Below are positions 1-64,000 of a stretch of 64,000 bases of DNA, piece by piece; position 1 is the first letter of the stretch; each line of letters opens with the position of its first letter. The DNA comes from Neoechinorhynchus agilis (lineage: Eukaryota > Animalia > Acanthocephala): positions 11,113,480-11,177,479 of the forward strand of contig CM121342.1 of the NCBI GenBank assembly GCA_051530055.1. Reading direction: 5' to 3'. The position numbers and the translations under genes are program-made. A model generated the notes under the pieces. That model worked only from the letters and a program-made list of their open reading frames with translations. It searched no databases and was not told where the DNA came from.

Positions 1-1262
1 GGAACTTCCATCCCATCAGGCATTATTTTTAATAAAGAGTGCCCTGTTCCTTCCGAAGTTGCTGTACAAGTTGCGTACAGCGCCCTTCTTCAAACATCAA
101 CACTCCTTGACGAAAATTGATGATAATTTAAGGAGGTGTCTCGAAGGGATTCTAAATATCCAACTGTCGGATGAGGCATGGAGACAAGCTTCCTTGCCTG
201 TATCTTCCGGCGGTTTGGGTATTCGTAAAACAGCTGATGTTGCGATTCCGGCCTTTTTAGGTTCCTATGAGAACAGCCGATAGTTGGTACCTAAATTGCT
301 CGAAAAAGAGTTTTTACTTGATGAAAATTTTAAAGAGGCGGTCTTCGAATTTTGTCGCATTACGCAGTGCGATGAAGTTACTTTGAGAGGCAAGAGACAG
401 TCAGTTTGGGATAAACCTTTAATCACGCGAGTTCACAACTCAATGCTTTCTGACGCGCGTGATGAGGTGACCCGAGCTCGATTGTTGGCGGTCTCTTCGA
501 AGGAATCCGGTGCCTGGCTGAACGCAGTTCCGATTCCTTCGATCGAAAATTTACTGTCGGACGAAACAGTAAGGATCAGATTGTCCTTACGACTAGGCTC
601 CCGATTTGTGCCCCACACTACTGTCGTTGTGGGGCCCTTGTGGATTCTTTGGGTAGACACGGTCTCGTTTGTCGCCAGTCCGGTGGCAGGTATGCTCGCC
701 ACGCTGAGATTAACTCGGTTATTAGTCGGGCCTTAAACACGATACACGCACCGAATCTGCTCGAACCGAGTCACCCCTGCAGACTCGACGGTCGAAGACC
801 GGATGGGTTAACGGTGTTCCCGTGGCGAGAAGGGAAATCCCTTCTCTGGGACGCTACTTGTGTGGACACCCTTGCTCTGTCCAATCTAAGACATTCCTCA
901 AGGCGCGAAGGAGGTGCTGCAATTGCCGCAGAGGAACGTAAGCGCGGGAAATACGCGGAGCTCTTGAGGGCACATCACTTCGTCCCTTTCGGCGTTGAGA
1001 CGCTCGGTGCCTTCGGTGCTGAGGCCAAGAACTTTACGGCGGATCTTTCAAGGAAGATGAGGATCGCAACCGGAGACCAAAGAGCAGGAACGTTCTTCCT
1101 GCAAAACATAGGTCTCGCGATCCAGCGCGGCAACGCTGCAAGTGTCCTTGCGACGGTTCCGAATGGTAAAGAGATGGATCTGGGAGGCTAGTAGATACAT
1201 GAGACTTGATTTGGTGTGAGCTTAGTTTTTGTACTTTTTTAATGTTTTTGATTAAAATAAAA
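1..1262 (+). mobile_element. Mirror-image 3' half of the CRE-type non-LTR retrotransposon at 3373-7036 (RT thumb, CCHC finger, RLE endonuclease, A-rich tail)
   Basis: ORFs 59-283, 284-736 and 640-1191 are identical to 4352-4576, 3899-4351 and 3444-3995. They carry RPDG, WDATCVDT and IQRGNAA motifs, and an AATAAAAAA tail lies at about 1257-1264. Confidence 0.92.
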
Positions 1263-2299
1263 AAGGGAGTGCAATTCAGTAAAAAACGAGTGAATACCGC
1301 GACCCTGGATCAAGCCATTAAAAGACGGGGGAATAATTTTTTTGCTTTCCAGGAAGCTGATTAGTCTGGAATTGATGATTTTCTCGAAGAGGGAAATTAT
1401 TGGATTTTATCCGTATGTGAGAAGGGATACTGATTTTTGATTTAACTTTGGGGATAATAATTTTCCTGGCAATATTAATCTCGATTAAGTCATTTATATT
1501 GATTTTGTCATAAAAATTTTCAGAGAAACAGATCTTATTCTCTTCGAAGACTAATGAAAAACTTAAGGGGGAGAAACAAGAAAAGTTATTTGCCCTAGGA
1601 GGATTAATTTTCCAGAATTTTTAAAGCTCGGCAGTAGTGAAGTTCCAACTAAAATGTTTATCAGTGAAGGAAGACAAAGGTGGTTCGACTACTGCTGGTT
1701 AAGAAATTGTGCCACTCCAATTTACAGCCAAATATTTCCAAGAAATAAATATCCGCTTAAGAATTTTATTCCAAAATTATTTAGTGAACGCTGACACGGA
1801 TAAAAGTCGCTTTTTATCCCGAGCGAGGGAATCATAATACACCGTAGAAAAGAATTTGGAAATACCATCCTTCTGGAGGGTCACATCATTTCTCAAATTG
1901 GCAAGTATATAATATTTATCAAAAAAATTTGCTTGTTTAGATTTTTATTATTCATTACAGATTCATACGTTATGATTGTTCGGCAGCTTCCTTGATGGCC
2001 GCAGCATTGCCGTGTTGGATCGCCGCACTGATTCGCTGCAGCAGGAAGCTGCGGGGCATCCTTTTGGTTTTATTAAAAATACAATAAAACTCTTTGAGTC
2101 TTAGCTCCCAAAATGGTGAGGATAAGAAAACAAATTGTCCACCTTTTTCAATCTTTCAAAAGTTCTGGAAAATAGAAGTTCTTGTTTTAAGCCAACGTAA
2201 ATCACGGATGGAGAAAGTGGAAATACGTCGCTCGTATTCTATTGATGCATAAAATTAAATGATTTGCCTCAAACTTAATTTTTACGTTGTCCGATTTTT
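1263..2299 (-). mobile_element. Mirror copy of the APE-LINE ORF2 remnant and the small CRE 3' fragment (palindrome left arm)
   Basis: Reverse complement of 2336-3372. Confidence 0.75.
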
Positions 2300-2335
2300 G
2301 AAACATCTTTTCGTAGGCCTACGAAAAGATGTTTC

Positions 2336-3372
2336 AAAAATCGGACAACGTAAAAATTAAGTTTGAGGCAAATCATTTAATTTTATGCATCAATAGAATA
2401 CGAGCGACGTATTTCCACTTTCTCCATCCGTGATTTACGTTGGCTTAAAACAAGAACTTCTATTTTCCAGAACTTTTGAAAGATTGAAAAAGGTGGACAA
2501 TTTGTTTTCTTATCCTCACCATTTTGGGAGCTAAGACTCAAAGAGTTTTATTGTATTTTTAATAAAACCAAAAGGATGCCCCGCAGCTTCCTGCTGCAGC
2601 GAATCAGTGCGGCGATCCAACACGGCAATGCTGCGGCCATCAAGGAAGCTGCCGAACAATCATAACGTATGAATCTGTAATGAATAATAAAAATCTAAAC
2701 AAGCAAATTTTTTTGATAAATATTATATACTTGCCAATTTGAGAAATGATGTGACCCTCCAGAAGGATGGTATTTCCAAATTCTTTTCTACGGTGTATTA
2801 TGATTCCCTCGCTCGGGATAAAAAGCGACTTTTATCCGTGTCAGCGTTCACTAAATAATTTTGGAATAAAATTCTTAAGCGGATATTTATTTCTTGGAAA
2901 TATTTGGCTGTAAATTGGAGTGGCACAATTTCTTAACCAGCAGTAGTCGAACCACCTTTGTCTTCCTTCACTGATAAACATTTTAGTTGGAACTTCACTA
3001 CTGCCGAGCTTTAAAAATTCTGGAAAATTAATCCTCCTAGGGCAAATAACTTTTCTTGTTTCTCCCCCTTAAGTTTTTCATTAGTCTTCGAAGAGAATAA
3101 GATCTGTTTCTCTGAAAATTTTTATGACAAAATCAATATAAATGACTTAATCGAGATTAATATTGCCAGGAAAATTATTATCCCCAAAGTTAAATCAAAA
3201 ATCAGTATCCCTTCTCACATACGGATAAAATCCAATAATTTCCCTCTTCGAGAAAATCATCAATTCCAGACTAATCAGCTTCCTGGAAAGCAAAAAAATT
3301 ATTCCCCCGTCTTTTAATGGCTTGATCCAGGGTCGCGGTATTCACTCGTTTTTTACTGAATTGCACTCCCTT
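2336..3372 (+). mobile_element. Degenerate APE-type LINE ORF2, upstream part (linker and RT N-terminus)
   Basis: About 3235-3358 translates as IISLFEKIINSRLISFLESKKIIPPSFNGLIQGRGIHS, the typical LINE RT N-terminal block. It continues at 7037 after removal of the CRE insert. Assignment of 2336-2576 to this LINE is weaker. Confidence 0.7.
2577..2693 (+). mobile_element. Heavily 5'-truncated CRE-type 3' end (mirror at 1942-2058, minus strand)
   Basis: Translates RSFLLQRISAAIQHGNAAAIKEAAEQS*, the RLE C-terminal motif, followed by AATAATAAAAA. Confidence 0.75.
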
Positions 3373-6300
3373 TTTTATTTTAATCAAAAACATTAAAAAA
3401 GTACAAAAACTAAGCTCACACCAAATCAAGTCTCATGTATCTACTAGCCTCCCAGATCCATCTCTTTACCATTCGGAACCGTCGCAAGGACACTTGCAGC
3501 GTTGCCGCGCTGGATCGCGAGACCTATGTTTTGCAGGAAGAACGTTCCTGCTCTTTGGTCTCCGGTTGCGATCCTCATCTTCCTTGAAAGATCCGCCGTA
3601 AAGTTCTTGGCCTCAGCACCGAAGGCACCGAGCGTCTCAACGCCGAAAGGGACGAAGTGATGTGCCCTCAAGAGCTCCGCGTATTTCCCGCGCTTACGTT
3701 CCTCTGCGGCAATTGCAGCACCTCCTTCGCGCCTTGAGGAATGTCTTAGATTGGACAGAGCAAGGGTGTCCACACAAGTAGCGTCCCAGAGAAGGGATTT
3801 CCCTTCTCGCCACGGGAACACCGTTAACCCATCCGGTCTTCGACCGTCGAGTCTGCAGGGGTGACTCGGTTCGAGCAGATTCGGTGCGTGTATCGTGTTT
3901 AAGGCCCGACTAATAACCGAGTTAATCTCAGCGTGGCGAGCATACCTGCCACCGGACTGGCGACAAACGAGACCGTGTCTACCCAAAGAATCCACAAGGG
4001 CCCCACAACGACAGTAGTGTGGGGCACAAATCGGGAGCCTAGTCGTAAGGACAATCTGATCCTTACTGTTTCGTCCGACAGTAAATTTTCGATCGAAGGA
4101 ATCGGAACTGCGTTCAGCCAGGCACCGGATTCCTTCGAAGAGACCGCCAACAATCGAGCTCGGGTCACCTCATCACGCGCGTCAGAAAGCATTGAGTTGT
4201 GAACTCGCGTGATTAAAGGTTTATCCCAAACTGACTGTCTCTTGCCTCTCAAAGTAACTTCATCGCACTGCGTAATGCGACAAAATTCGAAGACCGCCTC
4301 TTTAAAATTTTCATCAAGTAAAAACTCTTTTTCGAGCAATTTAGGTACCAACTATCGGCTGTTCTCATAGGAACCTAAAAAGGCCGGAATCGCAACATCA
4401 GCTGTTTTACGAATACCCAAACCGCCGGAAGATACAGGCAAGGAAGCTTGTCTCCATGCCTCATCCGACAGTTGGATATTTAGAATCCCTTCGAGACACC
4501 TCCTTAAATTATCATCAATTTTCGTCAAGGAGTGTTGATGTTTGAAGAAGGGCGCTGTACGCAACTTGTACAGCAACTTCGGAAGGAACAGGGCACTCTT
4601 TATTAAAAATAATGCCTGATGGGATGGAAGTTCCTTCGTACGCTTGCAGAGCAATTCGACTCTCGGCGCTATTTGGAGGATCTCTTGAGGTATATTTTCA
4701 TTAAAAACGCAACTACCCAGAAGAGACAGTTGAGCACGCGAAATTATTTTGATGTTAGGTACTAGCTGCGTAAAGCTGTTGAGGATCTCAGTTTGACTAG
4801 CGGCGTTTTCTGCATTCATCACAAACAGCTCACATTTCGAGGTATTAAGCTCAACGCCGAGCTTGGCAGCTTCCCTCATGACGACCTCCAAATCTCGCAA
4901 CACCACGGAGGGAGACCCACCGAGTGTTGCATCGTCCAAATACCAAGCATAAAACTTGGATTGGAGCGAATGAGCGATCGGGTTGACGGCAAGAGAGAAA
5001 CCGATAGGACCGAGAGGATCACCTTGTTGGACACCTCGTTGAGACCAGATGATACGGTCGTTGAAAAGAAGAGGAGTCTCAGTCCCATAGGCGTTGAGGA
5101 AATACTAGTATGCTTCCGGTGCGTAAGTTGCGACAGCTTCTAGAAGCGCACTGCGATCAACACAGTTGAAGGCGTTTCGGAAGTCGCACTTGAGCACAAC
5201 ACAGGACTCTGAACTTTTTGTGACAAAGGAGCGAAGTGCGTGCACGACAGCTTCGGCTCCGCAAGGCGTACAGCAACCGGGTTGTACCGGGCGGAAAAGT
5301 TCGCTAAGATCAACTGCAAGACGTTTGCAAAGAATCTTTGCTGCAAGACGCCGAAGTGTCGATCCCATAGCGATGGGACGAATCCCACCGTCTTTCTTTT
5401 TAAGGGCACAGAGTGAAGCACCGAAGAACAACTGAATTGCGACGGGAGGCAATTCGTCACCAACGAACAGATCAACGAGGCGTGACAATCCATTCGAAAG
5501 GCTCTGAGCGGCTTCACCGACGGAGAAGGACAACATGTCCTTGAGGTGTTGAGGCCTAAGCCCGTCTAGCCCATGACCGGATCCACTAGCAAGGGAGGAT
5601 ATCGCTGAATTGAGTTCCTTTACAGAGCAGGGAGACTTCGAGGTAGCCGCGAGGCAAGTCGGAATTTTCGGTGGTTCCGATGGAGGATGTTTTTGGTTCA
5701 AGGTTTTGAGAGTTTCCTCGTTAACCTGGGTAAAAACTTCAGAGGAGGAAAGGATGCGAACAGCTCCCCGGATGTCACCATCCGCAATTTTGGAAGAGGC
5801 ACGTTCCCCTATGGATCTAGTCGAAAAATTACTGTGTGTAGGTTGTTCTGTAGGTCCGCGATCGACAGCTCGAATTGCGTCCGAAAAGAGTTGATCGAAG
5901 GAAGCGATTCTTTCTTTGATTGAACTGACCAACGACCCCTCCGAACGGTCACCAGCGCGAAGAACCAGCCTGGTAAAAGCGAAGAGACGTGTCCATGCAA
6001 TGTCAGACCCGTTTTCTAAGCAATCCCTTAGCAAAGCACCAAATGACTTCGTCGTCTGATACCGAGCGCCCTTTGGGATCCGTTTCAGGACGTTCCTGGG
6101 CAGAACGCGCAAGATATCAGGGAATTTCGTGGGAATGACCTGAGGCGCTGGGATATTCCGAGGAGGTAGTGGGTTCGGGATGACAGATCTTGGGGGCGGG
6201 AGGAACCAGAACAGCGGGATCTGAAGGGACCGTGTATCCGAACTAACAAGGATTTGTTAAGGCAAAAACAACCACCGCATTCCGAACAAAAACCTTTCGG

Positions 6301-7036
6301 AGAAGAAGTGGCCCGGAGGTTCGATACCCCGGCCTGTTGTTGTAAAGCCGTTGCATCATCATCATTGAACTCGACGTCGTCCAGTTGTCGTGTGATGGGC
6401 ACAGGGTAATCCAACTCAATTGATGACGTCACAGTCGGCACGGCAGAATCCGAGAGGTCAACGTTCAGCTGCATTGTGTAAAGAAAGACCTCAAAAAAGA
6501 CCGACCGAGACCACACAACGAATTCTCAGCTAGCTTATCGGTCCGTAAGCAAAGAACGCTGTCAAGAACTGCTAATTCACTATATTCGATAAAATTTCCT
6601 GTGGTGTCACACTCGACACGGCAGAAAGCAATAAAAAACTGCGTCTTAAGAAATTCTTTAGCAGGATCGCTCAGAAGTGGCAGAAATGGATTCAGCGATA
6701 TCTTAAACCCCAAATCGCGTCTTAATAGTTCAAATAAAACCTTCTTTTCGAGAGCGAGTTAGGGCAAGGATTAAAAGGCTGTGCTCAGGCGAACGTCGCA
6801 ATAGTTAGAGCTCGGACCTTTCCAATTTAGATCGTCTTGATACCCGGTGAGAATTTTGTCCACAAACCTGAGGAGTAGAAAATCTCCAAGAATAACGATC
6901 GTTAGAGATTTTTCCTGCGATTATTGTTTAAATACCCCTATTGTTGATATTAAAACTTCTTGGTGACTTGATAGATACGCTCTTATATTGATTGATGTTT
7001 CAATATCAATAATCAAGGTAGTTGGTCTCAAAATGT
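3373..7036 (-). mobile_element. Near full-length CRE-clade (RT + restriction-like endonuclease) non-LTR retrotransposon, about 3.7 kb, with 7-bp TSD CTCCCTT
   Basis: TSD at 3366-3372 and 7037-7043; poly-T on the + strand at the 3' end. Domain order is N-terminal C-x2-C-x14-H-x6-C finger, RT (RPIAMG, DFRNAFN, QGDPLGP, YLDDATL), CRC-H-C finger, then RPDG...WDATC...K..KY RLE. Clade call from motif style. Confidence 0.85.
3444..6516 (-). pseudogene. Disrupted RT-RLE polyprotein of the CRE-type element
   Basis: Segments 6085-6516, 5105-6112, 4352-4939, 3899-4351 and 3444-3995. In-frame TAG stops lie at 5105-5107 and 4352-4354, and there are two frameshifts (about 6100; and about 4030, restored by one extra C). 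Confidence 0.9.
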
Positions 7037-8270
7037 CTCCCTTAATGAAAAATACTTGAATGTAAATTAATTTTTAATTTTACTGGATTTTAGTAAAGCA
7101 TCCTACTCAATCGATAGGCGATTATTGTATAAAGCTCTCTATTTTTTTAAAGTTCCAATGAATCAAATTTATAAAATAAATAATCTTATGGAAACTAAAT
7201 CTGTTTATTATGACATAGACCCTGGCCGTACTCGTTTTTTCTCTAAATACGGTGTACCACAGGGATCTCCACTGTCCGCTACTCTGTTTCTAATTGTAAT
7301 TATATATATATTTTTAAGAATATTGTGGCTAAATCAAAATCGGTATACCCTCTGATTTACGCAGATGACATTTTTATCTTTTGTAAACGTAAAAGTAGGA
7401 CTTTCCTCTTAAATCATATAGATTCCTTTTTAATAGGGTTACAGAACGGCCTCAAGGAAGGTAATTTTGTTGTTAATCCATCGAAAACAGTTATCCTACC
7501 GCTTACTATATCTTACTCCTCTAGGGCTCAATTGAAAAAGATCTGGCTTCGCATTCAACATTTTCAGCTTTTTTATTCAAGAGACACAACCGAATACTTG
7601 GCATAGATTTTCTATCAAATAGGCAACGTTTTTGATTAATTCCTCGCTCTCTGGAATATTTTATAAAGCAAGAAATCTCTTGAATCGTATGCTTCGCATT
7701 GGGCTCACTTTTAATTATATTTCTAGAATTTTAATGACGCTTTAAGGAGGTTCATTATGTTTCTTTGCAAGGGAACGTCCTACTGAACTTCGATTGGCCT
7801 TTTTTAATCAGTTTATTAAAAACTGAGTCTCCTCTCGACCTTACACCGTATTTTTTACTAAAATCTGGTATTATTCTCCTCATTTTCCAGCCAATAAATT
7901 TTTATTTTTTAAGAATGAAATTTATTTAGTCTCTTTAAAAGCGAAGGCACTAAATATCAAACCTGATTATATTCTGATAAAACTTAATCCCACCAAGAAG
8001 CTTGACTTTTATATTTTATTCACTAATTTAATTCAAAAGGACAAAGTGGAAATTATTGTGTAATTGAGTCTTTACTTTAGACCAGTAAACAGGTTAGTTT
8101 TTTCTATGGAGGGAAAGGAGTCCGGGGAGTACTGAGATCTACTCTAACTCGAGATTTCTTTTCTTGTCCTACTACTAACATATACATTTAGATTTGGATA
8201 ATGTATGCAAATTCATAGATTCTTTAAAAAAGACCTTGAATATATGCGCAACAAATAAATAAATATAAAA
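7037..8270 (+). mobile_element. Degenerate APE-type LINE RT core and 3' end (continuation of 2336-3372)
   Basis: LLDFSKASYSIDR at about 7080, YGVPQGSPLS at about 7250, IYADDIFIF at about 7358, and a (TAAA)-like tail at 8253-8270. Confidence 0.85.
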
Positions 8271-8271
8271 T

Positions 8272-8690
8272 CACACATTCGCGTCATCAAATTTAATTTG
8301 CTTTCCACAGTTCCAAACATGATTGGCTATTGCCAGGGAAGCATCGTAACGCCTAAATGCTTTTTGTGTTGTGCGATCCCTTTCTTTAGTCTTGGTTTGA
8401 TTTCTACCACAAATTTAGGTGAGCAGTCTTTGCAGTGGACCGCCTATGCAACTTCATGCTTTTCATATTTTTACTTATTTTTAAGGATGCCTGCAAGGTT
8501 TTACCACCGTTTTATAGTATACAAAATTATCGTCTTGTCGCAGGGAAGGCAAATCGACAAATTTTATCCCTGTGTATTTTTGGTTTATCAAACGTATTAC
8601 TGTTATCGATGTTCTTTGCTTCTCTGCTTTCCGAGCTTTTTTTATGAAGTGCATTTATATTTGTTATGATCCAAGAGGATCCCACTCGAG
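8272..8690 (-). mobile_element. Degenerate Penelope-like element fragment (GIY-YIG region), a different family from 22750-24545
   Basis: The minus strand gives VHCKDCSPKFVVEIKPRLKKGIAQHKKHL and AIANHVWNCGKQIKFDDA, typical PLE endonuclease and C-terminal motifs, with stops. Confidence 0.65.
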
Positions 8691-9900
8691 AGACTATCAA
8701 AGTGTCGCCAAATATCAAGTCGCCATCGTTACACATCGCGACGAATGGTAATAAGTTCGAGAACTACCTTTTTTTAATCCAGCTGTTAACTGCATGACGG
8801 TTGATCGAATTGAAGGCATTCCTGGAGTCCAGAATGATTATGGCAGAATATACCTCCAGGCCATGTTCGGCAATACACCTTTCGGCGCGGACAGCCGCCT
8901 TGACATCTCCGGGAACACCAACACCGAGTTGAAACGCAATCTTGGCACCTAATCGGCGGAAGGTGCAACCAATTGCAATGTTCTTCACCCTACCATTTCG
9001 CCCCGCATAGTATATATATCATCGAGGGCTCGATTTTACCGCTGAACAACATGCTTTTGAGTTGGCCAAGTGATTTTATCAAGCGGACCTGGGCTGCACC
9101 ACTCGATGTGCTGATAAAGTCCCGAAAATGGGAGGTGTTAGCCAGAGGAAGATGATGGGAACAAGTGAAGGTCCGATATTATTGCAGATTCCGAGGTGTT
9201 GGGTGGAGAAGGGTCGGAAACTTGGCTTAAAGTTCAAATGCCTCTTTTAGGGTGAATATCTCGAAGTATTTCGATAATTTGTTTATCCCGATGAACCGTC
9301 CTCCAGTCGCTTAGGGGACTCTGAAATACTACAATTGCTTGGCGCCGAGCATAAAGAGACTGTAGGGTGCACTCATGGAACGCGAAACGCTGATTTAGCG
9401 AATGAATGTAAACGGGATTTCGTCGAGAGGGTCGTCGCAAACGCTTGTATCAAGTCTTCAAGTTTCACCACTATAATGGGTTTCGCTCATCGAGGGATAC
9501 GCCGGATTAACCGAACGTTCTGTCCTATGAGGTTCCTTAGTGCAGTCAAATCTTCATTGACCGGAATGATTGTGGGTATAATATTTTCCAGGCACACCAT
9601 ATTGATTGCAGCGACTTTTCGGAGACGGAACATGTGGATCTTCGGTCGTGACGAGGCCCGATTCGACTAATGAAAAATCACGTTAGGATACGACACACCG
9701 ACCACGGAAATCGCAATTGGCTGCTGCTTTGCGAATACTGACTGTTCCACTGCTTTCGAAATTAAAACATGGACGAGCCAATGAGCGGAGCGGACAAGTA
9801 AAAGATTTGGAAACTCGTCTGTATTGTTTTTCCATGTTTTTGAGGTGATTCCATTTACAAGCGACGGAAACCCCGCAAAAACCCAAAACTGCTCTGTATT
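8690..9900 (-). mobile_element. Degenerate CRE-type element fragment (N-terminal region and RT start)
   Basis: ORF 8764-8988 reads NIAIGCTFRRLGAK...QLGVG...LDSRNAFNSINR, homologous to the RT of 5105-6112. A possible finger remnant lies in 9683-9886. Confidence 0.7.
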
Positions 9901-10127
9901 GGAATTGTTATGACTATTTGTCCCTCATGGAACCGAACGCCGCGACCAATTGGCGCTTTTTCTGCCCGTAACCGATGACAAATCAATGGATGGATCTAAT
10001 TCTCGGTCTTTATTTTAGCAAATCTTCCATAACGTAACTGCCACAAAGCATTTATTTTGATATAACGGTCAGAGTGCATAAAGATGAGACTCGAGTTTTC
10101 CACATTAAGGCCTTTTTCGGTTTGTGT

Positions 10128-10553
10128 TCACACAAAAAATCGTTTTATCGATAAAAAATTAACGAATTTTACGGTTATTTGAATTGATGAATTTGCGCAT
10201 CAAGGAAAATGGTTATACGCGCTAATTTAGGATTTCGCTTCGCGCGTGATAAAACTATTGATACGAGATGCTTCGAGCCGCCTGATGGCGGTGATGTGGA
10301 TTACTTAGAGATGATGGAGGTCAATAAGGATAAGGGTTGTTTGCGTGAGAGTGGGGCAGGCAAAAGAATGCCTGCCGATGTTGCTGTATATAATGTTAAG
10401 GGTAATGAGATCGCCCAAAGGGTTTCTATCCTTGGAGAGGACAGTTCGTTTCCAGTTACTGATGAAGTTATGAAAAATAAGGTTTCTCTCAAAAAATGGT
10501 ACTATTTTCCGAAAAATGTAAAACTCATTTCGTTTAACATCATCTATTTCTGA
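10128..10553 (+). mobile_element. Probable LINE 5' head with short ORF1-like reading frame (EPPDG motif)
   Basis: TCACA-type start and GCGCTA motif shared with heads at 17019, 19220 and 16990 (minus); ORF 10209-10553 has a PPD motif like those heads. Confidence 0.35.
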
Positions 10554-10621
10554 ATTTAGAATGTTCTTTAGACATTTTTTTATTTTTGTTCAATGTATTT
10601 TCTAAGTTAGTCTGATATAGA

Positions 10622-12391
10622 CGACAAATTCTCCTGAAAGATTTGCTAATAAAAGCTTTATCGCCTATTTTATGGTGAGACGACTGGCGGCCATTGGTCG
10701 GATTTTTTAATTGTCACTAAGATTTTATGATTCTTTAACACTATAAAAACAACAATCGAGTTCATCTTTATTTCGATAAAAATGTATTGTTGCCATTCTA
10801 CCCACTAACTAATGATTTTGATTCCACTGAACGTTCAAAAGTATTTTTAACTTTTGCATACACTGGTTCAATTAATTCTTTATGTTTTTTGTTTGCCACA
10901 TGATTAATCATCTTTTCTAATATTTCAATGATTTGTGATGCTTGAACTTCTTCAGCTGTTATTTCCTTTGCCATTATTTCCTGGAACATTCGTCGAATCC
11001 AGTCTAGATTCCATATCCTGTAATCCTTATAAAGTCCAATACGTAATCCTCTGCAATAAAAGGACAAATCATGATTAATTGGTTTAGGTGGTTCTTCGGT
11101 CCTTTCAATGGCCTTGGAACTTTTCTCACTCTGCGATGATCCTGCAGATTTAACAATCTTCTCTTTTCTGGAAAATGATTTCCTGGCTTCACAATTAAAG
11201 ACGTATTTCCGGCGCTTTCGAGCAGCGCTAACGACTTCCTTCTGATCCAATGATTCAGACATTTTCGCTGATTTGTCGTCGACGCTTTGGACAGCGCTAG
11301 GTTCTTCGCTCATTGGAAATGTGCGCTTTCTCTTCAGCGAGGCTTTCAACTCCTCAGAACTTTTTGCTGCGGCTAATCTTGCCTCTCGGATTGTTTTGCC
11401 GAATTTGTCGGCCAATTTCTGTATGAGGTATTTATACCGAATGTTTTTTGTGTTATTGTTCATCTGCAACAACATCGGAACTACTCCTGCGCGCTGGATT
11501 TCCTCCGCGGAGAATTCTCCATAGATCATTTCTCCGAATACTCGGCATACCCAATCTCCGCTGATTATTGTAAAATTTTTGTCAATGCCGAAAGAGAGTT
11601 TATAGGCAATCTCTCCAAGCATTCCATTTCGCGTCGGCGTTTCTCCTCTTAAATTATCCCTTTTAGTTTTATCTTGTATCAATATTTTATCTTTATTGTT
11701 TACCGGCTTTCTGCTAATTTCAGCCGAGCCTTTAGAAATCTTTTCGTCACCACCTTCAGCCTTTGAATCAGCCCTTGTTTGACATTCACTGATGTTTGAG
11801 GATAATCTAACTTTGACTTCATGACTCGTATCCCGTGCCGGACGTTTGATTTCTGTATTTTCAAATGATTCTTCATTTTTTCTTTTGCGGTTCGCTTCAT
11901 TTTTATCTTCGGTTGAAACTTTCGTCATATCTGGAGCTGATTGAACGTTCGCAGGTCGAGTTCTCGTTTCGTCTTCTTTGCCGATATTCGTTTCTTGAGC
12001 CTTGTTCATCGATAGGACTTTTATGTGAGTGATATGATCTCAGTTTGCTTCATTCACGTTGCGCTTTTGAGACGGGAAATCACATTGTGTTTGTGTTTTC
12101 TCAATAGTACATATTTGCTTGATTTTCCATATTTAATTGGCAAATAATAGAAAAACTAATTACAAAAATAATTCAACGCTCAAGACGGTAAAAAACAATT
12201 CCAAAAGTTTGCACAGAAAAAATTGATTCTTTATCACAGTATTATCCTGTGGACTAAATAAGCTCGGGCAACGGGTTCGCCTTTGTTAACTTGAGCCCCA
12301 TAGAAAGCGTACCACTGTTTTTCCCAATGGAAATTTAAAACTAATTCTGGCTTTGTTATTCCGTCCATCGCTTAAACTGAACAAGGCGATT
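10622..12391. repeat. About 1.8-kb direct segmental duplication unit, copy 1 (copy 2 at 14781-16558; partial copy 3 at 20416-20484 + 21816-21906)
   Basis: Both copies start GACAAATTCTCCTGAA and end ACAAGGCGATT, and both contain the 403-aa ORF plus its upstream region. Confidence 0.92.
10798..12009 (-). CDS. 403-aa protein with two tandem LEDGF-IBD / TFIIS-N-like helical domains and charged, NLS-rich linkers (copy 1)
   Basis: Intact ORF. Residues about 130-207 and 315-392 align to each other without gaps (L.L..G..K...I...DW..R.F.E....E..AEE.Q......L..M.N...N...K.LI...K...T). The second matches the LEDGF IBD as recalled (NLD; EIT vs QVT; LEK vs LKK; YAKVKNTF vs YNKFKNMF). Confidence 0.65.
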   Translation of the reverse strand: MNKAQETNIGKEDETRTRPANVQSAPDMTKVSTEDKNEANRKRKNEESFENTEIKRPARDTSHEVKVRLSSNISECQTRADSKAEGGDEKISKGSAEISRKPVNNKDKILIQDKTKRDNLRGETPTRNGMLGEIAYKLSFGIDKNFTIISGDWVCRVFGEMIYGEFSAEEIQRAGVVPMLLQMNNNTKNIRYKYLIQKLADKFGKTIREARLAAAKSSEELKASLKRKRTFPMSEEPSAVQSVDDKSAKMSESLDQKEVVSAARKRRKYVFNCEARKSFSRKEKIVKSAGSSQSEKSSKAIERTEEPPKPINHDLSFYCRGLRIGLYKDYRIWNLDWIRRMFQEIMAKEITAEEVQASQIIEILEKMINHVANKKHKELIEPVYAKVKNTFERSVESKSLVSG

Positions 12392-12599
12392 TGAGATAAG
12401 GTATTGAAGAAGGTATAGTTGACTAATCAAGTTCCCAATATAGAGGATCTTTATTAAGTACGCCACGCGATTCTATGCTGAAGGCTAAAATAATCTAAAG
12501 AATCCGTGGTTTAATTAACGGTTATTAAGTAATGATTTTTAAGGTGCTGAACAACTTCTTTGATTTTATTAACATTCACCGGTTACACACGCAACAACA

Positions 12600-14452
12600 A
12601 AATTTTTCAACAATCACCATCGTCCACGAAGAAGAGGCATCTCGCTCCCCTCAGTGGTCGCGACCACACTCGCTGCGTTTCCTCTTTGGATCGCGAGACC
12701 AATGTTTTAGCGCAGGAAGGCACCAGCTCTTGTATTTCCTGTCTTGGCCTGGAGTCTACTCGATAACTACTCCGTAAATTTAAGTGCCGAGCTATCGAGC
12801 GCACCAAGAGTCTAAACTCCAAAGGGTACAAAAACGTGTCACTTACTTAATTTTCTATATTTCGCCACCTTTCGTTCCTCCGCGGCAGTAGCCGCTCCCC
12901 TGGGGACTGCACCACAAACCTCCTGTTACTTGCCGCGAACGTGTCTACACACGTGGCGTCCCAGAGAAAACATTTGCCTTCTCGCCACGGGAATAGGGTG
13001 ACGCCATCCGGACGACGACCATCGAGTCGGCACAGATTACTTAGTTCTGAAATGTTTGGGATGTTCACCGTATTCAGGGCACTCGAAATTACGTCGTAAA
13101 CGGCCCCCTGACTTGTTGCAAACAAGGCAATGTCTCCCCAATGGATCCACGATCATTCCACGCTGGCAACGATGTTCGACACAAATCCGTAGTTCTAATC
13201 TGAGGGAAACTCCGATCCGAACTGCTTCGTCTACGAGGAGTGTTCCTGCGAATGCAATGGGTAGGGCTTCTAACCATGCTCCCGATTCTCTTGTAGAGAC
13301 TGCCAGCAATTTAGCCCGGTCGACCTCGTCGCGAGAGCCTGAAATTAGAGAACTGTGAGCTCGGGCGACTAAAGATTTATCCCAGATAGACTGCTTCAGG
13401 CCATTGTTCTGCATTTAGGCGTTTATTCAACAAAAAAACCGCGAACTAACAATCTTGCAAATGGACGCGAGCACGTACATGTCCATACACACGATCAGTA
13501 TATGTGAAATGCGCGCTGTCGTCGTCACGTTCGCCATCACAGCCATTCCCGGGAACTTGGTTGTAACCCGTCTTCTCCCACCATTCCTTGATCGCTACTA
13601 GAAATTCGTCCGCTAAACAGAACTTGGTTCTCAACATAGGTTTTACCAGATCCCGGCTCCCTTCGAATGATACTGTTTTTCGAATACCTAAGCCACCGAA
13701 TGTCACCAGGCCTCGTCTGATAGCTGGACATTTAAAATGTGCTCGAGACACGCCTTCACAATGTCATCGAGCTTCTTTAACTTATCGGCGTGCTTGAAGA
13801 AGGAAGCCATGCGCAGTTTATAAAGTAGTTTCGGGATGAAGACGGTATTCTTGATCAGGAATAGAGCCCCGTATGACGAAAGTTCCCGCACTCTATCGCA
13901 CGCATCGTGATGTTCGGGAGTGGATGGCCGATTTCATTTTCCACATTTGAATCAAAAGCGCAGCTCCCTAGAAGACTCAGCCGGTCTAGAGTGATCAAGA
14001 AACTTTCCTCAAAGGATACGAGGCGTCTTTTGATTACCGCAGTGAGGGACGCCCCCGAACTATCGCCAGCGGAAAGTACTAGTCTGGGGAAAGCAAAGAG
14101 CCGTGTCCAAGAGGAGTCAGAATTTTGCTCGAAGCAGTCCAGCAGAAGTGTGGTGAATCCTTTAGCTACTAGATATCGTACTCCCGGCGTCATCGGGGAG
14201 CGTCGACGGATTTTTTGGTGTTGCAGGTTGAAGCGATCGCGGGATTTGACCAGATCCCAACAACGTGATTTGACGGCCCATGAATGCGCAAAACCCCCAA
14301 TTTCGCGATTGAAAAAGAATCTAAACAAACGGGGCGGTGTCCAGGTAGCGTTGGGTGTTTCTTTGGTCTTTTCATTTGGTTCGCTTCGCTCGGGTACGGC
14401 ATCGGTGTCGTCGGTGGTGGAGGCGGCATTGCGGAATATCGTTGAAGACCGA
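12600..14452 (-). mobile_element. Internally deleted, degenerate CRE-type element (RT core missing)
   Basis: The N-terminal finger (PVCLDSF...RIHGP) and WTRLFAFPRLVL run directly into RLSLLGSC, with no QGDP/YLDD block. GGLGIRK, ESGAWL, RPDG, WDATCVDT and IQRGNAASV follow across frameshifts. Confidence 0.85.
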
Positions 14453-14728
14453 AAAATCGGACAACCTAAAAATTAAGTTGTAGGCAAATCATTTAATTTT
14501 ATGCATCATTAGAATACGAGCGACGTATTTCGACTTTCTCCGTCCGTGATTTACGTTGGCTTAAAACAAGAACTTCAATTTTCCAGAACTTTTGAAAGAT
14601 TGAAAAAGGTCTCCAAAGTTGTCCATTGGTTATTGTTTTTCCGGTAGGACAATTTGTTTTCTTGTCCTCAAAATTTTGGGAGCTAAGACTCAAAGAGTTT
14701 TATTGTATTTTTGATAAAACCAAAAGGA
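14453..14728 (+). repeat. Diverged copy of the segment next to the palindrome centre (2336-2576), with an extra ~40 nt
   Basis: AAAAATCGGACAAC ... CCAAAAGGA is shared at both loci. Confidence 0.85.
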
Positions 14729-14959
14729 CGCATTGTTACCTTGAAACATATCAACTAACCCACACGAGTTTAGGAGTAAAGACAAATTCTCCTGAACGAT
14801 TTGTTAATGGAAGCTTTTTCGGCTATTTTATCGTTGGACCACTGACAGCTATTGGTTGGATTTTCTAATTGTCGCTATGATTTTAACTGTGAATCTTTTA
14901 CACTCTAAACACGAAAATTGAGTTCATCTTTATTTCGATAAAAATGTCTTGTTGCCATT

Positions 14960-16171
14960 CTACCCACTAACTATTGATTTTGATTCCACTGAACTTTCAA
15001 GGGTATTTTTAACTTGTGCATAAACTGGTTCAATTAATTCTTTATGTTTTTTGTTTGCCACGTGATTAATCATCTTTTCTAATATTTCAATGATTTGGGA
15101 TGCTTGAACTTCTTCAGCTGTTATTTCCTTTGCCATTATTTCCTGGAACATTCGTCGAATCCAGTCTAGATTCCATATCCTGTAATCCTTATAAAGTCCA
15201 ATACGTAATCCTCTGCAATAAAAGGACAAATCATGATTGATTGGTTTAGGTGGTTCCTTGGTCCTTTCAATGGCCTTGGAACTTTTCTCACTCTGCGATG
15301 ATCCTGCAGATTTAACAATCTTCTCTTTTCTGGGAAATGATTTCCTGGCTTCACAATTAAAGACGTATTTCCGGCGCTTTCGGGCAGCGCTAACGACTTC
15401 CTTCTGATCCAATGATTCAGACATTTTCGCTGATTTGTCGTCGACGCTTTGGGCAGCGCTAGCTTCTTCGTTCATTGGAAATGTGCGCTTTCTCTTCAGC
15501 GAGGCTTTCAACTCCTCAGAACTTTTTGCTGCGGCTAATCTTGCCTCTCGGATTGTTTCGCCGAATTTGTCGGCCAATTTCTGTATGAGGTATTTATACC
15601 GAATGTTTTTTGTGTTATTGTTCATCTGCAACAACATCGGAACTACTCCTGCGCGCTGGATTTCCTCCGCGGAGAATTCTCCATAGATCATTTCTCCGAA
15701 TACTCGGCATACCCAATCTCCGCTGATTATTGTAAAATTTTTGTCAATGCCGAAAGAGAGTTTATAGGCAATCTCTCCAAGCATTCCATTTCGCGTCGAC
15801 GTTTCTCCTCTTAAATTATCCTTGTTGGTTTTTTCTTGCATCAATATTTTATCTTTATTGTTTACCGTCTTTCTGCTAATTTCAGCCGTGCCTTTAGAAA
15901 TCTTTTCATCACCACCTTCAGCCTTTGAGTCAGCCTTTATTTGCCATTCACTGATGTTTGAGGATAATTGGACTTTGACTTCATGACTCGTATCCCGTGC
16001 CGAACGTTTGATTTCTGCATTTTCAAAAGATTCTTCATTTTTTCTTTTGCGGTTCGCTACATTTTTATCTTCGGTTGAAACTTTCGTCATATATGGAGCT
16101 GACTGAACATTCGCAGGTCGAGTTCTCGTTTCTTCTTCTTTGCCGATATTGGTTTCTTGAGCCTTGTTCAT
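14960..16171 (-). CDS. 403-aa double IBD-like protein (copy 2)
   Basis: Intact ORF of identical length; I count 26 amino-acid differences from copy 1. Confidence 0.65.
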   Translation of the reverse strand: MNKAQETNIGKEEETRTRPANVQSAPYMTKVSTEDKNVANRKRKNEESFENAEIKRSARDTSHEVKVQLSSNISEWQIKADSKAEGGDEKISKGTAEISRKTVNNKDKILMQEKTNKDNLRGETSTRNGMLGEIAYKLSFGIDKNFTIISGDWVCRVFGEMIYGEFSAEEIQRAGVVPMLLQMNNNTKNIRYKYLIQKLADKFGETIREARLAAAKSSEELKASLKRKRTFPMNEEASAAQSVDDKSAKMSESLDQKEVVSAARKRRKYVFNCEARKSFPRKEKIVKSAGSSQSEKSSKAIERTKEPPKPINHDLSFYCRGLRIGLYKDYRIWNLDWIRRMFQEIMAKEITAEEVQASQIIEILEKMINHVANKKHKELIEPVYAQVKNTLESSVESKSIVSG

Positions 16172-16558
16172 CGATATTACTTTTATGGGAGTGATATGAT
16201 CTCAGTGTGCATCATTCACGTTGCGCTTTTGAGACGGGTAATCACATTGTGTTTGTGTTTTCTCAATAGTACATATTTACTTGATTTTCCATATTTATTG
16301 AAGTGACAAATAATAGAAAAACTAATTACGAAAATAATTTAAAGCTCAAGACGGTAAAAAACAATTCCAAAAGTTTGCATAGAAAAAATGGATTCTTTAT
16401 CACAGTATTATCCCGTGGACTAAATAAGCTCGGGCAACGGGTGCGCATTTGTCCACTTGAGCCCCATAGAAAGCGTACCACTGTTTTTCCCAATGGAAAT
16501 TTAAAACTAATTCTGGCTTTGTTATTCCGTCCATCGGTTAAACTTAACAAGGCGATTA

Positions 16559-17000
16559 TATATATAACGGCGTGGCCGAATACCCATTATTGTTATTGAG
16601 ACTCACCATTTCATATTCACCCCTTTGCCGACTGTAGACTTGGTGGGGGTCCGCAAAAACGTTATCCGTTATAACCACCTTATCTTCTTTATTTTCTGAG
16701 CAGTTTTCCTTCAGATTCCTTCTTTGGTGGGGGGTCAGAAAAACATTATCATCAATAACAACCTTTTTCTCCGGGTAACGTGGATATCGCACACACTCAT
16801 AACTAACTTTAGCAGGATCTTCACCCACTTCCATTCCTCTTTCTATAGAAGGTTCCTTCGCATTATCATAATCAACCTCCATCTGACCCCCTTTTCGGTC
16901 ATCCGGAGGATCGGGGTCCCATAAATCTCGATCATTCGAACTTTGTGTCAGAGCGCAGTTTTTTAACAAAAAAAATTGCGCGACATGTGATTAATGTACC
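16559..17000 (-). mobile_element. 442-bp non-autonomous LINE-like mini-element with 11-bp TSD CAAGGCGATTA
   Basis: TSD at 16548-16558 and 17001-17011; LINE-family head (TCACA..TCGCG..TGCGCT..GATCCTCCGGAT); short ORF with DPDPPD; (TA)n 3' tail. Confidence 0.65.
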
Positions 17001-17018
17001 CAAGGCGATTAAGTAAAT

Positions 17019-19194
17019 CACAAAAAAACTGTGCGCTATTTTTTGTTTAATTTTGCGCTCTGATAAAATCAAAGAAACAGCCTAGTAAGCAGCCGATATC
17101 TTCTCTGAAAGGTTAGTATATTGGAAGATATGGCCACTACACTTTCCGGTTCAAGTTTTCCTCTGGTTTCGGACGTAGTTATTTCCCCCATGTGTGATTG
17201 TGAAGTTAGGAATGATTGTGCCCCAGTTTCTAACATTATTAAACGTCCAACCAAGAAGGATGATTTTGTTGTGAAGATCTCAAAGGAAGCTTTGGGTACC
17301 AGATCACCTGCTGAGCTTACTCGAACCTATTTTTCACGTTATTTGGTCCCTGGCGGCAAAGCTTCTCTTAGGCATTTCAACATCAAGAGGTTATTCGCTG
17401 CCAAGTTTCATATTATCTTCTGTTTTTTCGATGCGGAAGGGAGGGACTTATTTTTCAAAATGTTGACGGGCTTGGATATTACGTTTGTTGATCTTTCAAG
17501 AAGGGTGACCATTAGAATGTTTAATGCGCCTCAAAAACTGGATGCAGAAGGTTTTCGATTGGTGGAGAAGGAATTAGGTGTGAAACCGATGAAATACCTA
17601 TTCAGTCCAAATACGGTTTCAGCATATGCACTTCTTTGTTCTGCCCCGGTGGAGACTGCAGACATATTGGCTTCCTCAGGTCGTGCTATCATGTCACACT
17701 GGGTTACCCTCTACAGGCATCAGGAATGAATTTACGACTTCAACCTGACTATATGCCAAAAATGCTCTGTATGGGGACATACAGAATCAGGCTGCAAGTC
17801 TTCGCCGAGATGCATCTTTTGCGCTGGCTCCCACCATGAAAGGGACCGTAAGGCACAGGATAATCCTCTCTGCGCAAATTGTGGAAAGAGACACCCAGCT
17901 TTTGCTAGGAAGTGCAAGTTTGCACATTCCTACCTCACACAATACTTCATGGATACAGAGAATAGTAAGGGCTGGGCTACTTACAATCCTCATCCAGTTC
18001 ACAGTGCTGTTAACCGTATGAACAATATTAAATTTGTTCAAAAAATTCTTATTCAGCTTGACTGGATATAACCTTTTTATACAAAGCTCTAGAGGAGCTA
18101 AAAATTCCTCTGAATCTTATATATAAAATTAATTACTTACTTGAATCAAATTCCTTTTATTGTGAGGTGGATCCCTCAAAAACCAAATTCTTTTTCCGTT
18201 TGGGGGTCCCCAAGGCTCTTAAGTATCCCCTACTCTTTTCCTTATCTGCCTTATTTTTATCTTTAAGAAATTGAAACTACCCAGGGGTATCTTTCCTCCG
18301 ATATATGCAGACGATATCTTTCTCTGCAACATTCAAGCAGCTCTGAGTATCCTTAGCTCAGAGTTGAAATTGGCTAATCTTGCCATCAATGCCAATAAAA
18401 CTTTTTTTATCCTCCTCACTAACTCGCTCTCTTCTAGGAAAGTTTTAATCAATAATTTAATTAATTACCACAATTTTAACTCCTCCAACATTAAGAAATT
18501 TACCAGGGTTCTAGGAATCGACTTCCCCTCCAAGACATTTAGATTTTTAATTAATTCATCGATTAATAATACCTTTCTAAAAATCAAATATGTTCTTAAT
18601 AGTGCCAAATATCTTGATTTGAATTTTAACATTATATTACCCGTTCTAAAAGCTCTCATAGGAGGCTCTATCTGTTTTTTCGGGAGAGGTCGCCCTCCTG
18701 AACTTAGGTTTTCCTTCTTTTTTAGATGTTTTAATAAGCTTCATAAACTTATCAAATTATAATCTTATCCATGAGCCTCTTTTATCTTTCCTCTCACGCT
18801 TATTTTTGGGAAAAATCTTATTCTTCCCTTCATTTTCTAATAAAGGTAAGTTCTTTATATCTAATGAACAGGTATTCTACTTTCCTTCTCCTTCTAACCC
18901 TAACTTCAACGCACAATGCTCCAACACAATTCGATTGGAATTCAATGATGCACACACTTTTTTTACAATAAGTAATTTCTTAATGGATAAAGATAGGAAA
19001 TGGTTAATGGCAAGAAAGTAATACTACCAGGATAAAAATTAATCTGGTCTTTTGGTCCTCCGAGGCTGTCTGAGATCGACCTAATACCTGAGGTCCAATA
19101 GAGCAGACGAAGGACCAACGATAACTTCTAGACCAACGAAAAACCCTAATTGTTATCTTACTAGTTGTATGGCCGTGTTTAATAAATAAATAAA
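17019..19194 (+). mobile_element. Internally deleted LINE (ORF1 + RT 3' part + (TAAA)n tail) with 11-bp TSD ATTAAGTAAAT
   Basis: TSD at 17008-17018 and 19195-19205; ORF 17121-17729; GGPQGS remnant at about 18200; IYADDIF and VLGIDF in 18271-18762; AATAAATAAATAAA tail. Confidence 0.8.
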
Positions 19195-19219
19195 ATTAAG
19201 TAAATGCAGTTGAACACTT

Positions 19220-20400
19220 ATCACACATCGCGAACAAAGGTTCGTTCATGCGCGCTAATATAGTTGGGAACAAAAATTGCGCTAAAGCGAAACCAAAGGA
19301 AAAGGTACCACCAGATCCTCCGGATATTCGAGGGAGAATTATGATAAAGAACAACAACAAGGTTGATTTGTCTGCAAGTGAGAAGGGAGTTCTCGCCGGT
19401 AGGCTTCGGTTAAAGCCCGTGGCACATCCCCGTTTAAAGCATTACATCGTGAACCCACTAGTCTTGATTTTTGGTTCCATCCTCAGACTCTTCTCCCCCG
19501 CCCAACTGGGTGAGCAATTCTTCATCTTTCTTCAGAGAATCTCTTAGCCCTCAGAAGCTGGATCACATTTCTCATGACGATTTGGTTCCTGGTCTTATCA
19601 AAGAAATTAACCAACTAAGAGAACTAGTGAGATCTTTTATCCAAATTATTAAAATAAATATCCTGGCCATCCCAAATAAAAATGACAGTTCGGTTTATAC
19701 AATTTACTAAGCAATTAAGAGGCCACACTCCCCTCCTCTCAAGGAAATTGATTTAATAAGCAAGCGAGGGAGATCCTCGTCGTTCTCCGAGTAAATTACT
19801 AGCTCCCCTGGATTCACCTTCTCAACCTATAATGCTTCTAGAGCTTCGTACATACCTTCTAAAAAATTTTCAAATCGTATCAGATACTTTGGCAGATATA
19901 CTATTTTTTCAGGAGTCGGGATTTCGTACTCTTGTTAGTCTTCAAATATTTTAAGTTGTTGTGCCGAATCCCATGTCATCCTCGGGAAACTTGTTAATGG
20001 GCTTCTACGGTGGTTTACAAACTTTTGTTAAAAAGTCCCTAAAACCTAAAATGTTATTTCAACTCAAGAATGATATATTTGCAATACAAAAAATTGCTAT
20101 TAGTAACCCGCTTTACTCTATTAATCCATCAACAGGCGAAATACTCATCATAGCGAATTTTTATGCCGTGCCTAGGAAAGCGAGCTGCTTTATAAAGAGC
20201 TACATAAATATAATTACTTTATGGGACCCTGACATCATTTGTGGTGATTTTAGCAGCAATGGCCTTTGTGCCTTTATTTCCTTTTTCAAGGAATATCGAG
20301 TGCTCCTCTCTGAGTATCCATTTTTCATAATTATACTAAGAACCATCATTCCTTTTTCAGGGAATATCGAGTGCTCCTCTCTGAGTATCCATCCTGCGAT
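19220..20400 (+). mobile_element. 5' part of an APE-type LINE (ORF1 start + endonuclease), 3'-truncated
   Basis: PPDPPD ORF 19248-19547; degenerate APE motifs TYNA (about 19830), DILFFQES (about 19895), IANFY and IICGDF (ORF 19961-20431). Confidence 0.7.
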
Positions 20401-20484
20401 TCGACTAAAGGAGCATGTGTGTTCTCAATAGTACATATTTACTTGATTTTCCATATTTATTGAATTGACAAATAATAGAAAAAA

Positions 20485-21815
20485 GGCTGCACCTAATATC
20501 CGACTTATCACCAAGTCCAGCTTAGAACTGCTGGGAAGCTGCGTGCTCGAGGAGAATATGCAGGCCGAGATCAGGAAAATCAGACCTTCCATTGATCTCA
20601 TCTGTTCAAGGGCCTCTGAACTTTTCCCTCACGATGCTCTCTTCCTTTTAAAAAATTGCATCTTCATTCCACGCATCCTCCATAAACTGCGGTCAACCCC
20701 TTCCTTTCAATGTCAGCCCGAATTGAGAGAGATTGATGGTTCTTTAAGGGATGGTCTATGTAAGATCCTTAATATTAAGCTCCCCGACACTGGCTGGACC
20801 CAGGCATCTTTGCCCACAAGCTACGGAGGGATCGGTATTCGTGCCAGCTCAGCCATTGCGCTTCCAGCCTTTCTATCGTCTCTTAGTAGGTCCAAGTGCC
20901 TTTCCAGATTGATTTAGAGACATAATTTTGAGGAGGACATCAACCTGGAGCCCGCTCTTCATCTTTGGATGTCCCTGTCTAACCTCGACAAGATTCCAGA
21001 CCTCCCGGAGAAACAGAAATCGTGGGACATTCCGTTAGTGGAGCGTGTTCACACCTCACTTTTTGACTCGCTCTCCGACGTGGATAGAACGCGATTAACT
21101 GCAGTTTCCTGCAAAGAGTCCGGCGCCTGGTTGAAAGCTGTACCATCAGCAAATCTCGGTTCGAGATTAGACGGCGAGGCTCTCAGAATCGCCGTGTCTC
21201 TGAGGCTCGGGCTCCCGGTTTGTATCCCTCACACCTGCCGATGCGGGACGGAAGTTGACCCCTCGCGCAGGCACGGATTAGCCTGTAAACGCTCAAGTGG
21301 CCGTTTTGCTAGACACGCCGAAATAAACGCATTGCTGAGCCGCGCTTTGAAAACGGCTAACTCTCCGAATATCCTCGAGCCTAGCAACATCTGCAGGATC
21401 GATGGGCGTAGGCCGGATGGAGTTACCGTTTTTCCTTGGAGCAGGGGGAGATGTCTCCTATGAGACGCAACATGCGTCGACTCCCTTGCAGCCAGCAATC
21501 TGCGAGATGCATCCTCCGGGGCTGGGGGAGCCGCATCAGCAGCGGAGCTCCGTAAGGTTGCAAAATACGCTGATTTTACGAATTCTCATCATTTTGTCCC
21601 CTTCGCAGTGGAAACCTTAGAAGCTTTCGGACGTGCGGCGAGGAGTTTTGTTTTCGAACTGGGGCATCGACTGATCAACTCGACCAATGACAGGAGGGCT
21701 CGTTCGTTCCTAGTGCAGAACATATCCTTGGCTATCCAGCGAGGAAACGCAGCGAGCGTCTTGGGGACGGTGAAGTACGATTGAGAATAATAAAAGTTGT
21801 TCCTCTGATAAAAAA
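20485..21815 (+). mobile_element. 5'-truncated CRE-type element inserted into the third copy of the IBD-gene upstream region
   Basis: ORFs 20465-20917 and 20969-21463 plus an IQRGNAASVLG end (stop 21782-21784) and poly-A. The flanks 20416-20484 and 21816-21906 rejoin to match 16250-16415. Confidence 0.88.
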
Positions 21816-21906
21816 AATTACAAAAATAATTTAAAGCTCAAGACGGTAAAAACAATTCCAAAAGTTTGCATAGAAAAAATAGATTCTTTATCACAATGTT
21901 ATCCTG

Positions 21907-22046
21907 AAAAAGAATCTAAACAAGCGGGCGGTGTCCAGGTAGCGTTGGGCGTTTCTTTGGTCTATTCATTTGGCTCGCTTCGCTCGGGTACGGCATCGGT
22001 GTCGTCGGTGGTGGAGGCGGCATCGCGGAATATCGTCGAAGACCGA
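21907..22046 (-). repeat. Duplicate of the 5' segment of the CRE-type element at 14311-14452
   Basis: Near-identical 140 bp (AAAAAGAATCTAAACAA ... GAAGACCGA). Confidence 0.85.
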
Positions 22047-22749
22047 TGCACCAAGCAGGTTTCGGAATAAATTCTCAAACAATGCACTCACACTGTTAAG
22101 GGAAATTATTAAAATCAAAAATCTTTTTTATCGATTATTTTGAGCGTAAATTTTTGCAGATTTTTTCTTTAGGTTTAATTAATAAGATGAATTAATCGCA
22201 AAGAGAACCTCTGGGTACAGAAGATGCATAGGTACTCTCAATGGAGATTCTTCATCCTATTTGTTCAGGTTCGTCCAATTGAGTGTATTGTGGGCCTAGT
22301 GCGTTGAGTGTTTCCAATCGAAGCGGTCTTGCTCAAGGTCTCCAGGAAGGTGCTAACGAATTTGGGTCTTTGCTTAGGGGGACGTCCTCTTGAGTGGCTT
22401 GATTGTCTAAACCTAAGTTACGTGTTCTAATTGCCTTCGCTTTAGCCGTTTTCGGTAGACGTTTGAACTTACTCATGTCAAATTTAATACTGAGATCACA
22501 TGTAAAAGTGTAGCCAAGAATTGTTATTTCGAGTGAAATTTAGTGCCAAATTCAGATGAAAAAAGCTGCCATAGAATTCCCGTTAGCGACGTTTCCCAAC
22601 AACCTACTTCGATTTGAGAATAAATTGTTTTTTTGAGGGTTGAGGGTGAAACCATTTGAGGTAGAATAGAGTTGAGCCAGATAAATTGTTCATGCAGTTT
22701 CTCTGACCGATAGTTGGGTTCTTTTATTACAACCAATGGTTTTAAGTAC

Positions 22750-24545
22750 TGGTTGTTTTCTGGCGAAGAAATAAAAATGATTTTATTTTAAAATCCGATA
22801 TTTCGGCACAATCTTGTGCCTTTATCAAGGTCTAAAAAATCATGTGGGGATTGATCAATATTCACTGTCCCAAGATTGAGCCTAAAGTCCGCCTTTTTTC
22901 CTTCAATTGTTTCCACTTGACCGATGAATATTGCCTCCATAATCACACGGTCCCATTTTGTTTCACTACGTGCCAAAATGGTAGCGTAGTCAATGCCATT
23001 AAGTGGTCCTGTTGGGCAAAATGGTTGAATGTTGCTAAACTGGCATCAGCACCTCTTCCTCAGAGCATATTTATGTTCCTTAATTATCCTTTGTATATTG
23101 TTGGTTTAGCCCAGGCTTGGCCAGTTATTGCATCGCATTCTGCATATTATACGATAACAGCAAGGACATTGGCTAACATGTTAAGAAACTTATTGTCTCA
23201 GGATAAGCACACAGTATCGTCAGGTGTGGAGTTCATAGGGAGATTGAAGGTGCACGCAAATGCAGAATATAGAACGGTTTCTGCCTATGTCGAGTCCCTA
23301 TTAACGAAAGTACCATTGAATTCAGCGATAAATCTTGCGATTCACATACTTCAACGCAATGTAGAAGGACGGAATTTAACTGAATCTGAATGGAAGGAAC
23401 TCTTATACATGTGCACGAGGAACTCGAATTTCAATTTCGAAGTTAAGAGCTACGATCAAGTTGGTGGATCGTTAATGGGGAGTCCTCTTGCCCCAGTTCT
23501 CATCGAATTGTTCATGCGTGATTGGGAGGCTAAGTATGTTTTCAGCCTACCGGGTGTGAAATTCTGGCAGAGAAACGTTGGCGATACTTTTATCTTAGTC
23601 GATGAAACCACAGAACCGGAATACTTCTGCCGCATGCTAAACCCCTAGCACGGCAACAAGTCGGCGAATAGCAATGCGATCCCTTTTTTAGACGTGTTGA
23701 TAACGCGATAAGAAGTAGAGTTAGCAACCACTGTTACAGAAAGATTGGTACACCGACTGACATTGCCCTCCCTTTCATCACAATGACACCAATTATATAT
23801 ATAATAACTAGGATAAAGTCGCTGTTTGATCGTGCCTGCAACTATTGTTCCAACAAGGATTCCCTCAACAACGGGTTACAATTTTTTAGGAAAATGCTCA
23901 AAGGAAAGGGCTATCCAATCGACTTGATAAGAAGAGCTATTTGCGGGGCCTTCTATTCAAAGAAAACTTTGTACCAAAGTCAAAGCAAAACGCCCTCACA
24001 AGTGCACCATTCGTCGACGAGGAGTTCTTCACTGCAATTAACAACCTGACCAAAGAAGGCACGTCAAAAGACATGGAGTGTTGTATTTGCACCAAGAAAA
24101 ATAAGCAACTGAACTCCACGGTGAAGAAACGTGAAGAACATCAAGGCAAAGGAGTGGTGTACAAAATTCCTTGCACTGAAAGGAGAATTCAGGAACATAA
24201 ATATGCTCTGAGGAAGAGGTACCGATGAAAGTTCAACAATACCCAACCATTTCGCCCAACAGGACCACTTAATGGCATTGACTACGCTACCATTTTGGCA
24301 CATAGTGAAACAAAATGGGACCGTGTGATTATGGAGGCAATATTCATCGGTCAAGTGGAAACAATTGAAGGAAAAAAGGCGGACTTTAGGCTCAATCTTG
24401 GGACAGTGAATATTGATCAATCCCCACATGATTTTTTAGACCTTGATAAAGGCACAAGATTGTGCCGAAATATCGGATTTTAAAATAAAATCATTTTAAT
24501 TTCTTCGCCAGAAAACAACAAATTTGAACAATTCAATCTCCGAAC
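22750..24545 (+). mobile_element. Penelope-like element (RT + GIY-YIG remnant) with an inverted copy of its 3' end at the 5' side; 12-bp TSD GGTTTTAAGTAC
   Basis: PLE RT motifs VESLLTKVP, MGSPLAP, WQRNVGDTF and RIKSLFDRA; GVVYKIPC...RIQEHK. 22753-about 23100 is the reverse complement of about 24180-24520. TSD at 22738-22749 and 24546-24557. Confidence 0.88.
24441..24476 (+). ncRNA. Minimal type-I hammerhead-like motif at the PLE 3' end, U3-A8 variant (also 22795-22830 minus, 30641-30676 minus; decayed at 39970-40005 and 52952-52990)
   Basis: CC-TTGATAA-A-GGCACA(AGAT)TGTGCC-GAA-ATAT-C-GG: stem II of 6 bp, palindromic ATAT stem III, AUC cleavage triplet and CC/GG stem I. Confidence 0.55.
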
Positions 24546-24709
24546 GGTTTTAAGTACATTTTGTCATCTCACAGATAAGCGCTCTTCGTTGATGACGGGC
24601 GTGATTCGCAAGTTCACTTGAGAAAGTTCATCATCTTTGAGTCACGTTTTGCTTGCAACTCAGATCTTGAACTTCTTTGTAAAAAATTCTAACGGCGCAC
24701 TCTTTAATT

Positions 24710-25720
24710 ATGATGACCCTGACAGAAAATCCAATGGTGTTTGTCGATGATCTCATCAACCGTCACAAAATAGTTTTGTTCAGCAAGAGTTACTGTCCTT
24801 TCTCTCTTCTGGCAAAGAATATTTTGAAGCATCTTCAGTTTAAGAACGTCGAAATAGTCGATTATGATCAATTCAAGCAGTGGAAGGACATTCAGGATTA
24901 TCTCGTTAATATCTACGATTCGAATCTACCAGCACCCAGGGTTTTCTTAAATGGGAAGTGCATAGGAGGCGGCGTTGAAATTCTTTTTGGAGATAATCAG
25001 CTAAATCGAACACTGATCGAGGAAAGTCTAAATGAGAAAAAGGAGAATGCAAAAAAATACGTCGATTTATTGCTTAAAATTCACAAGGTTGTAATGTTTA
25101 GTAAGAGCTATGACACGTTTTCGGACGTAGCTAAGAGCGTATTAAATCGATATCAAATCGAAGATTTAAAAATCTGTGAATTGGATCAAATCGAAAACTG
25201 TAGTGAGATAAAAGATTACATAGCCAGTATTTGCGATGACAACCGAACAATCCCGAGAATATTTCTCAATGGAAAATGTATTGCCGGAGGATTGGATCTT
25301 AATAAAATGAATACTCAAGGCAAATTGATTCCGATGTTACGCGAAGGTGGCGTTAAAATGAACGAAGAAATCGCAAACAAACACGAACTTGCTCAGAACT
25401 CGGAATGTTCAATGGAATTTGCGAAACAATTCGTTGATAATCTAATTAATAATCACAAGGTAGTTGTGTTCAGCAAGACGTATTGCCCGTTTTGCATTCT
25501 GGGCAAAAATGTTCTTGGCCTTTACAACATTAAAGATATTAAGACGGTTGAAATAGAAGATATGCCGGAATGCAATCAAATTCAAGAATATTTGGGGACG
25601 TTGTGTAATGGAGAATCAACTGTTCCTCGCGTTTTTGTCGAAAGGAAATTCATCGGCGGAGGATCGGAAATGGAGAAATTTCATAATTCTGGAAAATTAA
25701 AGGAGATGCTCAAACTTTAA
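24710..25720 (+). CDS. Three-domain class-I-type glutaredoxin (336 aa), copy 1
   Basis: Three repeats of (V/L)FSK(S/T)Y...(T/P)(V/I/A)PR(V/I)F...IGG; active-site positions read CPFS, DTFS and CPFC; intronless intact ORF. Confidence 0.92.
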   Translation: MMTLTENPMVFVDDLINRHKIVLFSKSYCPFSLLAKNILKHLQFKNVEIVDYDQFKQWKDIQDYLVNIYDSNLPAPRVFLNGKCIGGGVEILFGDNQLNRTLIEESLNEKKENAKKYVDLLLKIHKVVMFSKSYDTFSDVAKSVLNRYQIEDLKICELDQIENCSEIKDYIASICDDNRTIPRIFLNGKCIAGGLDLNKMNTQGKLIPMLREGGVKMNEEIANKHELAQNSECSMEFAKQFVDNLINNHKVVVFSKTYCPFCILGKNVLGLYNIKDIKTVEIEDMPECNQIQEYLGTLCNGESTVPRVFVERKFIGGGSEMEKFHNSGKLKEMLKL

Positions 25721-25909
25721 TTGTTTAACCGTTTGAAAGGTGATCTTGCGTATTTGGAATTTTCGCTGATAAAAATTATACTTTTGATTCACTGTTTATT
25801 TTTGCTCCGATAACAACAATGTGTCCAAGTTTACTAAAATTCAAATGTTCCTTCGTAGTCCCGATTTAAAAAATATAACGTTAAATATCATTTTTACGGC
25901 AAAAAATAA

Positions 25910-28900
25910 TTAGTTCGTTGCCTTTTTGTCTTTTTTATAACTTAATTGTTCATCCATTTTCTTACTTGAGGATTTAGCATGTACTTCAATATTTCTTATC
26001 TTGCCGCTATGTAGGTTCCCGGCCATTTCTGCATGTTGCCTTCTTTTCTGTTTTGGTTTTCCCAGCTTCATGTTCTCCATAGCTTTTTGCATCTTATTCA
26101 CATCCTGCTGAGTTATTTCTAAAATATATTGCATTGGATTGGCCATAGTCGCTTCTCCGGCAACCATTTTCTCGACAGGTGATTGCTCTTTTGTCTCATC
26201 TCTTGCCTATTATTTTTATCCCATGACGCGTTAAAACGAAAGGTAGGTTTTTCCTTACTTGCAAAATATTTTCAAGTGAATAATCAATGGATTCGTCAAG
26301 ACCTTGCTCGAGAGCCTTTTGTCGCAATAATTTCATCTTTTCCAATGCCCATAGTGCCATGTCTTTAAAGGTCGCATCGCTATTCGGCTAAAGAAGATAA
26401 AAGTGCTGAAACCTAATGATTTTTACTGATTTTTGTCAAAAGGATCAAAAACAACTGATACTTTAAATCACTTTTCTTTAGCACTCTAAATTATCATCAA
26501 TATTTTTGTAATGTATTTTGCTGGGGTGATTGTAGCTTTAAACTTTTAAATATGAAATATTAAAATACTGGGTCAAGAATGGTCACTTCTTATGGTCACC
26601 ACCTTTTCAGGAAAACGTGGGAACTTATAGAATTTTTTGTATTTATCTTTGGGGATTTCGCTATTCGCTTAAAAGCCCGCACAGTTACCACCCACCTGCA
26701 CTCTCCCTTCGCGTGTACTCACCGAATCGTCTTCGAGCCCAGCTCGAACCAATGTTATTTTTATGTTCATTATCAGTGTCTCCACAAAATAATTGACACA
26801 CTGCTCTATCATTATATGATCCATTGCATTCTCTTGCTCTGTGGTTTTTCTCTCATTCTCAAGTCCAGTATCAGACATCTTATCTGCCACACTGGATAGT
26901 GAAACCAAAATTAGTAGAGTACTGTCTCAAGGAGTCTTACATGTTCCTTAGTTGCCCAAAACATTCGCGTGTCGCATTCTTGCCGTTGTCTTCATAGCTT
27001 CTTTGTTGAATGTTTAATTCGGATTCTAGTTTGTCTTTTGATAGAAACTGACGAAGTAACGCTCTGTTTCGCTGTATCTTATCCAACTTTTGCAACAATT
27101 TATTTGGTGAGAACTATACGATAGAGGTTTTGGTGTACATGAGAGCGCCTGAGATTAAACTAAAAACGCAAATCAAAGGTCTTTTGTTCTACACATTAAT
27201 TATCCACTTGCAATAAATCGGTACCAAATTTTCTCTTAGAGGGACTCATCGCAAATCAAACAATTTGAATTTTGCTAATGAAATATTTACCTCAAGATCC
27301 GGTTCGATGCCATTATGGGCCATAAGTAAGCTCATTTCATGGCTAAGTATTTGTTGTGTCAATGATTTATGTGGACGTTCGTCTAAACATTTCCCGATTA
27401 TAATAAGCAATTGGCGTATATCATCCACTCTTACGTTTTTCCTCGATGTTATTAATTTTGTGATTGGCTGCAAATCTAATTCTTGCGCTTACGTCTCTAT
27501 TGGCCACGTCTTCAGCAATTTTCAGTTGTTCAGCATTTTGTTCGATGACTTGTACGGCGTTCGTCGTTTCTATTATACGCTTTTCAAAATCTGATTTCAA
27601 TTTCGTGTACTCTGCCCATAATTTTAAATTGGTGCTTGTTAGGTCATACATCTCTTTCTCTTCTTGCATTGAAGCATCTTCACTTAAAATCTTCTCCCTT
27701 GCTGAAATTTCACTCATCAAATAAGATGTTGCCTGATTGTTTAACGTAGAATGAAAATTACACAGAAACTGAGAACTTCGACTCACCGATTCAATGACAC
27801 TTTTCAATCTATCTGTGAAGTTAACGGCGTTTCTTATAAATTGACATCGGGATTCATGTGAAAATTGGTTCCGCCTGTTTTTTTTACCACGACGCCTATG
27901 CCTTCTTGGAAAAGTATTCTCAACGCGGACGTTATTCTGAATGTTTTTGACGAGCTGCAGATCTTTCTTCGTTTCAACAATGCAATGTTTTAATTCTTTA
28001 CTTCTAGATCTAAGTCTTGTTAGCTTCTGTACTTGATCCGTAAATGTACTGTTCAGCAAATTGAGGACTTTCTATATGCAAATTGTGACATGTTTGTCAA
28101 AGTTCAAAAGAACAAATGGTTTATCAGAACGCGAGTTACTAATGCTACTTTTAAATCAGGGACGGTTTTAATATAAAATGATTCTCATCTAGAAATTATG
28201 TAATCGTCCGATTCCATTTCTTAAGTATTTACATTCTTATGGAATTCACCGAATTTCAGGCCCTGAAAGCCGTGTAAAATAATCTAATTAGTGCACTAGA
28301 CGTGCAATGTCTATTTCATTTGCAATTTGAAAGCGAGGTACTATATTTTCATATCAACAAGATTCTTTAAAAGCTCATCTTCTGTAAAATCCAAATTCGT
28401 GAAAAAAAATCGGAACTAGGCATTAAAATACGACTCACCAAAAACAATTTCTTGAAAATTTTATTTATGTTATTAAAATTTAGATCTAAAATTTTTTACC
28501 TCATATCCGGATATTGGTGTAATATGTTTTATATCCAAATCACTTAAAAGGATAGCAATGTCTTCGGCCTATGCAACATTTTAAATTCAAAACATCATTC
28601 TAGCGCTTGATTTCACTTACGGCTTTTAATCGAAAAAATGGAACATAATCTTTGTAAATGGCATTCTTCTTTTCGATTACGGCATTTCCGCTAATCAATT
28701 TCGCCCTGGTTGATTCGCTTTTCTGTTCGGCTCTAGACAGCTCGATTTCTATAGACGATAACAACTTTAATGTTCATTTTTAATAAACAATCAATTACCC
28801 TTCTCGTCCAGCATCAATTTGGTTAAATATTTCTCATCCTCTAAATCTATATGTTTTCTGTTCACAAATCCAGGGCCATTCCTGCCTTTTCCAGCAATCT

Positions 28901-28922
28901 TCATTTTAGCCAAATTGACCAT
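25910..28922 (-). CDS. Uncharacterised multi-exon gene(s), coiled-coil rich; exon structure unresolved
   Basis: Open minus-strand frames at 27421-28059, 27246-27473, 26669-26908, 25910-26167 and from an ATG at 28922. No family recognised. Confidence 0.4.
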
Positions 28923-29394
28923 TGTTAGAATTTTATCGTAGTAATTTAAAACTAACATCGGTTACCTAGGAAACACTTTTAAAAGTAAAATGTAGTTGAC
29001 ATTTTAACAACGCAACTGCTAAACAATAAACTTTCTAAAAAAATTATGAACGCAATTTTTCCATGGAAAGAGAGCGAATCGCAAAACGAAAGGGATAAGT
29101 TAGATGAATAAGTGAATTGGAATAGTAAGCGTTTATTTATATATTTTAGATTTTACTTTGATCATTCAAGGCTCCGCCGATTTCAAGAGAAAATGTTACT
29201 AAATGCATCTACACAGTTCGCTGATTTCTCCGAATAGCGTGTGTTTAACAAACGGACTACGAAGGAACATTTGAATTTTAGTAAACTTGGACACATTGTT
29301 GTTATCGGAGCAAAAATAAACAGTGAATCAAAAGTATAATTTTTATCAGCGAAAATTCCAAATACGCAAGATCACCTTTCAAACGGTTAAACAA

Positions 29395-30405
29395 TTAAAG
29401 TTTAAGCATCTCCTTTAATTGTCCAGAATTATGAAATTTCTCCATTTCCGATCCTCCGCCGATGAATTTCCTTTCGACAAAAACGCGAGGAACAGTTGAT
29501 TCTCCATTACACAACGTCCCCAAATATTCTTGAATTTGATTGCATTCCGGCATATCTTCTATTTCAACCGTCTTAATATCTTTAATGTTGTAAAGGCCAA
29601 GAACATTTTTGCCCAGAATGCAAAACGGGCAATACGTCTTGCTGAACACAACTACCTTGTGATTATTAATTAGATTATCAACGAATTGTTTCGCAAATTC
29701 CATTGAACATTCCGAGTTCTGAGCAAGTTCGTGTTTGTTTGCGATTTCTTCGTTCATTTTAACGCCACCTTCGCGTAACATCGGAATCAATTTGCCTTGA
29801 GTATTCATTTTATTAAGATCCAATCCTCCGGCAATACATTTTCCATTGAGAAATATTCTCGGGATTGTTCGGTTGTCATCGCAAATACTGGCTATGTAAT
29901 CTTTTATCTCACTACAGTTTTCGATTTGATCCAATTCACAGATTTTTAAATCTTCGATTTGATATCGATTTAATACGCTCTTAGCTACGTCCGAAAACGT
30001 GTCATAGCTCTTACTAAACATTACAACCTTGTGAATTTTAAGCAATAAATCGACGTATTTTTTTGCATTCTCCTTTTTCTCATTTAGACTTTCCTCGATC
30101 AGTGTTCGATTTAGCTGATTATCTCCAAAAAGAATTTCAACGCCGCCTCCTATGCACTTCCCATTTAAAAAAACCCTGGGTGCTGGTAGATTCGAATCGT
30201 AGATATTAACGAGATAATCCTGAATGTCCTTCCACTGCTTGAATTGATCATAATCGACTATTTCGACGTTCTTAAACTGAAGATGCTTCAAAATATTCTT
30301 TGCCAGAAGAGAGAAAGGACAGTAACTCTTGCCGAACAAAACTATTTTGTGACGGTTGATGAGATCATCGACAAACACCATTGGATTTTCTGTCAGGGTC
30401 ATCAT
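29395..30405 (-). CDS. Three-domain glutaredoxin, copy 2 (inverted)
   Basis: Same 336 aa from the ATG at 30405; differs by S>G (FSKS to FGKS) and K>Q near the C-terminus. Confidence 0.92.
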   Translation of the reverse strand: MMTLTENPMVFVDDLINRHKIVLFGKSYCPFSLLAKNILKHLQFKNVEIVDYDQFKQWKDIQDYLVNIYDSNLPAPRVFLNGKCIGGGVEILFGDNQLNRTLIEESLNEKKENAKKYVDLLLKIHKVVMFSKSYDTFSDVAKSVLNRYQIEDLKICELDQIENCSEIKDYIASICDDNRTIPRIFLNGKCIAGGLDLNKMNTQGKLIPMLREGGVKMNEEIANKHELAQNSECSMEFAKQFVDNLINNHKVVVFSKTYCPFCILGKNVLGLYNIKDIKTVEIEDMPECNQIQEYLGTLCNGESTVPRVFVERKFIGGGSEMEKFHNSGQLKEMLKL

Positions 30406-30571
30406 AATTAAAGAGTGTACCGTTAGAATTTTTTTACAAAGAAGTTCAAGATCTGAGTTGCAAGCAAAACGTGACTCAAAGATGATGAACTTTCGCAAGT
30501 GAACTTGCGAATCACGCCCGTCATCAACGAAGAGCGCTTATCTGTGAGATGACAAAAATGTACTTAAAACC

Positions 30572-31155
30572 GTTCGGAGATTGAATTGTTCAAATTTGTT
30601 GTTTTCTGGCGAAGAAATTAAAATGATTTTATTTTAAAATCCGATATTTCGACACAATCTTGTGCCTTTATCAAGGTCTAAAAAATCATGTGGGGATTGA
30701 TCAATATTCACTGTCCCAAGATTGAGCCTAAAGTCCGCCTTTTTTCCTTCAATTGTTTCCACTTGACCGATGAATATTGCCTCCATAATCACACGGTCCC
30801 ATTTTGTTTCACTACGTGCCAAAATGGTAGCGTAGTCAATGCCATTAAGTGGTCCTGTTGGGCAAAATGGTTGAATGTTGCTAAACTGGCATCAGCACCT
30901 CTTCCTCAGAGCATATTTATGTTCCTTAATTATCCTTTGTATATTGTTGGTTTAGCCCAGGCTTGGCCAGTTATTGCATCGCATTCTGCATATTATACGA
31001 TAACAGCAAGGACATTGGCTAACATGTTAAGAAACTTATTGTCTCAGGATAAGCACACAGTATCGTCAGGTGTGGAGTTCATAGGGAGATTGAAGGTGCA
31101 CGCAAATGCAGAATATAGAACGGTTTCTGCCTATGTCGAGTCCCTATTAACGAAA
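30572..31155. mobile_element. Partial PLE copy (3' end + RT N-terminus), a direct repeat of 22753-23309
   Basis: ORFs 30634-30822 and 30688-31179 match 22788-22976 and 22842-23309 up to VESLLTK. Confidence 0.88.
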
Positions 31156-31174
31156 ACTGCTCAATTTTGGTTTT

Positions 31175-31310
31175 ATTGATGCAAGGTTTTTACGGTCGGA
31201 TGCCCTTCCTGACACCAACTCTCCCCATTTATCGGAGCTTGGGACCGGCACCGAGTTTCCTCGGGGCTTGATATGTTGCCCGTAATCTCTACAAGGACTA
31301 GTGATCGAAT
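31175..31310. mobile_element. Short SINE/retroposon-like fragment
   Basis: GGTTTTTACGGTCGGATGCCCTTCCTGACACCAAC...CTTGGGACCGGCAC resembles a repeat motif I recall from invertebrate SINE/RTE-type repeats; family not identified. Confidence 0.3.
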
Positions 31311-31815
31311 CGCGATAAATCCAATTTTTAACTCAATATTTTATTAAGAGCAAAGTTAAATGAACTACATATCCTGGATCTTTACGTGGCACCATAATTT
31401 AAATCGATATCTTCAGGGTCCGAAGTTTCTTTACAATGCAAGTTTCAGGAAATGGAAATTGCCTTAAGGGTGATATTCAAAAGCAGTCAAAAGCTTTCAA
31501 AATTAGAACAAAAAATAGTATACAGAAATTCGGTGTTTTTGTACAATCTTGGTCAAATCGCGTCAATGGCGTACACGTTTGTCTGCCATGTACATGGCAC
31601 CTATCGTAAATCTAAAAACATCTTTGGAATCAGGGCGCAAATATGTACTAAATGAACGAACTTTATTTCAGTGTGATGTCGAAAAACATAAAATTTGTTG
31701 GATTCCAAGTTTTAGTCAGACACGGAAGAACGCCACAAAAGAAGGAGAAAGTTCCAAATTGAGTCCGGCGGATAAAAGTGCGCGCCCGTTCCCCTTTTTC
31801 CATTTAGGTACAACA

Positions 31816-33330
31816 ATGAAAGTATCAGACGTTGAAGCATTGCAGGCTTGGCTTCTGGAGGTTCTACCTCCAATGTGCAGTGCGGATCCCAATATCCTGT
31901 CTCGATATATTCTCGCTTTGGTTCAAAAGGACAAACCCGAAAGCGATCTTAGGCAGATTTGCGTAAGCCAGCTTCGGATTTTTCTGATGGACGAAACCGA
32001 TCGTTTTTTGGACCTTCTGTTTGATTGCATGCGAACAGAGAGTTATTTGGCGACGTCGAAGGAGCAGCCTTTAAACGAAGAAACAAGTCGACATCTTAAG
32101 TCTCAAGCCGAAGATCCTCGCCGAGCTCGTCGGCGATCATCGTCTTCGTCGTCCCCGATGCCACCAAGACATCGCCGACGGAGTGAAGAAGGTGATGATC
32201 AAAGGAGGAGGAGAGCGAGAGACTTTAGGAGACGGTCTCCACCAGTGCACAGAAACCGGACTGAATTTCGTCAGCGGCCGAATGACGCCAACGTCGACCG
32301 ACCTCAGCCGATTCAGTCGGTTGTTCAGGCGGTTCCACATCGTCGAAGAAGACGATATTCTCCACCGCAACACGGTCCTCCGGCCGCTGACCGTCAATCA
32401 CGCAACGTGGTTCCTGTTCTTCGCACTCTTTGGGACGAGAGCTCTGCTTTAATCGAAGAACCGAAGAATGAACCGACGCAAACAAACTCGTCTGAACCTC
32501 ATTATCAACCGCAGATTCAAGAATCAAAGCGACGGAAAAGTGATCAAATGAAGTCCTCAACCATCGAGGTCCGTCGGATTCCAGTGAGTCAAAATAACGT
32601 AACGGATCTTGGACAACATTTCTCGAGGTTCGGACGCATCACTAACATTCAAATTTCTCATGAAAATCAACCCGACACGGCGCTAATCACATTCTCAGCT
32701 TCGCACGAAGCGGAACGCGCGTTCCGCAGTCCTGATCCGGTTCTCAACAATCGATTCATTCGACTTAGCAGGTACTTTTCCGAACCGTTACCCGTGATGC
32801 CCAACATGGAATCGGTTGGTGTTCAGCGCCAACCTTCTACCCGGATTTTCAACCAACGACCGCAATCAATGAGACCGTTTCGAACAATGTCGCATTTTGT
32901 TCCTTTTGCTCCTCAGCGCTTTCCCAGGCGTTTACGGCCACCACCTCAGCGCTTTCCCAGGCGTTTACGGCCACCATCGAATCTTCCTAATAGATTTGCA
33001 AATCCTCAACTCTTCAACAAAAAGAATGAAGTATACGAAAATAAAAACGGAAATAAAAATCGGCCTCGTTACGAAGAACTTAAAGAAGACTACAATATTT
33101 TGGACGCTTTAGTCGCCGAGCAGAAAAAAATGTTCGATACTTATGAACAAATTCAGAACGATCAAGACAAGGCGAAGTTAAGCGCTGCTTTGAGTGATCT
33201 CCTTGAACTCATTGAACGCCAGAATCGTTTTGTAAAAGAAAAAGTGAAAGCGTTAGAAGAAAAAAACGAGATTGATGAGGTAGTGAACGAAGCAACTGTT
33301 GACGATCAGCAAGGCCAGTGTCAGAAATGA
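31816..33330 (+). CDS. RBM26: RBM26/RBM27-like protein (PWI, RS-rich region, RRM, C-terminal coiled coil)
   Basis: N-terminus EALQAWL..L.P.C.ADP..LSRYILALVQKDK...L...C..QL..FL..ET; RRM TIEVRRIP...HFSRFGRI.NIQI...A.I.F...EA..A..SPDPVLNNRFI. The ATG at 31816 follows a pyrimidine-rich AG. Confidence 0.85.
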   Translation: MKVSDVEALQAWLLEVLPPMCSADPNILSRYILALVQKDKPESDLRQICVSQLRIFLMDETDRFLDLLFDCMRTESYLATSKEQPLNEETSRHLKSQAEDPRRARRRSSSSSSPMPPRHRRRSEEGDDQRRRRARDFRRRSPPVHRNRTEFRQRPNDANVDRPQPIQSVVQAVPHRRRRRYSPPQHGPPAADRQSRNVVPVLRTLWDESSALIEEPKNEPTQTNSSEPHYQPQIQESKRRKSDQMKSSTIEVRRIPVSQNNVTDLGQHFSRFGRITNIQISHENQPDTALITFSASHEAERAFRSPDPVLNNRFIRLSRYFSEPLPVMPNMESVGVQRQPSTRIFNQRPQSMRPFRTMSHFVPFAPQRFPRRLRPPPQRFPRRLRPPSNLPNRFANPQLFNKKNEVYENKNGNKNRPRYEELKEDYNILDALVAEQKKMFDTYEQIQNDQDKAKLSAALSDLLELIERQNRFVKEKVKALEEKNEIDEVVNEATVDDQQGQCQK

Positions 33331-33466
33331 GCGATTTGTGATTCGATAAAACACGGATTTTTTTAATTTGTTTTAATGTTTGCGAGTATTTAGCGTGTCA
33401 TCTCCTTCCAGAATTTTGTATGATTTTCTCGTATTTTTCTCAAAACAAAAAACATAATTATTATCC

Positions 33467-33877
33467 ATGGCAACCAGATTTCAAATTCTTTATAGCGTCC
33501 GCATCTTCGGCATTTATATGGTGTCCCATGAAGATGTGAATTCGCTCAAGGCAAATATTAACCTGATGATTGAGGAAACTTTCAAGGGTTTTAAATACGA
33601 TCTCGATTTGATAGACGCATGGAGTAAACAATTGAACGCAACAGTTTGCTCGTTGATAAGCGGCGCCCAAACCCGAACGCTAGTAACCACAACGATTAAA
33701 TGAACGACTCTTTCGAAAATGTTGCCTTGTGAGAATCGTTCAAGTATACCAGAATGGTCCAAGTATTTTGTCATGGGATGCAGGAAACTCACTGAATGTA
33801 CGGACGATCGACAACTCATCTCGGTAACGCGACATCTTGAAGATATGGTCTGCACGGTCCTTGTCAGTTTTTTCTAA
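33467..33877 (+). pseudogene. Tctex-1 family dynein light chain-like sequence split over three frames
   Basis: IEETFKGFKYD...W, then FRKCCLVRIVQ...SWD, then SV...MVCTVLV fall in successive frames. No clean splice solution found. Confidence 0.35.
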
Positions 33878-35269
33878 TAAAAGTTTCAATCTCTTCAAAC
33901 GTAAACAACTGCAAAATAAATCAAGGAATTGTTATTATTGTCTTTAGTCGTTTTTATTCTTTCAACTCGTTTCGCTAAATCAATGGAATATTTTCCGTCC
34001 ATGAGTTTTTTATTAAAATTTCTAGATAGACTGCAAATAACGGCGGGCGTTGTTTCATATCATTTGCAAGCATTTCAATGCAGCCTTTACTTGTGTCTAA
34101 ATCGTTTTATTGTTAGCAGCTAAAGAAAGGCTTATAAAATCCGTTGCAATCATCAGATCGTCTATTTAAATTTATTGCATCCGTTGACTCTTTAGATATC
34201 AAGTGAATTTTACTTTTTGATTCCTGCAGTTGTCTAAATGTTCTATTACGAATGAAATTGTGCATTTTCGTTTCCATCTTATGAATATTTAGCAAAAAAA
34301 CGTATTTCAAAAAATGATAATCATCGAATAATCGAAGAGAGTTCATACCGGGAGCAATCTTGTTATCTAACAAACAAAATAAACGTATTATTATAAAAGA
34401 AATGTTATAAAATCCGCAACAATCATAAGGGCGTATTTTTGTCCATTGTTTTACTTACTGTTGAAGCATAGATTATTAATTTTCATTTTTTATAATGTCC
34501 TTTTGGAATGAAACACAGTTGTGAACTTGAACAATAGTTATCATTAAGAGGTCGAGGTCTCGTCATTTTGAACATATTATAATTGTTAGTTTGGGGTAAA
34601 TTAGTTAATTTAAAAAGATCATAAAGTCGAAAACGACTATTGTTGAGCATTTTGATAGCACTCTAGTTTTAACTGAATGAACACACCGAAAAACGATTTC
34701 TTTTGAGAAATGGAGCCGATGACAAATTAATAACTGTTGATTTCATCAATATGTTTAAGTTTCAACGCGATTAGAAGCATTTAGATGTAAACACTAAATT
34801 TAAATAAAATTTAAACGCGAGTACTGCATACGACTTCGTGTTGAGCTCTAGCTTCAAGGCGCAAGATAAATCACGCTTTTTTTGCATAATTGCGAATGTT
34901 TCTTGTGTCATTTCGATGAAATCTCGGTTTGAATATTGGCTAGCGAACGTCATTCTTAAAAATTAAAAGAACAGCGAAAAAACATTAAACTTATACATTA
35001 AAACATATAATCAGTATATAGATTTTTGTGTGGACGATAACGTCAATTTTTTTGCGTTTTAGCTGCAAAATAAATTAGAGGTTTCCATGCTTATTAAGTT
35101 GCTATTTTTGGTGAAGGGGATAAGGAGAAAAGGTTCGTGCCCGAAGGCTACGACATAGATGTGCGGATTTTTGTTCCTTCCTCTCTCAAAAGGTTCATAA
35201 CGGATCCACATATACAAACTCTCAGCCATTGTTTTCTGAGACGGTCACCGCACCCACAAACGCGCCCTT

Positions 35270-36766
35270 CTATTGTCTTCGTTGTTGTTGTTGCTGTTGC
35301 TGTTGTTGTTGTTGTTGTTGAGACGGATGTTGATGATGATCGTCATCATGCAGCATTGGTTCCAATTTGAGTCCGGCTGCCTGTGAAGCCAGCATAACTC
35401 CGTGTTGTTCTTTGAGTTGTTTATTTTCATCAAGCAGCGCTTTGTTCTGATTTTCCAGAACTGCCACTCGTGCTTCAAGGCACTTTATGTACTCTTTTTT
35501 CTTCCTCCTGCATTCGCGTGCAGCTTCTCGATTTTTCTGCAATCTTAACTCTCGTTTCCTTTGTGCTTCAGCGGTCATCTGCTGGTTTGTGTGAGTGAGT
35601 ATTGTTTGTCCCGATTGGATGAGTAGTCCCGAGCCGGCAACATTAGCTGAAGACGAATTCTGTTGTTGCTGTTGTGTTGCGACGTTGAGCAATGATGCCG
35701 CCGTTGATGAAGTTTGAGTTGCCGGTTGGAGCTTGAAACCTTGAAGTTCTCCATACTGTGCATGGAAGAGAGATCCTGCAGCAGCGGGATAGCGGTAATG
35801 GCGAATAAGTGGCGTTCGGTGCGCACCTGCGGGAAACATGATCGACTGTTGTTGGTGGTTCGTAGTGGTCTGAACCGTGGATCCGTTGGCGATCAGAGGT
35901 AATTCAACAATTCGGTGTGGTGACCTACCCAAAGAGAGTGCGTTCACCGAAGTGGACTGGTGGTGAGGTGTTTGTTGATGAAGGTCTCCTCCAGTGAGAG
36001 CATTACTTGGAGTCGAAGACGCCAATGTGCTCGAAAACAATCTAGACGAACTAACAGCGGATGTGTTACCACCGGTAAGGGTACTGAGCCCGTACAGACT
36101 TCCTCCACCTGATCCGTTCCTCAGTCGTTCGTCAACATCTTCGTTCTCGTGTTTTACGGTGACGACCAATGACTGATCCAGAGGAGTAGGTTCGCTATCG
36201 TTAAAGCTCTGACCAATGCTGTTGATGTTGGCAACGTAACGACGTTGCCGTTGCTGCTGCTGATGATGGTACGAAGGTGTACTGACCACTGAGGTCGACA
36301 CTATCCGGTTATTGTTTGCGAATATGTCAGAGTGAGGTTTATTGGAAGTTGGGCCAGCAGCAGCAGCGGCGGCGGCGGCAGCAGCAGTATCATCCCATGA
36401 TTCCTTGTGATCGGATACTATCCGATACGATTGGAGATGCTTGAGGTCATCGGCCGATATACACATTGCATGCAAGCTCGCGTCGTCCTTATTACTGCTG
36501 CTGGTCGTGGCGGTGTTGGCATCAAATCCATTTCCGCCGGAATGATTGTCTAATGAAGGTGGCTTAATCGCCGTTCCGCTAGTCGAATGCTTCATGTCCA
36601 TCTGTTCTGAGGGAGACAATGCCCCATCCTCACAATTGGAAGGTGCATTCCGGTCGTTTACAAGCTCGTGGTCAATTTGGTCATACATCATGGGCTTCTT
36701 AGGAAGTGGCTCGGGCGAAAGCCGCCCAAGGTCAGATTTTTTCTTTTCTGGCACAGAAGACTGCAT
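35270..36766 (-). CDS. CREB: CREB/CREM/ATF1-family bZIP transcription factor, Q/A-rich
   Basis: RKRELRLQKNREAARECRRKKKEYIKCLEARVAVLENQNKAL matches the CREB-family bZIP. Start placed at ATG 36766 after an AG acceptor at about 36781; uncertain. Confidence 0.88.
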   Translation of the reverse strand: MQSSVPEKKKSDLGRLSPEPLPKKPMMYDQIDHELVNDRNAPSNCEDGALSPSEQMDMKHSTSGTAIKPPSLDNHSGGNGFDANTATTSSSNKDDASLHAMCISADDLKHLQSYRIVSDHKESWDDTAAAAAAAAAAGPTSNKPHSDIFANNNRIVSTSVVSTPSYHHQQQQRQRRYVANINSIGQSFNDSEPTPLDQSLVVTVKHENEDVDERLRNGSGGGSLYGLSTLTGGNTSAVSSSRLFSSTLASSTPSNALTGGDLHQQTPHHQSTSVNALSLGRSPHRIVELPLIANGSTVQTTTNHQQQSIMFPAGAHRTPLIRHYRYPAAAGSLFHAQYGELQGFKLQPATQTSSTAASLLNVATQQQQQNSSSANVAGSGLLIQSGQTILTHTNQQMTAEAQRKRELRLQKNREAARECRRKKKEYIKCLEARVAVLENQNKALLDENKQLKEQHGVMLASQAAGLKLEPMLHDDDHHQHPSQQQQQQQQQQQQQRRQ

Positions 36767-37634
36767 CGGATCTATCGCTCTGAAGACGGATTCCAACAAA
36801 ATGGCTGAAAACTCCGAGGATAACCACTCGAACGAACGCGCACACTGGTACGCACATGCGTATACGTCATCAGGGTTCTTTCGAGGTGACGTAGATGGTC
36901 GTGACGTATACGCTTTAGTAAACAAGACGAGCGGCGCACTAAGCGATCGGGCACTATAGAAGAAAGCAGTTTTGCCCGCAAAAGGAACCCAATTTTTACA
37001 CATGTATTTTTAAAATAAAAACCCCAATAAAAATTAACGCAAACTGAAAAAACGAGAAACAAAGAATGGAAAAAAACGTCGCTCTTAAATACAAATTTTT
37101 ATGCGATTCGCCTCGAATCTGCATATTTGGCAACGTGAGTTCTAGTCCTCACCAGCCCTATGGACGAAGCAAACTCTGTTTTCGAACCGAACGACGCTGA
37201 AAAAAGGTCAAAGAACAAAAGGACAATGGCTATCAGATGGCCTGAAAGAAGGCGTAATTAGGAAAATTGAGGGTGCTAATTGAATTACGCCACTAGATAG
37301 GCAATCGAACACTAAATCAATCGTGCAATTACGATATGGCAAATTTAACGAGATTATAGATTAGTAAGCGTAAGATTTAGTTCAAAAAAGTGGATTGCGA
37401 ACCTATAACATTGATAAAAAAAGGGGTTGAACGTATCATCACGAAGGGATTCCTATTACGTTTGGAAAATGTTTACGATAGATGGCAAATTGTTTTGTTG
37501 ACCAATTTTTTTTGTATAGTAAATAACTAATTTTTTCACTTGGAACGTCATATCGGTTGAAAAAATGTAAAAAATTGTCACGTAGACTTTTATTGTGTGT
37601 GTACGGTCGTATTGATTTAAAAAAAGATCATTAA

Positions 37635-37642
37635 TGACGTCA
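37635..37642. promoter_or_regulatory. Full palindromic cAMP-response element TGACGTCA in the CREB-like 5' region
   Basis: Exact match in the sequence; function inferred. Confidence 0.45.
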
Positions 37643-38141
37643 TTATAAATTTTTTGTAAATGTTCGCTTAGGATAACAAAAAGGCATTAAAGAGTGAACA
37701 TTGAACAAAAACGCGATTTTTTTGCCAATCGACTGATTAGTCTTAATAGTTAGTGATCAAAATGACCATGTATGATGCGGTCTCTACGTCATCGTAACTG
37801 TAATTTAGAAGGGCGCTTTCAATTTGAAAGAAGATTACGTGTGTGTTAAGAAATGAAATTTGAGGATCCATCTCATCTGCCGGCACTCACATCTCGCCCA
37901 GTCCCCTGAGTGAACTTCGTTTGCCCAACACGTGTGCGTGTGACGGAATTATATACGCGCGCGCGTGTGCGCTCGCGCGCGTTGGTATCCGCGTGTGCTG
38001 GTACGAAGTCGACGACGACGACGAGAGAGCATGACGCGATTCGATGAGGGCGCACGGAAGGCACGTTACGTCGTAGTTTTTAGATACGTGTGAAGCAACT
38101 GCGCCCTCGTCATGTCTTAATGGTGCGCGCGTTTGCTTAAA

Positions 38142-38149
38142 TGACGTCA
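38142..38149. promoter_or_regulatory. Full CRE TGACGTCA beside a CpG-rich probable first exon/promoter of the CREB-like gene
   Basis: Exact match; CpG-rich 37870-38170 with a minus-strand GTGAGT donor at about 37890. Confidence 0.45.
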
Positions 38150-40017
38150 TTCGTGCGCATAATCAGATCGGTGCGTAATGGCGCATATTAGCTTGTTTTT
38201 TTCCAAGTCCGGCGAGATGGACGCGAAATATTGAGAACTAGTAAAATCAATCGCTCGTCTGAACGTTGTTCTCTGGCCAAGAAATTAAAGTACGATTTTA
38301 TTCGGTACAATCTTGTTTTCTAATAATAATAAAAAATATCATATATCATTGTTCTCGGGGTGAATTTGATTGTGCGCTGGCGAATCCTGTCCCCGGTGTT
38401 TTCGTTACCCATTTATTATATTTGATGCAGGATCACATTCGGGTGGAAAGGTATTCTTGTTTAGCAGTTCAAACCCCGAGACGTATTCATGTTATTTAAT
38501 TTTTCGTCGACAAAATCCACCTCTTCAGATATTGCTTGTAAGTGTTTACGACGCCCACGAAATATTAAATAACATGAATACGTCTCAGGGTTTGAACCGC
38601 TCAACAAGAATGAAAAAATATATAATCATTTTAATTTCTCCGCCAGTAAACAACCACTCTTCTCACACAAAATACATAAATGAACAACTTCTTTATAGCA
38701 GTTTTGTTAGGGATTTCTCTTTTTAAAAACGAACAGGTCGAAAGTAGTTATACATTCCGAAATTTTCTAGGTCCTTGGATTATTTTGAAACTTAGGCTGA
38801 ACATTTACTCACTTTATCTTGAACTTCGATTCCATGAAATGCAATGCGCACCATTCTGCATGACCGCGTGAGGTCTTCTATGCCATGAAGGCTATGCTTG
38901 CCAGCGGAAGCTGATTTTGTTTGAAGAAGGAAATGTCAAATAAGCGTGACATTTGACAGTTCTGTTTTATAAGGTACGCTGAGGAAAAGACATGTCACCG
39001 AAGTGACGTTGACATTGAACAGTCCTAGGCGCTCATCAATCGATAATGTGCACGTCAACATCCTTCATACCATTTCGATTGCCAAGGTAAAACGTTGTTT
39101 TGGTTTTTTCGCAACTTTTCTAATTTCTCTTTTTGTGGATTTCATAGAATTTTCTTATAACGCTTAATTTTTTGCTTGACTCGTAAGTCTAAGAGAAAAT
39201 TCGTATTTTAAACTCAAATGACGAGAGTTGTAAACTTAAAGAACTGACAATCTATATGCCGATTTTTTACCGTCTACTCAAATGCGACTTTCATTTTATA
39301 ATTGTAGAAATAATTGAATTAAGCCCCAAAGATGAAATCAATGCTAACTTTTCTTTTGTTTATTTTGCCAGATCTGATTAAAATTCATTATGCTTAGAAC
39401 ACAGCCTAAGAAGCTGCTCTGAAACAACTCTTATGACAACACCTTTTATTTCAGGGAAAATACTGGCCACCGAACCATGCATCTCAGCTATCTAAGGAAA
39501 TTCTCCAAAGTTTTTGGACGGGTTTTTATTGTTCCATCTTTGCAGTTCCAAAACGTTAGTTGTCAGTTGCTGTTTTCCGCTCTTTCCTCCGAATCGATCG
39601 CATTTGGAGTATTGAACGGTTGAGAAGAAAGAGCGGAAATAGAGTGCTATGCGATGAACTGAGCGATGGAAAATGCTGCGACGACGAGTATTGCAAGTGT
39701 AAATAAAATTAGAAATGTGTGGTAGAAATTGAGGCGGAAGAGAACGAAGGCGCTCCTTGATGGACGCAGAATTTGGATGTTATTGCGAATTTAAACATTT
39801 CCGTTTTCGACTATTTCCATGACCTTGAATGACTCGTGTCGGCTAGATCCGACATTTTATTAATTTCGTAATTCATGGGGAAATGTTGAGATCGTTTCCT
39901 GACATGCGTGATTCCGTCTTATGCAATTCGATTGACAATAATCCTAGTACTTGTATATGACGAACGCAACCTTGATAAAGACACAAGATTATGCCGAAAT
40001 ATCGGATTTAATAAATT

Positions 40018-40800
40018 CAGATTATTACATGCCTTCCTCGGCTTTTTGGCATGAAGCCACACTGATCTCTTACATCAGGGAAGTGATTGAATAACTTAGA
40101 CTCTGATGTATACGATATTCGAGTTTGTACACCCAGATACCTCCAGGAAGTGGTGCTCATCAGTGAGCTTCTTTTCTTCAGCGGTATTTCATCCCTTTGG
40201 TTGTGCGTCATTGGCGATCGTGGAGGTATCTAAGAATTCGGAAGGATGTAAAAATTCCTTACCGTACGCATCAGAGTATAAGAGATTCAATTACTTCTCT
40301 GATGTAAGATATCGGTGATGCTTCATCCCAAGAAGAAAAACTAAAGAGCCGTGGAAGGGATGTCCTAAATCTGAATCAATAGAACTGGCTTGCCAGTAAA
40401 AACATTTAAGAATTCAACACTCACTCCGAGGTATAATACTAGTCGAGTTTGTACATTCCGTATTTGTGCCGAGGAGGTCAAGTGGACTTGAGCCCTGAAT
40501 CCCTATTTTAAGGTGAAAGGGTTCGAAATCCATTATCGCTGATGACGCACAACCAAAGGGACGAAATTCCGCTGAAGTCAAGAGGAAACTCACTGATGAG
40601 TCCCGCCTCCTCGGGAGGTATCTGAGAATCCGGAGGGATGCGTACAAACTCGCATACCGTATACATCAGAGTCTAAGTGATTCAGTCACTTTTCTGATGT
40701 AAGAGATCGGTGTTGCTTCATGCCAAAAAGCCGAGGAAGGGATGTAATAATCTAAATCAATAGAACCGGCTTGCCAGTAACATTTAAAAAATTAATAAAT
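40018..40800. mobile_element. Three copies of a ~350-bp SINE-like repeat (40018-40224 minus, 40225-40412 plus partial, 40458-40800 plus)
   Basis: Shared blocks TCCATTATCG, GAAATACCGCTGAA, GAAACTCACTGATGA and CTGATGTAAGA; tRNA-like A box (GGTCAAGTGG) and B-like box (GGTTCGAAATCC); A-rich tail. Confidence 0.65.
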
Positions 40801-40809
40801 TCCTTTAAA

Positions 40810-41260
40810 TGTTCCGCTATAAACAAGCATGAATAGTTCAATCTTCAAACAATAATCTTAGCGTTTAAAATGCACACATGGTCCGTTCTCGTGGGAATTG
40901 GCGGATATTGTTTGCATGAGCGCTTGTAAGGTTGATCTTTCCTCAGAATCATTTCATGTTATGATATCCGCGAACATTGGGCAGCATGGAAAAAGGAGCG
41001 TAGATACAGGGAGGTGCGATGTCGAGGGAGGATGAAACGAATTAGGATTACAATTTCAAGAGACGACGGATTTGAGATTTGGAAAGGTTGCAAAATACGG
41101 GATAACCGTAGTGAGGGATGGTAAGATAAAGCAGAAATAAAATTTGTAGAGGTCGGGTGAAGCGATTCCTAAATGTCGGAGGCGTTTGAGGAGATAAATT
41201 TCAAGTGTGGTGCTTGAGGGAGAGAGTTATGTGTGAGTCCCACTTCAAATATTTGAAACA
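40810..41260 (-). mobile_element. Degenerate CR1/L2-like LINE 3' fragment
   Basis: The minus strand gives LKWDSHI and HYGYPVFCNLSKSQIRRL. Its 3' ~40 nt (AAAC.AGCATGAATAGTTCAATCTTCAAA) recur at 58327-58366. Confidence 0.5.
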
Positions 41261-41299
41261 GGTTCTGTGATGGAGATATCAGACAAAAAATATTATATT

Positions 41300-41820
41300 G
41301 AGATATTTCGCGAAAATGCCTCGCCTCATCAGTCGTCTAAAATGATTTTAGTTGCTTTGATTCGGGGACCCTATGTCTGCTTGTCCCTTTGCGTTGTGTG
41401 GGGTTTTTCCCTGAATTTCAGCACAACGCTGACCGACTGTTTTATTCTAGTTTTATTTCCTTCCATGGCGCGCAGCGCATCAAGAAGAGAATCACCCAAA
41501 ATAAGCAAAACTGCCATCGATTTGAGCATTCCGCCGCTATATACAATCGTATAAAACGCCTTGTTCTTAAAACCTTTTCTTATATCGCTGCACCATGGAA
41601 AGAAACAACACTTTGGTTTAAAATTACAGGCCAGCGATGTGCTAAAAATCAATGAAAAAGTCCACACACCACAGAGAAAACGCGGGCGGACGTACGGTTC
41701 CCGAACCTCGAGAATGGCAATCTCACGATCCTTAGCCATGCATTTCAAGACAACTAAAATCTTTTCGGATTTTGCGAAATTGTGCAAAGTAAAGACACGC
41801 AATTTACCACGTCAATAAGA
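41300..41820. repeat. Old imperfect inverted repeat (foldback/MITE-like)
   Basis: 41335-41480 aligns to the reverse complement of about 41580-41770 (GATTTTAGTTG, GTGTGG..TTTT.C..TGA..TT.AGCAC..CGCTG.CC, TTCCATGG). Confidence 0.55.
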
Positions 41821-41889
41821 CACCTTTACTCAATTTACTGAGAAACTTAATAACGATCAAAAAGTGTTTATAAACATCAACGCCACCGA

Positions 41890-42200
41890 TCACTTAGCTG
41901 CCGTCTTGGTCGTAAAGAAAGATGCTGCGTTCCTTTCCGTTGTACAGCAGGACTAGTTTTGTAGAAATGCTCCTACCCTCGGATCATTAGTGATCCGTTT
42001 CAAACGCTAAGACAATTGCTTGACCAGTTCCTGCGCCGTGGTACCAAACGATCCGAGCGTCTCGACGCCAAAGGGAACAAAATAATGATTCCGACTCAGG
42101 TCCCTGTATTTTGTCTTTTTGCGTTCCTCAGCCGCGGTTGCTGCTCCCCTTGCGGCTTAATAGTGGCAAATTTTATGTTGCTGGCTGCGAATGGCTTTCC
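41890..42200 (-). mobile_element. CRE-type 3' fragment
   Basis: AAEERKKTKYRDLSRNHYFVPFGVETLGSFG on the minus strand. Confidence 0.8.
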
Positions 42201-42424
42201 AACGTCCGATCTATGGTCATCGAGTCGGCAAAGATTCCTCTGCTCTAGAATGTTTAGCTGAAATAAAGTATGATCATTTAGTACATCTCGACGAGCTAAA
42301 ATAGTATATTCTTGTCCGGGATTATGACAACCACATCTCCAACTCTATCATCCCAGGGATTTTCTCTTGGTGATTGGGTTCGTTAATCTTCCATTTTACA
42401 CTATTTTCCCAAACACGTTTGCAA

Positions 42425-42590
42425 ACTGGCCAATTCTTCCAGACGTTAGAATTAGTCAAATACAACGGGGCAATGCTGCCAGCGTGATGGCGACGGTCGA
42501 GGAAGGACAAAAGCTGGAATTTGGTGGGAGGTGGTGAATGTAAAGAAAAGTAACCAAATAGAAAACTGTATTACTTGTGAAAAAAAAATT
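42425..42590 (+). mobile_element. CRE-type 3' terminal fragment with poly-A
   Basis: IQRGNAASVMATVEEGQKLEFGGRW*, then an A-run at about 42580-42589. Confidence 0.75.
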
Positions 42591-43248
42591 TGTTGCGCAA
42601 TAGCATTAGAAAATCACTAACAAAATGATAGTTGTGCAACTATATCCTTCCTTATCGTTTGATCTCTTACAACGTTTGAGCAGAGAATTAGAAAAAGTCA
42701 AATCGAAAATTCATCGGCTGAGGACAAACGCAAATATCTCTTGTTTTTACTGCCACTCGTAAAATGATTCTTTCGTATCTAATGACGTAGTTCTTTTGAT
42801 TATACGTCACATTAGTTAAAAGAACAATATTAATGGTATGGGATACTGTAGATGCGGTAGTACCTTTTAAATCTTCGCTACATTGATGAACACCTCTCTA
42901 TCTACATTTTCTAAATGTTTCAAAAATCGGCGTATATCTCCCACTTTTACAGCCTCAAAGTCACGCAAACAGAAAATGTTTCATTATCCACTTTATCCAA
43001 TTTTTTTCGATGTGCACGTTTTTTTCAATCTGGAGCATCGATGGCGTCACGTCCCACTTTGAGCACTCGTTCCCCCTATCGACTAAAATATTTCTAGGCA
43101 AATGGGGTTCAAAATTAAGATAAATGATTCGCTTTTATATGAAGACAAAATAAGCACATATGCTTTGTTCGTGGAGGTGCTTACTTTTTAGGAATCAATT
43201 TAATCGTGGAAAATTGAAAATAGATGTGTTTTTTTATTATTTCTAGAT

Positions 43249-46200
43249 ATGCCACAAAATTACACTGACAATTCGAAAATGTCTGAAGAAAGTTTGACCT
43301 TTACCGATCTATGTGATTCGAATTTATGGGTCCAACAGAAATCAAACGAAGAAAAGGTATTTTGAATGTGTTTGAATTGTCAATATTTATGTTCAGGTTT
43401 ACTATTATAATCCAAAAACACGGAATACGCGATGGGAAAAGCCTACTGGATCAGTTCGAGTTATTACGCAGGCCGAATTTGAGACGTACGCCTTGAAGAT
43501 TCTTCATGAGCGTCAAGAGAAAATTCATTTGGAAGTTCCTTCGCCTCAATTGGTCGTTATTAATCAGCCTGTTAGATTACCGGTACCACTGACCGAAGGT
43601 AACTGCGCTGAGCTTCGGTTCATTACATCTCGATGGATTTGTTCGCGTTTTTAGAACAAATGCAAATGGAGTTGGACGGGATTGAAAAAGCGATAGTTGA
43701 TTGTCAGAAGATTGCTTCAGATTGGTCGATGTTTACAAATCCAAATGGGCGGGATTATTATTACAACACTAAAACATTGTGTTCGCAATGGAATGAGCCA
43801 AACGAAATTGTTTTGTTGGCCCAACTTAAGCGACGGACCGACGAACTTCGCCGATTACTGAATATCCTTCATACCGGAAAAGCATTTATTGGCGAAGCAA
43901 GCCCAAATGACCACAACAAACCCTATGCGAATATTCCTATTAAAGGAAGTCCGTGGTAATTTGTTATTTTTTGCTTTAGGATCGCTTATCGGCGGTTAAA
44001 TATGCTCGTACGATGAAGGATTCCCTTTTGCCGTCGAGCTCCATTTCCAAATTATTCATAAGATATACGATCCTTATGAAAAGCAAACTATTCAGTCAAT
44101 CCCTTACACGGCTGGGGTTTTTCTTTTGTACACAACCAAGCGATATCTTCGATCATAGAAGTAATTGAATCACTTAATACCCTGAACCATAGGAATATGA
44201 GTTTATAAATCCCTCAGGATCTTCAAATACCTCCAGAGGAGGCCAGATTCATCCGTGAGTTTTCTACTTCATTCAGCGGTATTTCGTCAACTTTGATTAA
44301 GAGTCATTGACGATAATGGATTTTGAAACCTTTGATGCACTTATACCGGGATTCGTTAATCAAGTTCACTAGACCACCTCGACGCAACTGCGGAAAGTAG
44401 AAACTCTGCCAGTTTTAGGTTGGAGCAAATATTGAATTATTTTATATTGAGGTGGTCTAGAAGATGTGAGGCCTGAATCCCTATTTTAAGGTCACAGGGT
44501 TCAAAATCCATTATCGTCAATGACTCATAACCAAACGGGACGAAATACTGCTGAATTGAGGAAACTCAGAGATGAGTCCGGTTTGCTGGGAAAGTATATG
44601 AGGATCTGAATTGATTTTTTACAAACTCATTACCGTATGATTCAAGGTCAGCCGCGTAGGGGATGTTCACTTCAAATACAGTAAAAATGTAATCGGCTAG
44701 CTAGACATAAAATAAATGATTCAGTAAATTTTGAACTAATAAACGTAGACCTTTTTTATAAATATGGAGCGTAATTACTTTCGAATTATGAGTGGTGTAG
44801 TTAAGAACGAGTTTTCGCTAATCATTTTCGTTGACTTTTTTAAGTCTTCTAAGACTTACTCTAATTTCCTACTTTTTACGAGTATCGCTCATTTGAAAAA
44901 TTTTCCATAGTATTTCGTACACATCGTAGATTGCAAGAGAACATAGACCATCTAGCGTTTATTGAAAAATTCCAAGAATCCTTTTTGTCAGCAAACATTT
45001 TTGGTTTCGTTGTAAAATTCTGCATTTTCTCCAGCGTCTACTATGGACAAATTTTAACGTTTTCATATGATTCGATTCTAAGAATAGTGAACAACCAGGA
45101 ATTGTTTTTCTTACCGACTAATGATTATATATAAACTAACTTTCTACTAAAATATTTGAGCTCTATAACCTTTCTTAATGATTGTAAATTTTGTCGTTGC
45201 GTATTTAGTCGTTAGTAAAGCCTCTGTCATTTCCCTACAATGTATTTAATACCCTCTCTTTTAAGGTGTCTAGTGTGGCTAACGTCTGGAAAATGCTTCT
45301 TTTTCAATCCAACGACTAAAAAGAGCATTTGGAAGGTTCCTCCTGAGCTAGTTGGTCGACCGGAGATTAATGAGATGTTTGCGAATCCTCCTGAGGCGGT
45401 CGAAAAACTTAAACGAAGAGCCGACAATGTTGAGTCCGAAGAAGTAGATAAAAAGCCTAGGTTTGTTCAGTTTTAAGGTCATTGCAAGAACATTGGGTTT
45501 CTAAAGCGTATTTTCTAAATGTGCATTTGTCTAAGTCTTCGTCTTTTTAGAACAACTGCTGGCGAAGACCTTAGATTCAACGTGAATGATGAAAGCAGAT
45601 CCTTATTTACGTTGACGGATAAGTCTAAATTGTCTCATAGCGAGCGGATTCAACACTTTAAGCGAATGCTGCTTGAGAATCAGGTTTGATGGCTTTGACG
45701 AGTTTGTGAGTATACGTTCGACGATGCATAATAGGTATCGGTGTACTCCACTTTGGAAAATGAAAAAGATAAGATTAAAAATGATCCACGATACTTACTC
45801 TTGAACACGAAGGAGAGAAAATCCGTTTTCGATGCGTTTGTAAGAGGTAGTTTTACAACCAATACTCATATTTTGTATAATTGTTGAATAGAACGTGCTG
45901 AAGATGAAAGGAAGGAAAAGATAGAAGATTTAAAAAGGAAACGGTTGCGTTTTAAGGAATTACTGGCTGAGATCCGATTAAAACCTGGGTATGTTTACAT
46001 GCGAAGAAGATGAACAAACTGCTGGTAAGGCGTAGGAGTGTGTGATGATTCCTGCTCTTTCTATTTTTCCATAGTGGATGTGGCTCTAGAATTGAAAACA
46101 TCAGTGAATCTCGGCCTTAAAATACTGAAGAAGATAGGTCTCAGCTGAAATAGACTGTAATTTTCATCACGTGGCGCATAATCTGCACCTTGATTAATCC

Positions 46201-47671
46201 GGAACAAACCTAATTTTAACTTGGCTAGATTTCTCTATACTGAATTCCCTGCCATATTTTTTCTAATGTGTCTTAATATATGTTTTGCATTTAAGATTTC
46301 AATTCGCGGATTTGTGTGCATCTCGTCATTGCCGTGATAATCGGTTTAAAGAAGTGGAAAAGATGCGCGATCGTGAGCAGATATTCAATGAGTACATGGC
46401 AGATAGGTCGCAAGAGATTTTAAAGGAAACACAAGAAGTCAGGAAATGTTTCGTAGAATACTTGAATGAATCTCTCGGCGATATCAGTCCTTGGAATTTA
46501 AAAGCATTAAACTGGACTTCAGCAAAGGATTGTCTTAACACAAATGATACTCGATACGTGAATGCCGGTTCACTAAGGTCGCAATGGTTCGCCGAATACG
46601 TTCGTACTTCTGTCGATACAAGCAGTGATTCGAATGGGGCAAAAGCGTTAGTTTCGGATAACCTCCAGGACCGCATACGAACGAGTTTGAGAAAACGTGA
46701 AGAACAAGTGCGGATGGAGATGAATCTTAGTTTAAGAGAAAGAGAAGAAGAACGATCACACCATATGAAGATTGAAGCTATAGCGGACGTTAAAGCCCTC
46801 TTGAATGATACGGTATAGATCTTCTGTTTTTAAAAGTGCTATTTACATGAGTTTGTAGGTGAAAGATGATCACGCCAAATGGCGAAAAATGAAGGAAGCA
46901 CTTAAGAAAGATGGTCGATACAATCAACAGATTTTACCAAAAAAATACTTAAAATCCCTATTTAAGGAGCATATTTCTGAGATTAAACAAAGGAAGAAGA
47001 TGACCTTTCGACGTTTTCTCGATGAGTTGCAGGTGACTGAGAAATTGTGGCTTTTGTGTTTGCTTTTGACTGATCAGCAACTGAATTCGATTATTTGTAT
47101 TCAGTTGTCTTAGCTTCAAAGACCTTTTTCTCTGACCATTGGATCACCGAATTTATATCATTGACCACAAATTCGAATTTAGGTAACGCTTACATCTGAA
47201 TGGGACGAAGTGTATACTGAACTGAGAGACGATTCGAGGTATACAAAATTGGGTTTAAGTTCATCGAAATGCGAAGAGGAATTTAATATTTATAAAAAGG
47301 ACCTACGTACCCGGTCGATCAAAGATTTTAATGAGCTCTTGCTGGAAACTAAATTGATCGATCACACGTAACCGTCAATTTTGTGTATGTTTATATTAAC
47401 ACTAATGTTATACTAGGACACTCTCATGTGTAAAAAGGGATGAACGATACCTAAAAGGTGTAGAATCTTGCTTATTGGTACGTTTTTGACTTCACTGATT
47501 CCGTTGGATAGCATACGATCGATATTGTAGAAAGATAAACGGTACTTGATGTTTGATCATGTGCCGGTGGAAAGGAAAAGAATGTTGTTTGAGTTTATGC
47601 ACCAGTTAGAAGAACGCGGTCCGCCTCCACCACCAACAGCTACTGATCCAAACAAGTGGAAGAAACAATGA
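43249..47671 (+). CDS. TCERG1: TCERG1/CA150-like (three WW domains, multiple FF domains); multi-exon
   Basis: WW motifs VYYYNPKTRNTRWEKP, DYYYNTKT..SQW.EP and PW|CLVW...FFFNPTTK.S.W.VP; FF repeats; C-terminal RGPPPPPTA. One 1310-nt intron at 43956-45265. Confidence 0.9.
44099..44718. mobile_element. Head-to-head inverted pair of the same SINE-like repeat (44099-44393 minus, 44449-44718 plus) inside the TCERG1 long intron
   Basis: A box GTGGTCTAG, GGTTCAAAATCC at 44498-44509, and a body shared with the 40018-40800 copies. Confidence 0.65.
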
Positions 47672-48116
47672 ATTATCTTTAAATAAGAACGTGGACATTG
47701 AATGATTGATCTTTATGGAAGGTCTCTAACTGTTTTGTAATATTATTACCATGTAGTGTTTAAGATACATGCAAATAAGTCTACTTTAGGTGTTCTGACT
47801 TTTTTTAGATGTTAGTTGAGAAAACCAAACAGTTGCGTAAATTTTGGACCACTGCCGTCCATCATACTTAAACTCTTCACTAGCTCATGTTTACTGTTTG
47901 ATACTGAATTCGTACGGAAGAGCCTCCCTCGTTTCAAAAAATAATCACATTTGACTTTAAACTAAAAAGGAACCAAGCCGTGATCTCCATTGACTATGTC
48001 TTGCTGGCACAGTGATACTTCTCGAGCCTCTTCATGATTGAAACTGTACTCCCCATACTCTTGTAAAGTGAGTAATATTTGCCTTCGTCGAAAACGACAC
48101 AGTTTTAGAGTAGAAA

Positions 48117-50811
48117 ATGTCACTAACTGATCTTTACTTGGCTCACATTGCCGAGGATTTAAGCCCTAAAGATCTTAATTCTGACTTGGATTCATTTTTG
48201 GGCACCATCGGTTCAACCATCTCAGCCAAATGCAAATCGTTTAGTTCTTGCGTACCTCTCGGACCGAACACTCGTGCATTAATGGCTCTAAGTGACCCAA
48301 AGAGGACTATTATGGCATTTGGAACTTATGGACTGGGAAAATGGGTTTTTCTAGGTCATCCGGATTACTTGACGTGTCTAAACGATCAAGATAATGCTTA
48401 CCAACTTCGTGAAGGCGTTACATCTCTTCTTGGTATCCAAAATGAGATTAAAAGTATTGACCACGTTAAAAAGCTGGATACACAAAAGCTGCCCAAAATA
48501 GTTAGCTGGAATGGAAACATTGAGAAGCGAAGTCCTAGCTTTGTTGATGATATGTTGGGATACGTGGAAAGTGGCGGTAAACTTGTCTGTGGCTTCTGCT
48601 CACGTGATTGGAAGAAGTCTTTAATGGAGAGTTCATGTGTGCAATTGTTCGCTCAATTTGGATTGCTGCTAAACGATTTTGTATTTAGTCCAGATCGAAA
48701 TCTAAAATTGATCGAAGTCGATAGAGAGCTGCTGCGGTAAAGAAACGATCGTGATAGGTGTGTTGCTAATTCGATCGTTTCTAAACAGAAATATACACTT
48801 TGTACTAAATGCAATTAAAGTACAAAATGATTTGCTACCAGATTCATTTTATGGCCTCGTCGACGCTGTTTTAGTGAAACTTTCTCCAAGTCCAAAACTT
48901 ATCGAAGTATTTAAACCAGTTGCTATGAGATTAAGCGAAATGTGTAGTAAAATGGCTCCACCGACGGATAAATATCATGACTTTTATATGCTTTTGAATC
49001 GTCTCCTTTTCTTAGTTGAAAAATGTCCAGTTCCAGTAAAGCAAGGACCTCCGCTAGTCTGTTATATGCTATTTTCAATTGGATTGGGATTTTGCAAATT
49101 TAAATATACTATCAAGCATATGTTGCTATTTTCAAACATGGTTGGTACATTTTGTTTAGTGGCACAAGAAAATGTCATTCAACCTGAATCGACATTCTTA
49201 GTTACAACAGAATGACATTTGATTTTGCATTTTAGCATCTATTGGCTAGATGTGCACATGAAAACATTAGTGGAAATCTGTTATGTATATTTTCGCTTTC
49301 CTTTACCCCACTAAATAATCCTGGCAAATATATACACTTGACCAAAAATGCAAAACTCATTTTCCTTTTGCTTTGGAAACATGATTGTTCTGCTCTCCCT
49401 GGAACGCCAGAAATTATCGTTATCCGTACTCATGGCAGAGGTTAATGCTGTCAGACCAATTTCGCTTGATTGGTATTTATCAAATAGTGGAGAAACACTA
49501 TTTGAAGTTACAAAGACATTTGATATGCTTAAATCTCGCTACTCTGATGAATGGATATCGACCGGTCTCTGGGCGCTCAATGGCGTTGAAGTGCGCATTT
49601 CGCTCGAAACTATATCATCCGATGATTGGCGAATCCAAATCGGGTGCCATACCGATGATCTTCACCAGAAAACTCCCTTTAAACGTTGGCCTGTGATGAC
49701 AAAAAGATGGTCTTTGGAACAAGGTGACTACAGCATATACTCACCCTTTGGTGGACTTTTATATATTATAGCGGGTAAACCTGGTAGTTATCTGGAGAAT
49801 ATTTCAGTAAGTGGTGCCTGTCGTGCACCTTTTTACAATAATATGTCCATTCATAAAAATGTGACGGAAAACAACAACAATGCTCCATGGGCGGAATTTG
49901 CTGGTAGAAACATCATATTTACACTTCCTTCGAGTATGAGAGAAGTGTGCTATTTATTTGGCCAGGTATTTCGGTAAGGATTCTCTTCTGAACTGAGTAA
50001 GGTCCTATTTGACCACTCTTCGATGAATTAGTCTTTTTTCCGCCCTTATATCAAAATAGTCTTTTTAAATATGCGCACTTCGAATACTTTCCAGAATTTA
50101 AAGGCTGTTCAAGAATCTGTAAATCAATGGGACAGTATAATTGATTTACATCACAAATTGAGAGGATCGGTGCCACAAATCCCAGAACGAGTCATAGCAG
50201 ACATTCAACATAGAGGTGGTCATTTGCACAACGGTTACCCGATCATGGGACTGTTAGACCTAGCTAATCCTGAGTCCGACATATTTCCCTTTACTCCTAA
50301 CAAAATGCTCACTCATCATCGTCTCATTCATGAACTCGGTCATAATATGCAGAGACAGTGCTGGACTTTTAATGGGTGCCATGATGTATCGGTCAACTGG
50401 TTTGTAATGCATGCCTTGTATCATTTGAGGTCTGAGGAAACAAAGCAACATTTATGGAATGAGTTTGTTGATGAGCATATGAAACAAGTACACACCATCT
50501 TAAAATCTACGACGACATCATTCGATTGGTCACCGCCTAATATTGGTCTTGTTTTCTTTGCTCTACTTTTTAAAGAATTCGGGTTCACTGGTCTTCAAGC
50601 GGTTCTTTCCAGCTACGAAAACGAACCGAGATCATCGTGGCCAAAGAATGACGAACAGAGGATCTATACATTTCTCGAAAGGTACGGAAACTCCATTCAA
50701 AGGAATATAGTTCCTTATTGTCGATCATGGAAGGTGAAAACAGATCTAAACAAACTAGAAGAAGTCATGGGACAGTATCCTTCATTCAATTCATTTAAAC
50801 ACATAGATTAG
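48117..50811 (+). CDS. TCAF: TCAF/FAM115-like protein with peptidase M60 domain; multi-exon
   Basis: W.STGL, RIQIGCHTDDL, SPFGGLLYI, APWAEF...NIIFTLP, PERVIADIQ, LHNGYPIM and HELGHNMQR. Middle exon boundaries (49040-49440) unresolved. Confidence 0.85.
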
Positions 50812-51303
50812 AAGGAGAATTTTTTCGACATAGATTCTTAACGTGCGCATGATTGTGTATCGGATTCCTTGCTTTCTGACGAAAGCTGTTTTAATTTTTA
50901 TTTTAGTTTTGCTTGTAAGTTAGTGCAGCGATTCTTTTTTGACAACGGTTCAAATTTTGTCGATTTAAGAAGTGTTTACTCTATACGTTACATTTGTTTT
51001 TGTATCTTTGCACAGTTGAATGGGCGGATTATTTTTATAATGTCAGCTTAAGAATTAATCTTGTGCACGTGAACTAACGTGTTTTGAGTTGGGCCGCTCT
51101 ATCATTGTTCATTTAGATAATGTAATTTTACTGAGGTTTTAAATATCATTAGAATCAATCATCGGTATTACTTCCGATGATTGATTCATTGGAATGAGGT
51201 TGAGTTTAAGGTGCATATCGAATTTCGTGCCACGCCTATGCAGTGACTTGAATGTTCTTAAAATTATTTAAATCATTAAACCTCTTTTGCATTTCAGACA
51301 ACA

Positions 51304-52727
51304 ATGGGTTCCATTATTGGCGGCTTTACATCATTTTTGGGTTCATGTCTCGGCACAGCAGCATGTAACGTCGCGTGTTCATGTTGTCGATATTTCTACC
51401 AATCTACAAGTACTCGTCTCATGTACGTATCTATCCTCCTCATGAGTTCACTCGTTCAATGTATATTTCTTATCCCGCAACTGTCTTCGTATCTAACTCA
51501 TATACCTCGTCTATGTCCGTTCGATGAAGGCAATTCGAGTTCTTTTGTCAAATGTCACGAAATCGTCGGCTATCTCGGTGTTTATAAGCTGGTCTTTGCC
51601 TATAGCCTCTTCTGTATGCTCATGATTATTGTGACCATCGGAGTTAACAAATCCAGTGATTTTCGAGCCAAAATCCACAATGGAATATGGATATTGAAAT
51701 TGACACTTTACGCTTTGTTTATCGTTGGCGCTTTTGCAACTCCTACGAATAAGGCATTTCTAACATGGATGCGAATATTCGGAATGACCGGATCTCTTAC
51801 ATTTGTGCTTGTTCAGCTCGTACTGATGGTCGATTTCACTTGTGCCCTCACTGAACTCATGCTTGAGAAAAGAGAACAGGTCGAGGATGAGGGAGGATCT
51901 TGTACATGATCGTCTTGGACAGTTTGTGTCTTCTCTTTGATTGCCCAAAATGATCTATAACATATGGACGTTTGCTCTCCTCATTTCTTCACTCACTGGA
52001 TTTGGAGGTGCTCTATTTATGTATGGATATGTTTTGGTGAAGACTCCATGTGCGCTCCATATATTTATTGTATTATTCAATCTTTTGCTCAATATTGCAT
52101 CAACTATCGCAGCACTTCTGCCTGTGGTGAGAGAACAACAACCGACATCCGGTCTAATGCAACCGGCAATTGTTTCCCTGTATACGGCATACCTGGTATT
52201 CTCAGCGTCCATATGGTCCAACCCGGATCCAAAATGTCAACAAGCGGGTATAGATGCCGCTAACCATTCTAAATGGGAAATAGTGCTTCCACTAATAATT
52301 TTCTTATTCTCAGTGATGTATTCAATTGTATCTTCGACAGGGAAATCTCTTAATGCCGTATTCAGTGGAAATCCTGACGAGAAGACACGATTTACTGATG
52401 CGGTTTCAAGTCCAAACGGCGATGCGAATGAGGGCGATGACGAAGCTGAGAATGTTCAATACAGTTATTGGTTCTTACAGATAGATATATTCGAGATTTA
52501 ATGAAGTCTTCGCTCGAATGCATCTCTTACATTTCCTCCTAATGACAGGTAGTTTTTTCGTTATGATGACTCTAACCAACTGGCTTGAAGCGAGCTATGA
52601 TCTAAATCGATTTGAACGCAATAAGACATCCATGTGGATCAAAATCGCTTCAGGATGGTCGTGCACTCTCATATACTTATGGATCTGCTTTGCTCCTGTT
52701 CTATTCCCTGATAGAGATTTTAATTAA
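51304..52727 (+). CDS. SERINC: SERINC/TDE (serine incorporator) membrane protein; two interruptions
   Basis: STSTRLMY, C..IVGYLGVYK, FRAKIHNG.W..K, QLVLMVDF, QPTSGLMQ, HF.....S.FVMMTLTNW, WIKIASGW....IYLW...AP..FPDRDF. Confidence 0.92.
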
Positions 52728-54107
52728 ACAATAATCTTAAATTACAAAAGCTAAAATGCGTTGATAATCGTAGAATCTAGGAGCGCAAATATTCATTGTG
52801 TTCCCAGTTTTATTTTCAAATGGACACATGGATAGGCCATTGTGATTGCAAAGAAAAAGAAAATCTTTATTTCTAAGCTCTCACCGTCTTACGGCTTCCT
52901 CGAGAATTGCTTATACGTTTTCCTTGCATTGCGCAAAACCTTGCGAAACAACCTTGATAAAAGCACAAGATTGTGCCTCCTAAATATCGGAATCAATAAC
53001 TTCTTTTAATCTTTTGCCATAAAAACAGATATTATAAGATGCCAGCAATAATTTGCTAGCGATATATTCTGCACATATTAGTTGATTTTATCCTTTTTAC
53101 AACAAGTATTGCCGTATGTGATTTATCAATGTTAAAGTACAATCCTGTACAAATATGAACCGAAATCATTTTTACTGACCTTTAAAACGTCGAAAACTAA
53201 GTAGCAATCTCGTTCCTGTCATCGCAAATGTTCTTAATTTCATCTCCTCCGAGGGATTTGAAGGGATCATATATAAAAATCAATTCATTTTCGCCTTTTC
53301 AAAGTTTGCATTTATCAGCAATAATTTGCTAACGATCGATTCCGCGCATAAAAGTTTTTATGACAAGTATTGCCGTAAGTGAGGTGACTATTAACACCGA
53401 GCTTTAAACTAGAACGATTCTGAATTTAAAACTCTGTGGATCAAAAGAAACTAAATCTGCAGAAATTAATGAAAAATGTTTTTGGATGTATTTACTTTTG
53501 CACTCTTTATTCTTGAAACATTCTTGCTTTTATGAAGATTAAAATCGGCATAATACACTTTAAGGTGATTCTCGACTAGCCCAATTCTTAGATGCGACTC
53601 AAATGTTATTATGCAAATCGTCGTACTTCAAAAGTATATCAACATGATATTTGATTTCGAAACTGTTATCTTAGTCCGATAGCATATCCTTTTATTTTTT
53701 CCTTCTGCCGCCGCATTCTGTAACGACACTTGTAAAATTGCTGGATTATACATTGTTCTCAGCTATTTTTCTGTTCCATCGCGATGGTAGATTTCGCTAA
53801 ATATAGTGAATCGTTATTACTGAACATAAAAATGGTTGTGCAAAAAAAGAAATTCTAGTTGCCTTGTGCAAATCGTCAATTTAGCTCTGGTTTAGAAAAA
53901 ATCATCCATTTTCAATAAGCCAAATTTCGATTAATCACAATCAAGAATTAGATGCTTCAAAGAGCTCAAATAAGTTTTCAAGAAAACTGTTTTGCTTTCG
54001 CTTGTATACAAACAAAGTTAACTGTATCGTGAGTATATTATCCAGTGACATGTACTGTTCGTAGACAAGCCTCGTAGCGATCTCAGCTCAAAACTCTATC
54101 CAACCCT

Positions 54108-57100
54108 ATGATCAGTTTCAAGGTTCAGGATATACCAAATATTGCATCAGAAACCAATCTTCTTTCCAGACTTTATTTTGCGTGTGTTGCTTTTTATTAA
54201 GTTTTAACCGAAACATTGCTTAGGTATATTGCACCAATCTTTTTTCGCATTCATAGACCTCTTCACGAAACGGACATTTTTGGATTACCTAATAAAAAGA
54301 GAGTCTCTCAAACTAGCAGTGAAATTGAAAGGTATTAAAAATTTGCATTTTTCATGCTTAAAGTGTCATCATTAAACAGGAGATGGAAAAATGGACTTAC
54401 TTTAAAAACGCGAAGTCTGACGCGAATATTCATTTGTGTGTTCCTCAAGCAAATCATACTGTCGACAATCCTCGATGTATTGGAGGTCAGTAAGACTAAA
54501 GTTGCCTGGAATCCTCTGCGTTTCGTGATATTTAATGAAATTTAAAACCTAGTACTCATCTTGTGGTGGTTTTGAAGAGTAGCCAACTGACCTTGATCGT
54601 AATTACAGTTCAGATTTAATTTTATACTTTATTGAAACATCAACTTTTTAAAGATATGCAATAAAAACTATTTTAAAAATGTGTTTAATGCTTCTCTCTT
54701 TTCGAATAGGCTGCATTTCTTATCGCGATGCTTCCTATATTCGGTCGAATCTTGCAATATATAAAAGGAGAAATCACAGACAATCGTGCAGGCGTCTTCT
54801 TGGTATCTCACATTTTACTATATCACGCAAGTTCACTTGCGAGTTGTTGGTCGCTGTACGAATCATTTTGCCTGGGATTTCAAGTCAGAGCGGCTTTCAA
54901 TAGATTCGTCTACGCAAAAGTGAGAAATTTCGAGGAAAAATTAACAATAATTGTTTATGCTAACACAGTGTCTAAAACTTTCTCTTTATCAATGCGATCG
55001 AATCGAATCCGGATATCTAAGTAGTCTAATCAGTACGGATAGCTACTCATTTGACACGTTTGCGCAATCTGCGATTCGGGCTATTGGAGGCATTTTCAGA
55101 TTCATTATGGTGTTTGCGTTTTGCTACTTTTACATCGACATATTCGCTGCAATTTCAATATGCTTATATTTAATTGCATACCCACTTCTACCTGTCTATC
55201 TGATTGGCTTTCGACTAATAAGGTTAGCCAATAGGCGTAATACATTGTATTTTCTATCAGTTGAAGGCAATATATTAACAAGAAAGTTGACATGAGACTT
55301 CTCAATCTCTCATTATATTGCCGGTTCGCTCAAACCTTCAAAATGTGCTGCTTGGATACAGTTATTTATGAAGTTATGTGTCGATTGAATAAGAAGGAAA
55401 CGTTCTTCTGTGGAATGAAAAACCTGGTGGAGGCGAACTCATATATACTGGCACTTTCAGTTAACTCATTTGCCACACTAACATATATTTTTATAAACTT
55501 AAAAATTCATGGAAACCTCCCAAGCGGAGTAAAGGTGTTTCAATTGATGGCAGTATCTCCCATTTTGATTTCAGGCTGCACCTTTTACGTCATTCAATTC
55601 TTTACTCGCTTCTCCGAAGTTAAACTCGCCATTGAGAGATTGCAGGTTCGATTTGTTTCTTCAAAACAAAAAGACATGACGTCTTAATTCAGAAGCTGGC
55701 CGAGGACGTTGACCTGAATAGCAATCATATAATTCGTCAATCGGAAAGCGCTAAGAATGATTCCCACAATGCCATAGAATTATCGTCTTTAAGTTCATCG
55801 TGGGACAATCAAGTATGCAGCCTTGTCTTCTTTGTTCCTTTTAACCTTTAGTTTATTCTATTTAGATTCCTTTCATCAATCTAAGAAATATTTCTTTAAT
55901 GATTGAAAAGGGAACTTTAACTTACATCGTAGGACCATCCAAATCAGGAAAAACGTCATTGCTTTACTCAATACTGAACGAATTGCGAGCTGTAGGCGGT
56001 AGTGTAAACATCCAAGGAAGCGTTTCAATAAGCACTCAAAATCCGTGGTTGTTTCCCGGCACAATTCGACAAAATATTTTATTCACTGCGAGACCGAATG
56101 TTGAGCGGTATAAAGCGGTTATTTATGCCTGTTGCTTAATTGAGGTTTTTAATTTTTTTACGAACATTATAATTAATTGCTTTCCTGTTCAGGATTTAAA
56201 TGCTTTACCGGAAAAAGATCTCACTGTGATCGGTGATGGAGGAAGCGGTTTAAGCGGTGGACAAAAAGCAAGAGTTTCATTGGCCAGAGCGATTTACCAA
56301 GATGTTGACGTGTATCTTCTTGATGATTCTTTGGCTACAGTTGATTATAAAACGAGGAAACATATTCTAAACCAGTGAGTATTTGTTTTTAATAATTTTA
56401 AAAAGAGATTTCAATCGAACATATTGTAGTTGTATTCGAAAATTTCTAAAAAACAAAACCGTGTTATACTGCGTCTCCAAAGTTATGGATGCCGGTCGTG
56501 CCGCAACGGTCGTAACTCTGAGAGACGTAAGTGAAACTATTATTTTCTATAATGCAGTCAAATCAATATCTTAGGGGTCGATTGAATGTATGAGCGAAAA
56601 AGCAGCTTCCAAAGCCGACGACGATTCCGATCCACCGCGTACTCAGCAAGATTCTGACTTCGAATTAATCACTCTGGACAAAGTGGCTCGGAGATACTCG
56701 ATGTGTTCACAGCATGAAGAATCCGAAGTAGGTCGATTTACGCTCAAGCCAAGGACGGTGGACGCCGTTGGCTGGATTAAACTTTACTGGAAACTATTTG
56801 CACCGAAGAAAATTGCAGCCTTTATTATCCCTTTAACAATAATTGTTTGGTGGGGATCACATATTTTTTGCATACTGTCGGAATACTGGCTTTCTCGGTG
56901 GCTGTCGACTGAAAACGAGAATAGCACAAAGCAGTTTAGTGACAACTCGTATGAAGCTTTCTATTTGGGTTCGATGATTTTGAATCGATTAGTTTTTCTT
57001 ACTAATTTTTATAGGTTACCTCCTCGGATTTCTAATCTTGACAAGTGCTTCCTTATTCATCGTTATCGGCACAATTGGCTACGATACATTCCATGCTCAT

Positions 57101-59401
57101 TCAAAGAGCTTGGCAAAAGTGATGGGATCTTATTCGTCTATATTCGAGAAAGTACTGCGAGGTTTGTTTTTAAAGCAAACTGAGAGCGAGTATTATGTCC
57201 TTTGAAAAGGTGTGACGTTCAATCGATTGTCGTTCGATGTCGGCGTTATGCAGAATTTCGTGCCCATTTCAACGTTTTCGATTGGACAGGTAAGAAGTTA
57301 CTTTAAAGAAGAAGCGTATACATTTTTGCAAATTATGCAAGGAGGATTTTTAATAGATTTAGTCGTAGGCAAACTATTTGACCACATTTAGAATTGCATG
57401 TATTCGGAATGGAATTTATTTATTCTAAATTTCTATTGTGCTTACTCGACGTCGTTTAAATTTCAGGTGAATTCTTTTGAAAGCCTCCAAAATTTACAAC
57501 TTTCTTTAATCGATCAACCATTATAAAAATACTCGCGTGCAATTGTACCATAAATCTTTTATTTCACTTCCTTTTAGTGCGTTTTATTTCTTGGTTCACT
57601 TATGATCTACATTTGCTGCATCTGCCCAGTAGCATTCACTTTCGTAGTGCCGGCCATTTTTGCTATGGTTTTCTTGGTATATCACCAAATAAATATTATG
57701 GCCGCAGGATACCAAATGGAATCCGACTGTAAGACCTTCCTGTTAAAAACGCAAAGCTCATTATCGGAACGCTCGTCTTGTAGCTCGGACAAACATATTA
57801 AAACACTTGGTGGCAACTCACCAAGGTCTCGTATCCATTCGTGCATCTAGAGCTCAAGATGAAATGATATCGGAGTTCGAGTACACAATTGGTATAAGCG
57901 TTATTCGATAAATGAGAATCTTTTTTGGTCTTATCATTTTAGATACCAACAATCAATTGCGGTACACGCTAATTCTGCTTGATCGAATAGCCCAGCTCAC
58001 TATTGATTTCGTCTCTCTCTTGGTCATGTTGTTGACTACAAGTGTTTTCTTGTTCTTCTACAATGGTCAGCTAATTTTAATAAAAAACGAGTAATGAGAA
58101 ATCATAAAAGGAACAATCGAGGTCGGACAATTGGCAGTCACATACACACTCATGGTAGCTGAATTCGCTCGTGAATGTATCGGTTTTGCCCAGCTCAGTG
58201 TCAATCATGTTAGTAAAAGTATTGGGTTGAGAAAAATAATGATGCTTTTTTATGGTGGAATAGTTAAAGGAATTTATTAAATAAACAAAATACCGGATTT
58301 GATAAATTCCTATATTTTTCCGCCACAAACCAGCATGAATAGTTCAATCTTCAAAAAATAATATTCTCTATTGTTAATAGTTGCTGTCAGCTGCTAGAGT
58401 TTTCGATCTTTATGATACTGTTCAAGAACCGAACTTTGGATCACCGGGTGATACGGAAAAACCTCCCTATGTTGATAACTCAATAGAATTCATCAACGTC
58501 CGTTTTATGTATCTTAAGGATCTTCCCATTGTTATAAATGGCTTAAATCTCAGGATTGAGCCCAGATCGAAGGTTGTTAAACGTTAAAGTACTTTCTTGG
58601 TATTTTAAACACCTCAGACAAATAGGTTGCTATTGTTGGACCAACTGGAGCAGGAAAGAGCACCATATTCGGTGCCATATTTAGATTGGGGATTGTAGAA
58701 GGAAAGATTATTATTGGCGGTATTGACACTGAATCAATGAATCTCCATCAACTAAGACGCAGCATTTCACTCCTTCCACAGGTATGGCAGATTTTTCACA
58801 AAACAAAACAAATTGAGCTATTTTTAGGAAGCTGTATTGATGAAGACTAGTATTCGGTTTAACTTGGACCCCTTTCAAGAAAAGACGGACACTGAGATTT
58901 GGGATGTCCTTCAGAAGGTACGTATGATTCTTTGTTAGTTTAAATAAAAGTATAAAGTTATAGGTTGATCTGGGTGATCGAATTCGGCAATTGAGCGTTC
59001 CCGATTCTCCGAACAAGCTCGATTACGTGTGCGAAAGCGAATCGGAATTCGGAATAAGTGAGCGGCAGTTATTTTGGTTGGCCAAGATACTTCTAGAAAG
59101 GAAATCAATTGTTCTGATTGATGAGGTCAGTTCAAAAGTCGACCAGGAAACGCAGTCTCAGATTCAAGAGATTATAAATACCGAGCTAGGGGATAGTACT
59201 GTTATCAGTATAATGCACAAACTCGAAGATGCAATCTACAGCGACGTAGTTATGCTCGTTAAAGACGGGGATGTGGTCGAGAATGGAAAGCCATCAGAGT
59301 TGTTAGCGAACGAAAACTCAATATTCTATCAGATGATGAGAACCGGTGGAATATATGATGAAGCTACAGAGATGGATAATGTCGAATATGTTGAGTTGTA
59401 G
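54108..59401 (+). CDS. ABCC4: ABCC-subfamily (MRP4-like) ABC transporter; many short introns
   Basis: NBD1 GPSKSGKTS, QNPWLF..TIRQNILF, LSGGQKARVSLARAIY and YLLDD; NBD2 GPTGAGKST and ERQL..LA..LL....VLIDE...VD; N-terminal NLLSRLYF block. Orthology not established. Confidence 0.8.
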
Positions 59402-61229
59402 TAAAAGAGGAAATCGATGACTGATTTATTAAATTGATGCAGTATTCGCTTCTTTATAACTTACAGTAGCGCTGAGATAACTTTTCACCTGTTGTAAACA
59501 CCATAAAAGTCTGAGCTAAGGCTACAGGTGAAATAGTCTTACCCTTTGTTGAAAGTTCAAATCATACTTTGAATTCGTTAGAAAAATCTTATTGGAATGA
59601 GTAAGTTTTAATTTTATGACCGCATAATTTATTTTGCATCGATACAACTACGCAGTTCAGTTAAAATTCTACACCACATCGTTCTTCGGAATTAAAATCT
59701 ATTCACAGAAGTTCTGTCAGGATTCGAATGCATTATTCTTCTGATACATTGCAATCTATTGATAATCATATTCTTAATAAATCCCCAGTCGCTTATTCGG
59801 TACAACGTAACCAGAGCTAGGAAATAGGAAAGGTTTCAATGGGACCCCCGTGTCAAGAGGTTCTAACAAATTATTCCCACTGGAATTAATTGCACAAAAT
59901 TTTGTGGCCCGTACATAAGGCAACGGCAATTGAACAACAAATTGCCGCATTCCTTTTAATTTTTTCACTTTCTAGATATCTTCACATTTCGTTAAAAATT
60001 CAGGTTTGTGCTTAATTTTGCGATATTAAGTGGAAACGAAAAAACGACTCTCTACATACCAAATCCAAATATATCATTAGATCTATATGAACATTTTTTC
60101 AAACCTATACCTCCACACGTACTAATCGGTATCCGAAATTCTGGAAGTTGAGAAGCTCTGATAGCAATTTACTGTGAATCAGAGTAGCACTCCATTAATT
60201 TTAACAGGTTGAACTCAAGAACCTTACAATTTAGATTTTCGAAATAGTTGATAACGATTTCCATATCTTCTTGTCTTGTGGTAGGATCTCTCGTGTTTTA
60301 AGAGTTTAATGAACATAGAATTTAAGGGTATTTATAAAAATAGGCGCATAATACTATATGATAAGCCTGTATTTTCTGCCATCCAAACTACTGTTTCCTG
60401 AGCTCTTGCGGTTACATGACCTTTACTCGACATTAGGACTTGAAATGATTTTAACCGATCCAAAAAATCAATTGTAGCGACAAAGCGAAGGCAGTATTTT
60501 CGAACTAAAAACTACACCACATAATGGATCTTTTTATTTCTTTAAATGATTAAAGCATTTATTATCATTTGCATAAATACTAAGTAGAAAATATTACCAA
60601 ATAATTTTTATGAACAATTCGTCTAGCCGTTGATATCAGAGTTTTAAAAGATTGCAAGCCATTATCAATTTAATGATCTTTCGCTCGCATTTTCAAATAT
60701 ATTAGGTAGTGCAAATATAAAAAAAATCAATAATCGATAGAGGTTAAATCAGTGAAAGTTCGATCCTTAAAGTGCTTGCATGGAACATGAGATCGTTGTC
60801 AATTTCCAGCAAATGTACAATTTACTTAAGGTAAATCATTCTTAGATCGCAAATAAATGAAAAAAGAAACTTCGCGAAAATAATTTATACAGATGTAATA
60901 GCTACATACTTCGATAAATACGGTTAGTGAAAATCATCATTTAAAACCTTCACGCGGTACTAGAAGTACAATGCTCATTTAGTCTAAATTCCGTTTCAAG
61001 AGAATACACTCCTTTTACAATAAATACGGAGCATTTACTTGCTACATTATGAATCACAAGCCCGTAACTTCGTTCTTCCAAAAGCAATCTGTAGCATTTG
61101 AGAATTTGGATTAATCATTTATACGTCGTTGTTTTCGTATAATCGCATCAATGTTCCGTGTGTATAAAACATTCTACAAATTACGATTTTTTTGTAAAAA
61201 CCTGCTAAATAAATTTAATCATCGTAAAA

Positions 61230-63062
61230 ATGTCGGAGGGGGATACCGACCAAGTCAATGTCAACTTAATTCCGGTCAGATTAGAGGAGATTCAAATTTC
61301 CCCTCGAATGTATTTATCATCCGAAAACGTCAATACATGGAAAAGCGATTTTGTCTATATTTTATCGATAGTCGGTTTTGTGGTTGATCTTGGAAACTTT
61401 TGGAGATTTCCAACGACTTGCTACAACAATGGAGGCGGTGCGTTCCTCATTCCATACTTTTTCTTCATTATCGTGATTGGAATACCGCTCGTCTGTCTTG
61501 AACTATCACTCGGACAAGTCTTCAAAACTGCCAATATACACGTTTGGGATTATGTATGCCCATGGATTAAGGGAATCGGCTTTACTGTAATATTGATTAA
61601 TCTTTGCATTCAGTCTTACTATAACACGATAATTGCATGGGCTCTCCATTTCGCGTTGGCTTCATTACAAACCGTTTTGCCGTGGTCACCTGAAATATTT
61701 TCGTCCACGAACCCAAATCAGACTTATTTCGTCAGTCGAGTTCTACATTCAGAGATGTCAGCAGGGATTCACGACATTGGAGGCATCCAGACCGATCTAC
61801 TTCCTTTACTTATATTGGTATTTGTCGCTGTTTTTGCCTCGATTTACAAAGGTGCTCACAGCATTGGAAAGGCAGTCTATGTTACTGCGTTGCTACCATA
61901 AAAAAGACTTGACATTGAAGGGTTTCTTATTTTTTAAAGTGATCTGTCCACTCGTGTTTCCTATTTAAATAATACCTAAATTGGGCAAATAGCTATAAAA
62001 TTTCTCAGAAGAAGGTGAAATCTTCATAAAGCTTATCCAATTTTACTTCCTGACTTCTCATAGCATCATTGCAAATGCCAAGTCAAATATGTCTTGCTTC
62101 TTATACTCTTTATCCGAGGTATCACAATGCCCGGTGCCGTCAGCGGACTTAAATTCCTATTCAAGCCCGATTTCAGGAAGCTCTATCATTACCAAATATG
62201 GAGCAGCGCTGCGGTACAGGTATTCTTTTCCCTCGGACCAGGATTTGGGGTATTAATAGCCTATGCAAGTTACTCGGACAACACGGAAAATCGTCAAAAC
62301 CCAAAATTGTATTCAATAATCGTATCACTTATTAATGCCGCCACCTCACTACTTTGTGCACTGGTGGTCTATTCTGGACTTGGATATCTCTCACTCAAGA
62401 AAAATGTAACAATGGACAGCTTCTCAGAGCACGGGCAGTCGCTTGTCTTCGTTGTATATCCTGAATTGATTGCTACAATTAAAGCTGCTCCTTTATTTTC
62501 CTTCGTGTTTTTCGTGATGGTTTTCCTCTTAGGATTGGACAGTGTCTACGCCGGAATTGAAGGAATGCACGCCGCTATAGCAAGCGAATACCGCATTGCT
62601 CAGGTTCATGAGTACATGTCCCGTTTCTGTCTAATCGCTCTTTGCTTTGTCCTTTCGATTCCATCTATTACAGCAGGAGGAAAATACGTAATCGATTTTA
62701 TGGATACGTACGGCGTTTCACCTTCCATCATGTTCGTAGTATTTCTTGAAGTTTGCACTGTATCTTACGTTTATGGAACTAAAAAATTTCAGAACAAAAT
62801 CGAAAGCATTCTTGGTGAGGATGCCCGTCCAGGATGCCTATTCGTTTTTGCATGGAAATACATAGTGCCTTCCATTGTAGCTTGTCTTTATTTCCTCAGT
62901 TTCGCTTATTTCGATCTGCCCGACGATATCTTCGGACCAAGGGATGTGACCGAGAGAACGAAAAAGATCGGATATGCTCTAAACTGCTGCACACTTCTAC
63001 CAATTCCGATTTATGCACTACTGAAGCTGGCCAAGATTAAGAAAAAAAACGTGAAAAAATAG
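61230..63062 (+). CDS. SLC6 neurotransmitter:sodium symporter, monoamine-transporter type, interrupted at 61899-62087
   Basis: GFVVDLGNFWRFP..CYNNGGGAFLIPY (TM1 Asp), ELSLGQ, QVFFSLGPGFGVLIAYASY, L.F.VYPE and LGLDS. Confidence 0.88.
61899..62087. other. 189-nt non-GT-AG insertion between conserved Pro and Tyr codons of the SLC6 gene
   Basis: Removing it gives VTALLP|YVLLLILFIRG. ATA is repeated at 61898-61900 and 62087-62089, and there is a subterminal inverted repeat GACTTGACATT (61906-61916) / AATGCCAAGTC (62074-62084). Confidence 0.7.
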
Positions 63063-64000
63063 GACTAAATGTTGAGAATGAATGTTCTCAGGGTGTTAGT
63101 TGATATGCAGTCGCTAAGATGTTATACGAGCGATGAGGCGAAATTTTACACGACGATAATTTAAAAATATATTTCAAATTTGAATGTGAAGCGAATGTGT
63201 AGCCTGGGAAACTTTTGTGGAATCGAATACGTCAGAAACAAGAGCAGTATGCAAATGAAAATAAGCGTATTGAAATGAAGAAGTTGGGTTAGAAAATAAT
63301 TTGGTTAACAGGTCGTCCATCGAACGCAGTTCCCTGAATCAAGGTATCTTAATTTTAAAAGGTCCCAGTTCCGATTTGGATCACGAAATCCTAAGTTTTG
63401 GTAATATGGGTTTCGACTTTAATGTTCAACGTTCAATGCAGTGCACGATCTTCTTTGAACATCAAGAAAGAACCAAATGTCAATGAGAAATATCCCGACC
63501 GGACTAGAAAGTTCAAGTTTCTGTAATACAATTTTCTTTTTCAAATGATAGCAGTTCCTCAAATCTTAACATTTTTCGAACTCATTTTATTTCATCATGA
63601 TCTCTAATGGACGCCAATATGATATTGCTGATTCGGACATAGATGAACGGCGCTCTTGGAGCTTTTAAGTCTATTTAGCACCTTCTTGTAAAGGTAAAGA
63701 TTTTACCAAATTTAGGCCAAAGCAACGCAAAAACCAGAGTTATATTTTAACGCCAGACTGATAACGGACCTATTTTATAATTTTAAGCCTGATATTTGGA
63801 CATCCAAATGTTTATTTTAATGATTGACTCTTTTCAAGGTGGTTCATAGCATCGTTGTATTCAGGAGGCGCTGTGTTGGGCGTTTCCCTGGTGGCGATTC
63901 CATTAAAAAGTGGGGGATTTATGCCTTTGTAGGTCGATTTTAGAAGTAAGTTTTTGTATGAAATCGCCTAAAACAAAAAATGTCTTTGATAATCAAAATT

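Follow-up and report, generated by a model that had tools for sequence, protein, structure and literature searches.

A duplicated gene of the acanthocephalan Neoechinorhynchus agilis encodes proteins with two predicted TFIIS N-terminal domains

Two open reading frames of equal length lie on the minus strand of a 64,000-nucleotide stretch of Neoechinorhynchus agilis DNA (hereafter the window). They pose the question what kind of protein they encode, and whether this protein belongs to the host or to the mobile elements around it. The original prediction had described a duplicated gene made of two LEDGF-type integrase-binding-like domains, lacking a clear PWWP domain and embedded among decayed elements. 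It offered three functions: a decoy or restriction factor against mobile-element enzymes, an element-borne accessory gene, or a bivalent transcription-elongation adaptor. N. agilis is a fish-parasitic worm.

Both reading frames were recovered at exactly the predicted positions, 10798-12009 and 14960-16171, and both are intact. The two copies and the DNA that was duplicated with them are laid out as follows.

Copy A, 10798..12009, minus strand: intact ORF of 403 aa in a single exon; GCA_051530055.1 annotates it as a gene of this length.
Copy B, 14960..16171, minus strand: intact 403-aa ORF; exon 2 of the NCBI model P0001, beginning at codon 4.
Duplicated DNA unit of copy A, 10623..12391, unstranded: the ORF with 175 bp of 3' and 382 bp of 5' sequence.
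Duplicated DNA unit of copy B in its full extent, 14452..16558, unstranded: from about -385 to +1720 relative to the ATG.

At the protein level the copies are 94% identical with no gaps, and 42 of the 1212 nucleotides of the ORF differ (dS ~0.056). The similarity extends beyond the coding sequence, with 10623-12391 matching 14781-16557 at 94.6% identity across 1777 bp. The full copy B unit is shared with paralogs elsewhere on the chromosome. Both copies are annotated as genes by BRAKER, in an annotation built with mRNA-seq hints. Copies A and B are recent DNA-level duplicates of an N. agilis host gene on chromosome CM121342.1, at ~11.10 Mb.

The two copies differ upstream. In the NCBI model P0001 (ACOME3_007244; 492 aa), the copy B ORF is preceded by a further exon.

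Putative exon 1 of copy B, 16607..16882, minus strand: 92 aa, acidic, with two KVVIxDNVFxxPHQ motifs.
Predicted intron of P0001, 16163..16606, minus strand: 444 nt, GTGAGT donor, AG acceptor, phase 0.

Upstream of the L003 paralog, and on its strand, the putative exon recurs at 91% identity. Copy A lacks it, since homology to copy A stops within the intron. The putative exon encodes neither a PWWP domain nor any other Pfam family, and it is the sole candidate upstream exon through which splicing could have added a PWWP.

Each 403-aa protein contains two helical repeats of ~85 aa, separated by basic linkers. The repeats occupy residues 122-218 and 306-402; their alignment needs no gaps and gives 27% identity. 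Their local alignment score of 120 compares with 36.8 +/- 6.6 (maximum 79) in 500 shuffles (z ~12.7), which bears out the gapless internal duplication that had been proposed. In the full-length AF2 model, two helical folded domains are modelled at pLDDT 70-88 and everything else falls below 50. These low-confidence regions, which we call IDRs, are probably disordered. With the folded domains designated TND1 and TND2 (see below), the protein reads IDR - TND1 - IDR - TND2 and has a pI of 9.5. The three basic clusters of the original prediction were also found, at residues 41, 226 and 264.

Copy A TND1, residues 122-218, 11356..11646, minus strand: five-helix TND fold, 19% identity to the MED26 TND.
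Copy A TND2, residues 306-402, 10804..11094, minus strand: five-helix TND fold, domain modelled at pLDDT 90.9.
Copy B TND1, residues 122-218, 15518..15808, minus strand.
Copy B TND2, residues 306-402, 14966..15256, minus strand.
Copy A RKRK, residues 41-44, 11878..11889, minus strand: NLS-like basic cluster with a putative import role.
Copy A KRKR, residues 226-229, 11323..11334, minus strand: NLS-like basic cluster with a putative import role.
Copy A RKRRK, residues 264-268, 11206..11220, minus strand: NLS-like basic cluster with a putative import role.

Because of these three NLS-like clusters, the protein is probably nuclear.

A Pfam scan of both window proteins at E<=10 returned neither a LEDGF nor a Med26 match, and at threshold the ORFs contain no PWWP or any further Pfam domain. 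Sub-threshold matches to Pox_VLTF3 (E 0.01-0.03, 40 residues) and HEAT_ECM29 were taken as noise. The fold of the repeats was more informative. When modelled alone, the domain forms a five-helix bundle (pLDDT 90.9, pTM 0.78) with helices at residues 10-19, 30-42, 47-53, 55-63 and 66-96. In a Foldseek search of the PDB with this model, the best 33 matches were all structures of TFIIS N-terminal domains (TNDs). They were led by the MED26 TND 6zv3 (probability 1.00, TMq 0.71, TMt 0.76, rmsd 2.1 A), and the others included the LEDGF/HRP2 IBD, IWS1, TFIIS, PNUTS and Elongin A. No Foldseek E-value fell below 0.05; such modest values are to be expected when a helical bundle has only 80 residues. A viral structure library gave no credible match.

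Sequence searches agree once the family is pooled. A single-sequence phmmer search of the PDB found nothing, but a profile of 17 domain instances, all from N. agilis, retrieved the human MED26 TND from PDB sequences at E=3.4e-7 and 5.7e-7. The alignment is gapless over profile positions 9-90 (82 positions). In the same search the PPP1R10 TND scored E 0.13, and the next non-TND match scored 0.0057 over only 46 residues. Against PF08711 (Med26/TFIIS_N) neither window protein matched at E<=10. When the 17 domains were compared with this model singly, one reached E 0.046, and no family member attained the gathering score of 20.6 bits (best P0007, 16.2 bits). Detection from single sequences fails because the N. 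agilis family is too divergent. Predicted fold and profile-level homology to the MED26 TND together identify the repeats as TNDs, and the nearest relative by both sequence and structure is the N-terminal TND of MED26.

The original assignment to LEDGF-type domains holds at the level of the TND/IBD superfamily fold, as seen with AlphaFold and Foldseek, but not for LEDGF itself. The LEDGF IBD scores 9.7 bits against the family profile (E ~7) with two indels, which is not significant, and LEDGF is absent from the profile-versus-PDB matches at E<=10. PF11467 matches neither the window proteins nor any of the 17 domains at E<=10. The proposed counterpart of LEDGF D366, in the GLYKD motif, is present in the C-terminal repeat. 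Its column (22), however, holds Asp in only 6/17 family domains, and HMMER places D366 on a different, non-acidic column, in a LEDGF alignment that is itself of low confidence.

The window proteins belong to a larger family of at least 14 N. agilis genes, with 1-5 TNDs in each protein. An exhaustive HMMER search of 1.84e9 representative proteins returned N. agilis proteins only, with 1-5 domain copies. The domain is present in five 50%-identity clusters, with positional orthology of the domains in three, which indicates long retention. All 2-TND copies lie on one chromosome within ~430 kb, partly in a 2953-bp tandem array. Three of the five are intact, and the other two are broken (W333* in one, a frameshift in IDR1 in the other), so the family is turning over. 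A 5-TND subfamily has a 2.4-kb unit with 99.96% identity across two chromosomes and a sharp 5' junction common to three loci. The gene model of another member, P0007, carries a Piwi/Argonaute tail. We do not consider this a genuine Piwi link: the tail has an ORF of its own at the edge of a contig and is connected through a predicted splice, and P0007 is therefore probably a run-on model. A Pfam scan of 14 family members found no PWWP; its absence, already predicted, thus extends from the ORFs and putative exon 1 to the 492-aa model and the members scanned.

Purifying selection in this family is concentrated on the TNDs. Across six pairs, dN/dS is 0.18-0.31 in TNDs versus 0.37-0.96 in IDRs, and the TND value lies below that of the linkers in 6/6 comparisons, including pairs at dS 0.12-0.18. 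IDR2 reaches values as high as 0.96-1.58, and the whole-gene dN/dS of copy A versus copy B is 0.50. TND1 shows zero synonymous differences between the window copies (Poisson P ~0.01), which suggests gene conversion at this domain, and its apparent conservation could therefore be inflated.

The surroundings of the two genes are mixed. Remnants of mobile elements are indeed present, as originally described, but so are ordinary host genes (two glutaredoxins, a PWI/RRM protein, a bZIP and an SNF transporter). Pieces of RT sequence occur at 4355-6256 (minus strand) and 18223-18759 (plus strand), and two further repeats are found close to the two ORFs.

LINE-tail-like fragment between the copies, 12941..13393, unstranded: 65% identity to 398-869 and 3766-4237; context only.
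Dispersed repeat of ~280 bp in the copy B 3' flank, 14452..14731, minus strand: 83% identity to 2056-2299 and 2336-2579; not part of the gene.

The relatives of the LINE-tail-like piece, 398-869 and 3766-4237, adjoin an RT fragment. The duplicated unit itself contains no RT, integrase, endonuclease or gag-like domain, and neither poly-A, TIRs, TSDs nor fixed termini were found at the edges of the 2-TND and 5-TND units. With no element domains, termini, TSDs or poly-A, and with the RT fragments separate, we rejected a retroelement-encoded protein (gag, ORF1 or pol).

How, then, should the locus be read? A related idea is that a mobile unit carries the gene as cargo or accessory ORF and spreads as a discrete 2-3 kb cassette; such a unit could be a non-autonomous retroelement with ORF1 alone, or the gene could have been captured. 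In its favour, all five 2-TND copies have one 5' junction (at about -385) in three unrelated upstream contexts, the 280-bp repeat of the 3' flank also occurs beside LINE sequence, several copies have RT fragments close by, and the 5-TND unit, near-identical between two chromosomes, has its own sharp 5' junction, common to three loci. Yet poly-A, terminal repeats (inverted or direct) and target-site duplications are all missing from these junctions, and the 3' ends vary. The seemingly 5'-truncated L001 fragment is a segmental duplicate, because its outer flank is common to the L003 copy. Furthermore, the 2-TND copies are confined to their ~430-kb stretch, partly in tandem, the RT-bearing LINE copies of the window have no TND ORF, no unit contains a TE protein, and the viral structure library gave no match. 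With no positive evidence for an element-borne accessory gene and no transposon hallmarks at the unit edges, we regard mobile cargo as improbable. Only slightly less improbable is the view that the ORFs are functionless young duplicates of a decaying family, open merely owing to their recent duplication. The two disrupted copies, the whole-gene dN/dS of the window pair and the detection of homologs in one species only would fit this. Against it stand the low dN/dS of the TNDs relative to the linkers in every comparison, the same core kept by TND1 and TND2 at 27% identity, and the persistence of the domain across five clusters with positional orthology in three. A conventional HDGF/LEDGF gene with an overlooked PWWP exon might be suspected from the fold superfamily shared with the LEDGF IBD and from the possible upstream exon of copy B. 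That exon, however, encodes no PWWP or other Pfam family, copy A has no such exon, the family profile misses LEDGF, PWWP occurs in 0/14 family members, and 2-5 TNDs in each protein depart from the HDGF architecture. We consider this reading very remote.

TNDs read short disordered TND-interacting motifs (TIMs) of Pol II elongation and initiation factors; their hallmark is a pair of shallow hydrophobic pockets with a TIM-binding basic patch of 3-5 residues (PMC9987994). In the 17 N. agilis domains, columns 14, 16, 32, 79 and 81 are mostly basic, with K79 near-invariant, but the MED26 pair R61/K62 is not conserved, so that a TIM-binding patch is at most putative here. Given the established TIM-reading role of TNDs, the reading we find most likely, and hold with moderate confidence, is that of a host-encoded, nuclear, multivalent TIM reader in Pol II transcription. 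Each TND would dock one TIM, such that one molecule may bridge or cluster two TIM-bearing factors; alternatively, two TNDs may engage one multi-TIM factor with avidity. Of the three functions originally offered, we thus favour the bivalent elongation adaptor, and a role in transcription seems most likely. The same binding could instead serve titration: as a TIM decoy or sponge, comparable to PWWP-less LEDGF IBD fragments, the protein would sequester TIM-bearing factors, act as a negative regulator and possibly oppose mobile-element enzymes. A chromatin, Mediator or Pol II anchor domain was found neither in the ORF nor in putative exon 1, the family is multi-copy with fast turnover and a rapidly changing IDR2, LINE fragments are close by, and one member's model is fused to the Piwi/Argonaute tail. 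However, nothing ties the protein to any integrase or transposase, the integrase-contact features of LEDGF are not conserved, the basic IDRs could themselves hold the protein on nucleic acid, what looks like a Piwi fusion is probably the run-on described above, and selection on the TNDs is simply purifying and shows no trace of an arms race. No positive evidence for a decoy or restriction factor emerged, and we regard it as unlikely. Hardly more probable is a bolder form of the TIM-reader model, in which poly-TND hubs, with up to five TIM-reading modules on a flexible chain, would capture TIM-bearing factors multivalently and in this way rewire or replace parts of the elongation network centred on MED26, IWS1 and LEDGF. 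Such hubs would have evolved in acanthocephalans, in whose genomes many conserved regulators have been lost. The 2-TND genes of the window would then be an offshoot that was amplified recently and is possibly specific to a sex or stage.

Taken together, the gene is neither LEDGF-type nor a retroelement gene; it presents a known module, which normally occurs singly, in a multi-copy arrangement that is new. TNDs are described as the most enriched fold of transcription-elongation regulators, with one TND in each characterised protein (PMC9987994). Tandem or multiple TNDs are never mentioned in the text of that review, and a tandem layout is also absent from the searchable literature, in agreement with the original statement that the architecture was not known from described proteins. 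The supplement of the N. agilis genome paper lists no TFIIS, MED26 or Mediator entries. A natural family of proteins in which 2-5 TNDs are all that can be recognised would be the first description of multivalent TNDs that we could find, and with it one could test in a natural setting whether TND:TIM contacts serve bridging and avidity. The N. agilis genome is highly reduced (46 Mb), with numerous core genes absent (PMC12690905). The family could show how such a reduced parasite genome reorganised its Pol II accessory network. In addition, this pest of fish aquaculture gains an annotation for at least 14 of its "hypothetical proteins". The wider significance is bounded, since whatever goes past fold and homology is inference and no second species is so far known to have the family.

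Among known systems, MED26 is the closest. Its TND (PDB 5ODD, 6ZV3; PF08711) and the N. agilis domains are five-helix bundles with a common hydrophobic core and with D20, N27, T44 and N66 in common, at 9-23% identity. MED26 combines one TND with middle and C-terminal Mediator-binding domains, whereas the window proteins have two TNDs and no other Pfam family at threshold; in the other family members, too, Pfam matches beyond the TND were put down to sub-threshold noise. In MED26, R61/K62 form the ligand pair for SEC/TFIID binding (PMC13634412). They are not kept in the window proteins (N/N in TND1, I/N in TND2), and the two columns are basic in only 3/17 and 1/17 family domains. Ligand specificity is therefore probably not that of MED26. 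The N. agilis family instead has a signature of M60-x-x-N63-x-x-N66 with the near-invariant K79. TND count, the missing Med26 middle and C-terminal domains and the missing R61/K62 do not fit a MED26 ortholog. The IBDs of LEDGF/p75 (PSIP1) and HRP2 (HDGFL2) belong to the same TND superfamily by fold, with TMt values up to 0.72 at a Foldseek probability of 0.95-1.00, and basic NLS-like clusters in the flanking regions are a further common feature. They differ in that the alpha1-alpha2 loop of the N. agilis domains has the MED26 length, unlike LEDGF, and in that PSIP1 and HDGFL2 pair an N-terminal PWWP with one IBD, whereas the window proteins have two domains and no PWWP. Tandem SH3, WW and PDZ scaffolds carry repeated peptide-motif-binding domains on flexible linkers, which leads to bridging and avidity. 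To these a poly-TND protein would be analogous at the level of mechanism, with unrelated folds and no homology. The generic TNDs of TFIIS, Elongin A, IWS1/Spn1 and PPP1R10/PNUTS are likewise right-handed five-helix bundles of ~80 aa in mostly disordered, charged surroundings (PMC9987994). In the proteins of that review, however, a single TND is joined to other domains or complexes (PMC9987994), whereas in N. agilis the TND is iterated and forms the sole recognisable module.

The two intact 403-aa ORFs of the original prediction are present to the nucleotide, on the minus strand, and both are annotated as genes on CM121342.1. The genes and their neighbouring features are as follows.

4355-6256, minus strand: decayed non-LTR RT fragment
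10798-12009, minus strand: copy A, intact 403-aa ORF
Between copies A and B: LINE-tail-like piece
14960-16171, minus strand: copy B, intact 403-aa ORF
16607-16882, minus strand: putative copy B upstream exon, 92 aa (NCBI model P0001, 492 aa)
18223-18759, plus strand: decayed non-LTR RT fragment

Copies A and B align without gaps at 94% protein identity. Of the 1212 coding nucleotides, 42 differ, giving 14 synonymous and 26 nonsynonymous codon differences, and the duplicated DNA unit (10623-12391 and 14781-16557) is 94.6% identical across 1777 bp. The two copies have diverged least in the CDS (3.5% of nucleotides), more in the 5' flank (5.5%) and most in the 3' flank (14.3%). Between the two genes, both strands of 13858-14473 are open (minus strand 205 aa, plus strand 199 aa), and no Pfam family was found in this stretch.

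In each protein, residues 122-218 match residues 306-402 at 27% identity over a gap-free alignment. Since the local alignment scores 120, compared with 36.8 ± 6.6 and a maximum of 79 in 500 shuffles, this internal repeat lies far beyond chance. Both the gap-free repeats and the basic clusters RKRK, KRKR and RKRRK had been predicted; the clusters start at residues 41, 226 and 264.

Single-protein sequence searches of Pfam and the PDB gave no LEDGF or TFIIS_N match. The AlphaFold2 model of the full protein contains two helical folded domains at about residues 129-215 and 315-400 (pLDDT 70-88), and the chain outside them, modelled at low confidence, is probably disordered. With this model, TFIIS N-terminal domains (TNDs) already ranked top in Foldseek against the PDB. 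The second domain (TND2) of copy A, modelled with A3, an alignment of 17 family domains, has five helices (pLDDT 90.9, pTM 0.78), and each of its top 33 PDB matches is a TND structure. MED26 leads (6zv3; probability 1.00, TMq 0.71, TMt 0.76, rmsd 2.1 Å), followed by the integrase-binding domains (IBDs) of LEDGF and HRP2, IWS1/Spn1, TFIIS, PPP1R10 and Elongin A; Foldseek gave no match in the viral structure library. The A3 profile, which contains 17 N. agilis domains and no MED26 sequence, matches the human MED26 N-terminal domain without gaps over profile positions 9-90 (E=3.4e-7), and the PPP1R10 TND at E=0.13. The agreement between sequence profile and predicted structure argues that the repeats are divergent TNDs, with that of MED26 the closest.

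The domains had originally been read as tandem LEDGF-type IBDs. At the level of the superfamily fold this holds, and the proposed AlphaFold and Foldseek check recovered it, but with MED26 ranking above the LEDGF IBD; the LEDGF-specific part finds no support. A human LEDGF IBD query, an exact match to PDB chains, scores 9.7 bits against the family profile (E about 7, two indels), whereas MED26 reaches 31.5 bits (E about 1e-6). The 'GLYKD' Asp, likened to LEDGF D366, is conserved in just 6 of 17 family domains, and HMMER aligns D366 to a non-acidic column. The conserved acidic column lies two residues earlier, with Asp in 11 of 17 domains, and matches MED26 D20. The predicted architecture of two domains and no PWWP was confirmed, the lack of a PWWP extending to both ORFs, the putative upstream exon and the scanned paralogs. 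A LEDGF-type identity is not supported.

A spliced PWWP exon had also been envisaged. The candidate at 16607-16882 encodes no PWWP and no other Pfam family, and a conventional HDGF gene whose PWWP exon was missed is hardly credible. This candidate stems from P0001 (ACOME3_007244), the NCBI model of copy B, which joins it to the ORF by a predicted 444-nt GTGAGT...AG intron. Its 92-aa product is acidic and contains two KVVIxDNVFxxPHQ motifs. The exon recurs, 91% identical, at 6315-6587 (plus strand) of L003, another family locus, upstream of a 2-TND paralog and on the same strand. It sits 436 bp upstream of the 2-TND gene in the window; in L003 the spacing is about 3.3 kb, apparently owing to an insertion between the two. 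Copy A has no such exon, and A-B homology stops within the predicted intron of copy B. The 92-aa ORF may be a genuine first exon or a small gene in its own right.

Close database relatives are only hypothetical proteins of the acanthocephalan N. agilis, all on the 16.4-Mb chromosome CM121342.1. We searched 1.84 billion representative proteins exhaustively with HMMER, using a profile built from the four window domains; it retrieved five clusters only, all from N. agilis. This species has a compact genome of 46.2 Mb, in which BRAKER, guided by mRNA-seq hints, predicted 13,655 genes (PMC12690905). The family members differ in their number of TNDs.

Window genes and P0001-P0004 (2-TND family): 2 TNDs
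P0005: 5 TNDs; five sister genes, each >90% identical to it
P0006: 4 TNDs
P0007: 3 TNDs
P0008: 1 TND

When the 17 domains are placed in a neighbour-joining tree, which has no bootstrap support, P0005, P0006 and P0007 domains cluster by position (1+1+1, 2+2, 3+3 and 4+4, with the fifth of P0005 beside the third of P0007). This grouping suggests, as an indication only, that the poly-TND array predates the gene duplications. In the same unsupported tree, window TND1 and TND2 and the P0008 TND form a derived sub-branch. P0008 (ACOME3_002643) carries eight tandem 86-aa repeats (residues 1-690) before its single TND, with a KNLPT/KNPPT motif recurring at 86-residue intervals between positions 8 and 610; weak Pfam matches across this region were dismissed as repeat noise. 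The P0007 model (L004 260-547 and 727-2185, contig JBMGUZ010000028.1) joins an Argonaute/Piwi C-terminal tail (…IPAPCYYAHHVAFRARHY…) to a 3-TND protein via predicted splices. As it lies near the contig end, the model has probably run two adjacent genes together, although a true Piwi-TND fusion is conceivable.

The window maps, in reverse orientation, to about 11.05-11.12 Mb of CM121342.1 and the remaining 2-TND paralogs to 10.67-10.72 Mb, so that all five 2-TND copies fit into about 430 kb. Copies A and B and the L003 copy are intact; of the other two, one is interrupted in its second domain by a W333* stop and the other carries a frameshift in its first linker. Nei-Gojobori dN/dS over six pairs is 0.18-0.31 in the TNDs, 0.37-0.96 in the probably disordered linkers and 0.26-0.50 across the whole gene, with a dS of 0.056 between A and B. 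That these are functionless young duplicates appears quite unlikely. In TND1 (11356-11646 and 15518-15808), A and B have no synonymous difference, against an expectation of about 4.6 derived from the remainder of the gene (Poisson P about 0.01); this pattern is suggestive of a gene-conversion tract.

The genes had been placed among decayed retroelements. RT fragments and a LINE-tail-like piece are indeed nearby, but ordinary host genes share the window, and segmental plus tandem duplication is the best reading of the two copies. Were the 2-TND genes instead cargo of a mobile unit, which we judge very unlikely, this would fit the unit common to all five copies (from about -385 to about +1720, counted from the ATG), where three different upstream contexts converge on one identical 5' junction and a dispersed 280-bp repeat lies in the 3' flank. 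However, poly-A tails, terminal repeats and target-site duplications are all absent from the unit edges, and the 3' ends vary. An apparently 5'-truncated fragment at locus L001 has its outer flank in common with the L003 copy, the L001 copies are arranged as a 2953-bp tandem array, and RT-bearing elements contain no TND ORF. The about-280-bp repeat (start GCATCCTTTTGGTTTTAT…) occurs at window 14452-14731, 2056-2299 and 2336-2579 and at L001 2409-2700, also adjoins LINE sequence at the centre of the palindrome at positions 1-4634, and may be a SINE, MITE or LINE 3' tail.

The 5-TND subfamily looks somewhat more mobile. Its unit of about 2.4 kb is 99.96% identical between CM121341.1 and CM121343.1 and is found at three loci.

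L005 7872-10302: 5-TND unit
L006 7872-10302: 5-TND unit
L007 7752-10181: 5-TND unit

All three have the same sharp 5' junction (…|CTACGAACAATAAATC…), unrelated upstream DNA and a shuffled order of the neighbouring repeats; neither TE genes nor TIRs, poly-A or termini were seen at these units.

Positions 1-4634 form a perfect palindrome (arms 1-2317 and 2318-4634, 100% complementary, zero spacer), which holds LINE-tail-like sequence and adjoins the RT fragment at 4355-6256. Either a foldback artefact of long-read assembly or a genuine young palindrome could account for it, and the arm may extend past the window start. An inverted duplication (24681-25861 and 29254-30434, 99% identity across 1181 nt) contains triple-glutaredoxin-domain genes at 24710-25720 (plus) and 29395-30498 (minus), whose proteins are 99.4% identical. 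Further inverted segments, 96% identical, lie at 22752-23092, 24179-24562 and 30555-30938. Very recent local duplications are common in this part of the chromosome.

TNDs are non-catalytic scaffolds that read short disordered TND-interacting motifs (TIMs) via two hydrophobic pockets and a basic patch (PMC9987994). The window protein is basic (pI 9.5) and carries its two TNDs on flexible linkers; it also has three NLS-like clusters, and from these features a nuclear multivalent TIM reader is the best-supported candidate mechanism. In the nucleus, where it is predicted to reside, its two TNDs would bridge two TIM-bearing factors, or hold one multi-TIM factor with avidity. That it acts as a tether-less decoy seems unlikely.

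The text of the TND review discusses single-TND proteins and does not mention tandem or multiple TNDs (PMC9987994), and our full-text literature search for tandem or multiple TND/IBD found no paper. The family thus far comes from a single species and represents a known module in a previously undescribed iterated architecture. Orthology to MED26 was rejected. Mutation of MED26 R61/K62 abolishes SEC binding (PMC13634412); the corresponding positions are N/N in TND1 and I/N in TND2, and are basic in 3/17 and 1/17 family domains, respectively. Judged by sequence, the ligand is unlikely to be that of MED26. Neither the middle nor the C-terminal domain of MED26 is detectable here. The N. agilis family has its own signature, M60-x-x-N63-x-x-N66 with a near-invariant Lys at column 79.
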